Assembly (NCBI GenBank): GCA_964016885.1
Contig: OZ024743.1
Coordinates: forward strand, 159,960,001-160,024,000
DNA length: 64,000 nucleotides
Source: Eledone cirrhosa
Taxonomy: Eukaryota
Direction of reading: 5' to 3'
The position numbers and the translations under genes were made by a program. Below are positions 1 through 64,000 of this stretch, piece by piece. Within the stretch, counting starts at the first letter, position 1. Each line of letters starts with the position of its first letter. The notes under the pieces are model-generated. The model did no database searches. It was not told the origin of the DNA and saw only the letters and a list, made by a program, of their open reading frames with translations.

Positions 1-131
1 AATATATGAGCGCTCATTAAAAATTGTCCACACACATACAAAAAACTTCGTCTTTATATATATAGATATATAAACAAACATATATATATATATATATGTG
101 TATATATATGTATATATATATATATATATAT

Positions 132-317
132 ATAGGAACCAGTAAGACCCCGACAGCTGAGCTCAAGCCGTTTCGACGGCTAATTAGAATTAGCCGTCGA
201 AACGGCTTGAGCTCAGCTGTCGGGGTCTTACTGGTTCCTATTACCCACTCTACTACCTCAAGTATTGAGTACTTTGGTGCGTTATGGTCCACCTGGTACC
301 TTACCACATTTCCTTCG

Positions 318-320
<3 letters not shown>
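132..320 (+). mobile_element. Short non-coding fold-back element (family C), 5'-truncated PLE pLTR-like, with inverted 5' arm
   Basis: Arms 132-185 and 188-241 form a perfect hairpin. The 3' part is near-identical to 58368-58502. Carries only a 3' hammerhead half (GAAA-CGGCT..AGCTG-TC-GGGGTC). Flanked by (TA)n on both sides. Confidence 0.75.
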
Positions 321-369
<49 letters not shown>

Positions 370-500
370 GTGGGGGGGGTGTACGTATATATATATAGAC
401 CTATATATATATATATATATTGAAAGGATAACAAGGATGATTGGTTACTCTTTGATTACATTTATTGGTAGGTGAACCTGCAATAACTCCAAGTTACACT

Positions 501-567
<67 letters not shown>

Positions 568-572
<5 letters not shown>

Positions 573-743
573 ACATTAAATAAATGAAAACTATATTTAC
601 AAAACCATATTTATTCTATTATATATATTTCTATGGTACCAAAAAAACTTTGGTACGCTTTAATCAAATAAAATACAAAGAGTGTTTCATAAATTTTGAC
701 ATAGCCAAGGAAATCATACCTTATCAGTGGAATTTTCTTGGGT

Positions 744-745
<2 letters not shown>
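568..745 (-). mobile_element. Family A hammerhead element, degenerate copy
   Basis: Reverse complement resembles 8930-9087 and 38165-38310. Ribozyme core is decayed (TTGATTA for CTGATGA). Lies between (TA)n tracts. Confidence 0.65.
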
Positions 746-839
<94 letters not shown>

Positions 840-1169
840 TACATACATACATATATATATTTATAGTTATTTAGGTTTGTTGGATGACCACTGGATAGAA
901 TTGGTCAATACGTATGGTCAACCTCGTTGTAATTATGTAATTATGGAGAGCACTCAACGTCATGCAACTCACCCGTCTTCGTTTGTGTAGTTGGTGGTGC
1001 GAGAACGGAGTTAATTATTATAAAATAACAGGAGGCTGGACTGGTGTTATTCCCTGAAATGTTTATTATACCATGATTATTTCAATGACCGGGTCCAGTA
1101 TGAATCAGGTGACATCATCAGGTATTCAAAATATAACAAAGGAACATAATAGGGGTCGATCAGTCTTCC

Positions 1170-1560
1170 TTGAGTGCTTGGAAAAATAAATTTCCCCTTC
1201 TTTCGGTAAACGAAATTACTCAGAACGGCTGCTTCGCCCTGGGGCTTTGTCAGACTTGGAACACGCCGCGCCACCGGTTTTGACTGCCAAATAATACCTT
1301 TAAATTCTAGGCTTAATCATAACTATTAACCTTATCATGCCTCTACTAGCACTTAACTAAATCCCCCACTAGTGTGAATAACTAGTAATCGTTTGGTATA
1401 TACGATGACCAGTCGACGGTGGCGGACTTCCCGCTAACACATCCGAGTACTCGGAAAAATAAATTTCCATTTCGTTCGCTAGAGGATAATACTCGGTACA
1501 GCTGACACGCCGTTGGGCCCCGGGCTGGCCGGGGTCCGAAATGTTGCTGGTTATTGACCG
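1170..1560. repeat. Two diverged tandem copies of an unclassified ~110-bp motif
   Basis: GAGTGCTTGGAAAAATAAATTTCC.. at ~1172 resembles GAGTACTCGGAAAAATAAATTTCC.. at ~1445. Confidence 0.45.
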
Positions 1561-1791
1561 CTAAACATGGGCTTAAACTTTACTCTATATTCTACCCTGA
1601 AACTTTATCGTGACTATCTATAATACACTTAAACTTTTTCATAACAGCCTCCTTCTTTAAATTCTTTAACTAAATTTCACAACCTTAAATCTAAACCATA
1701 TTTTTCTAATTTCATCTTAATTGGCATCTTCTAACTCTAAACATAAGATGTAATAATGAACAGCGGCACTGACTCCAGTGTACAGTGTACA

Positions 1792-1850
<59 letters not shown>

Positions 1851-1960
1851 CAGTATTTTCCGTTGTGTTGTAATATAAATATTACACACAGTAGATTATC
1901 AGCTCACGTAGAGTTTGCTCGACGGTTCCAGTTGTAGTTCCAAAAGTAATCCGGAGAAAA

Positions 1961-2714
1961 ATAGAAAGATTTGAATGGATACAGTTTAGTTGAAAGGAAT
2001 TTATTGACACGTGTTTCTATAACAGTTACATAACCTAAAACAGCTATCTACAAACTTTTAGTTATGCAGACATTCAATATTTCAATGTTATTATTTACTG
2101 TCATTTCATCAGAATAATATTACTGAGGGCCTATTTAGTTTTTATAGAGAATATTAGGAGGGAGGAGTGAAGTTGTTAGAAGAATAGTTGAAGGAGTGGT
2201 TTTTCGATAGCAGTGAGAATTCTTGGTGGCAGTGAGTAATTAGATTCCCATCTGTTGTTTTGACATTTTTTATAGAATATATTATTGGTTATTTTTCTAA
2301 ATCTATAGAAGGATTAGAGATAGTGAAGATATGCGTGGTTGGTTTTGTGTTTGCACTTAATTAACATTCAGACTTAAATTTTTCTTTCAAGTGTACGTAT
2401 CCTTTCACCCACGCATTCACACACAAATATATTTGCACACCTCTACAAAATACATATACACACAATTCACATATTCATACTTACATATATATACACATGC
2501 ATACACATATATACACACATGTATTTATGTACATACATACGCGCTCATGTGTATACATTTTCATACTCAACTTATCTTTATATACACACGTATAGACACA
2601 CACATATATACATACATACTCTACTCCATGTGTACACACATACACATACATACACATCCATATACACATATATACATACATACATATACATACATATATA
2701 TATATATATATATA

Positions 2715-2776
<62 letters not shown>

Positions 2777-3250
2777 TACACATACACACACATACACACA
2801 TATACATATATATATATATATAAGCACTTTAATACATGAACACACTTACATCTAACTATACACATCAAACATATATATATATTTACTTATTTATATACAT
2901 TTTCACATATATATACATACTTATGGACGTTTTTAGACACATTCATTATCGCATATTTGTACCTATTCTCATCAGCATATCTTTTCATTATTAGTATGGT
3001 AATTTAAGGTTATTAATATATGTTGAGAAGAGATTGTTTTTATATTTTTCTAACTAGATTAAGGTTTATATAGTTGGGGGATGTCCCTCTTTTATGTAAT
3101 ATTCGGCTTGTAGTGGGAAAAAAGGGTTTTAGTTCTGTGACGGCAGAATAATGTTCGTTCAATTCTGTTATTCAGCAGTTTCTTCTTGTGTGTGATTATG
3201 TAATAAATCTCAAGATTACACAATTTGCAGAAATTTTGGCTCCTGGAAAA
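1961..3250. repeat. Left arm of 1290-bp inverted repeat (pLTR)
   Basis: Reverse complement of 5380-6669. About 3 substitutions seen by eye; embedded microsatellite lengths are identical (mirror ORFs in the track are identical). Confidence 0.95.
2001..2117 (-). ncRNA. Type I hammerhead ribozyme with extended stem II (PLE 3' UTR)
   Basis: Mirror of 6513-6629. Confidence 0.7.
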
Positions 3251-5347
3251 GCTTTGGGTTTTAGCTAATTTTTCCCATTTTAGGGTAAACTTTTGATCGC
3301 TATCCCTGAGCGTCCAAGCTTTTTCTGCTAGAGTTGTTACATTTCTTTGGCTCTGGTGTTTTATTGAGTAAGAATGCCTATACAATCGAGATTTAAACGT
3401 TGTTGCCGTTGATCCCACGTAATACCACTCGTTGCCTCCGGATTTAATGGTACACTTATAAATAATATTTTTTTCCAGGCAGTTATTGCCGAGGGGGCAG
3501 TTGTCAGGATAGGTGCAGTTACAGTTGTGTACGTTGGGTTTTCTCTGGAGTAGTATTGCGGACGAACTTAGGTGTGGTTTATTTATGTTCTGTAGTGTAT
3601 TGTCTACTGTTTTTTTTGTGTTCTTTGTACTTAAGTTCTTAGTGTTTTCGTTTAACCTTCTAGTATTGATCTTTTTTATGTGTTGTTCAAGGTTTAACGC
3701 TGTAGAGTATGACAGTCTTATAGTGGTAGGGTTTAGGATTTTCTGGTATTTGTGTGATGTGGGAAAATGTCTTTTAATTATTTTAAAGAAGAGTACTGGT
3801 AAATTTGTACTAATGGAGCTATTGTATTCGGGGTTATACCATAAGTACTCTTTGCATCGCTTTCTATTAGTTTTGTTTGTTGGTTTACTGGTGTGCATAC
3901 TATGGTAGTAAGTGTGGTTTGGTGTTGTGTTATTATATCTACCTATGTGGGATTTATTTTGGGTGTTTTGATTGTTCCCATCTATGTACTCTATTTTGTT
4001 GAGGTAGCCTGCTTTACTAAGGGCGTTATCGTAGTACTCGGCGTGTTCCTTAAATACTTGTATGTTAGAAGATAGACCCGAGATTCTAAGGGAAATATTT
4101 TTAGGGATAGATTTAATTATAGGGAAGGGGTGGTTAGACCCAACGTTTACGTATTTGAGATTTTCATTCAATTTATGAAACGGTTTAATCAAACCAGAGT
4201 TTAAATTGAGTGTGACATCCAGGAAGTTAACTACTTTAAGGTTGTATTCATATGTTATAGTTAGTCCTATTTCGAGTAGTAGTTTTCTTATATCTTTGCG
4301 TAGTTTTTCTAGTTTTTGGTTATTAAGGTTTTTAGCTAGGAGGAGAACATCGTCGCGGTATATTCCGCCGTGGAGATTGCTGAATTTTTCCTGGAGTCTA
4401 AAGGCGATAAATAACCCCACAATATCAGTTATTTCCGCCGAATCGTTAGAGCCCATTGTTATGTCAAAGTTAGAGGGTCTATCTTTACGTACCCAATAAC
4501 TGTTCTCAAATTTGACTATAGTTTTCCTAGCTTCTAATATAATCTTAATTTCATCGTTTGTAAGGTCAGAGTTATCCTTAGCAAACTTAATGGCTCTATT
4601 CAAAGTTTCAGGTGATATCGATGAGTAATATTCATCGATATCAAACTGGATAAACTTAGATTTATTCTTATTGCTAATGCTATTAAACCATCTTATTGCT
4701 TCCTGGGTCTTCCCCCAGAGTTTAATGTTAACCTTAGCCTTAATTTGGGGGATGATTCTATCTAAGATATATTTGCTTATTTTACCTATATCTGATTTAG
4801 AGGGGCAGATTAATCTAATTTTAGGGTCATTATCAAAGTTTACCTTGTGGTCCTTAAGATTGAAGGTGGGTACCGCCGGTAAGAGTGGTCCTGTCCTATC
4901 TTCGATTCCGAGATTTTTCACTATTTCGCATGCCTCATCATTGATGTGCTTAAGGGTTACTTCACTCGTTTTTCTATATTTTTTATGTAATTCTTTTCGA
5001 ATGAAGTTGTTGTATGTAGTGCAATCCATAGTGTACAGGTTTGATGTTTTGTCCGCTTTTACTACAATTCCTTTGGTGTTTTTAAGGTCGTCCAGTAGTT
5101 TTTTTATATCTTTCTGTAATTTGCTGTTGGTGTTGCGTCCTTTGAATTTAATTTTAAGGATTAAGTTCATAAGGTCCTGCTCAAATGCATCTAATAGTGG
5201 GTTGGTGGGTGGGTTTTTACAAGTCCTAAAACCGAATTTGTTGTTTACACCACTTTCTAATGTTGAGTTCATACGGCTTCTATCATAGTGGAGCGTTTTC
5301 CACCTGACACGTCGAATGAATTCATTAGTTTTTTGAATCATGCTCAA
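3092..5347 (-). CDS. PLE reverse transcriptase + C-terminal GIY-YIG endonuclease (751 aa, no internal stops)
   Basis: KADK, QFDIDEYYSSI, MGS, YRDD, NFLDVTL, WYNPEY, CNCx5CPLxxxCL, IIY...YVGST..FKSR, CKLC, CRH. The frame upstream of the called start reads WKNIP..EY..QKTNEFIRRVRWK, typical of Naiad-type N-termini. First ATG at 5341. Confidence 0.93.
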   Translation of the reverse strand: MSMIQKTNEFIRRVRWKTLHYDRSRMNSTLESGVNNKFGFRTCKNPPTNPLLDAFEQDLMNLILKIKFKGRNTNSKLQKDIKKLLDDLKNTKGIVVKADKTSNLYTMDCTTYNNFIRKELHKKYRKTSEVTLKHINDEACEIVKNLGIEDRTGPLLPAVPTFNLKDHKVNFDNDPKIRLICPSKSDIGKISKYILDRIIPQIKAKVNIKLWGKTQEAIRWFNSISNKNKSKFIQFDIDEYYSSISPETLNRAIKFAKDNSDLTNDEIKIILEARKTIVKFENSYWVRKDRPSNFDITMGSNDSAEITDIVGLFIAFRLQEKFSNLHGGIYRDDVLLLAKNLNNQKLEKLRKDIRKLLLEIGLTITYEYNLKVVNFLDVTLNLNSGLIKPFHKLNENLKYVNVGSNHPFPIIKSIPKNISLRISGLSSNIQVFKEHAEYYDNALSKAGYLNKIEYIDGNNQNTQNKSHIGRYNNTTPNHTYYHSMHTSKPTNKTNRKRCKEYLWYNPEYNSSISTNLPVLFFKIIKRHFPTSHKYQKILNPTTIRLSYSTALNLEQHIKKINTRRLNENTKNLSTKNTKKTVDNTLQNINKPHLSSSAILLQRKPNVHNCNCTYPDNCPLGNNCLEKNIIYKCTIKSGGNEWYYVGSTATTFKSRLYRHSYSIKHQSQRNVTTLAEKAWTLRDSDQKFTLKWEKLAKTQSFSRSQNFCKLCNLEIYYIITHKKKLLNNRIERTLFCRHRTKTLFSHYKPNIT

Positions 5348-5379
5348 TAAATATTCCTTTCTACCCTGGGTTGGTATGT

Positions 5380-6769
<1,390 letters not shown>

Positions 6770-6835
6770 CTATATATGTATATATGTATATATATATATA
6801 TGTTTTTATATGTGTATATATATATGTATATATAT

Positions 6836-7442
6836 GTCAGGTCACCAGTTGGTGATACTAGTAACATGTATCCCAGTACAACCTGCCTCATGGTCCGGTC
6901 GTTGGCGACTAAACTGGCAACCCCACCAAGATGTCTTGGTGAGGAGGGTGACTTTGGACATCCTGCAGGACTAAAAACAAAACCTGTTAAAGGACAAAGG
7001 AGCTCTTAAGAGTCAATAGCCATTAAAAATCACCCAGAGGGATGACCCCTTAGCCTTTGTCAAGGCAGAATTCTAGGAGAAGGTAAACTCTGATATAACA
7101 CCTGCAACCCTGATGGTATCCAACGATGTTGACTTGTTCTTCTTTTTGGTAAATATTATCTTGGTTAAGAGAGTGGGACTGGCTTTGTGCAGTGCCTTTG
7201 CTCACTATAAAAGCTTCACGGCACAGGTATTGCTTTATATATGGAGATCTCTCTGCTCTTGAAATCACATGGTACCATGGGCCCAGCACTATGTATCAAT
7301 AATTGTCACAAGTGTAGTGTTTGTACCAGAGTTTTCAGGTCTCTGGCTGGACTAAAAAGTCACACTCGTTCAGCGCATCGGTGGGGGTTCTCCTACATGG
7401 ATATAAGTAGTGGCCGTACTCGAAAACGAGTTGGCAGCCACC
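6836..7442 (+). mobile_element. Non-autonomous RTE-LINE derivative (SINE-like), copy 1
   Basis: ~607 bp, highly similar to 9117-9724 with identical ends. The 3' part encodes CSVCTRVFRSLAGLKSHTRSAH, like the C-terminal C2H2 finger of RTE ORFs. Inserted in TA-rich microsatellite. Confidence 0.7.
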
Positions 7443-7471
7443 ATATATATATATATATGTATATCTATATA

Positions 7472-7548
<77 letters not shown>

Positions 7549-8710
7549 CTTACCCAGTTATTGAACGCTCTGGGCGGTAGATATCTTGTCTTTAAAATGT
7601 GGAAATATCCGAGCCCCCCCCCCCCCCAGTAGACAACTGATGAGGAAAACTCCCGTTCTTGCTTTCTTCTTATTCTCACTCCATTTTAAGCTACCTTAAC
7701 TAGCAACTACACAGCCAATCCTATTCTCCATATATGTTATCATGTTTCGCTGTGATCAGTCTTCTCTCTCTTTCTACCTACCTATTTCGTTACTATCTAC
7801 TCTTACCCCTCTTTCTTCCTCTCACTTTCTCCCTCTTACTTACACTCATCCCCTCTCTGCCAGTCACCTCATTGTTTCCCTCGCCTGACCTCTAGCCGTC
7901 CTTTTCTCACTTACACTCGCTGGGGTCAGACATGTCTTTTCCCTCTCTCACACCCTCTTGAAATTAAGTTCTCTTATCGCTGTGGTCTTGGATTTTCCTA
8001 CCTTAAGTTGTTTGCACATTGCTCGGTTTGTTTGTTTGTTTTTTCCGCTGTTTTCACTTCTATTTTCAATTCTATTTTCAATTCTTTTGTATATGTATAG
8101 TCTATTTGGAAGAAATATTCCAGACATTATATGTATGGAATATTTCTTCCTAATAGACTATATAGACATCAATACATATATATGCTTAATATCACTAACC
8201 TATGCATAAATATAAGGAATACTATCTAAATACATATACAAAAGATTTTTTATCTTAGAAAATATCTAGTTATATGATACTGTAAAATCATATATAAAAT
8301 AATATATATTTTTTACATATATTTTACATATAACTTAATTAGAATATTTTTTGAAAGTAAATTCTAGAATTAGACGGTAAATATAAATATTTTAACTAAG
8401 AAATAATGGAGTTATCTTTTACTTTATAATGTAACACGCTTACACATTTCTTCTAAGTAACAACTAAACTTTACATAAATATTAAAATTTTGTTGAGTAA
8501 TTTTCGCTAACTTCGTAAATTGTAAATGTATTCCTATCTTGATGCAACTATTGAATCTACAAAATAACCTTCTATAATAAAAAAGAACTTTACTTTACAC
8601 TCATTAACATATTCATCCTAAGATTTGAATTTCTTTCACTATTCAAGCAGAACTTAAAACAATAAGTTTCTTGTTCTTGAATATGTCACTATCTATGAAA
8701 CAACTTTTGT

Positions 8711-8774
8711 ATTTTATCTGATGAGCGCGTACCAGAAAAAAATGTTGGTACCCTTGAAATATATATAATAAAAT
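8711..8774 (+). ncRNA. Type I hammerhead ribozyme (family A)
   Basis: ATTTTAT-CTGATGA-gcgcGTACCA..TGGTACcctt-GAAA-TATATA-TA-ATAAAAT. Stem I is 7 bp; the base of stem II is imperfect. Confidence 0.65.
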
Positions 8775-8979
8775 AAATATGGTCTTATACAGATAGTTTT
8801 CAATTAATAATATTATTGATATCATACTCCAGAAGAAACTCTAGAGTGCTTCGAATCTGTTATAAATAAATGTGTTGAATAACCAACAAATTAACTCTAT
8901 GCTTCCACTATCCACAGAATATCCAACTGATAAGTTATGATTTTCCTGGCTATGTCTCTATTTATAAAACAAACTTTGT

Positions 8980-9040
8980 ATTTTATCTGAAGAAAGCGTA
9001 CCAAAGTGTTTTGGGACCCTTGAGATATATATAATAAAAT
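8980..9040 (+). ncRNA. Degenerate family A hammerhead
   Basis: CTGAAGA core present but GAAA has become GAGA. Confidence 0.45.
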
Positions 9041-9080
9041 AAGTATGGTTTTATAAATATAGTTTCCATTTAATTAATAT

Positions 9081-9116
<36 letters not shown>

Positions 9117-9119
<3 letters not shown>

Positions 9120-9722
9120 AGGTCACCAGTTGGTGCTACTGGTAACATGTATTCCAGTACAACCTGTCCCATGGTCGGGTCGTTGGCGACTAAACTGGCA
9201 ACCCCACCAAGGTTTCTTGGTGAGGAGGGTGACTTTGGACATCCTGCAGGACTAAAAACAAAACCTGTCAAAAGGCAAAGGAGCTCTTAAGAGTCAATGG
9301 CCATCCAAAATCACCGGGAGAGATGACCCCTTAGCCTTTGTCAAGGCAGAATTCTAGGAGAAGGAAAACTCTGATATAACACCTGCAACCCTGATGGTAT
9401 CCAATGATGTTGACTTGTTCTTCTTTTTGGTAAATATCATCTTGGTCAAGAGAGTGGGACTGGCTTTGTGCAGTGCCTTTGCTCACTATAAAAGCTTCAC
9501 GGCACAGGCATTGCTTTATATCTGGAGATCTCTCTGCATTTGTCGTCACATGGTACCATGGGCCCAGCACTATGTGTCAATAATTGTCACAAGTGTAGTG
9601 TTTGTACCAGAGCTTTCAAGTCGCTGGCTGGACTAAAAAGTCACACTCGTTCAGCGCATCAGTAGGGGTTCTCCTACATGGATATAAAGTAGTGGCCGTA
9701 CTCGAAAACGAGTTGGCAGCCA

Positions 9723-9724
<2 letters not shown>
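9117..9724 (+). mobile_element. Non-autonomous RTE-LINE derivative (SINE-like), copy 2
   Basis: Direct repeat of 6836-7442; (TA)n on both sides. Confidence 0.7.
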
Positions 9725-9786
<62 letters not shown>

Positions 9787-9794
<8 letters not shown>

Positions 9795-10330
9795 TAAAAT
9801 AACGGATTAAAGTTTAAGCAAAGAATCGCTGCTTTCACCCTTAACGGGATCTTCTGAAACTAACAAAGTCAATCTGTGAACGCAGAAGTGAATATTTCAA
9901 AAAACGTTGCAACCGGAGGAACACAGGAAGACGATACTTTGTTTCGTGGAAACGTTACCTGGCAAAGAACGGGAAAAAACGATATACAATACGTCATTAT
10001 TTGAAGCGGTGAAAAACTCGCAAAGACAAAACCACGTTTATGGTATAAAAGAAGTCGTAGACTCATATTCTATTAGGTGGTTCATAGAGACGTTCTCTGG
10101 CAATGAACAGAAAAAACGAAGATAATACGTCATATGTGGGCGTGGAGAACAATTGCACGCAAAGACAAAACCACGTAAATGGTATAACTGAAGTCGTGCC
10201 ATTTATGTTTACAAGCCGAAATTGGCTCAGATTTTTTGTTTCAGATGTGGTCTTTGGTGCAGAGCATTTCCAGGGCCTCAGCGGCACAGAGGTCATATGG
10301 TCTTTTATTACGTTATGCCATCTAGCCCTA
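9787..10330 (-). mobile_element. Family B pLTR-like repeat
   Basis: Shares sequence with 40741-40860, 53358-53545, 58190-58226 and 59553-59590. Has an internal duplication (AAAGACAAAACCACGT..GAAGTCGT at ~10022 and ~10161). Right boundary is uncertain. Confidence 0.55.
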
Positions 10331-10461
10331 GCTGGGATCTCCCAGTGTAACTTCTATTGGGTGTGGTTGTCTTTTAGACTCCAGATATAAGCTGAAAGTG
10401 ACGTCATATTCCTTCTTAAAGGGTAACGAAAAGAATGGGTATGCAGGTAAAGACGCTGCTT

Positions 10462-10901
10462 GATTCACCGAACATTTATTATAATGCTCGGTGTGTTTGT
10501 AAACAAACATCCCGTATTAAGCCGTAGTGTCAAGCAACCATCGTTGCTCGTTTGTTCAACACTGACAAAGGAACGCTGTACTAGTATCAAGCTTATTAGC
10601 TATCGTCAGCAACGTATACCTTCCTGCCAGAATGCTGAACGTATATACTTACCTTATGCATATTAACAGCTGAGAAGCCCAATTTGCATATCGAGTGGGT
10701 TAATCGGCCGGGTGCACCGAAAACGATAAACGGAAAAAATGAAACGAAATTTCATTTCCCACTCTTAGTACGGCTGTTACTTAAATATAAGTATGTACAC
10801 GTACATTCATATATGTATACAGACGTAGAGTAGTATGTATATATATATATACATACATACATCCACACATATACATATGTACGTATGGATTCACCGAACA
10901 T
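10462..10901 (-). mobile_element. Family D retrozyme-like monomer (426 bp + 14-bp terminal redundancy)
   Basis: GATTCACCGAACAT at both 10462-10475 and 10888-10901. Contains a hammerhead and an ATGCAAAT octamer. Homologous to 26840-27124 in permuted order. Confidence 0.75.
10573..10615 (-). ncRNA. Degenerate type I hammerhead (family D)
   Basis: ACGTTG-CTGACGA-TAGCT aata AGCTT-GATA-CTAG-TA-CAGCGT; GAAA has become GATA. Confidence 0.55.
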
Positions 10902-10910
10902 AAGCACATA

Positions 10911-11009
<99 letters not shown>

Positions 11010-11034
11010 TATATCATGGAATTTCATTATATAG

Positions 11035-11083
<49 letters not shown>

Positions 11084-11093
<10 letters not shown>

Positions 11094-11579
11094 TAAACGG
11101 AATAGAAAATGCTGACAAATTGTTCACAGTTGAAAAATGGTTTAATTAGGAATAAAAGAGTATTAGTGATTGTATGGGTTAGTATTCAGTTGTGGTTTTA
11201 AGTTTTTAAGTTTTTACCGGTTGCGCATTTCTAAATGCTTTTCAAAAATAATTTTGAGATAGAGTGTCCGTGATGTTTGCTCTGATCTGATTAGTTTTGG
11301 GAATTCTACCTGTTTTTATGTTAAAAAAGTGGCTCCAGCGTTACTTTGGTGTTGCAAAAATTCTTGTGGTCAGAACAATTTTGATTGGTCGGTAGAGGTC
11401 ATGTGAATGTAAAAAATTGATTTTGCGCCAAGACTGTTTTTATGTTAAAAAAGTGGCTCCAGCGCTACTTGGTGTTTGCAAAATTCTTGTGGTCAAAACA
11501 ATTTTGATTGGTCGGTAGAGGTCATGTGAATAAAAAATTGGTTTTGCGCCAAGATTGAGAAATGACTCTTTCACAACAA

Positions 11580-11619
<40 letters not shown>

Positions 11620-11683
11620 GTAGTAAGATGTTCGATGTTGTGATAATGGTTAGCAGGGATGTGTGTCTAATGGCTATTAAGAT

Positions 11684-11736
<53 letters not shown>

Positions 11737-12298
11737 GCAGAGTAATTCGTGGTAGCAGGGATGGTCAGTAAGAATGTGTCTGAAAGCAATGGGGGGTATT
11801 TTAGCATGTCAAAAGATATTTCTCAATCTTGGCGCAAAACCAATTTTTTATTCACATGACCTCTACCGACCAATCAAAATTGTTTTGACCACAAGAATTT
11901 TGCAAACACCAAGTAGCGCTGGAGCCACTTTTTTAACATAAAAACAGTCTTGGCGCAAAATCAATTTTTTACATTCACATGACCTCTACCGACCAATCAA
12001 AATTGTTTTGACCACAAGAATTTTTGCAACACCAAAGTAACGCTGGAGCCACTTTTTTAACATAAAAAACAGGTAGAATTCCCAAAACTAATCAGATCAG
12101 AGCAAACAGCACGGACACTCTATCTCAAAATTATTTTTGAAAAGCATTTAGAAATGCGCAACTGGTAAAAACTTAAAAACTTAAAACCACAACTGAATAC
12201 TAACCCATACAATCACTAATACTCTTTTATTCCTAATTAAACCATTTTTCAACTGTGAACAATTTGTCAGCATTTTCTATTCCGTTTACCAATATATA
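11084..12298. mobile_element. Fold-back element with ~480-bp inverted arms (probable PLE 3' end)
   Basis: 11084-11563 mirrors 11818-12298. Each arm has a ~120-bp internal tandem duplication. The + arm reads ..LKPQLN.. like PLE C-termini (weak). Flanked by (TA)n. Confidence 0.65.
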
Positions 12299-12311
12299 AT
12301 AACTATTCTTT

Positions 12312-12370
<59 letters not shown>

Positions 12371-12682
12371 ATAAGTTCCCTGTGTCCACGCATCGCCTGG
12401 TAACTTAGCTGAGAACAGACTTCCTGATGACGAAACGGCTTATCCATGCTTTCCATTGGAAACCATGTTTATTCTCTTTCAGAAACTAATTAGTTGGAGT
12501 GAAATTTTAGTAAGTAAGTTAAGTTTTATAATTTTCTTATTTTACGTCTTTCATATAATTGTTCTGCATCCCCTTGCATTGAACCACAAAGTTACTAAGA
12601 CAAAACCTATATATTTGCTAGCATAGGTATGCATCTGTATATATATGTTGGTAGATATACTAATTCTTTATATATACAAATA

Positions 12683-12726
<44 letters not shown>

Positions 12727-13895
12727 TATAGGCATATAATGAAATTTCATTCAAAGCTTTTTCTTCGGTATGTGTGAAAATGTTTGTATAGTTATTTCTT
12801 GTATGTATTTTGGTTCTTTTTCTCAGTGGCTGAAGTGGGCAAATTCTATGTTACATATGCCCTTGATCATGAAAGGGGGCATAAAGCCACCTACATGAAT
12901 GACATTTGCACCTAATGATGTCATTTAGAATGCATTAATTTAGTTCTGGATATTTTGAAGAATTCGTCTTGATTCTGTAGTTGAACAACCTGCAGTCCAC
13001 TCAAGGTTCCTGCTCATTCAGGTAATAATCTAATCTTAATCTTTCCAATCCAGTACAATCCACCTGTGTCACTATTCTATTAACACTATAATTTGGACAA
13101 TTTTATTCATTGAGGGAATTCGAATTAAATGTTCTGAAGCATAGTCTTGAATATGGATTATAACTAAAAGCAGCAAAGTTCCACTCAGCAACCTTTTTAA
13201 ATCGTAAATCTTCTCTTCTTGCTCTCTGTACCCATAGCCTCTGAGTTGTTTGAGCTTCAGTTTCTTTCTGCCGCCTTTGAGCTGCTCTATTTCCATTGCC
13301 CTATCATCAACAAGTCTTTTTGATCTTTGTTCCCCTGATTAATCCTGTCTATTCTGCGCGCTTCTTATTCTTTTTTGTTGAAGCCTTGATGATATTTGTC
13401 AAACTGATTCATCCTGTCTGTTTTGTGCTGACGTTTCGTAGATCTAATTCCTTTAGATGATTAGTTGCTTCTTTGTCCTATCATCAGCAAGCCTTTTTAA
13501 TATTTGCTCTTCTGATTAATTTTGCCAATATTTCGCTGTTGTTGTTCTTTGATTTTAGTGTCTTTCTTGTTTCCTTTTCCCTTTGTTTCATTCTCCCTTT
13601 GTAGATGTTTTACCATAGATTTATGAGACTTTCTTAAAATGAAGGTCGAATCTCCGATGGCAATTTATATTTGCAACTTCCAATGTCGCAATTATTATTT
13701 AAAAATTAAATGTTTTTCTGTTAGTAATGGATCTAAGTCGTGTCCAATTTTGTTAAATGGGAACTCACCTTCACTGATGTTTCGGAAACAACAAAAACTG
13801 ATAGAAATGAATATGCAAAAAATATTCATAAGTGTTATTTTTAGCAGCCAGAGGAAGGATTTTCTCCACCTGCTGACCGACAACTTGACGTTGCC

Positions 13896-15501
13896 ATGTC
13901 AACAAACCAAAGAACCAGCGGCACCAGCAACAACAACAACAACAACAATGCTACGGACGAAAACAACACCAATAACAATAACAACAACAACAAGACCAAT
14001 AACTGTGATAACAACAACAATGATAACAACAACACCACCAACTACAACAGCAACACAAACAAGGAAAAGGTCTCCTTCGCCCAGACGGAAAGGAAAACCC
14101 TCGACTATCTGCCAGTAGATATAACCAAAGCGAAGGAGCTACTGGCAGATGCCAAAAAATACATAATGTACGGGGAAAATTGTGCTTTTTCGAATCCCCC
14201 CCCCCCCCTGGAACTAAAAAGCCAGAGACTCCTAAACACTGTCATGTTTAGGACAATCTCAAATAAAAGCAAAAAACCAGCTCAACCATCAAAGAGTGAG
14301 ATAGAGCTGGTTTTAAAAGACGTCATGAAGGACATCACATTCATTCAGAAGGATAGACTCTACGGGAGTCTATCCATTCTCATGAAGGACAGGGACACAG
14401 CAGTTAAACTGTCCATCAAACCAATTACATCCACGGCATACACCTTCTACCCTACGTACATGGGTAGAAGGACACAAAAATTAAAAATCCACACCATCCT
14501 GCCGATTATGGACATATGGTGGGTTTTGAGAGGTTTCTTGAACCTGGATGATGACACGCTCGTGTCCATGGGAAAGGCATCGGGTGACGCGTTCAGTGGA
14601 ACGAGCCTCGAACTTGTAGTTCAAATGAGGCCCGAAAGGATCGCCCAGATCCCTGAACGCGTCGTACTGGATGATCAAACTTTCATCAACATTACCGTTG
14701 AGGGTAGGCGGCCCTCGTGTTACCTCTGTGGAACCAGAGGTCACCTGAGGGCTGTCTGTCCCCAACTTAATAAGAAAACCCCAATCCTGCCTACACCACC
14801 AACAACTGCACAACCAACACAACCACCACAACCACCACTATAAAAACAACAACCACAGCTCAAACCAAAACAAAATAATGTCCAACCCATCAAAAAAAAA
14901 ACAATTCCCAAAACACCCGCACCGCAAACAACCCGAAAACGTACCCCTCCCCTCCAACGCGGAAGATGACCGTCGTTCGTCGTCAGGCGAGGAGTAGCAC
15001 TTCCACACAATCAAAAGAAAAAAAAGAAAACACACCTCAGACACACAAATGAAAACAACCACGCCCCAAAACATAACACTGACACCAACACAAAAGAGCA
15101 CACAACAACAGCAAACAAAAAACACCACACAAAAACAAAAACATGCATACACATACATAAACACAAGAAACAAAAAAACTGTTAAACATTGTGTACAACA
15201 ACAATTTAATAAGAACCCAAGGGCCTAACTTCACCCAGGCAGGGGATTTCCCCCACCTCAAAATGATTAAGGACACTTATAAAACTCTAAAAGATGACTT
15301 TAAAGAGGACGTGCCCCCCCCCCCTCCCTGCGTCGGGCCCATTGACCGCGTCCTCCTAAAAAAACTACCCCAATCCCTCCCCAAACACCCACACAACACA
15401 CTGATGCCCCTACACTTCCACAAACCACCACCCCACCCAACAACCAATCCCCCACCCTCATGGAAATTGTGCATCCCGATAACCGGGACGCAGAGAGGTA
15501 A
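13896..15501 (+). pseudogene. Tx1 ORF1 (gag-like; poly-Asn N-terminus, CYLCGTRGHLRAVC knuckle), disrupted after 14843
   Basis: ORF 13896..14843 plus downstream homology with copy 2, ending MEIVHPDNRDAER*. Confidence 0.85.
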
Positions 15502-15525
15502 GTGCCTTTTCTCTTCACCACCAAC

Positions 15526-18500
15526 ATGGCTATGCTAAGAGTAGGCTGTTTAAAGCGCGTGGCCTGGGCTCAACTTGGAAGCAAGCAATGCTTCTAAATG
15601 ACCTCAGGTCACAACGTATAGATGTGATGGTTATTTGAGAGGCCCGGATCAGCAACGTGCGACAGCTGGCCTCCACCTTTGATGACTTTGAGATGCACGC
15701 ATCTATCTGTCAGCCCGGAGGTAGGGGTGGGGTGGTCGTTCTGCTGCAAAAACATCTGGGTCTCGCAACACAGACGGTACATTGGACCCGGAGGGTCGAC
15801 TAGTGGTTCTGGACCATGGCAGTGGTGAAGGCGGAGCGTTTAGGTTAGTAGCCGCATACGGCCCTTTCGGGTCAATGCGGCCGGACTTCTTCCATCGTCT
15901 GGAGACTTTTCTAGGGACGTCACGCTCCTTGCTATTAGTGGGGGACTGGAATGGTATCCTAGATGCACGCTGGGACTACGTAGGGGCCTGTCCCGATAAA
16001 GAGGGGTGTAATAGCCTCAAAGGGTTAATCGGTCGATTTGACCTGGCCGATAGATATCGACTATATTTTCCGACTGCGCCAACTTGGACTTGGGCAAATC
16101 GTAGCGGATCATCTAGGTCATACCTAGATAGGTTCATAGTTAGAAATAAGGATAAGGACATTTTAAGTTGTCCAAAAATGAGCATGGTTGGCTATTCAGA
16201 CCACAAGTTAGTGAGCTGCATGGTCAACCTTGACAGAACGCATAGACAGGGACCCGGTTACTGGAAGCTCAACTTGTCCTTACCGGCAAGTAAGGCTTAC
16301 AGGGACCGGATTAGCACTTTAGTTAAGGAGCGGTTGACGGGCACCATCGTCAACAGCAGGTGGTGGGGATCTCTCAAAAGAGATATTAGAGTAGTCTCTA
16401 TAGAATTTAGTAAGGAGTTAGCCTCAAATAGAAATAGGAAGGAAAGGGAGCTGGTAGATAGTGTAGAAGAGGCAATTAGAAGCGGCGACGTGGCCAGAGT
16501 GCTAGCGTCGAGAACGGCCCTGGGCCAGTCCTTCGACGCGAAACACGAAGGCTGCATCGTCCGAAGCAAAATACGTGCTCTGGGAAACGAGTGGACCAAA
16601 GCTGTTAGCTGGGCCCGCTTGACAGAAGCCAAAAGAGGGAGCGGATCCACTATCCGGTCTTTGCGAGACCAGGATGGACGGGTGATCCTTGAATCTAGGC
16701 ATATGTGCGAGGCTTTTCAAAAGCACTTTGCCGGATTGTTCGGAAGGGGCGGGGAGCCGGTTGGGGATGTGTACTTCGGTCCATACCTCGACGGCCTGCC
16801 GCGTCTCTCGGACAGGGAGGCGAAGTCTTGCGAGGAACCGATTTCAGCGACTGAGATAGAGGACGTGCTGAGCCAATGCGGCAAACGCAAATCCCCGGGT
16901 CTCGATGGTCTTCCATACGAACTGTATCTAGCTATGTCGGACTTGTGCCCCGATCTCCTCGAGGCGGTCTACTGCAACTGGCAACAGAACGGGAGAATTC
17001 CCTGTGCTGTGACCAAGGGCGTGGTCACGCTAGTGAGGAAGCACGAGAACAAGGGGGACGATATAAATAATTTCAGGCCCATAACTCTGGTAAATACAGA
17101 GTTACAGATTTTGGCCAAGGTGCTAGCAAAGAGATTGGCGCTTGTCGTGGGCAACCTGGTGGGAGAAGCGCAGACATGTGCTATCCCGTCGAGGTCCATC
17201 CACGACAACCTCCACCTCATGCGATACATCATAGAGAGGGTTGGGAACGAACCCGGCTTTGCTGGAGCCCTGATCAACTTCGATCAATCTAAGGCGTTCG
17301 ATAGAGTCGACCATGGTTACCTGGATGCGGTGCTAGCGGCGGCAGACTCCGGACCCGTTTTCAGGGGCTGGATCAATGCTATGCACAGCAGCTGCATCTG
17401 CTCTAGGGTCAAGGTGAACGGCTACCTCTCGGAGCCGTTCGAAATCGTGCGGTCCATCCGACAAGGATGCCCTCTCTCCTCCCTTCTGTATGTAGTGACT
17501 CTAGAGCCACTGCTGCGGAGTTGGAGTTGTTGCAGAGCATCCCGTTGGAACCGAGATTGCGGAAAACAGTGTCGACGACGTAACAGTATCGGTGTCGACG
17601 GCCTCGGAAATCGGGGCGATCGGCACCTTACTGGAGGAGTACGAAAGGTTTACAGGGGCTAACCTGAACAGGGACAAGTCGCTCGGTCTGCAACTCGGCA
17701 CGTGGAGGGGCAGATCGATGCCCTCCGATGGCGCCGTCGGGCGCTGGACGGAGGGCCCGGTGAAGTTGCTCGGGGTCTGGTTCGGACCAGACCTCCAGGT
17801 GGAGAAGAACGGGGGTGAGGTAACGAACAGGGATTTGCACTGAACCAGAAGTGGGCCGAGTGCAAACTGTCCCTGAAAGGTCGGTGCGGAGGTGGCGAAC
17901 ACTTATATAGCGTCCGTCATCTACTACCGCCTGACCGTTGTGCCTTGCCCAAGCGAAACGCTCGCTAAAATGGAGCGCGCACTCTTCCAAATCCTTTGGA
18001 AGAAGCGGGCTCCTATGGTGAGGAGATCCATCTGCTGTCAACACCCTTCGAAAGGAGGGCTGGGGATGCCGTGGCTAATGATACGTAAACACGCATTAAG
18101 TCTACGGCACCTCCAGGTATTCCTCACCGGTCAACCGGTGAGGGCCCCGTTTGTGAGGCGAGCCTTTCCCAGACTCGTCTCACTCACCGAGCTGCAATCC
18201 TGGGTCAAGCAAAGACCGAGAAAACTGGGCGCCTGGCACACCGAGTGTGCCCAGGCGCTCACGGCTCTCTGGCAGGCGGACCCGGCTGTCAGTGGAGGAT
18301 CCACCTCGTCATTCTATAGAGGGCTGGTGGTTAGCAGGTGCGACGACGCCTTCGGAGAAGCCCTAGGCATGGAGGAAGACGAACTGGACAACCTGTTCGG
18401 TAGGACAGTCAGCCCGGGACCCATGGAGAAATTCCAGAGGTCCCTGGCCTGGCAGTGCTACCGAGGGGCTCTGCCCGTTCGAGAAAGTCTCTACAGATAC

Positions 18501-18950
18501 GGGTGCCCGGGTAGGGACCCCTCAAAAAAGATCTGTCCCAGATGCGTGTGCGACGAGGAAACTGTTGCACACGCTTTGGTACACTGCTCGGGCATTGCCG
18601 ATCTGTGGGGCTATGTCGAACAACTGCTGTCAAGGGTGGGACCGATCCGGTTGACCACCGAGTCTATTGTAACGATCAAGCCGCCTCCCCTCTTCAAAAA
18701 CGATGGAGAGGCGGTGTTTCTGTGCGCAATAGCCATGGCGAAAGAGGTTGTATGGTGGACGCGTCTGAAAGGACTGAGGTCAAACACCTTTCTCTCTGGC
18801 CAACAACTGGTCCGTTTCTTCCGACATCATTTCGGAAGAAGGATCAGGATGGAGAGACAGGTGCTGCACCCCTGCCGTTTCTATGAAAGATGGGTGAAAG
18901 TGGCGCGTATGGCCCGTGTGAATGGGCCTTCACTCTACATCAGACTATAG
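15526..18950 (+). pseudogene. Tx1 ORF2: AP endonuclease, RT, C-terminal CxxC..HxxxxC; frameshifted
   Basis: GDWN, SDH, YWKLN, SPGLDG, RPITL, DQSKAFD, RQGCPLS, GGLG, CPRC...ETVAHALVHC across ORFs 15782..17662, 17592..17843 and 17892..18950. Confidence 0.92.
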
Positions 18951-19246
18951 GTGAGGAAGATGAAAGACCAAGGCAGCACCCCCTCTCTGTGCTCCTGAGG
19001 AGAAGGGTTGCACACTTTTTTTCGGGGGTGTGTGCGACCCCTCAAGGCGCCTCCTCCCTATTGAGGATTTTGTTAAAAAATTTATTTTGTTATATTTTAT
19101 TTTATTTTTATACTTCTATATCTTCTTATTGCCTCCTCCATATTGAGGACGCCTTTGCATGTAATCTCCCCCCTTTGTACTTGTCCCACTTTTGATGCCC
19201 TGGTTGCAAATAAAAAGAAAGTTATCTATCTATCTATCTCTCTCTA

Positions 19247-22200
19247 CCAGACGTGTGTAACTTCGCGGAGAAGTTTCCGTAAATTTATGTAAGAAAAACC
19301 CTGAGTTTTCAGTTAAATTTTATATTATTGTGTAGCTTGACCCTGTCTGGACCCTCAGGCGGTGTGTCAACTCATTTTCGACCCTACAGGGGCGAAATAT
19401 TCGTTTGAAAAATTTTTCTCCATCGAATTTTGAAAAAGTATCGTGAGAAGCTTGATTACGATATGAACGCTGCCTTTGGCGATAATGGTAGTGGAGATAC
19501 TATGGAGATGGAAAGACGAAATCAAATTATAAAAACAAATTCATATCCAAACGACACAAATGACACCAAGCAGTACAATGACAACAACACCAATAATGAT
19601 GATAAAAACAACAATGACAACAACAACAAAGAAAAAAATAAAGACAACACCAATAATACCAGCATCAAAGATAACAACAACACCAACACCAAGGAAAATA
19701 GAACAATATCAACATCAGTGACAACAAGAACAACAACAACAATAACAACAATAATGACAACACCACCAACACAGATAATTCCACAAAGAAACCGAAAATC
19801 TCCTTTGCACAGACAGTTCAGAAAAAGGAGGAACTAACGTATCTCGATATATCAAATGCCGAACAACTTCTAAAGGACGCTAGGAGATACGTTACTTTCG
19901 AAAAGAATGGTGCTTTCAGTACCAATTCCCCTGTAGAAATTCGCAAGTAAACTGACCTCAAAACGATAGTTTTAGGAGAGTTTCCAATACTACGCGAAAA
20001 CCGGGCCAATTGTCACAGAAAGAAATTGACTGGTTTTCAAAAATTCAATGAATGATATTTCATTCATTCACAGAGGCAAACTCTTTGGGAGTATTTCGGT
20101 ACACATGAAGGATCAATTGACGGCCCAAAATTACTCTGTGTCGCCAATTGTATCCAAGCTGTATACCTTTTTCCCTACATACATGTAAAAAAGGACACAA
20201 AAGATTAGAATCATAAGTGTCACACCAAAGGTAAACATATGGTGCATACTGTGCGGCTTCATCAATTTTGATGAATAACAGAATACTTTCAGTAGGAAAG
20301 TCCCCCAGAGATGTATTTAATAGGACAAGCGTTGAAGTTCTGGTGCAAATGAGCCCAGAGAGAATAGCGATGATCCCACAACGTGTACTCCTGGACGGAC
20401 TCACCTACATAAACATTTCGATTGAGGGTAGGCGGCCTTCATGTTACCAATGCTTTAGCAGGGGTCACCTGAAGGCTTCCTGTCCTAAATTAATGAGTCA
20501 AAAAAAGACTCTTCTGCCGACACCCATCAAAATAACACAACCACCAACACCACCACAACAACAACAACACCAACAAACAAAAATAACCACAACAAATACA
20601 GTCCAACCCAACCCCACTCCACCTAAAACCACTACAAAATCACATACAGACACAACAGCTCCCCAAGACATACCCATCCCCAATCACACAGATGAGGCTA
20701 TCTCGTCATCACCCAGTGAAGACGAGGGAGAACCACATCGCTCGAAAAGAAAAAAAAAGACACCGCAAAAAAACCCCCAGCAAACACAACAACAAACATA
20801 CAACCACCAACACAAACAACAAAAACATCACAAACAAAACGCCCACCTCCTGAAAACAAAATACCTAAAACAAAACGAACGCACACACAAGAACTACAGA
20901 CAAAAACAAACACAACACAAAAAAAGTACACTTACACATACATAAACACTGAAAGCAAAACACTAATGGAGACCATCATGAACAACCCTTCGGTGAAAAC
21001 CTAAGGGAAAACTTTCGCCCACTCTATTAAAAATATCAACAAACTGAACCTAAAACTGATTAGGGTCCCTATACAAACTTATAGGTCCATAAAAGAAACA
21101 TTTGAAAAGGATGTGAGGAATACCTGCCTGAAACCACTTAACCGCGTCCTTCTCAAATGTCTCCCCACCCCAGACACCCCCACCCATACACCCCCATCCC
21201 AACAACCCCTCCCCACCAAACATCTACGTCCCCACCCCGCCGGAATCCACTACCCATTCATTCAACTCCTCCAGCACGCCCATGGAAATCGTGCGGCCTG
21301 GTCCCCAGGAGACGAAGAGGTGAGTGATTTCTGTTCCTCCTCTTTTAACTTTTCAGCACCAACATGGCCAGTATAAGAGTTGGATGTGTGAACGTACGCG
21401 GCCAGGGGATGCCCTGGAAACAGGGCAAACACTTAAACGACCTCAAGTCGCACAGTATGGATGTAGTTGTCATTTGCGAGTCCAGGATCCACAGCGAACG
21501 ACATATGGCGCCCATCTTCGACGACTTTGAGATCTACGCATCTCTCTGTCAGCCGGGAGATGGGGGAGGAGTTGCCGTTTTGCTGCGGAAATACCTGGAC
21601 CTCGTAACACAGACGGTACATCTGGACCCGAAGGGTCGTCTGGTGGTCCTAGACGTTGACGGTAGTGAAGGTGGAGCCTTTAGGCTGGTGGCCGCATATA
21701 CCTGATCTGGGACACCGCGGCCAGACTTCTTCAAACGTATAGAGAATGTTCTGGGAACGTCCCGCTCCTTGCTTTTAGTGGGGAACTGGAATGGAATCCT
21801 AGATGCACGTTGGGACTATGTGGGAGCATGTCCCGATAAAGGATGGTGTAACAGCCTCAAACAGTTAATCGGCCGATTTGACCTGGCCATAGATATCGAC
21901 TAGATATTCCGACTGTGCCACTGTGGACGTGGACTAATCGTAGCGGAACATCTAGATCGTACCTAGATAGGGTTCTAGTTAGAAATAAGGATAGGGTTAT
22001 GTTAAGCTGTCCACAAATGTTCATGGTTGCCTATTCAGATCACAAACTATTGACCTGTGTGGTCAATCTTGATAGAACACATAGACAAGGACCCGGCTAC
22101 TGGAAGCTGAACTTGTCGTTACCGACATGCAAAGCCTACAGTAAACGGATTAGCACTTTAGTTAAGCAGCACTTGGGAGGGGCCATTGTCAACAACAGAT

Positions 22201-25030
22201 GGTGGTACTCTCTTAAGAGGGCAGTTAGATTAGACTCGTTAGTTTTAGTAAAGAATTAGCGTTAGATAGAAATAGCACCGAGAAGGAATTGGTAGATAAA
22301 GTAGAAGAGGCAATTAGAAGTGGCAACGTAGCCAGCGTGCTAGCAACGGGAACGGCCTTGGACCAGTTCTTTGACGCAAAGCCCGAGGGCTGCGTTGTCA
22401 GAAGCAAAATACGTGCTCTGGGTAACGAGGGAGCCAAAGCTGTTAGCTGGGCCAGGTGACGGAGGCGAAAAGTGGCAACAAGTCCATGATTCGGTCTTTG
22501 AAGGACCAAGACGGATGCGTGATACGTGAGCGGAAGCAGATGTGCGCGGCCTTTCAGCGGCACTTTGCTCAGCTGTTCGGGCAGAGCGGCGCGCCGGAAG
22601 AAACTATGGATTTCGGTCCATACCTCGACAGCCTACCGCGACTCTCGGACAGCGAGGCGAAGTTCTGTGAAAAGCCGATTTCAGCCGCTGAGATAGGGGA
22701 CGCGCTGAGCCAATGCGGCAAACGCAAATCTCCAGGTCTCGACGGTCTACGCTACGAAATTTAGGTAGCAATGCCGGACTTGTTCTCCAGTCTCCTGGAA
22801 GCGGTCTACTGCAACTGGCATCAGAATAGGAGAATTCCCAGTTCTGTGACCAGGGGCGTAGTTACACTAGTCAGGAAGGACGATAATATGGGAGATGACA
22901 TAGGCAACTTCCGGCCCATAACTCTGCTAAACACAGCGTTACAGATTTTGGCCAATGTTTTGGCAAAGAGGCTGGCGCTTGTCGTCGAAAACCTGGGGGG
23001 AGAAGCGCAGACATGCCCCGACCAGGTCCATACACGACAACCTCCACCTCATGCAATACATCATAGAGAGGGCAGGGTGTATACCCGGCTTCGGTGGGGC
23101 CATGATCAACTTGGAACAGTTCTAAGGCTTTCGATAGGGTTGACCATCGTTTTCTGGATGCGGTGATCGAGGCGGCAGGCTTGGGACCAGTGTTCAGGGT
23201 CTGGATTGATGCATGCACAACAGCAACACCTGCTCAAGGGTCAAGGTGAACGGCTACCTCTCGGAGCCGTTCCATATCACGCGATCCATCCGACAGGGAT
23301 GCCCTCTCTCCTCCCTTCTGTACGTAATAACTCTCGAGCCACTACTGCGGAAGTTGGAGCTATTGCAGGGCATCCCTCTAGAACCGGGACTGCAGAAAGC
23401 GGCGTCGGCCTACGCCGACGATGTGGCAGTAATGGTGTTGAGCACCTCGCAAATAGAGGAAGTCGGCACCTTACTGAAGGAATACAGAAGTTTCACAGGA
23501 GAAAAGCTGAACCGGGACAAGTCCGTCGGTTTGCAACTCGGATAGTGGAGAGCGAAACCGATGCCTTCCGATGGCGTCGTCGGACGCTGGAAGGAAGACC
23601 AGTAAAGCTGCTCGGAGTATGGTTTGGTCTGGACCTCCAGGTGGAGAAAAACTGGAACGAGGTGACGGCCTAGGTGTTTGCACTCACCCAGAAGTGCGCC
23701 GAGTGCAAACTATCCTTAAAGGTTGAGCGGAGGTGGCGAACACTTTTATAGCGTCCGTCATCTACTACCGCTTGACCATCGTGCCTTGTCCAGGCAAAAC
23801 GCTCACCAAAATGGAGCGCGCGCTCTTCCAATTCGTTTGGAAGAAGCGGGTTTCTTTGGTGAGAAGATCCAGCTGCTGCCAACACCCTTCCAACGGAGGG
23901 CTGGGATTACCATGGCTGACGATGCGCAAACACGCGCTCAGACTGCGGCATCTCTACGTATTCCTCACCAGAAACCGGTGTGGGACCCGTTCTGGAGGCG
24001 AGCCTTCCCACGACTCGTCTTGCTGACCGAGCTGCAGTCCTGTGTCAAGCATAGACCGAGGAAAATGGGCGACTGGCACACCGAATGTGCTCAGACGCTG
24101 ACAGCCCTCTAGCAGGCGGACCCGGCGATCAGTGGAGACTCCACTTCGTCATTCTATAGAGGGTTGATCCGCAGCAAGTGCGACGAGCGCGCGCGGAGAA
24201 ACTCTAGGCGTAGAGGAAGACGAACTGGCCAGTCTGTTCGGTAGGACCTTCCGCCCGGGACCGATGGACAACCTCCCAAAGTCCCTGGCCTGGCAGTGCT
24301 ACCGAGGAGCTCTACCAGTTCGAAACAAGCTCTGTAGACATGGGTGCCCGGGCAGGGACCCTTCGAAAAAGATCTGTCTGAGGTGTGTGCGAGACGAAGA
24401 AACCATCGCGCACGCATTCATACACTGCCCAGGCGTTACCGACCTGTAGGCCTATGTAGAACGACTATTGTCGCGGATGGGACCAATCCGGTTGACTGCA
24501 AATTACATTGTCATGATAAAACCACCAACCTCCTTCAAAAACAAAGGAGAGGCGGTTTTCATTTGTGTGATAGCTATGGCGAAAGAGGTTGTATGGTGGG
24601 CGAGGTTAAAAGGGCTGAGGTCAGACACCTTTCTCTCCGGCCAACAGCTGATTCTTTTTTTCAAATACAACTTTGGAAGATGAATCAGGATGGAGAGAGA
24701 GGTGCTGTACCCCAGCAAGTTTATGAAAGGTGGGTGAAAGTGGCGAGAATGGCCCGAGTGGATGGGCCTTCTCTCTATATCAGCCTGTAGGTTGAGGAAA
24801 AGGGGGAGGAGAGGAAAGGAGTACAAACTCTTCGTACTCCTGGAGATGAGGGTTGCACATTTTTTCGGAGGTATGTGTTACCCATATGAACTGTCTCCCC
24901 CTATTGGGGGAAAATCGACTAATTTTTTTAATTGTATTTGTGATAACATTTTACACCTTTTTATTGTATGTAAACCTCCCCGTTTGTATTTGTCCCCTTC
25001 TTTTGTGCCCCTGTGGCTAATAAAGTAACA
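19247..25030 (+). mobile_element. Tx1/L1-clade LINE, array copy 2 (apparently full length, decayed)
   Basis: 5' UTR, ORF1 (~19463-21323, CYQCFSRGHLKASC), ORF2 (21364-24790, YADD in ORF 23213..23545), AATAAA at ~25019, then TATCTATCT. Confidence 0.92.
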
Positions 25031-25040
25031 TATCTATCTT

Positions 25041-26835
25041 CGGATGGTATAGACGTTCTTCACATCGGCTCCTAGTGTATTGGAGATATTACGTGTTAAC
25101 AGTAAGTGTTTGTCTGTATTCTTGCGTTATTGTGTTAATTAACCCCCTTGCCTGGGTCTTCGGAGATTAGGGTTAATTTATTTCACCCCTTTTGGAGTGA
25201 AAATTGTCATCCTAAACGTCTTGTAATTGTCTCTACGCTAGTGGTAATGGAAGCCATTACCACAGGTAACGATGACACGCCCACTAAACAAATTGAAAGA
25301 GAGCGGGTAGCGGTGGCAACAAGCCTCCCTACTGAAAGAATAATGATTATTAGAAACATTGAAAAAATGGAGGCTAACCCTAATGAAAAAAATGTGAAAA
25401 AAATTGACTCGGAGAAATTGCCAACATTAATGGATGCCATTTCAACTTTTCACGATGCCACACCCACCAGCAAAGCTGAAAGAGAACTAGTAACTGTAAC
25501 TACAAGTCTCTCAGATACTGAAAATATAAGTGAACATTTTGAAAAAATGGAGTCTAATTCCATAAATAACACAAACACAACAAAAAATGAAAATTGTAAC
25601 AACAAAAAACAAGAAAACCACATTTCGACAATTGTAAACAGAGAGGGGGCGAACAAAATGACGTTCGCGCAAAGCATAAAAAAAACTATCGTGTACGAAC
25701 CTATTGACATTTCGAACATGGCCCAGCAAATGGAAAATGCACGGAAGTATATAACTTTGGAAGAGAATGGTCTATTTTCTTTAAATTCTCCCCCAGAGCT
25801 AAAAAAAGAAAATAGCTTAAAAACTATTATTTATAGGACAATATCGAACAAAACCCGTAAGCCAGTACAACTCACACTGACAGATTGAACTAGCGTTAAA
25901 AGATCATCTGAAACACATTGTATTCATTCGGAAGGATAGATTCTACGGTAGTCTATCCATCCGAATGAAAGATAAATTGAGAGCCGAAAAACATTCCCTG
26001 GCCGCTATTGTGTCCCCTTTATTTACCTTCTTCCCCACTTATTTGAGATAGATATCGACTAGATTTTCCGACTGTGCCAACCTGGACTTGGAGAAACCAC
26101 TGCGGTCAATCTAGATCGTACCTAGATAGGTTCTTAGTTAGAAATAAGGATAGGGAATTTTTAGGTTGTCCAAAAATGCTCATGGTTGGCTATTCAGACC
26201 ACAAGTTAGTGACCTCCATGGTCAACCTTGATAGAACGCATAGACAGGGACCCGCTTACTGGAAGCTCAACTTGTCCTTACCGGCAAGTAAAGCTTACAG
26301 GAACCGGATTAGTACATTAGTTAAGGAGCGGTTGACGGGCGCCATCGTCAACAGCAGGTGGTAGGGCTCTCTCAAAAGAGAGATTAGAGTAGCTTCAATA
26401 GGAGTTAGTAAGCAGTAGCCTCAGATTGAAATAGGAAGGAAAGGGAGTTGGTAGATAGTGTAGAAGAGGCAATTAGAAGCGGCGACGTAGTCAGGGTGCT
26501 AGGGTCGAGAAACGCCTTGGGCCAATTCTTCGACGCGAAACACGAAGGCTGCGTTGTCCGAAGCAAAATACGTGCTCTGGAAAACGAGGGGCCCAAAGCT
26601 GTTAGCTGGGCCCGCGTGACAAGTCAAAAGTGGGACTAGATCCACTATCCGGTCTTTGCGAGACCAGGATGGACGGGTGATCCTTGAACCTAAGCAGATG
26701 TGCGAGGCCTTTCAAATACACTTTGTCCGATTGTGCGGAAGGGGCGAGGGACCGGATGGGGATGTCTACATCGGTCCATGCCTCGACGGCTTGCCGCGTC
26801 TTTCGGATGAGGTGGCGACGTCCTGCGAGAGGCCG
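25041..26835 (+). mobile_element. Tx1/L1-clade LINE, array copy 3 (internal deletion or chimera, 3'-truncated)
   Basis: ORF1 from ATG 25247 to ..FFPTYL (~26045) joins directly to mid-endonuclease DRYRLDFP.. of ORF2. Confidence 0.85.
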
Positions 26836-26839
26836 AGCT

Positions 26840-27124
26840 CAACTAGAACATCGTTCCTGTGTCAGTGTTGAACAAAAAGGTGACGTGGTTGCCTAAACAC
26901 TGTACGGCGTAATTCGGGCTGTTTGTTTGTTTACAAACAGACAAACCGTGCATTATAATAAATGTTCGGTAAACCGATACGTGCATATATATATATGTGT
27001 GCATGTATGTATATATATACATACTACTGTACGTCTGTATACATATATGTATGTACGTATACATACATACTTACATTTAAGTAACTGTCGTACTAATAGT
27101 GAGAAATGAAATTTTGTTTCATTC
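26840..27124 (+). mobile_element. Family D element, circularly permuted partial copy
   Basis: Matches revcomp(10462-10585) and then continues directly into revcomp(10738-10901). Confidence 0.75.
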
Positions 27125-27246
27125 TATACCATTTATATATATATATATATATAAGTAAATTTGTATTCCAATGTTACTAAGTAGTTGCATTGGATGGAGT
27201 CAATAAATTCTTTATACCCGCATTTCTATTTCATAAACTTCTTCTC

Positions 27247-27286
<40 letters not shown>

Positions 27287-27809
27287 GAAAAATATGAAAT
27301 CGAAAATGCAAGTGGAGTCTTTTTTTTTTAAATATATATATCTATTTGGTTCCATTACCGGTTTCGCAGTTCTTCTGCTTTTCAATTCTACTTTTGAAAA
27401 GCAGAAGAACTCCGAAACCTGTAGGGAACGAAATAAATATGTATTTTAAAAAAAAAGACTCCAGTTGCATTTCCGATTTCATCTTTTCTCCTTATACTTT
27501 CACTCGTGTAGGACACCTCGGTTATTTTTCATTTTGTAAAAAAATACCTCACTTTCTCTCTCTCTATATATAGTTATAATTGGGCAGGTTCATATCGCTG
27601 TAATAATATTGCCAGAAATAATAACTATTTGGTTGGTTTTCGCTTCTGTATCTTTTATATCTCCATAGTTAATTTATTTGGCAATCAATGTTTATCATTG
27701 ACTGACCAACGGTTAAAAATAAAGATATGAATATATATATAGTCTAACAAAGTCTTTCGTTGCACATCTGCAACATCATCAGTGGGACTATTATCATGTT
27801 CCCTCCTAT

Positions 27810-28275
27810 TGTATTGCATTGTAATGTTTACGCCATTTTTATTTTATTTATTTATTTATTTTTGTCTCCGTCTTTGCGCATGCGTTTGCCTGCGTGTATA
27901 ATGTTTTGTGTGTGTCTGTTCGCGTTTGAGTGTATTTGTTTGGGATTTTTGTTCTATCTTTGTTTGCTAGTGTGTGTTTATATGCGTTTGTTGTTATTGT
28001 ACTTGCTTAATATGTATTTATTTATTTATTTATATTTACCTTAAGTGAGTATTGTATGTTTGGCTATGGTTGTTGTTGTTATTCCATCCGTTTTTTCTGT
28101 TTAACTTTGGCCTGCGCAAAGACGGAGACAAAAATAAATAAATAAATAAATAAATAAATAAAATAAAAATGGCGTAAACATTACAATGAAATATCATTAC
28201 AAAAATATGACCGTCCCCAAGTATAACAATATTTGTTTCGACATACGATTTCATATCAAAAACCTTGAAAAACAA
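27810..28275. mobile_element. Small fold-back of a PLE pLTR 3' end
   Basis: ~27815-27880 mirrors ~28113-28188. The tail ATGACCGTCCCCAAGTATAACAATAT resembles 38036-38061 and 60058-60083. Confidence 0.55.
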
Positions 28276-28463
28276 ATATATATATATATATACTTAGATA
28301 GATAGATAGATAGATAGATAGATATGTGTTACGTAATTCCAAAGGAAGAGCAAAGGAAAAAAGCGTGTCTATATAAAGAAGAGAGCTATTTAATTAGAGA
28401 GTGAACAACACAAAATATAACTACTCCATTACCAAAGGTTTCTGGATTACAGACGATAAGCAT

Positions 28464-28546
<83 letters not shown>

Positions 28547-28569
28547 AAAGTTTTATTTAAGATTGTTGG

Positions 28570-28999
28570 GTTACAACGAGTAAATATTTTATAACTCATA
28601 TAAAAGCACTCGACAGTTTCTGGAGTAGGTTTACGATATTAAACAAATGGAAACTATATTTATAAAACCATATTTATTTCGTTATATATATTTCTGGGAT
28701 ATCATATTAAAAATATGTTATGCCTTCCTCAGACAAAATACAATACATAAGCTGTTTTATAAATAATTAGTGACATACCTTTTGAGAATGCAACTTCCTT
28801 TTAAAAAAAACACTACCAAATCAACTTTTTTAAAAGGAAGTTGCATTCTCAAAAGGTATGTCACTAATTATTTATAAAACAGCTTATGTATTGTATTTTG
28901 TCTGAGGAAGGCATAACATATTTTTAATATGATATCCCAGAAATATATATAACGAAATAAATATGGTTTTATAAATATAGTTTCCATTTGTTTAATATC

Positions 29000-29001
<2 letters not shown>
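28570..29001. mobile_element. Family A-variant fold-back with a hammerhead on each strand
   Basis: Arms 28633-28808 and 28826-29001, 17-nt spacer. Confidence 0.8.
28895..28958 (+). ncRNA. Type I hammerhead (family A variant); mirror copy at 28676-28739 (-)
   Basis: ATTTTGT-CTGAGGA-aggcATAACATATT ttt AATATGATATccca-GAAA-TATATA-TA-ACGAAAT. Confidence 0.6.
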
Positions 29002-29035
<34 letters not shown>

Positions 29036-29559
29036 ATATACAGACATATACAAATACATATACAAATACATATACACACTTACATAAATCACATAAATAT
29101 ATATATATACACATACAGGCATATATACATATATATGTATATATGGCAAAGATACACTAGTCTGCGAAAACATACATACGCGAACACACACACACACACA
29201 CTCACATATATATATAGGAAATGATACGGAGACATCTCACTCATAGAGTTAGACAAGAATACAGTTACATACGCAAAACTACAAATGGATACATATGACC
29301 AGTAGAATTGTTAATCAACTAAGAGCATGCAAAATTACAAATGAACACACGCAGATAACTACATACATAAATACATACATACAACTGCACACAACCACAT
29401 ATTAGAAATAAACACACACATATATATATATATATATATATGTATTTGTGTATGTATGTGTACGTTTATATATATATATATATAAACGTACACATACATA
29501 CACAAATACATATATGCACACATACATACATGAATATACATATACATACATATACGCAG

Positions 29560-29754
<195 letters not shown>

Positions 29755-30244
29755 CATACATATGTACATGTACATACACATGTACACATGCACACATATA
29801 TAAATAGACAAAATATACATAAAAATGAAAAAATAAAAATTAAATATGGTAGATGGTTCCGAAGAGAAAGCAAAGGAAAAAACGAGTGTCTATCTATAGA
29901 GCAGAGCATTAAAAATATATAGATATATATAAATATGTAAATATCTTTTGTTGTTGAAGGAATGTGATAAAGACAAAGGAAAAACGAGTGCTCTCGAGAG
30001 CTGTGCAAAATATTTTGTTGTTGATAAAGGCCCAACGTGGTAAAATAAGAAAGAATGTTCAGGAAAAGATGAAGACAAGAAGTTAATAAAATGTAAAATA
30101 AGTGTAAAATAAAGTAAAATAAAATAAGAGAGATTGTTCAGGGTAAAAGTAAGGGAAAAGAAGAAATGAATAAAATAGGTGTAATATAAGTGTTGAATGT
30201 GTGAAGCGCAGAGAGTGTTCAAGGTGGGTAAGTGTCCAAAATGG

Positions 30245-30670
30245 TGTTTTTATACCGAGAAAGGAGGTGAGTTCTTATATGTGGGCAAATTTTGAATATC
30301 TCAGAATTAGATTTAAGACAGGTGTTAGGAGATTTCAGATTCTGTAGAATTCTATATTTTTTCTGTTATGCACAAGGTACACTTTCTTGTGCATTTAACA
30401 TATTCTTTTGATTGGTCTAAGATAGACCAATCAATTTCAAATGGGATCCCAGCTCTTTCATCTCCCACACTCTATTTGCCAGCGCCGTAGTTTTCTTTTT
30501 ATCTTGGTGTCGAAAAAAAGTGGCGTGTGCATAGTATCTGTTTTTAAAGGTATCCTGGGTTATACCCACATAACGTTCTCCGGTGGAAGGTTGGTTGGTA
30601 TGAGTTGGTCTTATAATTGTCTCATATACAACGGATTTAATGTTGCATTTGCCTTTAAAAGGACGTTAAC
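30245..30670 (-). pseudogene. Second Naiad-type PLE: decayed GIY-YIG C-terminus
   Basis: Minus strand reads PFKGKCNIKSVVYETII..RYVGITQDTFKNRYYAH..KCTLCITEK..NSEIFKICPH with frameshifts. Confidence 0.75.
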
Positions 30671-30677
30671 CTGGGTT

Positions 30678-30850
30678 TCTGGTTCACACCACCCTTCTTT
30701 TTAGCAGTCAAAACTAATGTAGGTAGAAATTTCCTTGAATTAGTAGATAAACATTTCCCCCATCATCATAAATATAACAAAATTTTAACAGAAACTGTGT
30801 CAAGATCAGCTATTGTTGCAGTTCCTTCCATTAAATCGAAAATCACCACC
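30678..30850 (+). pseudogene. Inverted upstream fragment of the same Naiad-type PLE (thumb/linker)
   Basis: Reads WFTPPFFLAVKTNVGRNFLELVDKHFPHHHKYNKI..NRNCVKISYC, homologous to WYNPEY..RHFPTSHKYQKILN of the 751-aa ORF. Confidence 0.75.
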
Positions 30851-30884
30851 GCAAAAACTGACAGAGGAATCCCAGGATGTTCAT

Positions 30885-31598
30885 CAGGACACCGACGACT
30901 GAGCTCCGGCCGTTTCGACAGCTAGATCCGAACTGAAGCGCCAGTATTCGAACGGCGGGAATCTAGCTGAACTTATCAAGGTGTATAGTCCATATATGGG
31001 CAGAGAGTCAAAGCAAAACATTCTTAAAATCTTCTTGTTTTTTTGTTTTGTTTTTCTCCGGAAGTGGTCAGTAATCTGGGTGGGGGTTACCTACGTTCAA
31101 ATGACTGGTTTAGTCCTGCTAACTGTCTTGTATTATTAAAATGGCGGTGGATTGGCAGTATCGGTAGAGGGTCGGACTACATGCTTTGACGCATAGAGTT
31201 ACGGCCCTTGCCATTCTGAGTTCAAATCCCGCCGAGGTTAACTTTGCTTTCATCCTTACGGGGTCGATAAAATAAAGTACCAGTAATACACTGGTTAGGT
31301 GATGGCCTTGTGCCAAAACTAGAAACAATTATTAAAATAAAGTACCAGTAATGCACTGGGATAATTGCTGGTCTGGTGCCAAAAGTAGAAACAATTATAC
31401 TTAGTACGCGCGTGGTGTCAAGGCGCTAGACAGGCCCAAAAGCCAGAGGAAATGAGTGGTAGATTTATTGACCTGAAAGTTGCCCATATATGAATTGTAC
31501 CACTTGATTTGTTCAGCTAGATTGAAGCCGTTCGAATATTGACACTTCAGTTCGGATCTAGCTGTCGAAACGGCCGGAGCTCAGCCGACAGGGTCCTG
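30885..31598. mobile_element. Family C-related fold-back (arms 30885-31002 / 31481-31598), interrupted by a SINE
   Basis: Diverged inverted arms. TAGCTGTCGAAACGGCCGGAGCTCAGCCG resembles TAGCCGTCGAAACGGCTTGAGCTCAGCTG of family C. Confidence 0.65.
31142..31400 (+). mobile_element. tRNA-derived SINE (octopus-type, Nin-like core)
   Basis: A-box-like TGGCAGTATCGG, B box GAGTTCAAATCCC, core TTCATCCTTACGGGGTCGATAAA..GTACCAG, duplicated 3' tail. Confidence 0.8.
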
Positions 31599-31635
31599 AA
31601 TCTTTTCATATATATATATATGTGTGTGTGTGTGT

Positions 31636-33398
31636 AATGAACAACATAACTTCAGAGTTTTCCCCTCTATAAATTTAAAGACAACACTACCCACATTCAA
31701 TGCATCCACGACAGACGACACTGCAACAAGCACCCAACAATAACACCAATAGAGAAATTAAGAACGACCGTATGTGCTACAGATATACTAAGAAAGATAG
31801 ATATATTGAGAAATAATCACTACTTCAGGGAAATTTTAGGCCAATCAACCATTAAGATCAGTCCCACTGACAGGTATTCCAGTACACCAGACAACCTAGG
31901 AATAGAAACAATCTAATTCTGGCTAGAAACTTCCCCCAATGAACTCCCACACCGCATCATAAAAGGATTCGTAAAAGAAGGGGTCAAATTTATCTTGGAG
32001 AATAACTACTTTTCATTAAATGCCAAATTCTACAGACAGAAATCTGTGACTGCGATGGTCACGAAAACGACCCCCTCTTATGCTAACCTAGTCATGGGGT
32101 ACCTAGAAATCACCCCCTACCATAAAGTACTAGAACAATATAGAAAATCCTTCTACCTACACTTAGTAAATGACTGGAAGAGATATCTAGATGATTGCTT
32201 CATTCTTTAATATGAAAGTATAGAAAGACTTAAAGAATTTAAAGAATTTCTAAAAAGACTTAACACAAACATTCAATTTACGATGGAATACAGCCATCAC
32301 CAACTTCCTTTCCTCGACATCCTTATGAAGAAAACTAACAACAAAATAGAAACAGACATATACTATAAGTGCACAGACGACTCCAAGTAATATCTTCCAT
32401 TCAAATCATGACACCCGAGAAACACTATAATGAATATCTCTCACAACCTAGCCAAATGGATTTGTACAATAGTATCTGATCGAAACACTTGTTATATACG
32501 ACTACAAGAACTAAAGGACACACTCATCAGCAGGAATTACCCACCACGCCTATTTCACAATGGATTCCAACATGCCATAAAACACAGTATCCAGGAACTT
32601 AGACACTACAAACTAAAGAATCAATCAAAACTGAAATTCCCTCCATAAATCTCCACACACTAAATAATGTGGCCTTCGACACGATCCTCCAGAACATCCC
32701 TTTAGTAAAAAAGGATCATAGAATGAACCAAATCCTTCAAACGCACAGCATCAAAAAGGGCAAAAGACAACCCAAGTCAATGAGAAAATATTCTAACACA
32801 GGCCAAAGTCCAGTCCACCACAACAACGAAAGCAACAATAAAAAAATCGGAAGACCAAACTGTGGTATATGCTTCAACCTAATAGAGGGATCGAAGTTCT
32901 GCTTCAAACAGGGGCAACGCTTTACGGTGATATACAATTCCCCATGCGCATCAGAAAACCTGATATATGTATTAAGTTGCTCAGGCTGTCGAGAGCAGTG
33001 CATAGGGCACATTAAAAACAGTTTTCGTCAGCGTATGACTGTTCTTAGATCCCAACTTAAAATACGGGAAAACAGAAAAATAGCACTCAGTGAAAACATT
33101 GACACCTGTGCCTCTAATGAACAAAACAACTTCAGAAGTTTTCCTCTTTAAAAATGTAAAAACGACGCTACCTACATTCAACACATTGGCAAAGATTCAT
33201 ACTTTATTACAAAATACCCTTTAAATGCATCCACCACAGACGAAACTGCAACAAGCACCCAAATATAACACCAATGGACAAATTAAGAACGACAGTATTT
33301 CCTACAGAAATACTAAGAAAGATAGATATACTTAGAAACAGTTACTACTTCAGATCAATTTTAGGTCACTCTACCATTAAGGTCAGTCCCACCGACAG
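31636..33398 (+). mobile_element. Decayed Penelope/Poseidon-like element with direct pLTRs
   Basis: FYRQ..AM..PSYANL, RYLDD, LPFLDI, TDIYYK, CGIC, NLIYVLSCSGC..CIG. Direct repeats at 31636-31873 and 33115-33398. Confidence 0.85.
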
Positions 33399-33521
33399 CT
33401 TCTATTACTACTACTAATAATAATAATATTACTACCATAACACCCAGTCGTCTCCTGCTTCTCCTTCTCGTACTTCATCTTTTCCTTCCTCCCTTACTAT
33501 AGCCCTATTATTACTACCACG

Positions 33522-33603
33522 TCTTCTTCTTCTTCTTCTTCTTCTTCTTCTTCTTCTTCTTCTTCTTCTTCTTCTTCTTCTTCTTCTTCTTCTTCTTCTT
33601 CTA

Positions 33604-33634
<31 letters not shown>

Positions 33635-33669
33635 TTCTTTTTCTTCTGCTGCCGCTGCTGCTGCTGCTG

Positions 33670-33754
<85 letters not shown>

Positions 33755-33773
33755 TGCTACTGCTGCTGCTGCA
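33522..33773. repeat. Compound trinucleotide microsatellite (TTC)n(CTG)n(CTA)n
   Basis: Directly visible. Confidence 0.95.
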
Positions 33774-34107
33774 ATTGCAGTCAACAACTAGTCAGACAAT
33801 ATCAGGGAACAAATCAATTTCGTTTCCAGCTATGACTACTACCAAATCACCAAGAAGGAGAAACAGAGTAAAAGAGATAAAGGAAAATGTGAACTTTTTA
33901 ATATATATATCTAAACTATGATCTCTAATACCCTCGCCTTAATTGTATTATATAATTTTAGTCATCTTTCGTTTAGCATTAAGAAGCCGATAAAACTATT
34001 GGGTGAAACCGGTACGATAAATTACTTTTTAGAAAATGTGTTGCTGTTATTCTATGAGAAAATCACATTAGCATTTCTACTTTTTTTTCTTATTTTCCTA
34101 ATATATA

Positions 34108-34180
<73 letters not shown>

Positions 34181-34795
34181 ATGTATATATATATGTTTGC
34201 TTCGTCTCGGAAGCATTTATACTGTAAGTTAGGCTTTCCTTTATACCTAGTTCGATTGATATTTTAATTATTATTGGCTGTATCGTTTTTGTTTTCCATT
34301 TGAAAGCACACCAGCAGAGAGCTTTTTGTATTAATCATATTTTTAATGTGAATTCTCTGCCAAACTGATTCCCTGGACTTGGTCATATTTATTTTATCTC
34401 CTCTTTGATGTAACGTCACGTGTCAGTAGGGAGTTTATTGCTTCCTTCACTTGCACACTCTGCAACTGAGGTATCTAGCACGCCAGATTGTCTTTCCTTA
34501 ATAGAGAGGCGAACTGTCGTTGACGAAACGTCTTAACCGGCTAGTTTAAGTAATTATTGCCTAACATTCTGCACATGCCTGCACGTTTCGGTGCATGACA
34601 AACTGATTGGTATCATGGAAACTGTTATAGCAGTCGGGGTACCGTATCATCTTACCCTCATGATGTCGCCTGCCTTACTGATTAACGAAAGTGTGCACTC
34701 TGGCCAGCTGAGTTCGAATTTTAATTATTCGAGTCCATTGAGTGAGTGGCGAAACGGACGAGGTTAGGTCTATTCTATTTGACTTGCTTTGTCCC

Positions 34796-34918
<123 letters not shown>

Positions 34919-34921
34919 ATA

Positions 34922-35785
34922 TAGTCAGTTTCTACATGCTGTCGAAATGTTGGATAAATACTCTACTGGGGCCACTACGAAGAGGCCACTTTCGGTTATT
35001 TGTCGGAGATTTCTTCATAAGAGCCTTTATTCTTATAGCTTGGTCTAATTGATTTTTTATAGGGTTAATTATGCTGATTGGGAGAGGAAATGGTATATAT
35101 TTTATCTAATAATTCTAAAGACATGATTTATGATATATTGCTCTGATTATTTAATTTATTAATTCTTCATAGAGCCACAAAGTGACCGGTTGCAACATAT
35201 ATATCTATAACTTTATGTATATGTAAATCTTTATATTTAATAATCTCCCGTTAGGTTGAGATACAATTTGGCGATATTTGGCTGCGCTTTCTAGCAACAA
35301 GCCTACCCGCCGCAAGCAACCAATCACATTCTTTCTAACTTGACCACTGCCAAATTGCGGTTCTTAACCATTTTTGGATCTAATTTTGCCGCGATCACTT
35401 TGGAAAACTAAGTGTCTAATTTTGAGTTTGTCTCCTGATGAATCCGAACTCTGGGCATTTCCTATTAATTGGATGTCTAAAAATACGGATGAAACCATGG
35501 TAGAGATATAATTACGGTATGTACACATTTCTTCTAAGTTTGCATTTACACCTAATTGTGTATGGTTGATGGTATATTTAGTCAGTTTCTACATGCTGTC
35601 GAAATGTTGGATAAATACTCTACTTGTGCCACCGCGAAGAGGCCACTTTCGGTTATTTGTCGGAGATTTCTTCATAAGAGCCTTTATTCTTATAGTTTGG
35701 TCTAATTGATTTTTTATAGGGTTAATTATGTTGATTGGGAGAGGAAATGGTATATATTTTATCTAATAATTCTAGACATGATTTA

Positions 35786-35793
<8 letters not shown>
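34922..35793 (+). mobile_element. Non-coding hammerhead element: 657-bp monomer + ~215-bp partial repeat
   Basis: 34922-35138 is repeated at 35579-35793; (TA)n on both sides; one intact hammerhead. Confidence 0.8.
35429..35508 (+). ncRNA. Type I hammerhead ribozyme
   Basis: TGTCTC-CTGATGA-ATCCG..CGGAT-GAAA-CCATGG-TA-GAGATA. All three stems pair; palindromic stem III ACCATGGT; site GUA. Confidence 0.85.
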
Positions 35794-35870
<77 letters not shown>

Positions 35871-36275
35871 GACAGAGAGAGAGAAGGAGAGAAATGGAAA
35901 AGAGACTTCGTTTCCGGGTTAGATTAATAAAGTACGTCTGAAATATGAGCTAGATTTTAACTTGTGTATCTTCTCTTTTATATTCCCCGTTTATCTCATT
36001 CGTTTTCTTTTTCTTCCTCTCCCTCTTCTTCACACTTCGCCTCGCTCTCTCTGTTCCTCTAGTAGTACCCCGTTGTCATATATAGAGGATGATTAAGTAA
36101 CAGGGAGCAAACTCTTAAAAGAAATCTAAATATACACACATACATACATACATACACACATACGTAGATACATGCATACATACATACACGCACACACAAA
36201 CACACACGCACACACATACATATATATATAAATATATATTTATATATATATGTATATATATATATACATATATAC

Positions 36276-36347
<72 letters not shown>

Positions 36348-36355
<8 letters not shown>

Positions 36356-38120
36356 ATACTTTGGGAGGGTCATGTTGCCAATAAGAAACACACGCACCAG
36401 ACGCATTCCTTCCATTTATTATAATAAATTTATAAATTTAGGAATTTATAAATTTCCGGTTGGTTGATTGGTTCGACAACCAGATGATTGTTTATATATT
36501 GTCAAAGTTCTTTCGTCATATATTCTGTGACCTCTTCACTGGGGATTCTTTTCTTTGTTTTTGTGCCTCTCCTTTGTTCTGTCCTACGCCATGTTCTGTT
36601 TGTGTGTGTTGTGTGCTTAGTTTGCGCATGTGTTACATCCGGGTGTCTGTGTGTGTTTATATTTGTTTATTTATTTGTTTATTTACATGTTACTGGTTGG
36701 TTGTTTGTTCTATGTGCGTGTGTGTTTTCATTTTGTCCTTAATTGTAAGTTGTGATGTTGCTGTTCCATTGATGTTTTCTATTTAATTTTGGTTGCAGTT
36801 CATTTATGTTTATTGCCTCTGTGATTTCTCTAAACATTAAGTCTTTTCTGTGTGTAGATTCTATTTTTATTTCTATGTTCTCTAATTTACCCTTATGTTC
36901 TATTTTAGCATGTTGGTAGAGTACAGATGATTCTTTACTATCTTGAAGGTCTCGCCAGTGTTCATTTATCCGTTCCCCTATACTACGAGCTGACTCACCT
37001 ATGTACACTATATTCTTATCTCTACATTGTCCTTCAGTACATATTATGCTATATACTACATTTCTAGTTTTACGGTTAATATGGGGGCTTAATTTACAGA
37101 TTATACATTTCTTATCTATACATGGAGGTCTTTGAAAACGGTATGTATTGCTAATAAGTGTTTTTATGGAGGTACCTGGTCTTTCTACTATCTTAATATT
37201 GAGTTTATGTTTATATAGGGCCCTTCTAAATTTGTAAGCTAATTTATCTCTAGGGGTTGTATCGATGAATATTACACTCTGGTATTTATTGCTATCATAC
37301 ACTGAGTTTATTCTATTAACCTTATTCCTAGAAACTAGAAATGTAGTATATAGCATAAGATGTACTGAAGGACAATGTAGAGATAAGAATATAGTGTACA
37401 TAGGTGAGACAGCTCGTAGTATAGGGGAACGGATAAATGAACACTGGCGAGAACTTCAAGATAGTAAAGAATCATCTGTACTCTACCAACATGCTAAAAC
37501 AGAACATAAGGGTAAATTAGTGAACATAGAAATAAAAATAGATTCTACACAGAGAAAAGACGCAATGTTTAGACAAATCACAGAGGCAATAAACATAAAT
37601 GAACTCTAACCAAAATTAAATAGAAAACATCAATGGAACAGCAACATCACAACTTACAATTAAGGACAAAATGAAAACACACACGCACATAGAACAAACA
37701 ACCAACCAGTAACATGTAAATAAACAAATAAATAAACAAATATAAACACACACAGACACCCGGATGTAACGCATACGCAAACATAAGCACACAACACACA
37801 CAAAAACAAGATGGCGTAGGACAGAACAATGGAGAGGCACAAAAACAAATAAAAGAATCCCCGAGTCACTGAAGAGGTCACAGAATGTGTGACGAAAGAA
37901 CTTTGACAATATATAAACAATCATCTGGTTGTGGAACCAACCAACCAACCGGAAATTTATAAATTCCTAAATTTATAAATTTATTATAATAAATTGAAGT
38001 GAAAGCAACTGGTGCGTGTGTTTCTCATTGGCAACATGACCCTCCCAAAGTATAACAATATCGGTTTCAACACACGTTTTCAGATAAAGTATCTTGCTAA
38101 ACAAATTCAGAAACGAAATA
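36348..38120. mobile_element. Truncated PLE (GIY-YIG + pLTR) as a fold-back
   Basis: Arms 36348-37070 and 37332-38061. NVVYSI.C..C...YIGE(S/T)ARSIGERINEH..EAI...QPKLN on both strands (ORFs 36739..37401 - and 37265..37609 +). Confidence 0.88.
37865..37907 (+). ncRNA. Minimal type I hammerhead in pLTR
   Basis: GTCA-CTGAAGA-G-GTCACA gaatg TGTGAC-GAAA-GAAC-TT-TGAC. The mirror copy at ~36501-36542 has lost stem I and the start of the core. Confidence 0.7.
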
Positions 38121-38149
38121 TATATATATATTTACTATCCAAGGAAAAC

Positions 38150-38645
38150 TTGAACCGTTAAGGTATTTTTCTTGGTTATGTCAAAATTTATAAAACACAC
38201 CTAGTATTTTATCTGATGAAATCGTACCAAAGTTTTGGTACGCTTGAAATATATATAATAGAATAAATATGGTTTTATGAATATAGTTTCCATTTATTTA
38301 ATATCATTGAATATGTATATTTATATATATATATATGTATATATGTATATATATATAAATATATATATATACTGCTAGAGTAAACCTCTTCAAATGAAGT
38401 TGATGTTTATTACGGTATGTCGAATATATTTATCTATAAAACTGTTTATATTGTATTTTGTCCGATGAAGGCATAGCATATTGTTAATATGATATCCCCG
38501 AAATATATATAATGAAATAAATATGGTTTTATAAATATAGTTTTCCATTTATTTAATATTGTAAATATACTCCAAATATTTGTCGAGTGCTTTTATATCA
38601 GTTATAAATATTTACTAGTTGTAACCCAACAATTTTAAATATAAC
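38150..38645 (+). mobile_element. Family A partial tandem (cores at 38213 and 38462)
   Basis: First unit is like 8711-8774; second unit is like the 28895 variant (core CCGATGA). Confidence 0.7.
38206..38264 (+). ncRNA. Type I hammerhead (family A)
   Basis: ATTTTAT-CTGATGA-AAtCGTACCAA..TTGGTACGcTT-GAAA-TATATA-TA-ATAGAAT. Confidence 0.75.
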
Positions 38646-38647
38646 TT

Positions 38648-38701
<54 letters not shown>

Positions 38702-38786
38702 GAAAAATTGAACAGGGACAGAACAGAGAGGCAGTACAATAAATATTTATTAAATTCACGCTCAGTAGAGTGGGGGTAGGTGGGGG

Positions 38787-38818
38787 ACGACGTTTCGGGC
38801 ATAAGCCCTTCTTCAGGT
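38787..38818 (-). ncRNA. Minimal hammerhead-like motif of a PLE pLTR remnant
   Basis: AC-CTGAAGA-A-GGGC ttat GCCC-GAAA-CG-TC-GT; stem I only 2 bp. Confidence 0.5.
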
Positions 38819-39394
38819 GAGAAGTGTGTGGGAACAGAGTTCAAAAGGTATGTAGGGGAGTGGTGGAGAGACATATAGCGAAAGGAAACGGTGCGAATGA
38901 AAAATTAACAAATAAAGACAAAAAATATAATAAACAAAAATAAAGCATGATCAAAATACAAGGAATGAGAAAATTTAAAAATAAAGGCATGATCAAAATA
39001 AACTGAAATTAAAAGGGGGGTAAACAGGTGGTAGAAGGGTGTGGGGTGAGTAGGGGTGGTGGCGGGTGGAGTGGGGAGAGGGAGACGGGGTGTCCTAGCG
39101 GGGAGGGCTGAAGGTGGTGTGTGTGGTTAGGTGTGCGTGTGTGTGTGTGTGTGTGTATGTGAAAGTGAGGGTTGGGGGAAGAACGGGGTTGCATGTTCAG
39201 GAAGGTGTTTGTGGGGGGTGTTTTTGTGGGTCGGAGTGTCTGTGCGTGTGTGGATAAGGGGGTGGGGGGAGAGGAATCAGGAGGCTGAGGGTGTAAATAT
39301 GTGGTGGGAAGCACGTGTGTGTGGTTTAAGCGTGTTGTGGGTGTGGGTGGCATGTGGATAACAACATTTTTTGGGGGGCGTGTGTGTGGGTGAG

Positions 39395-39434
<40 letters not shown>

Positions 39435-39561
39435 AGATTAATCTACCAAAATATACGGTAGTGTCCAATCCGTATGAAGAACTCAATGTAATCCAAATAT
39501 CATGAAAAGAGAAGATGTATTCAAAATTTTTTCGAAGAAAAACATAGGAAAACAGAGTAAA

Positions 39562-40046
39562 GATAAATTAATAAAAATAATGAATAAAAAAAAAGAAACA
39601 GTTCCTTATATTAAAAAATTCATCATTTTACGATCGTTTCTAGGATATATATGTGTGTGTTGGTATGTATATCATATAGATCTATGTAAAAGTTTTACAA
39701 ACTATCAGAGGGAATATACATACCTGACACATATATATGCTGTCTGAAGACAGCATATATATGTGTTAGGTATGTATATTCCCTCTGATAGTTTGTAAAA
39801 CTTTTACAAAACAGCATATATATGTGTTAGGAATGTATATTCCCTCTGATAGTTTGTAAAACTTTTACAAAACAGCATATATATGTGTTAGGTATGTATA
39901 TTCCCTCTGATAGATTGTAAAACTTTTACATAGATCTATATGATATACATACCAACACACACATATATATCCTAGAAACGATCGTAAAATGATGAATTTT
40001 TTAATATAAGGAACTGTTTCTTTGTTTTTATTCATTATTTTTATTA

Positions 40047-40052
<6 letters not shown>
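39562..40052. repeat. Fold-back with reiterated ~61-bp segment
   Basis: 39562-39744 is inverted after a TGAA loop; the first ~61 bp of the inverted arm occur three times (starting ~39750, ~39811, ~39872). Confidence 0.8.
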
Positions 40053-40113
<61 letters not shown>

Positions 40114-40677
40114 TATATATATAGATAGAGATAAATAGATATATACACACACATATATGTGTGTGTGTATGTGTGTGTGCGTGTGTACACACAAACAAAT
40201 AATACCAGATACATTTATACATATACGTAAGCATATAGATATATATAAATGTGTCCATTAATTGCAGTTTTTGCTCATTAATCAATTAGTCATAGTATGA
40301 TAAAATTAATTATGTGTAAAATAATTAAGACAATCAATTACCACAATTATGTTGTATATGTATACTTATATATATATATCTATGAACGTTTGTGCATATA
40401 TACATATATACATATATATATGTACGTTCTGCTGTTTGTCCTCCCAACAGTAGAACGTGATAGTTGTCCCTTTTTAAAAAGACATCGGTCACTGATAGTC
40501 ACTCGAAATTCTCCGGGTACGAGGAGGTTCCCTGGCTAGTTTCCTTCTCTTAGCCTTATACGGTAAATTATTAGAATATTAAGTTTGTCTTATAGTACGA
40601 GACTGCAGTAAGGACCAAGAGTATTTTGAGATATTTTGTTATCTTAATTACTTTGCTTTACGCATTACACACACACA

Positions 40678-40740
<63 letters not shown>

Positions 40741-40748
<8 letters not shown>

Positions 40749-40882
40749 TAAAATAACAGATTAAAGTTTAAGCAAAGAATCGGTGAGTTTCAGAAGATCC
40801 AGTTAAGGGTGAAAGCAGCGATTCTTTGCTTAAACTTTAATCTGTTATTTTAATAAATATTTGGTCTACGGTTCTTATATTT

Positions 40883-40885
<3 letters not shown>
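40741..40885 (+). mobile_element. Family B short fold-back
   Basis: Arms 40741-40782 and 40819-40860; (TA)n on both sides. Confidence 0.7.
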
Positions 40886-40943
<58 letters not shown>

Positions 40944-40944
40944 C

Positions 40945-41244
40945 AAAGGGATATTTAATTTGTTGGTAATTTAAGAAATATATTTAAAACTGTTTCGAAG
41001 CACTCGACAGTTTTTTTAGTATAATATCGATGATATTAATAAATGGATACTATATTTATAATACCATATTTATTCTATTATATATATTTCAAGGGTACCC
41101 AAACGTTGGTACGCTCTCATCAGATAAAATACAAAGTTTGTATTTTACCTGATGAAAGCGTACCGAACTGTTGGTTCTCTCTTGAAATATATATAATAGA
41201 TTAAATATGGTTTTATAAATATAGTTTCCATTTATTAATATCAT

Positions 41245-41248
<4 letters not shown>
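40945..41248. mobile_element. Family A fold-back with hammerheads at 41072-41130 (-) and 41142-41201 (+)
   Basis: Two CTGATGA..GAAATATATATA motifs back to back; arms visibly diverged; (TA)n flanks. Confidence 0.75.
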
Positions 41249-41297
<49 letters not shown>

Positions 41298-42119
41298 CGT
41301 GTGCGTGTGTGTGTGTATGTGTGCGTGTGTGTGTGTGTGTGTGCGTTTAGGTTGGGGCGTTAGGTTTGTGAGTGTGTGAGTATGTATCTGTGCGCAACCA
41401 CGCATGTGTGCGTGCGTGCAAATGTGCGAGGTGAGGAAACTATAGAGTACATACATAACTTTGAAAGAAATGCTTGCAGCAATATAGCAATGCAATATAA
41501 AGTGTTATTTTAGCATATATAGTCCTATGTAGAAAGCAGTATCCATTAAACTCTCTTTCTTCTAATCGATTTCTCCCGTTCTCGGTTATAAATAATTTAT
41601 CCTATGTCCTAAAAGCTATCCAGACTATGCGTACTGGTATCCACGGGTTCGAAAATAAATATTTTTATACAAAAATACATTGCGTGAGCTGCAGCTGTTT
41701 ATTTTTCTATATAATTTTTGTTGCTATAAATTCTATACCAACGATTCTTCGTATTTCGCATTTGGTGATTCTATTGATTTTTGCTCTGTAGTAGGAATTT
41801 ATTTGATTTTTGTTTACTTTTAATATTAATGTTTCTTTTTAAAGTTTTTCTGTATTTGTCTTTTTTTTTATAGTTTTATTTATATTTTTTATATTTATCC
41901 TGTTTCTTTTTTTGAACTTTCCTATGATTGTATGTATTTTAGAGTGATTGATCTTTAAACATAACAAACGAAATATTTTATAATTATTTGAAGGCATTTC
42001 GTATTACCTCTTCATCAATACATCAATATTATGGATAATATTGATATAAATCATTCATTCACAATTTTATAAATAACCTTACAAATGCGAAACACACTAT
42101 TAAAGGGTTAATCTGCCGG

Positions 42120-44060
42120 GGAGTTTTCCATCACCACGGTCGAGTCCGACTGGATCCTACTGTCACGGGGAACCGGCAGTGTCAAGGCTTCTGATGTTGT
42201 TCAAAGCGGCCTGACGGTGGTACCGCTTGCACAAAAGTGGTAAGATAACAGGTGCAGACCTGAAATAGTCAACAATTGCTTCCCAATCACATCTGTATGG
42301 TTCACACATGTGTCGACCCAGGCGCTATACAACACAGATGCGTGTACACTCATCATCAAGAAGGGTACTGGTTGATGAGGCAGACACCAAATTGAGCCAA
42401 ACGCAACTGTTTAGATGCGAGGCGGAGCGTAAGACGGCGAGACGATGCTGGTTAAAGGAAGACTTGATCCGCTTAAAATTGACCTGTATTCGACGTCGTC
42501 CCATTTATGTTGCCTTCGTTGGTCGAATTAGCCAGAGCAAACTTTAGCTGCCGGATAACGTAAGGTTCTCAAGTCTGGCGAAATTTCTTTGTGATGTAGG
42601 TAGAGATTGGAGAGCGATAGGCTGGTAGTGCCACGTCAAGAGTGGATTGGAGGCCGAGGTGGCCGAATATCATTGGAAATTTCGCGTATTGCTAGTCGGC
42701 GCTGTCAAAGCAACCATTACAGATGAATTCAGCAGGTCGTCCGATGATAGCATCGAATTCGAGGAGTAGATCTGCTTGAGGGTGGCAGGCGCGTCACGTA
42801 GTTTGAAGAGGTATTTGTGGAGAGAGAGACGGTTCCTCAGGAAGAATAACGCTAGGAACACGACGATCAGGTCTGCATGCATGGTCTCCAGGCACTCACG
42901 CAAAGCCGTTGGGAGGATTGGAGAGCATGCAACGAGGGAGCACGCCTTATGCGCTTGAAGGCGTTTGGCATGCCCAACTTCACTAGATGTTCTATATTAT
43001 GTCTGGCCTCATAACAGCTGCATCAAATGCACAATGAACTCCCTTTCCGATTTGGACAGGGTGATTACTTCACGGGTCATCAATGACTGCCCTGCAGGCT
43101 GTCCTGGCCATAAGTCACCAAATGATATCAAGTCAAGTTGATTGAGAAGAGATCGGGAGCATAGCGAAGGAGCTCGTCACGAAGAAACCTATTATTGAGA
43201 GCGGTAAGAGATCGGATGAGCCCTATCCTCGGCCCCAAGATGTGTAGCGTGATAAGGTGGCCGAGTGTCAGGCCATCCACTCAGCCATTGCTGCTCCCCG
43301 GGAATGATCTCATGACTGCTGTTATATTTTTGGCGGACGCGGACAAAGCAGCCGTACTGATCTGGCAGTCCTTGATATTGGTCGTTTGTCCATATTCTTG
43401 AAAGGGAGGGAGCTAGAATCTCAGGTGAGGGTTGGAATGCCGTGTTGCTCGAGACCAACACAAGCAACGCAGCTGAAACGTCGTCCTCGATTAATTTTCA
43501 ATTGACTCAGTCATGGAGCCGTTTCACACATTTGGAAAAAGATTGTGTGAGAAAAAAATCTGATGGATGTAGAGTGGTCGTAAGGAAGCGACGTTGCCTC
43601 TGACACACAAATTCAAGGAAGGGACCAAAGACTCCCTCATCATCAAGACCACTCGTATAAGTGAGGCAAAACTGAAGAGTTTGGTACAGGATTCCGCGCT
43701 ATTGTTATCGAGTGCATGGACAATGAACGACGCTAGCGGTTCAGCCACAAAAGCTCTGGCAAACCTGGGGTTCCTGATGATGTCTCTGCATGACTGTCAG
43801 AGGTGGATGTTCCACTATCAAGACCTCGTCTGGTTTAGGCATCGCTAGAACCTCATCCTGTCCTGACCATCTGCCCAACCGTACCTCCGGATCTACCTGT
43901 GGTGTCGTGGAGGTAATGTATCTTGTGCAGTGCCACAGGTGCAGGGATGGCGACGCGCGTCGGACAAATTTGACGCAAGCAAGGTGGACAAAATTGTTAG
44001 AGTTGGAACAGTTTTTTTCCTTTCATCCACCAGCTGTGCGTCGCATATGAGTGACACTGC
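42120..44060 (-). pseudogene. Highly decayed L1/Tx1-like ORF2 remnant
   Basis: GC-rich island. Minus-strand fragments in the correct order: PLTV..FARAF, DH.YIHQIF, DDVS, ILG, LGMP. Confidence 0.5.
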
Positions 44061-45399
44061 TTGAGTTCCTGTAGGGTGGAGTGGGGTGGCTGCGCAGGAG
44101 ACCCTGATATGTCTAGAGATGAGGTGACTTATGTGGCTGGATGGGATTAGTACAGCCATGACTAGGTTTAGGGAGCAAGTGTGAATGAAGGGCGAGCTGA
44201 TACATCCCAAATATAGACACAATGAGAATGAGGGGAGGAGATAAATGGTGAAGACAAAAGAAAAGATGGGGGAGAAATGTATCAAATGGACATGAAAAGG
44301 TGAAGCTGGCTAACTGTATACAAATATATAGTAACAGTATGCAACGATGCGTCCAGTATTGAAGTATGTTTCGTTCAGTAGCTTCTCAGCAGCTGTACGT
44401 CAGGTGTTCAAATAAATAGCGTTACAATCAACGGTTGAAATAATGTTTCGCTCAAAATCTTAAATCACTTTCAAATAAAGTTGTCTTTTTAAATTCTTCT
44501 CCATAACAATACATTAGAGTTTTTATATTTATAGGGAAAAATGCTTTTTCTTTGAATCACCTAATGTTGATTGCGTCATGAATTCATTTTACATAAACTT
44601 TACAGTGGCGAAAATAGGAGGTATGGTTATGTATATTGCTTCCGCTCTCTGATGGCAACAAGCAGTTGCCTCCCCTTAACAACTCTTCAGAGAGTGGAGC
44701 CAATATACATCCGGTCACAGACGCAGGTTCACTCACTCTCTTTGGACCGCGGACATGAACAGACGTGGAAGGATTCGCTCCTCAAAATATTGACGTTGTA
44801 GGAATTTTATTAAATTATCGCATTTAATAAAATGATCGTTAGATTTGATTGTTCATTTATTTATTCAACAAAGAGAAACATTACTTTCCTTTAGTTATAT
44901 TTAAGGGTTTCACAGTTTTGTCCTTTTTGAATGCTATGCCAAAGAAAAAGGCAAAACATTTACTTCAACAGTTCTTGGTTGTAGCCAGGCCGCATTTCCT
45001 GTCCGTTTTTTTTCTTGTGTCGTTTATAAGATCTTAAATGAAAAAGAAATGAACCTTCAACTGAAAGTAAGTATGTAGAAATAATTTTACATTGGTGATT
45101 TGTTTTCATTGTTCATGCAATAAGACGTATTTGGTATCACGTTGATAAGGTGAGCTTTTCAATATTCCTTTTGATAATCCAAGAAGATAATGAGTTAATA
45201 ATACAAGGTTCATAGGTGCATTGCTACTTTTGTTTGCGAGTATTAAAGCAGTAATCTTAGACTCGAATCCACTCAAAACAAGTGCTCTTCCTTTTTCTCT
45301 ACCATCACGTTGAACACTGGGAGACAATTTCAGTTTCCAGAAAAAACACTAGCCAGAATATCCAGGAGGCGCAGGGAAACATAAACGTCTCTACCAGAA

Positions 45400-46740
45400 C
45401 TGAAAAGCACATCCGTACTTGAATCGAGAAATCATGTAAGGAATATCAAGAATGGGAAAAAAGAACAAAGTTAAACCTGACTGACAGACTGACAAAGCAA
45501 TTGCAAAGTATATTTGGAAAGGTGATCCGAAGAATTTTTTGACATTGCAAGTCCCATCTGAAGTCGAATCTTTCCTTGTGACACAGCGGGAAGATCGGAT
45601 GTCTACATTCTTGGATGGTGTTGATGTGGAACATGTGAAAACCACCCAGAAGAAGGAAAAGAACATTCATGATATGAAAGTAAGAAAGAGAAAGCAGGAT
45701 GAAGAAGTCAAACGTATGTCCCAGAAAATGTTTCTTGAAAGTTCATCATCCAGTTAAGCTAATAATGATGATGAGGGTAAATTCTTCTAGTCACGATCTC
45801 CCCGCAAACCATAGCGAATAAACCACTTTTTCGACGCCACTCTAGTTGAATGGGAAAGACTATCAATATAACAAACAAGTATTTTTTACATCTGAATTGC
45901 GGAGAGTCTTGGTTATAATGTGTCAAAACTTTCTATTTCCTCTCAACCAATTACCGAGAAAGAACCGGTCACTGTCAGATGATGAATCGAGTTATCTGCT
46001 TTCCCACCTGAAAACAAATCCTACCTAGTCCTCCAATGGGATGGTGAATTATTACCATCGGGGCTTCCAAATCCAGCACACTCAAAGGCTGGATTGCAGT
46101 TTTAATTGCTGGAAAAAGATAGTAGGAGCTCTTAAGTATTTAGATTGTAAGATATGAAACCGGACGAAAAAGTCGTTGAAGTCGTTTTGAAGAAACCTTA
46201 ACGACTCCAAATTGAGAATAGAATCATTGGCACGTCCTTCGACACCACCATCAGGGACACTAGCATACACCAAGGAGCCAATATGAAAATTGAAGCTGCT
46301 CTGAAAATCCCTTTTTGTGACTAGCTTGCAGCCATCAGATTCGTTAACTAACTTTGACAAAGGTCTTCGAAATATGTTTCCCACCAGCTCCTCCCTGTAT
46401 CTCATTGTTCAAAAAGTTCCAGAAATATTGAGACGTTATCAGTAAGTCTTATCAAATAATCTTGGCCGATGATGAGTCCATGTGAGATTTTTACAAGCAA
46501 AAGAGGTAGTACTTTCTAGAGATCGTCGCTGAGAAGGCTTTGCTGAGTTCACAAATTTCACATGTATTTACCTTGGCGTTTGGCCATCTCTCCAGTTTTC
46601 CTTCTCAGTTCCAGGAGCTTAAAACAAGGCTTGTTGGATGGCTAAATCCATATATGTGATAAATATAGTTTTGTTCAAAGAACAACTTGAGCTTACGCCA
46701 CGTGAGACAAGAGATCTACAAAAGGTCGTTTCCGGTTATA
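45400..46740 (+). pseudogene. Decayed hAT-superfamily (hATm-like) transposase
   Basis: FFDIA (~45540), LQWDGELL (46031), SFDTT....HQGA (46235), LACSHQI (46321), PGA..ACWMAKSIY (46611). Subfamily assignment is from memory of the motifs. Confidence 0.65.
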
Positions 46741-47094
46741 AGTTTCATTTATAAAGTGTTCCTTTCTTTATCCCCAATATTATTGTGTATTTAGAACATA
46801 CTTTTCCGGCTTATTTTCATTTCATTTCGTTCTTTCCTGTGATTTCCTCATTGGATTCAGTAAAGTGAATAGAAATGACAATAAACTACAGGCCAGATCC
46901 CAAATCTTGTCATAAATAAAAAAGTTGTGAATGTGTGCAATAATATGAATAAATGTTGAAATAACATGTGTTCATATTATTTCATTAATTTGAAAGTAAA
47001 ATATATACCTTCCCTATGTAAGGCTTTTACCATTTCGGGCCGAATTTCATCTTCCCCAGCAGCATTGACATATTTGAGCTCTTTCACTGCTCTT

Positions 47095-47335
47095 GTTATC
47101 TAAGTCAATTCGGTATTGGTTCCAACCCTTGTCTATGGTCGGGGATCTTGTGTAATGACCGAAAGAATACGATCATGAATACAATCAGCCGAAATGGGGT
47201 TCTTGTGAGTAACGTTACTCGATAGAGGACATAGCTCGAAGACAGGAGAGTCACTTCATGTAGAGCCACAACTTCTCCGAATTGAGAGATTACAGCTCAG
47301 ATACTAGGGCATGTGGTTAGAATGTGTCATGGGAC
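47095..47335 (+). pseudogene. RTE-clade (Expander/Rex3-like) RT C-terminal fragment
   Basis: VPTLVYG...VMTERIRS.IQSAEMGFL..VTLLDR..ESLHVEPQLLRIERLQLR..GHVVRM. Confidence 0.7.
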
Positions 47336-47796
47336 AAAGTTACAAACAGGTTTACCCGTCAACATTTTCTAGCAACTTAATGTTGTGCTGTATTAGTGAT
47401 ATTTACGGTGCGAGACTTGATGTCGACTAAGACCAACTGAAATGGGTAATCTTGATGGGTTTCAACACGGGTTGTGTAAAGAACTTCCAGAAATGTTTGG
47501 CCCAGCAGAGTTACCGTATTGAATTGCCGGTTCAGAATAACTCTATAGGCATATTGTATTCATCAACTTGGTCTATGCGAGACGCTCACAGGATGACCAT
47601 ACAGTTCTGCTCGTACCCGTGGTGACCAATGGAGCTATGTAGAATAAAAATATTGTGGTGTGTAAGATGGATATGTTTTTCAGTCGAGCCTAATGTGGGG
47701 ATCTTTCTTTGAGGAGGATAAACAGCCAATTTGTGACCATATAGAGAGATATTAAACAGAAATGCTTGCCTTACTTAAAAACCATTATTATTATAG

Positions 47797-47990
47797 GGTG
47801 GTGGATTGGCAGCATCGGTAGAGGTTCGGACGCCATGCATTGCAGCACAGTTGCGCCTCTTTATGGTCTGAATCTAAATCCGGCCGAGGTTAACTTTGCC
47901 TTCCATCCTTACGGGGTCGATAAAATAAAGTACCAGTAATATATTGAATAATTACTAGCCCTGTGCCGAAAGTAGAAACAATTATTATAG
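47797..47990 (+). mobile_element. tRNA-derived SINE, second copy
   Basis: Homologous to 31142-31400 along its length. Confidence 0.8.
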
Positions 47991-48070
47991 TTGCGATGGA
48001 TTTTGCAAAATCGTTAGAGAATCTGACAAATGGCATTTTATTACTTATGTCTAGTTTATTACACCACGGG

Positions 48071-49280
48071 CTTATTCAATTCAATTCAATTCAATATATT
48101 TGGCAGAAAATAAAACATAGATGCCTCAGATGCCAGGGGAGAGGGGAAACATTTACACAGTCGGAAAGACAGTGGTCCAACACCGGTCCAATTTCGCCTT
48201 GAATTGTTGTGTGGTTGGTTGGTGCGTTGACTACTTCTTCTGGAAGCCGATTCTAGGGTCCAGAGATGCGGATCGAGAAAGCAGCGTTCCGTCTATTTAG
48301 GCGAAAGCGGCGGTGAAACAGCTTTTTGTCATGTCCACGTAGACCCCTTTCAAGTGCTGGAGTGAATAGGAGATCTTGAGGGAGATGGTAATGGCCATTG
48401 AAGAGATTGTAAACCAAAATGTAAGCCGTCGAAGCTCCAAGGAGAAGAGGTTCAGCTTCTGCAGCCGGCTTTCGTAGGGCAGCTCATGAAGACGCTGTAC
48501 CATTCGAGTCGCTAGGCGTTGAACTCTCTCCAAGTGATGGATATTACGGATGAGATATGGGTTTGATGCTTGGATGCCATATTCTAGGTGCCGTCTCACG
48601 AGGGCCACATAGAGAGGCCTGACAATTTCTGGAGTGAGTTTGGCAAAGGAACCTTCGAATAAGAAAAAGAGAGCTCCTTGCCTTGTTTGCGGCTTGAATG
48701 CAATGTTTTGATGGTTTGAAGGACGAGTCGACCAGCAGACCAAGATGTTTAGTCTCCTCAACCTCCTTCAAAGGAGCAGTGCCACCGTTGAAGGTAAGAG
48801 CTGAGTTATAAGGTGTACCCACTGCCATATAGCAACACTTATCGACATTGAGGTATAAATCCCAATCAATGGACCAACTCCAGGCGCGCTGGAGGCTGGA
48901 CTTGAGATTGTCGATCTCGCTCCTACAGGCTACCATTTTCACATCATCTGCAAATAGGAGCACGTTTCCACCAATCACGTCCAGCATGTCGTTGATGTAT
49001 AGAAGGAAGGGAATTGGGCCCAACACAGATCCCTGGGGAACGCCACTACCTACACCCACCCCCGATGACAGACTGCCATTGATCCGAACTCTGCAAGTAC
49101 GATCCTCAAGAGATGATCCAATCCACTTTATAATCGAGTCATGGAGACCGTAGTTGCTGTGCTTATACAGGAGCAGGCGGTGGTTGACAGAGTCAAAGGC
49201 TTTGGCGAAGTCGAGAAAGATAATATCGGCCGCATCTCCATCGTCCATTATCCTCATCACCCATTCTTCCATCACGAGTA
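48071..49280 (-). mobile_element. 5'-truncated CR1/L2-group LINE
   Basis: FLDFAKAFDSV, GVPQGSVLGP, LFADD, LVRRHLEYG, LERVQRLATR; 3' tail (TTGAA)n at ~48073-48093. Confidence 0.9.
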
Positions 49281-50109
49281 GGCTTAATCTCCCCGAATTT
49301 CAATTTGACTTTCATCGTTCTGAGATCTTTAAAATAGAGTAACAGTCAAACACATGGTTCGATATAATTGACTGTTCTTTCCCTTTAACTTTACCAATAA
49401 TCCGTAAATATGGTGGATTTTGAACAGTAGATTGACACAGCATCGAATGTCTTCTTATGTTGACATCTTACTCATATTTGTCACATAATTCCTCTTTTTT
49501 AATTAATCATAATCTGTATCTAGTAGGGATGAGTGTATATTTGATTAAATTGGCTTCCACATATCACTGGTATCAAACCGATTTAATGATGCAACGGCTA
49601 GAAATAAGAAATAAATATCTCCCGTATAGACAACGTGCATGCCAATTATTATCCATCCTTGGTTGCGATATGTATTCTTCTTTATTTTTCATGTATATAT
49701 CGAAACAACTGGAAAACGATTTCTTTTTATCTCTCAATAATCTTTAGCTTTATCGTGTACAATCATACATTTTCCTAATTGTTCTAATTTGTACGTACAC
49801 ATGGCTAGGAATTAGTAGTCATTTTAGCTTAACCATATAATCATAGACAATGTTATTAAACTTTAGTTTAATTACAATATTCCTACAGAAATGGCCGGTA
49901 AAGACAATCGACTTGAGAATCATTCGAAGCGTTTAGTCTGTATGTATGTACGTATTTACCTATACACATATATATTGAAAGTTTAACATTTTAAGATGAA
50001 AGCTTAACAATTTTAAGATTAAAAAAAGAAATACACACGCGCTCGCAAACAATCCTAACAACATCCACATATACATATTTATACATCCACGCAATATTTA
50101 TACACCCAT

Positions 50110-51475
50110 TATTGGATGGCCGTTGACTGTCAAGAGTTCTTCCACCTTTGGTCAGGTCTTGTTTTTCATCTCGCAGGGTGTCCAATGTCTCTCCTTACCA
50201 AACATCCCATATCAGGTTCTACTGGGTTACATGTTACCAGCTGTACTCTATGAAACGCGTCTTAGTGGGTAAGGCCATCTATCAGAAAGAAATGCTGGCT
50301 ATACGTTCTGGAAAGAGAAACCTAATCAGAAGAAAAAGGAATGGAGGAGTAGGCTTTTTCTCCGGAGAGATTTCACAAAATGACTGGAGCAACTAATAGT
50401 TCCTCTTTCAAGGGGAAGTTTCATGATTGGCATTTCAATGTATGCCCCTAGATAGTAGCCAGGAATCAACCACTGCTTTTTACGAAGATTTACGTGTGTG
50501 TATAACATTGATTCTATATTCGAACAGGATTTCTTCTTACATATTTTAATGCACGTTATGGAAAGCACGACCACATCTGGAGTCTTTTAGGATGCCATAG
50601 CATGGGCAAGATGAATGCTAATGGTCTTCTTTTTTCAATTATGCACTGAGTGTGAGCTGATCGTGGGCAATACCTTTTTTCAGTAAAAGTAAAACCACAA
50701 ATCAACATGGATACACCCGAGAACCTAACATGGGCACATCTTGTATTATCACCAGGAAGAGAGACCTCCAGGATAAGGATATATTCTCTGTAAGAGTATT
50801 GCGTGGTGCAGAACGTGGTACATACCACAACCTTGTACGAAGCAAGATGAAAGTACAGGTGAGAAGAAAATTAAGGGTAGCAAGGATATAAGTGCCAAAG
50901 CATGTTGAAGTGTCCAAACTACAAAATTTAGAAATGCAAGATGCTCTTTAAAATGTACTATGCATTGTTGTCGTTGGTGAAAATTAGGAACCGTTACAAC
51001 ACAGGTTTACAGTGCTGGGGCTGATGTACTTGGTCTAAAGGAATGAAAACACAGATACTGGTTTGATGATAATGATGCTACACTCACCATGCTCATTCAA
51101 GAGAAGAACAAGCTGTATCAGATGTGCTTTGTTGCAGAGGGTCAAATGATGACCACGTTCGAAAAGACCTTCAAAAAGCAGTCAAAACTGCAATGTAAAA
51201 CATTGAATATTAACTGGTGGTCTGAAGTTTCAGCAGAGAGCTTATAACTGCAGAAACCTGATGGCATTATACAGAAAATGTGGTAAGTTGTAGGCCCCCA
51301 GCCTTAAAAATGGCATTGAAGTGAAAAGATGAGAAAGTCCTCATCAAAGATCCAACAGGGATCATGAGTTGGTGGACTGAACACATTAAAGATCTGTTTG
51401 ACAACCCATCTGTAGTTAGTGAGGAAATTGTTTATGGAGTGCCGCAAAAGGAGACTATCACAGAGATGATTATTC
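50110..51475 (+). pseudogene. Decayed RTE LINE, AP-endonuclease region
   Basis: ETRLSG, GGVGF, SMYAP, GKMNANGL, TWIHPR, WFDDND, WTEH..L motifs in order. Confidence 0.8.
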
Positions 51476-51836
51476 CTTTATATATATAAATTTTCAGCGA
51501 TTTTGTTATCTTTATTGAAAATCTAGATTATAGGAGAAAATAAGTGAACTAACTTTCTTCGTTATAATCTTTCTCGGTTACCATTTTTCCTCTACCTCAA
51601 ATTTAGGTTGAATTTAAATAAATCAAATCTAAAATAAATTGATAAATTAGGCTATAATGCATACATCTTTTCTTTCTAAAATAGTTACACAAAGTATTTA
51701 TAGCCTCTTCTATTCCTTTATTAACTACTTAAATAAGATTGTTGAATTGATAAATTTGACATCGGTAATTATTTCCCTTCATTTGAACTAAATAATTTAC
51801 CTCATAGCATTATAACCTACTCACTTATATATATAT

Positions 51837-52005
51837 ATATAAAACGAAAAATCAGTGATGCATCAGAACTCAATTTATTGTGTGTTACAATTGAGTTCAG
51901 ATGCATCAATGATTTTTCGTTTTATATTATATCATATTCTGCTCTGTAAGAGCATAGAGTGCTCAACCGGCATACCGCCTATGGAAGCATCTTAGCTACC
52001 ATCAG
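51837..52005 (+). mobile_element. Family E short fold-back
   Basis: 3' part matches 59773-59890; has an inverted 5' arm; lies between (TA)n and (CA)n. Confidence 0.7.
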
Positions 52006-52081
<76 letters not shown>

Positions 52082-52314
52082 GTGTGTATTTATATATATA
52101 TAAAACCCATATCAATTATTAAATACTTTTCCACTCATATAATTTCAAAATCAAATTGTACATAAACAAAGATAATTTACCTACAAATTTTGTTATGCAA
52201 ATATTTCCCCCTTGTTATTATATTTTCATAATACTACTTTCGTTTCCTAGAATATTTTTCTTTTTTTTCCCTTTGATATAATATATATTTGATTTAATAC
52301 CTACTTTAATTAAA

Positions 52315-53802
52315 TACTATCAAAATGGCCAGGCGTTGCTCGGGCTTCTAAACATAGATTGCCATGTTTATCCCTCCTTTCTGAAACAGTACAGAGAATA
52401 CGGAATACCTCTGCCTGGGGATGGTGTCTACAGATTGTGCTTAGGCAAATAATTTTCCATAAATATTTATCAAAAGCATGTAATTGCGTCCCCTCTCTTT
52501 TTTGTTGTTGTTTTTGCTGCTGTTGGTGTGATGCGGCCGTTGGTGGTACTACTAACACAGTCTCGTCCTTCTTCAGCCAATCGTGTATATCCCCTTCTGC
52601 CTCATCTACCTAAACAATGATTGTAGCACCTCCTTGTACACAATGTTCCTTGTTCTTCCATGTGGGGCATATGCAAAGAGATTTGTCTTGCATCCCACTC
52701 TTGAGCAGCCAACGTATAGTTGCCCGTGACGAATTTATTCCTAGTTGGTAATTGGTAAAGAAAATAAAATGTTTTCCGCTTAACGTCAGCGTACGTGATT
52801 TTATCATAAGTGTGTGGATATTTTAGCGGAGGTTTTCTAAAAAGATCCACTATTTCTAGCTACTGGGGTTAGTAGAAATGTCTAAAGATATGTTATAAAA
52901 AATTACTAACTGTCACTTACCGATTGAAAAATAAGCCGATCGTCGGAATGGTTATCTCAACTGTAATTGGTAACCTGCGCTGGCTTTCCTCGCTTATGTA
53001 CCAACATAGATAGAAATTACCGCTTAACGCCAGCGTATGTGATTTTTAATATAGGTGTGGGGATATTTTTTGGCGGGGCTTTCTAAAAAGATCCACTATT
53101 TCTATCTATGAACGTAATGGGGCATATGCCTTGGTACTAACACCAATAATAATGTGTGCAACGGGGGTAAGTGATTATGTCTCAGGAAGTATTTAAAAAA
53201 AAATATTAAAGCAACTGGGGTAAGTGGGAATGTCTCAGGATTGATAGCCAAAAAATTAGTAAATGACATTTACTGATTGAAAAATAAGCCGACCGTCGGA
53301 AAGGTATTTTCAAGTGTAATTGTTAACCTGGGCTGGCTTGCCTCGCTTATATTATATATTAAAATAACAGATTAAAGATTAAGCAAAATTCGCTGCTTTT
53401 ACCCTTAACGGGATCTTCTGAAACTAAAGAAATCAATCTGTGAACGCAGAAGTAAATATTTTGAAAAACGTTGCAACAGAAGGAAAACAGGAAGACGATA
53501 CTCTGGTTCGTGAATGGAAAATAGCGAAGATAATACGTCATCAATGTTTGTCATAATGTCGTAATGCAGACAGCAAGACATACAGACAGATATTATAAGG
53601 GTGCGATAACCGGCGCCTAACACCCCTTTTAACAACAGAAAATTGAAAAATGAAAGCTGCAGTTCATATCTTTAGACTGCATGGAATATATAAATGCAAG
53701 TTTGAAGTCAATCGGAGTAGAAATGTGTATTTGTATAGAATTTGCAAAACTTAGGACACACACATGCACAGACAATTTCAATTTTATATATATGTATAGA
53801 TA
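52315..53802 (+). mobile_element. Helitron/Helentron-like non-autonomous element, interrupted by a family B copy (~53352-53560)
   Basis: Starts ACTATCAAAATGGCCAGGCGTTGCTCGGG and ends CAATTTTATATATATGTATAGAT; internal duplications (52775-52995 vs 53019-53350). Confidence 0.45.
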
Positions 53803-54726
53803 AGCAACATATAAACTGAATAATTTATGTTTTAATTTTTTGACCAATCTAATTACGTCATATTTTAAATAATTTCTAAAACGTTTAAACCAATTGTAAT
53901 TATTCTCCCTCTCACGTAACCTCCTATGTGTTGACTTTCTTCTAGTCATATGCTTGGCTGGTCACCGACCAGTCCAGCTCGTTTGATTACCAGCATATCA
54001 TGAAAAATCATACATGCGCTATGTATTCTCGGGCCGTTTGCTTGCAAACGAATCGAAGAACCTTTGATAAGATTGTAATTGGACCAATATACAATCCACA
54101 GTTGTAGCTATTAATAAACGTTTACTAAAATATAATCAATGTAATGGAAAGGAAAACCTTAATAGTAATACTCAAAACACATGTACATTTGAACATTACC
54201 GGAACAATTATCACATTACATCCACCATAAACTTCATAGAACTGCTTTTTATACCCACGTTTCTCTGTCTGCTTAATATGCTTTTATACCTGTATTGTAT
54301 TATGTGATACCTTTGCCATACTGTGATATATATGCTTAGCACCATTGCTTGTTACTTACCTGGTTATTCTCTACATGCCTAACACCTCTGCACTTTTTAT
54401 ATACGCTTGCATATGTACCGCTAATGTCCTCGATGTCCTAGTAACTTTCTTCTTTAATTCCTCTATAATTGTTGTATTATTCTTTTATAATCTTTGTCGC
54501 ATCCACTGATACTGACCACATAATCTTCACTCTTTAAATATGACACTGTTAATGACAACACTAACATCTACGTATTTTTACGATTGTTCTGTGGAATAGG
54601 AGGTTAATTATATGTCTAAATTTTGCTAGTGCTCCGAATAATCCAAACAAAAGTTTGGAAGAAACGATTGTCAACAATAAAATGTTTTGAACATAGTTTT
54701 GATTATTCTGTAATTTATATATTTAT

Positions 54727-54819
<93 letters not shown>

Positions 54820-55099
54820 TATGCATACTTACATTTATGTATCAGCTGTGCTAGAGCGAGAAATAAAATTCTAAATTCATATATAAATATACAAATACAG
54901 AATCAAAAAACCAAAACATCAAATATATTAAGAATATTTTGTGCTTCTCATGAAAAATATATATGCATATATATAGAGAGAAATAGCCATATATCATATG
55001 AGAAACACTGTATATTGTATATATACCAAATACATATACTATAGAGGAATATGTATACAGTTAGAATCATAAGAGAAACCTTATATGTCCCAAATATTT

Positions 55100-57570
55100 G
55101 AACTTTGTATTTACTTATGGCCGTTTAAAATAATGAACAAGCCGTTTCTCCTAATAGGAAGTCTGCCGTCGTTTGACAGCGACATGAAAGTTTGGTATGA
55201 ACAAACACACAAGTATGGACAAACAAAATCTATTACATCTACAAACACAACATGCAAACAAAAAAATAAGACAAATATGGAAACCAACGCCAAGAGCAAC
55301 TCCCACGTGATTAAAAAAACAATAACACCAACTGCAACGACAACACCGACAACAACTGCACTGGGAACACCTCCGATTCCAAATGCAACAGTGACAACAA
55401 CAACATCACAAAAAAACATGATCAAGTATGAAAGTAGCAACAACGTGAACAACAACAAAGTGAACAAAAGTAGCATATTCGCGGCGGCGGATCCAAAATA
55501 AAAAAAGGTTCTTTCAATGTAGATATAAAGGACAAAGAGCAACAGTTGCTCCAGGCGTGGAAGATGGTTAAGCGCGAAAAGTCCTGGCCCAACCTAAAAA
55601 TTCCGGACCAAGCGATAGCAGCAACACAAAGGATGAATTTGCATTTTCGTTATATTTCAGTGCAAAGTCGCAAGGCGGAAGTTGAAGCTGCACTGGTATC
55701 AATAAAAGTTGATATAGAATATAAAGCAAGGGTCAGACAGGTCGGCACCATCTGGGTGCTGTTCAAACCGAGGCCCTTGCTATTAAGTATTCGGTGGCCT
55801 TTTGCAGAACGCACCGCATAATAATGTACCAGTCCTACATGGGCAAAAGAACGGTGAAGATCCCTATTCTAAGGATCTCCCAGGACTGAATCTATGGTGG
55901 CTCCTATGATGCGTTTTCAAGGAGGGTACCAACTGTATCCTCATAGACATGAGAAACACTGTGAGTGAAGACTGGTCCGGGAGGGATTTAGAGATTCTTC
56001 TCCGAATAAAATCAGAACCACACAACAAAATCACGGTCCATGTGCACCTTCTGAACAGATCCACAATACAATTGATCCCTGAGGTCAGAAGGCCACACTT
56101 CTGCGTCGAAGCAACACATCTACGAGCCTTCTGCTTTCAGCTAAAAAAAAGGGGGCCCGCAAGCCTCCGTTGCTGCCAACGCTAGTGCCGGGACGGAAAG
56201 CTCCAGCGACACCGGTAGCCACCAACAATAACAGCAACAATAGTCGAAACACCACCGTCACACCACCACCAACAACATCAAAACAAGACCAGGAGGGTAA
56301 CGAACAAAGCCCACCCATTCCCTCGCCAAAAGAATATATACATCTTGACACAAACACAAACATAGCTACAGATACAGACATTCTTACAGGCAGAGATTCC
56401 TCGTCTTCCAGTAGAGAAGACGGGGCAAAATTCAAATCCTCAATAAAACGAAGAATAGAAGACATACAAAGAAAATAACACGCACAAAAAAAGAAGCTGA
56501 CACCACACACACAATAAAGTCAAAGGCTTCCCCAACAACATCAACACAACCATTACCAACACCACCACCATCATCAACACAATCCCCCAAACGCAAACAA
56601 CCAAAGCAGATACAAGAACAAAAGAGCAAATAGAATAACAAAACTTCGTGCTTGTCAGACGAGTCAACTAGGAATGTATGGCCCTCATTGCACGAAGTGA
56701 AGAAATCCAGAAAGAGGGGGAGATTTTGGGATCGAGCACATTTCGTGAGACAGAAGATTTGTTTCTGTTACGAATGTTGCTCGACTCTTACGAAGGAATT
56801 AGAAAGAGCTTTCCTCGGGACGTGGGAACTCAAAACATTTAAAAGGGTTCCCAAAGGAAACCAATGGTGGTTGTACCAACCGATTTCCAAAAGCCCCCGG
56901 GAGGTAAGTAAACCCGTCCTCTCTCACTTTTAGCCTGCCTACATGGCGATCTTAAGAGAAGGATGGATAAATGTTTGTGGCCTGGGTACGTCCTGGAAGC
57001 AGGATCCACTGCTCAAATACCTCAGGTGGCTAAATACGGATGTGATTGACGGGTCTCGGCGTAAGTTCGATCTTCCAGGACCCGGAAGGTAAGTTAGTGG
57101 TCCTGGACGTGAACAATAGTGAAAGTGGTGCCTTTAGCTTGGTGAACGTTCCAACTGTCTGACAGATACTGACTATATTTTCCTAATGCGCCAGTGTGAA
57201 CCTGGACCAATCGCATAGGGTCATCTAGATCGTATATATATAGGATTCTCATTAGGACAATAAATAGGAATAGTGTAAGTTGTTCACTATTTCAAACGGT
57301 CGCCTATTCAGATCATAAGTTTGGGATCTGTATGGTCGGCCTAACTATGATGTGCAGGCTAGGACCTGGTTACTGAAAGCTTAACGTCGTTTCCGGTGCG
57401 AAATTCTTACAGAGTCCGGATCTACAATTTAGTTAAGCAGAAGATCAGAGGGGAAGTAATCAACAATATGTGGTGATGGGGGGGATCTCAAAAGAGTGAT
57501 CAGAGTAATGCCGATAGGGTTTAGCAAAAAAGTAGCGTTAGAGAAAAATAGAAAGGAGGCTAATTGTAGT
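55100..57570 (+). mobile_element. Decayed Tx1/L1-clade LINE (copy 4: ORF1 + partial endonuclease)
   Basis: SYMGKRTVKI and EVRRP..HLRAFC in ORF1; ATGGCG at 56943; DPEGKLVVLDV, YSDHK, GPGY.KLN. Confidence 0.8.
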
Positions 57571-58133
57571 GGAATTGCAGCTGACGTCAATAAGTGCTTA
57601 AAATCTTCCTAGATATCTCACTCTGCACATCATCTATTTACCTGCCTAAGAAAGACGATCGAATGAAACCACATGGTGCTAAACTAACGTCTTTCGGAAG
57701 GCAGATATTCCAGGACTGGTCGCAAAAATTGCTGAAATTAGCAGTGAAAATCGTCCCTCTATGACAATTCTACAAATTAACAATTTGGAGTAGTTATACT
57801 ATAATTAGGTTAAATCTATACATATAAGATGTATATTGATTAAGTTACTTAACAAGGCAATTTCAATGAACATTAAGCTTAGAGTATAAAGTATACAAAT
57901 TTAAACGATGTACAAAAACACTTTCTTCATATATCTATTTGAGAAACAACTAGCATTATATACATACATATATAATGACAAATAATAAATGTACTCACTT
58001 AAGAAAAAAAAGAATCAAGATATATGAAACAATATTTAAGTATTTGCATTATGCTCTGAGCTTAATGTTCATACATTTTATGTACATACATTTTATATGT
58101 ATAGATTTAATCTAATTATAATATACATACATG

Positions 58134-58187
<54 letters not shown>

Positions 58188-58239
58188 TTATTATTTGCTT
58201 AAACTTTAATCTGTTATTTTAATAAACATATATATTTTA

Positions 58240-58267
<28 letters not shown>

Positions 58268-58270
<3 letters not shown>

Positions 58271-58498
58271 GGAACCAGTAAGACCCCGACAGCTGAGCTC
58301 AAGCCGTTTCGACGGCTAATTCTGGACTAAATGAAAATTTATCCTGGATAAATTTTCATTTAGTCCAGAATTAGCCGTCGAAACGGCTTGAGCTCAGCTG
58401 TCGGGGTCTTACTGGTTCCTATTACCCACTCTACTACCTCAAGTATTGAGTACTTTGGTGCGTTATGGTCCACCTGGTTCCTTACCACATTTCCTTCG

Positions 58499-58502
<4 letters not shown>
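58268..58502 (+). mobile_element. Family C fold-back, second copy
   Basis: Perfect 77-bp arms (58268-58344 / 58346-58422) with a 1-nt spacer; 3' part near-identical to 186-320. Confidence 0.8.
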
Positions 58503-58566
<64 letters not shown>

Positions 58567-58780
58567 GTTAGAAGTGTACATCCACATATGTATACTGAAA
58601 TACTAGTATGCATATAAATACACACACGTATACATATGTAGATGTACCGAGTTTTTAACTGGACACTTTACTGTGAGTGTTCAGCTAGTCTGTATGTAAA
58701 CACACAGACAAACCGGTTTTTAGAGTCATACTGGTTTTCGAGGAAACACCTTTCCTCTATTCTCCAGAGGGCCAGACAGG

Positions 58781-58825
58781 AATATTGGACTAGTTTCGAT
58801 GTTGTTACATCTCATCAGCAATATT
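58781..58825 (-). ncRNA. Canonical type I hammerhead ribozyme (mirror copy)
   Basis: Exact reverse complement of 59204-59248. Confidence 0.9.
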
Positions 58826-59203
58826 TACCCATCCTCCGGCCCCTCTAGAGAATCGTAAAAGCACATATCGTTATATGCTTTTTCTATGAAAATTAGTAGT
58901 GGGCAGACTAATTTGCATAGAGCGTGAGTACGTACCCGTTCAGCGGAAGCGATAAAAACAAATAACGAAACGAAATTAAATTTTGTACACTTCTAACTTA
59001 ATTGTTTAAGCGTCAGTCATACAAAAGTGAGTTACAAACGAAACGAAATTTAATTTCGTTTCGTTATTTGTTTTTATCGCTTCCGCTGAACCGGTACGTA
59101 CTCACGCTCTATGCAAATTAGTCTGCCCACTACTAATTTTCATAGAAAAAGCATATAACGATATGTGCTTTTACGATTCTCTAGAGGGGCCGGAGGATGG
59201 GTA

Positions 59204-59248
59204 AATATTGCTGATGAGATGTAACAACATCGAAACTAGTCCAATATT
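59204..59248 (+). ncRNA. Canonical type I hammerhead ribozyme
   Basis: AATATTG-CTGATGA-GATGT aaca ACATC-GAAA-CTAG-TC-CAATATT: 7-bp stem I, 5-bp stem II, palindromic stem III, site GUC. Confidence 0.92.
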
Positions 59249-59650
59249 CCTGTCTGGCCCTCTGGAGAATAGAGGAAAGGTGTTTCCTCGAAAACCAGTA
59301 TGACTCTAAAAACCGGTTTGTCTGTGTGTTTACATACAGACTAGCTGAACACTCACAGTAAAGTGTCCAGTTAAAAACTCGGTACATCTACATATGTATA
59401 CGTGTGTGTATTTATATGCATACTAGTATTTCAGTATACATATGTGGATGTACACTTCTAACTTAATTGTTTAAGCGTCAGTCATACAAAAGTGAGTTAC
59501 AAACGAAACGAAATTTAATTTCGTTTCGTTATTTGTTTTTATATATATAATTATTATTTGCTTAAACTTTAATCTGTTATTTTAATAAATATATATATTT
59601 TAATAAATATATATATATATATATATATATGTGTGTATATATATATATAT

Positions 59651-60004
<354 letters not shown>

Positions 60005-60090
60005 CTTACGATATTTCGTTTCTGAATATTTGTTTAGCAAGATTCTTTATTGGCAACATGACTCTCCCAAAGTATAACAATATATATATG

Positions 60091-60280
60091 TTTATTGTAT
60101 AGAAGGAGCTTCTACAGGACTAGAACTGTTTCATTCAGATGAAATCTTCAGGAAGATTTCCTGAATGAAACAGTTCTAGTCCTGTAGAAGCTCCTTCTAT
60201 ACAATAAATATATTTTACTCTGCCATGTATTGAGTACCTTACTTACTGTGGTTATCCCCGACTCAACCCGGGACCTACGT
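60091..60280 (+). mobile_element. Short fold-back pLTR-like element
   Basis: 60091-60208 is a near-perfect palindrome; minus arm carries CTGAAGA-TTTC atct GAAT-GAAA-CAG..GTC. Confidence 0.65.
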
Positions 60281-60293
60281 ATATATATATATG

Positions 60294-60347
<54 letters not shown>

Positions 60348-61482
60348 AATCTTTTCCATGGTTCTGTCACTATTTATATATATATATATATATATATATT
60401 TGCATGTATGTGTGTATATGTTCAAATAACACAATTGATTCATACAGATATGAAAACAAAATCAATTCCCTGAAATCTTTAGCTAAGAAATATCTATCAA
60501 GAGATGATTAAGCTTAATGACTTCTATATGGCCCTAATGGCAGTTTGCTCTTAGTTTATATTATTGTTGGTTAACTTCAACATTTCAAACTTATCTTGGA
60601 GTTGAAAATTCTTTTACAAATTTACACTAATTTTAAGTATTTAATCACAGTTTGTTTAACTGTAACATCAAAACATTATTTGTCACGTCTAAGTTGACTG
60701 GATACAAAAATAGGAACTACGTTTTTAGGTAGTTCTAGAAGTATTTCAAATCGGCTCATACGCAAATACATAATTATGTATGTGGTGCACCCCCTAAAAG
60801 TTTTGCATGTTAGGAACATCACCAAATAATTTGTTTCCGTGTAGTGTATCAAGTTTCTCTCCCTTGGGTGGAATCTATAAACTTTAAGTCATATTTACTG
60901 GGTGTGTTGAACTCGAACTTTCTCATTGTAAAATAACGAGGGTGATTGTTATGCTTTCGATCCATATGCTAGAAATAGTTAAATTTCCCTTCAAATTACC
61001 TTGCCATATAAATGATGGAACACCACGCTGGATAATGTGGTTCTGAATCTTCCTTAATATTCAAGATAATCACAGTTGGAATGCATTTCATCATAGTTCT
61101 ACTTTGACAGGGATGGCAGGGCCTAAAGGTTTTGAATAACATATCAAATGCCACAGTTTAAGCATTATTGCTGCTTACATTGGTGACTTCGTCCTGATTT
61201 ACGGTATCTACTTAAAGCTGGGCAAAATGCACTGAGAGGTATGTATCTTAGACAGTGGTCGGTTTACTGCCATTGACGAGACATACACCAGTGATCGTTT
61301 TGCTACTCGCCCACTATCCTGTTAATTCCAGAATCCATATGTACACTTTGGCCACGCTTATGTAGACGTGTCAGTAAATTGTGCCTGCGTCTGTGTAAAA
61401 AGTGTCAAATTGCCTTTTCGTATTTGTTTACTGCAAAACAACTGAATGTAAAACTTTAATTCCCAATGAAAAATTCGTGATA

Positions 61483-62382
61483 TACGAGGTGTGTCAGAAA
61501 AGTTCCCGGACTGATGTCACAAAAGATTTATTTTAAACCCAAACTTCACACTAAGAGTTTTACTCCTTAAAAGTAATCCCCCTGAAGTATGTAACTGTAA
61601 TCTTAGCTCTCTGCAGCGATCAAACTTTTTTCTTCATAATTTTATATACATGTCCTCTGTTTCAGGTCGTCAAGCAATGAGCACAGAGCAGCGAACAAAC
61701 TGTAAAACTCCGTCAGAAGCACTGGGATTGCTGCAGCAAGTGTATGGAGATGAGACGATGTCACGCTCGCGTGTTTTTGAGTGGTGCAAGAGGTTTAACG
61801 AAGAACGGGAGGACGTGGAAGATGACCCCAGGAGCGGAAAGCCCTCAACAACTAGGACTGACGTCAACGTTGAGAGTGTCAGGCAGATGGTGCGTAGCGA
61901 TCGTCCGCTGACTGTTCGACTGATGGCAAATGAGCTGGGCATGAATCGGGACAGCGTCTGGAAGATTATCACTGAAGATTTGGCCATGCGGAAAGTCTGC
62001 GCGAAGATGGTGCCAAAACGGCTGAACGATGACCAGAAGGGTCGACGCATGCAAGTGTGCCAGGATCTACTCGAGCGTCTTGAACCCGAACCAGACTTGC
62101 TAGGGACAGTCATCACCGGTGATGAGTCATGGATCTTCGAGTACGACCCGGAGGGGACCCGTTTTGCAGACGTGGACGACATCAAAAAGACGTGACGACG
62201 GAACTGCGGAGGATCCCGGAAGAATCCTTCCTGGAGTGCATGCAAGAGTGGCAGAAAGGGGTGGAAAAGTGCATTAGACTCCAGGGGGATTACTTTGAAG
62301 GAGAGCACTCTTAGTGTGAAGTTTGGGTTTGAAATAAATCTTTTGTGACATCAATCCTGGAACCTTTCTGATACACCTCGTA
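61483..62382 (+). mobile_element. Mariner DNA transposon, internally deleted
   Basis: TA target duplication; TIRs TACGAGGTGT..; imperfect inverted similarity extends ~106 bp. Confidence 0.93.
61677..62314 (+). pseudogene. Mariner transposase with catalytic core deleted
   Basis: HTH (VYGDETMSRSRVFEW..F), DDPRSGKP, MVPK.L, TGDESW..YDPE joined directly to GTRF..; ends CIRLQGDYFEG. Confidence 0.9.
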
Positions 62383-64000
62383 TATTCAAATTAAATTCTA
62401 AACAAGCAGAAGAATCAGAGTTATTGATATTTCAGTGAAAGCCTGTACATTTATAATAAAAACTACTGCTCTTGCAATCAGCTCCCATACATTATCTAAT
62501 ATTCATAGCTGTCAACCTCATTTAAATAAATAAAAGTTAATATATTTTGACATTTCATTTGCTTTGTATCTCGAGTATATTTGGCTTCATTTTCTTTTTG
62601 TTCTCCAGGAAATTGCTATTTCCTTTTTTTTCAAATATTACTTAGGGACGTTTAGAAAAAATATTAATACTGTGTACGACATTTAATAGTTTTTGTTTTT
62701 CAACTAATATCAATCAGAAGCAGACGTGTATGAATAAATCTGCGTGGAAAATAAATGGAAAATAATGATTATACACGTATAATTAAAGCAAGCGTGTGTG
62801 TCTTGTATATTTAATTAATCATTAAATTACGAATATGTAGAAATCGATATAAACACACTGGGAATTGAGTTGAAAAACAATAGTTTTACTTGTAGAAAAA
62901 GTAGACCCAGAAAAATCTAATTTAAAGATTACAGGAACAGATTTGATTTGATTTTGCCTCTAGTTGAAGGATGTTGATGAAATAGTTATTATTAATATCT
63001 TCAGGTCTTTGAATCACCATATAAGCTTTAACTCCAAAGACTAACCTTGAGACTAATCAAAAGAAATGAGTAATTCTAGCAGCATGAGTTGGCGGGCACA
63101 CGAACGCAAGTAATACGATTATAAGTAATCTTTAAATTAGAAGCAGGTTAAACCAAACATAAATGTTATATAAGGGAGATTTTTCAGGCTTTGTTTAACT
63201 TTGAAATGTGTATTCTTGCGAAGTCATGTTTGAATTTCAGTTTAATTGCGGTTTGTAAGGATTTCAATTAAACTTAAGTTGTTAATTTTCTTGATATTTT
63301 TTATGGACAATACACATTTGCAATAAACAATAATTATTTCTCCTCATTTTCATATTGCACTCCAGGCTATTAATATTTATCTATTATAACCTAGAAATAT
63401 ACTGCGAAATTCCATATGCAGCTATAAAATTATAGAAAAACATGAACTGCCTGATTTATCTATTTGTTTTAAGTATTTGATTTTTGAGATGTAAATTCCA
63501 CATAGATCGATTTGAAGACGTAGTCTTACATGAGAAAATGTTTGTTATACAGTTGTCTCATCCGTTATCTTCTGAAAGAAACCTCCGTCATACTTGTGCT
63601 TAACTTGATTACTAACGAGGAAGGCATTACCCGGACGACACGTTTCCATTTCTCTTGTCTGACACTTTTGTATAGAGGTTATGAGATCAAAGACGACTGG
63701 AGGTATAGCAGGGTTTCGGTGAGACAAGCAGAGTGATTCCCATTTCTTAGCATCCCACAATGATATTGCTGGATATCGTCTTTCTCCTCCCTCAATTTTG
63801 ACTTGACCACAAACCTAAATAATTTCATGGAGTGATTAAGACAACTTCGACCTGCATTGGCCTGCCTGCCAACAATGTTGTGCGCAAAATGGCAAATGCA
63901 CATATTTTGTGGTTCCTTAGATGAGAAGCAATGGCCGATGAGTTGTCCCGAAAGCAATTGGCAGCACCATTATTATAGGTACTGCCTCTACAACCATATA

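Follow-up and report, generated by a model that had tools for sequence, protein, structure and literature searches.

Two copies of a ~430-nt element with a hammerhead ribozyme motif lie in a 64,000-nt window of the Eledone cirrhosa genome (contig OZ024743.1, assembly GCA_964016885.1), the whole stretch of DNA analysed here. The initial annotation took them for circularly permuted footprints of a viroid-like circular RNA, reverse transcribed by an enzyme borrowed from a Penelope-like element (PLE). This raises the question of what RNA was the template, where copying began and which enzyme was responsible. We conclude that the family is best read as a new member of the known non-LTR retrozymes, a very large one and from a cephalopod, and consider it likely that a (TA)n-targeting PLE supplied the RT/endonuclease that inserted its copies, probably from circular RNA. 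Since the retrozyme class has already been published, the element itself is no surprise. However, a 2020 review described animal retrozyme repeats without a motif naming the autonomous partner (PMC7761336), and the available text of a 2026 preprint states that the retrozyme mechanism is still to be elucidated (10.64898/2026.07.22.740005). A footprint pointing to PLE mobilisation makes both partner and mechanism testable.

The hammerhead unit and its copies

The unit is 420-430 nt long (about 424; 422-426 nt in natural arrays) and has a GC content of 38%. A 19-mer of the ribozyme had 9,122 exact matches genome-wide (control, 0), and CTGATGA..GAAACTAGT, which captures related families, was matched 23,710 times (control, 4), giving at least 32,800 hammerhead motifs for the clan in the 3.0-Gb genome. 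As annotated, the unit has no ORF: on either strand of a natural array of 7.5 units, stop-free stretches reached 63 codons at most. Its length falls within the range of the short, non-coding tandem units of non-LTR retrozymes (about 150-450 bp), and tandem clusters with type I motifs support the earlier assignment to that kind of family. Folded as a circle, the unit scored well below shuffles (z -8.5), also after removal of its AT-rich arm (z -5.0).

Every family unit carries a type I hammerhead motif, with the GAAA core intact in 46 of 47 units from the first 30 loci, five of which are duplicates of one insertion. In 11 distinct units from three (sub)families, all related lineages, 6 of 15 pairs in helices I and II change on both sides, and 95% of cells are paired in the helices vs 34-52% in slid controls. 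These compensatory changes between families suggest selection for cleavage. The young-subfamily ribozyme combines a 1-bp helix III with a U.U mismatch at the base of helix II, and the palindromic 1-bp helix III predicts cleavage as a dimeric ribozyme. In the available text of Cervera and de la Pena 2020 (PMC7229834), axolotl HHR_Amex1 likewise has a 1-bp helix III with a palindromic tetraloop, HHR_Amex2 has a U.U mismatch at the helix II base, and these axolotl/newt satellite hammerheads cleave better as dimers. The weak features are thus split over two ribozymes there and joined in one here, a comparison by features only. A good motif is no guarantee of activity, as one of nine tested Xenopus dimers cleaved in the portion available of Li et al. 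(10.64898/2026.07.22.740005). Single-strand folds of the bare ribozyme were no better than shuffles; those including the long helix I reached z -2.2 for copy 1 and z -4.9 for a sister family. Rfam gave no hammerhead match at copy 1 or copy 2 and an HH9 match below the gathering score at the sister element only (58766-58836 and 59193-59263); its miRNA matches in the window are artefacts of TA repeats.

Features of the window (monomer positions refer to the 426-nt unit of copy 1)
Feature	Position	Strand	Details
Intact Penelope-like element, assigned on motifs to the Hydra clade	1851..6669	-	780-codon frame 3092-5434; 3' arms inverted; one-sided tail of 110 nt (1960-1851)
Coding PLE fragment, older, 5'-truncated, internally deleted	9787..10461	-	GIY-YIG end and 3' end in (TA)n; adjoins copy 1
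Copy 1, long inverted arm	10462..10901	-	monomer 1-426 plus 1-14; young subfamily
Type I hammerhead of copy 1	10573..10615	-	helix I ACGUUG/CAGCGU; CUGACGA core; U.U at helix II base
Arm of 14 nt with the short 3' end of the family	10904..10917	+	monomer 104-117, 13/14 match, then (TA)n
LINE fragment	26047-26836		5' end of copy 2 joined inside it
Copy 2, 5'-truncated arm, older subfamily	26841..27136	+	monomer 316 via 426/1 to tail end 176, then (AT)n
Sister retrozyme family, ~465-nt unit	58562..59541 (approximate)	.	two inverted arms; short and tailed ends in (TA)n
Intact hammerheads of the sister family	58818 and 59211	- and +	

Copy 1 is, as first described, one 426-bp monomer with a 14-bp terminal redundancy, ATGTTCGGTGAATC recurring on the minus strand at 10901-10888 and 10475-10462 with period 426. 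This redundancy arises by accident from how far an inverted arm extends. The copy stands at 98% identity and differs from the family's commonest letter at 6 of 298 core positions. Copy 2 is 78-83% identical to copy 1; it does begin near the predicted cut (8 nt before it) and cross 426/1 as annotated, but it ends at 27136, not at 27124. Nor is 426/1 a natural end-to-start junction, the fixed ends of the family lying elsewhere (see below). The annotated hammerhead was found in copy 1 (helix III of 1 bp with a palindromic CUAG loop, predicted cut after 10579), but its core reads GAUA (DNA GATA) in place of GAAA owing to a change at 10586, and in copy 2 the ribozyme's 5' half is missing and the cut triplet is GAA. 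A descriptor scan detected no hammerhead on the opposite strand of either copy. Both copies are likely dead products. The closest named relatives of the LINE are in Argonauta.

Because a PLE endonuclease fragment starts at 10461, we considered whether copy 1 is a chimera made when a PLE RT switched template from its own RNA to the retrozyme. We set this reading aside as less probable because the fragment (92-94% identity to relatives, 94% to the best matches) is more diverged than copy 1 (98%), and because copy 1 has a short primed arm on its other flank. It is at that arm (10904..10917) that the copy 1 insertion was likely primed. Inverted arms as short as this one stand before 4 of 100 family arms, and among 628 control TA-tract ends the single match to the short arm was copy 1's own.

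Ends of the copies and a co-resident Penelope-like element

The family has two fixed 3' ends, monomer 117 and monomer 176, which are separated by 59 nt and both lead into (TA)n. At 117, 4,850 copies stop (control, 15); at 176, 4,047 stop in (AT)n, 5,066 continue into the next unit and 300 carry G or T next, with no shared new sequence in 30 of the latter sampled. The 5' ends are scattered and often inverted, with an inverted family arm in 43 of 100 tail-ended arms, and opposite arms share rare variants at 8 of 51 loci vs 350 of 44,930 between-locus pairs. A Rayleigh test of 5' ends gave p 0.53 (67 arms of 150 nt or more); along the unit they are uneven, with an excess at monomer 102-232 (chi-square p 0.004). 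Judged by its ends (3' fixed, 5' variable, arms often inverted), the family has no LTR architecture. The fixed 3' ends rule out random permutation of both ends, which had been read as the footprint of a circle. The initial annotation had also named fixed ends in all genomic copies as the sign against a circle; this holds for the 3' ends and fails for the variable 5' ends.

The same anatomy was found in an intact, young PLE of the window. Its 780-codon frame contains DKT, YRDD, CxCX5C and GIY-YIG motifs, and we assign it to the Hydra clade on the DKT motif, the CxCX5C linker, the lack of a CCHH cysteine pair, the C-terminal GIY-YIG and the (TA)n target; Pfam and PDB searches with the frame gave no match. 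Among 20 fetched copies, 19 had the end motif. In 12 of these the copy stops at the motif and in 7 one identical tail of 110 nt follows, and (TA)n comes next. A second coding PLE family has both end types as well. The two-ended, tailed, (TA)n pattern of the intact element matches that of the retrozymes, which makes it a candidate for the type of mobiliser. The sister family, whose assignment has a score of 131 (24 +/- 3.4 for shuffles), has short and tailed ends in (TA)n too. Insertion anatomy thus points to a Penelope-like RT, in line with the borrowed enzyme first proposed, and places priming inside the unit, off the ribozyme-made end. When the unit was compared with the 3' regions of the two coding families tested, similarity was not significant, so that sequence points to neither as the partner. 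A word common with the second family, GCATA(A)GGTAAGTA, was rejected, as its score of 37 lies within shuffles (maximum 39) and it is missing in older subfamilies. A descriptor scan for a hammerhead in the intact element was negative, though CTGATGA words are present in its arms.

Passage of the cut site and tandem arrays

If copying ended at the cleavage site, matches should be lost there. Exact-match counts fell from 9,285 to 8,777 on adding 3 nt across the cut site and from 8,777 to 8,285 on adding the next 3, a loss of 5.5% vs 5.6% in the control. The read-through noted in copy 2 is therefore seen genome-wide, and the lack of excess loss indicates that the template was circular or an uncleaved multimeric RNA. 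Nor are 5' ends enriched at the cut site (4 vs 1.9 expected, p 0.13). Half of 100 tail-ended arms (51) cross it and 37 are longer than one unit, with per-lap survival of 33/97, 6/33, 2/6 and 1/2, a mean copied length of ~350 nt and no cap at one unit.

By hand count, 15 of 62 clusters have at least two hammerheads in tandem. Array L104 has 7 on one strand, L103 has 9 or more units and one sister-family array has 31. In the period-2 arrays L063 and L103, inner units are identical and terminal units differ, which fits local duplication and not one rolling-circle pass; we therefore do not take array periodicity to prove dimer or trimer circles. In L073 and L104, shared variants distinguish units within one insertion, and L083 and L065 are arrays of mixed subfamilies. 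Some long arrays look locally duplicated. The period-3 array L010 is ambiguous between dimer/trimer circle and local duplication readings.

Proposed route, rivals and known systems

In the route that we propose, arrays with two or more hammerheads would be transcribed and cut as dimeric ribozymes, and the monomer would be ligated to a circle, by analogy with relatives. The footprint shows that copying begins at a TA tract and at monomer 117 or 176, which lie downstream of the cut site by 220 and 279 nt, and not at the ribozyme-made end; it then passes the cut site and often finishes in an inverted second arm. The enzyme would come from a Hydra-clade (or another TA-targeting) PLE, and arrays would later grow through local duplication, as seen at some loci. 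The specific version, in which a Hydra-clade Penelope RT primes inside a ribozyme-made circle at these two fixed sites and copies round, is one that we put forward tentatively. If true, tens of thousands of insertions would record the mobiliser of animal retrozymes, along with the circular template long proposed for Penelope partial tandems and tails, and the 424-nt circle and intact co-resident ORF would form a minimal system.

The same family and PLE enzyme could do without a circle if the template were linear RNA, transcribed through a genomic array and left uncleaved, with long arrays made by local duplication. Arrays of 7-31 units, their period-2 and period-3 patterns, the slow cleavage predicted from the weak helix III and the U.U at the helix II base, and the rarity of variants common to both arms (only 8 of 51 two-armed loci) all suit this reading; we nevertheless regard it as unlikely, given the signs of selection for cleavage in helices I and II and the cut site's lack of surplus 5' ends, some of which cleaved linear RNA should leave. 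The 5'-end excess at monomer 102-232 and the mixed-subfamily arrays would be expected of a linear mini-PLE, that is, a unit-length RNA starting near monomer 130-230 and ending at 176, with tandems made by RT jumping from the 5' end to the next RNA's 3' end. This is quite improbable: the 176/177 junction is seamless in all 5,066 exact read-throughs, 0 of 30 sampled G/T variants have shared new sequence, and the conserved ribozyme would be left unexplained.

The initial annotation had allowed that the copies might be pLTR fragments of a longer coding PLE. The family's anatomy is that of PLE ends, copy 1 adjoins a PLE endonuclease fragment, and Xenopus retrozymes resemble pLTRs in the available text of 10.64898/2026.07.22.740005. 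However, units at sampled loci are preceded by another unit, by an inverted arm, by TA or by unique DNA, none of 29 other fetched copies of the abutting PLE family has a unit at the matching junction, and no PLE frame with RT/GIY-YIG runs into a unit in the loci scanned, a sample of the genome that a rare or extinct parent could escape. We judge this origin highly improbable. Size, strong self-pairing and the hammerhead recall a viroid-like RNA that replicates from RNA to RNA and is only occasionally reverse transcribed, a reading that we find scarcely credible, as a descriptor scan detected no opposite-strand hammerhead in either window copy and the spread is accounted for, without RNA replication, by DNA copies that number tens of thousands and have PLE-type ends. 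The label of viroid-like replicon goes beyond evidence read from DNA.

As described in the available parts of Cervera and de la Pena 2020 (PMC7229834) and Li, Clavereau and Pollet 2026 (10.64898/2026.07.22.740005), metazoan non-LTR retrozymes are likewise non-coding tandem units of a few hundred bases with GC below 50%, one type I hammerhead per unit, a highly self-paired predicted circle, monomers to long multimers, and PLE co-occurrence. They differ in that circRNA and cleavage were detected there, whereas the present family is known from DNA alone. Those parts report no fixed 3' ends, one-sided tail, 5' inversions or (TA)n targeting, and name no cephalopod among the species. If expressed like coral, mussel and axolotl retrozymes, the family would give a cephalopod an abundant class of circRNA. 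Hydra-clade PLEs (Craig et al., 10.1101/2021.04.23.441226) share the (TA)n target, partial tandems, 5' truncation, inverted 5' copy and one-end tail; the retrozymes differ from them in having no ORF and no sequence similarity to either coding family tested. A preference for microsatellites is seen in Naiad and Neptune elements, too (10.1101/2021.04.23.441226). The tail measures 59 nt in the family, 65-70 in the sister family and 110 in the coding element vs 30-40 bp for PLEs in the same source.

A probable non-LTR retrozyme family

The two window copies of the ~424-nt hammerhead repeat (table) belong to a family that is a non-LTR retrozyme on every DNA-testable feature, the class that the initial annotation had named. 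Its ribozyme 19-mer has 9,122 exact matches in the genome, and a looser pattern for related ribozymes, which takes in a sister family of ~465-nt units along with older subfamilies, has 23,710. Arrays run to 7.5 units in locus L104 and at least nine in L103; one sister locus (G000:C1:5738327-5752414) has 31, spaced at ~466 nt and with an inverted arm at the 5´ end.

By descriptor scan, copy 1 carries a type I hammerhead whose CUGACGA lies at monomer 293 and whose predicted cut comes after 323 (position 1 is window position 10901). Its core reads GAUA in place of the GAAA retained in 46 of 47 units from the first 30 loci, and the changed position is required for hammerhead activity. Copy 2, a member of an older subfamily, begins near the predicted cleavage site, as first annotated (8 nt ahead of it, with the remainder of the ribozyme absent), and crosses the monomer junction, reading on to 176. 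Each copy is without two hammerheads and is therefore not able to release a monomer. When 11 distinct units of three lineages were compared, six of the ribozyme's 15 pairs had changed on both sides, with pairing in 95% of cells compared to 34-52% in slid controls. Helix III consists of a single pair capped by the palindrome CUAG; ribozymes of this form cleave as dimers, according to PMC4209133 and PMC7229834. Folded as a circle, the natural cut-to-cut unit has a predicted energy of -145.6 kcal/mol (-99 +/- 5.5 for 60 shuffles), and z is still -5.0 without the AT-rich arm.

In the features that DNA can show, the family behaves like the metazoan non-LTR retrozymes (PMC7229834; 10.64898/2026.07.22.740005; PMC7761336). 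No cephalopod retrozyme report was found in the literature searched, largely the main text of papers available without subscription. The lasting value lies in a population-scale footprint, combining internal fixed priming sites, a PLE (Penelope-like element) tail, seamless cut-site passage and the presence, in this genome, of an intact candidate enzyme.

Features of the window
Feature	Position	Strand	Details
Tail with predicted hairpin, coding PLE	1850-1965	minus	z -2.7
Intact Hydra-clade PLE	1851-6669		99.8% identical inverted arms
PLE open frame	3092-5434	minus	780 codons; DKT, YRDD, CxCX5C, GIY-YIG motifs
Copy 1	10901-10462	minus	426-nt unit plus 14 repeated bases
Tail with predicted hairpin, family	10726-10790	minus	z -0.8
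Short arm	10904-10917	plus	14 nt, 117 end
Inverted repeat	11028-12365		540 nt (96%); two 123-nt tandem units inside
LINE copies	15506-19040, 21342-24883, 26047-26836, 57155-57557		endonuclease, RT, zf-RVT domains
Copy 2	26841-27136	plus	monomer 316 through 426/1 to 176; 78-83% identity
Further hammerheads	28732, 41123	minus	
Further hammerheads	28902, 38213	plus	
Sister family copy	about 58562-59541		
Tail with predicted hairpin, sister family	59462-59545	plus	z -3.6
Tc1/mariner-type transposase fragment	61515-62195		HTH domains

Fixed 3´ ends and scattered 5´ ends

Ends were sampled on contig C1 at two sets of 100 loci, those of the first ribozyme matches and those of the first tail-end matches, and the samples are thus ordered by position rather than similarity. 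The 3´ ends lie at one of two monomer positions, 117 or 176, and are followed by (TA)n, while the 5´ ends are scattered. Genome-wide, 4,047 copies end at 176, 5,066 continue and in 300 the next base is G or T (each of the 30 that were read was a point variant, a TA tract or a unique flank); 4,850 end at 117, by a pattern that also catches older subfamilies. The apparent permutation is therefore 5´ truncation from fixed priming sites, and the circular permutation initially proposed is not supported. Random permutation of copies was rejected as a misreading of an inverted arm and 5´ truncation.

Among tail-ended arms, 51 of 100 go past the cut site and 37 of 100 are longer than one unit. With three local duplicates removed, survival per lap is 33/97, 6/33, 2/6 and 1/2 and the mean arm run ~356 nt. 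An inverted family arm lies at the 5´ end of 43 of 100 arms (after removal of 13 hits, probably TA artefacts), with a 117 end on the opposite strand in 23 of the 43. Copy 1 is such an inverted arm, of an insertion probably primed at the 117 end: the short arm beside it has a form found in 4 of 100 family arms, with no other among 628 control TA-tract ends. The hairpins predicted shortly before the tail end in the family, the sister family and the coding PLE are a possible recognition signal.

Probable circular or multimeric template

Extending the search pattern by three bases across the cut site lowered the count by 5.5% (9,285 to 8,777), and the following three bases lowered it by 5.6% (8,777 to 8,285). 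In the arm sample, four ends lay within 5 nt of the cut site, where 1.9 were expected (p 0.13). With no excess of loss or ends there, the usual template was not the cleaved linear monomer, barring precise jumps by the RT; a circle would fit, as would an uncleaved multimer. Templates of circular form, and mobilisation by PLEs, have been proposed already in PMC7229834, 10.64898/2026.07.22.740005, PMC7761336 and PMC4209133. Three things count for a circular RNA: apparent selection on the ribozyme, arm length uncapped at one unit, and rare variants that opposite arms have in common at 8 of 51 loci, versus 0.8% of between-locus pairs (five loci containing local duplicates or a pair of separate insertions were omitted). 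This sharing could, however, stem from conversion between arms, and unlike units inside one insertion (L073, L104), an excess of 5´ ends at monomer 102-232 (p 0.004) and period-2 variant patterns in L063 and L103, best read as local duplication, count against the circle. A period-3 variant pattern was seen in array L010 (1148-3339), and old and young subfamily units are mixed in L083 and L065.

Likely Penelope-like mobiliser and neighbouring elements

The PLE frame in the window, not recognised by Pfam, matches the definition of the Hydra clade given by Craig et al. (10.1101/2021.04.23.441226). Its RT region has 131 scored genomic matches, each with 99-100% identity, and many of them hold 785-codon open frames, indicating that this PLE was recently active. 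Of 20 fetched copies, 19 have the end motif; 12 of these stop at the motif and seven after an identical 110-nt tail, with (TA)n next. Short and tailed ends also occur in a second coding family, which is represented next to copy 1 by a fragment. This pattern is the same as in published PLE anatomy, which comprises partial tandems, inversion and a one-sided tail. The unit has no significant similarity to the 3´ regions of either coding family, and in the scanned loci a PLE frame never continues into a unit. That the mobiliser is a PLE enzyme is well supported as to kind, rather than as to a particular partner family; the borrowed PLE RT that the initial annotation named is the likely enzyme, the insertion anatomy being of PLE type.

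The genome holds many hammerhead-bearing mini-elements. Further hammerhead families, in the window and in many fetched loci, sit in small TA-flanked elements, often inverted, with helix III palindromes TATATA, TGCGCA, CGCG, GTAC and TGATCA; in one of them the units are 310 nt long and stand in tandem (L067, L080). The 540-nt inverted repeat lies between TA tracts and adjoins copy 1. The closest named relatives of the LINE are Argonauta proteins (60-66% identity), which makes an octopod the probable host. A few low-depth family contigs were seen in sequencing runs X10 and X11, labelled as two other organisms.
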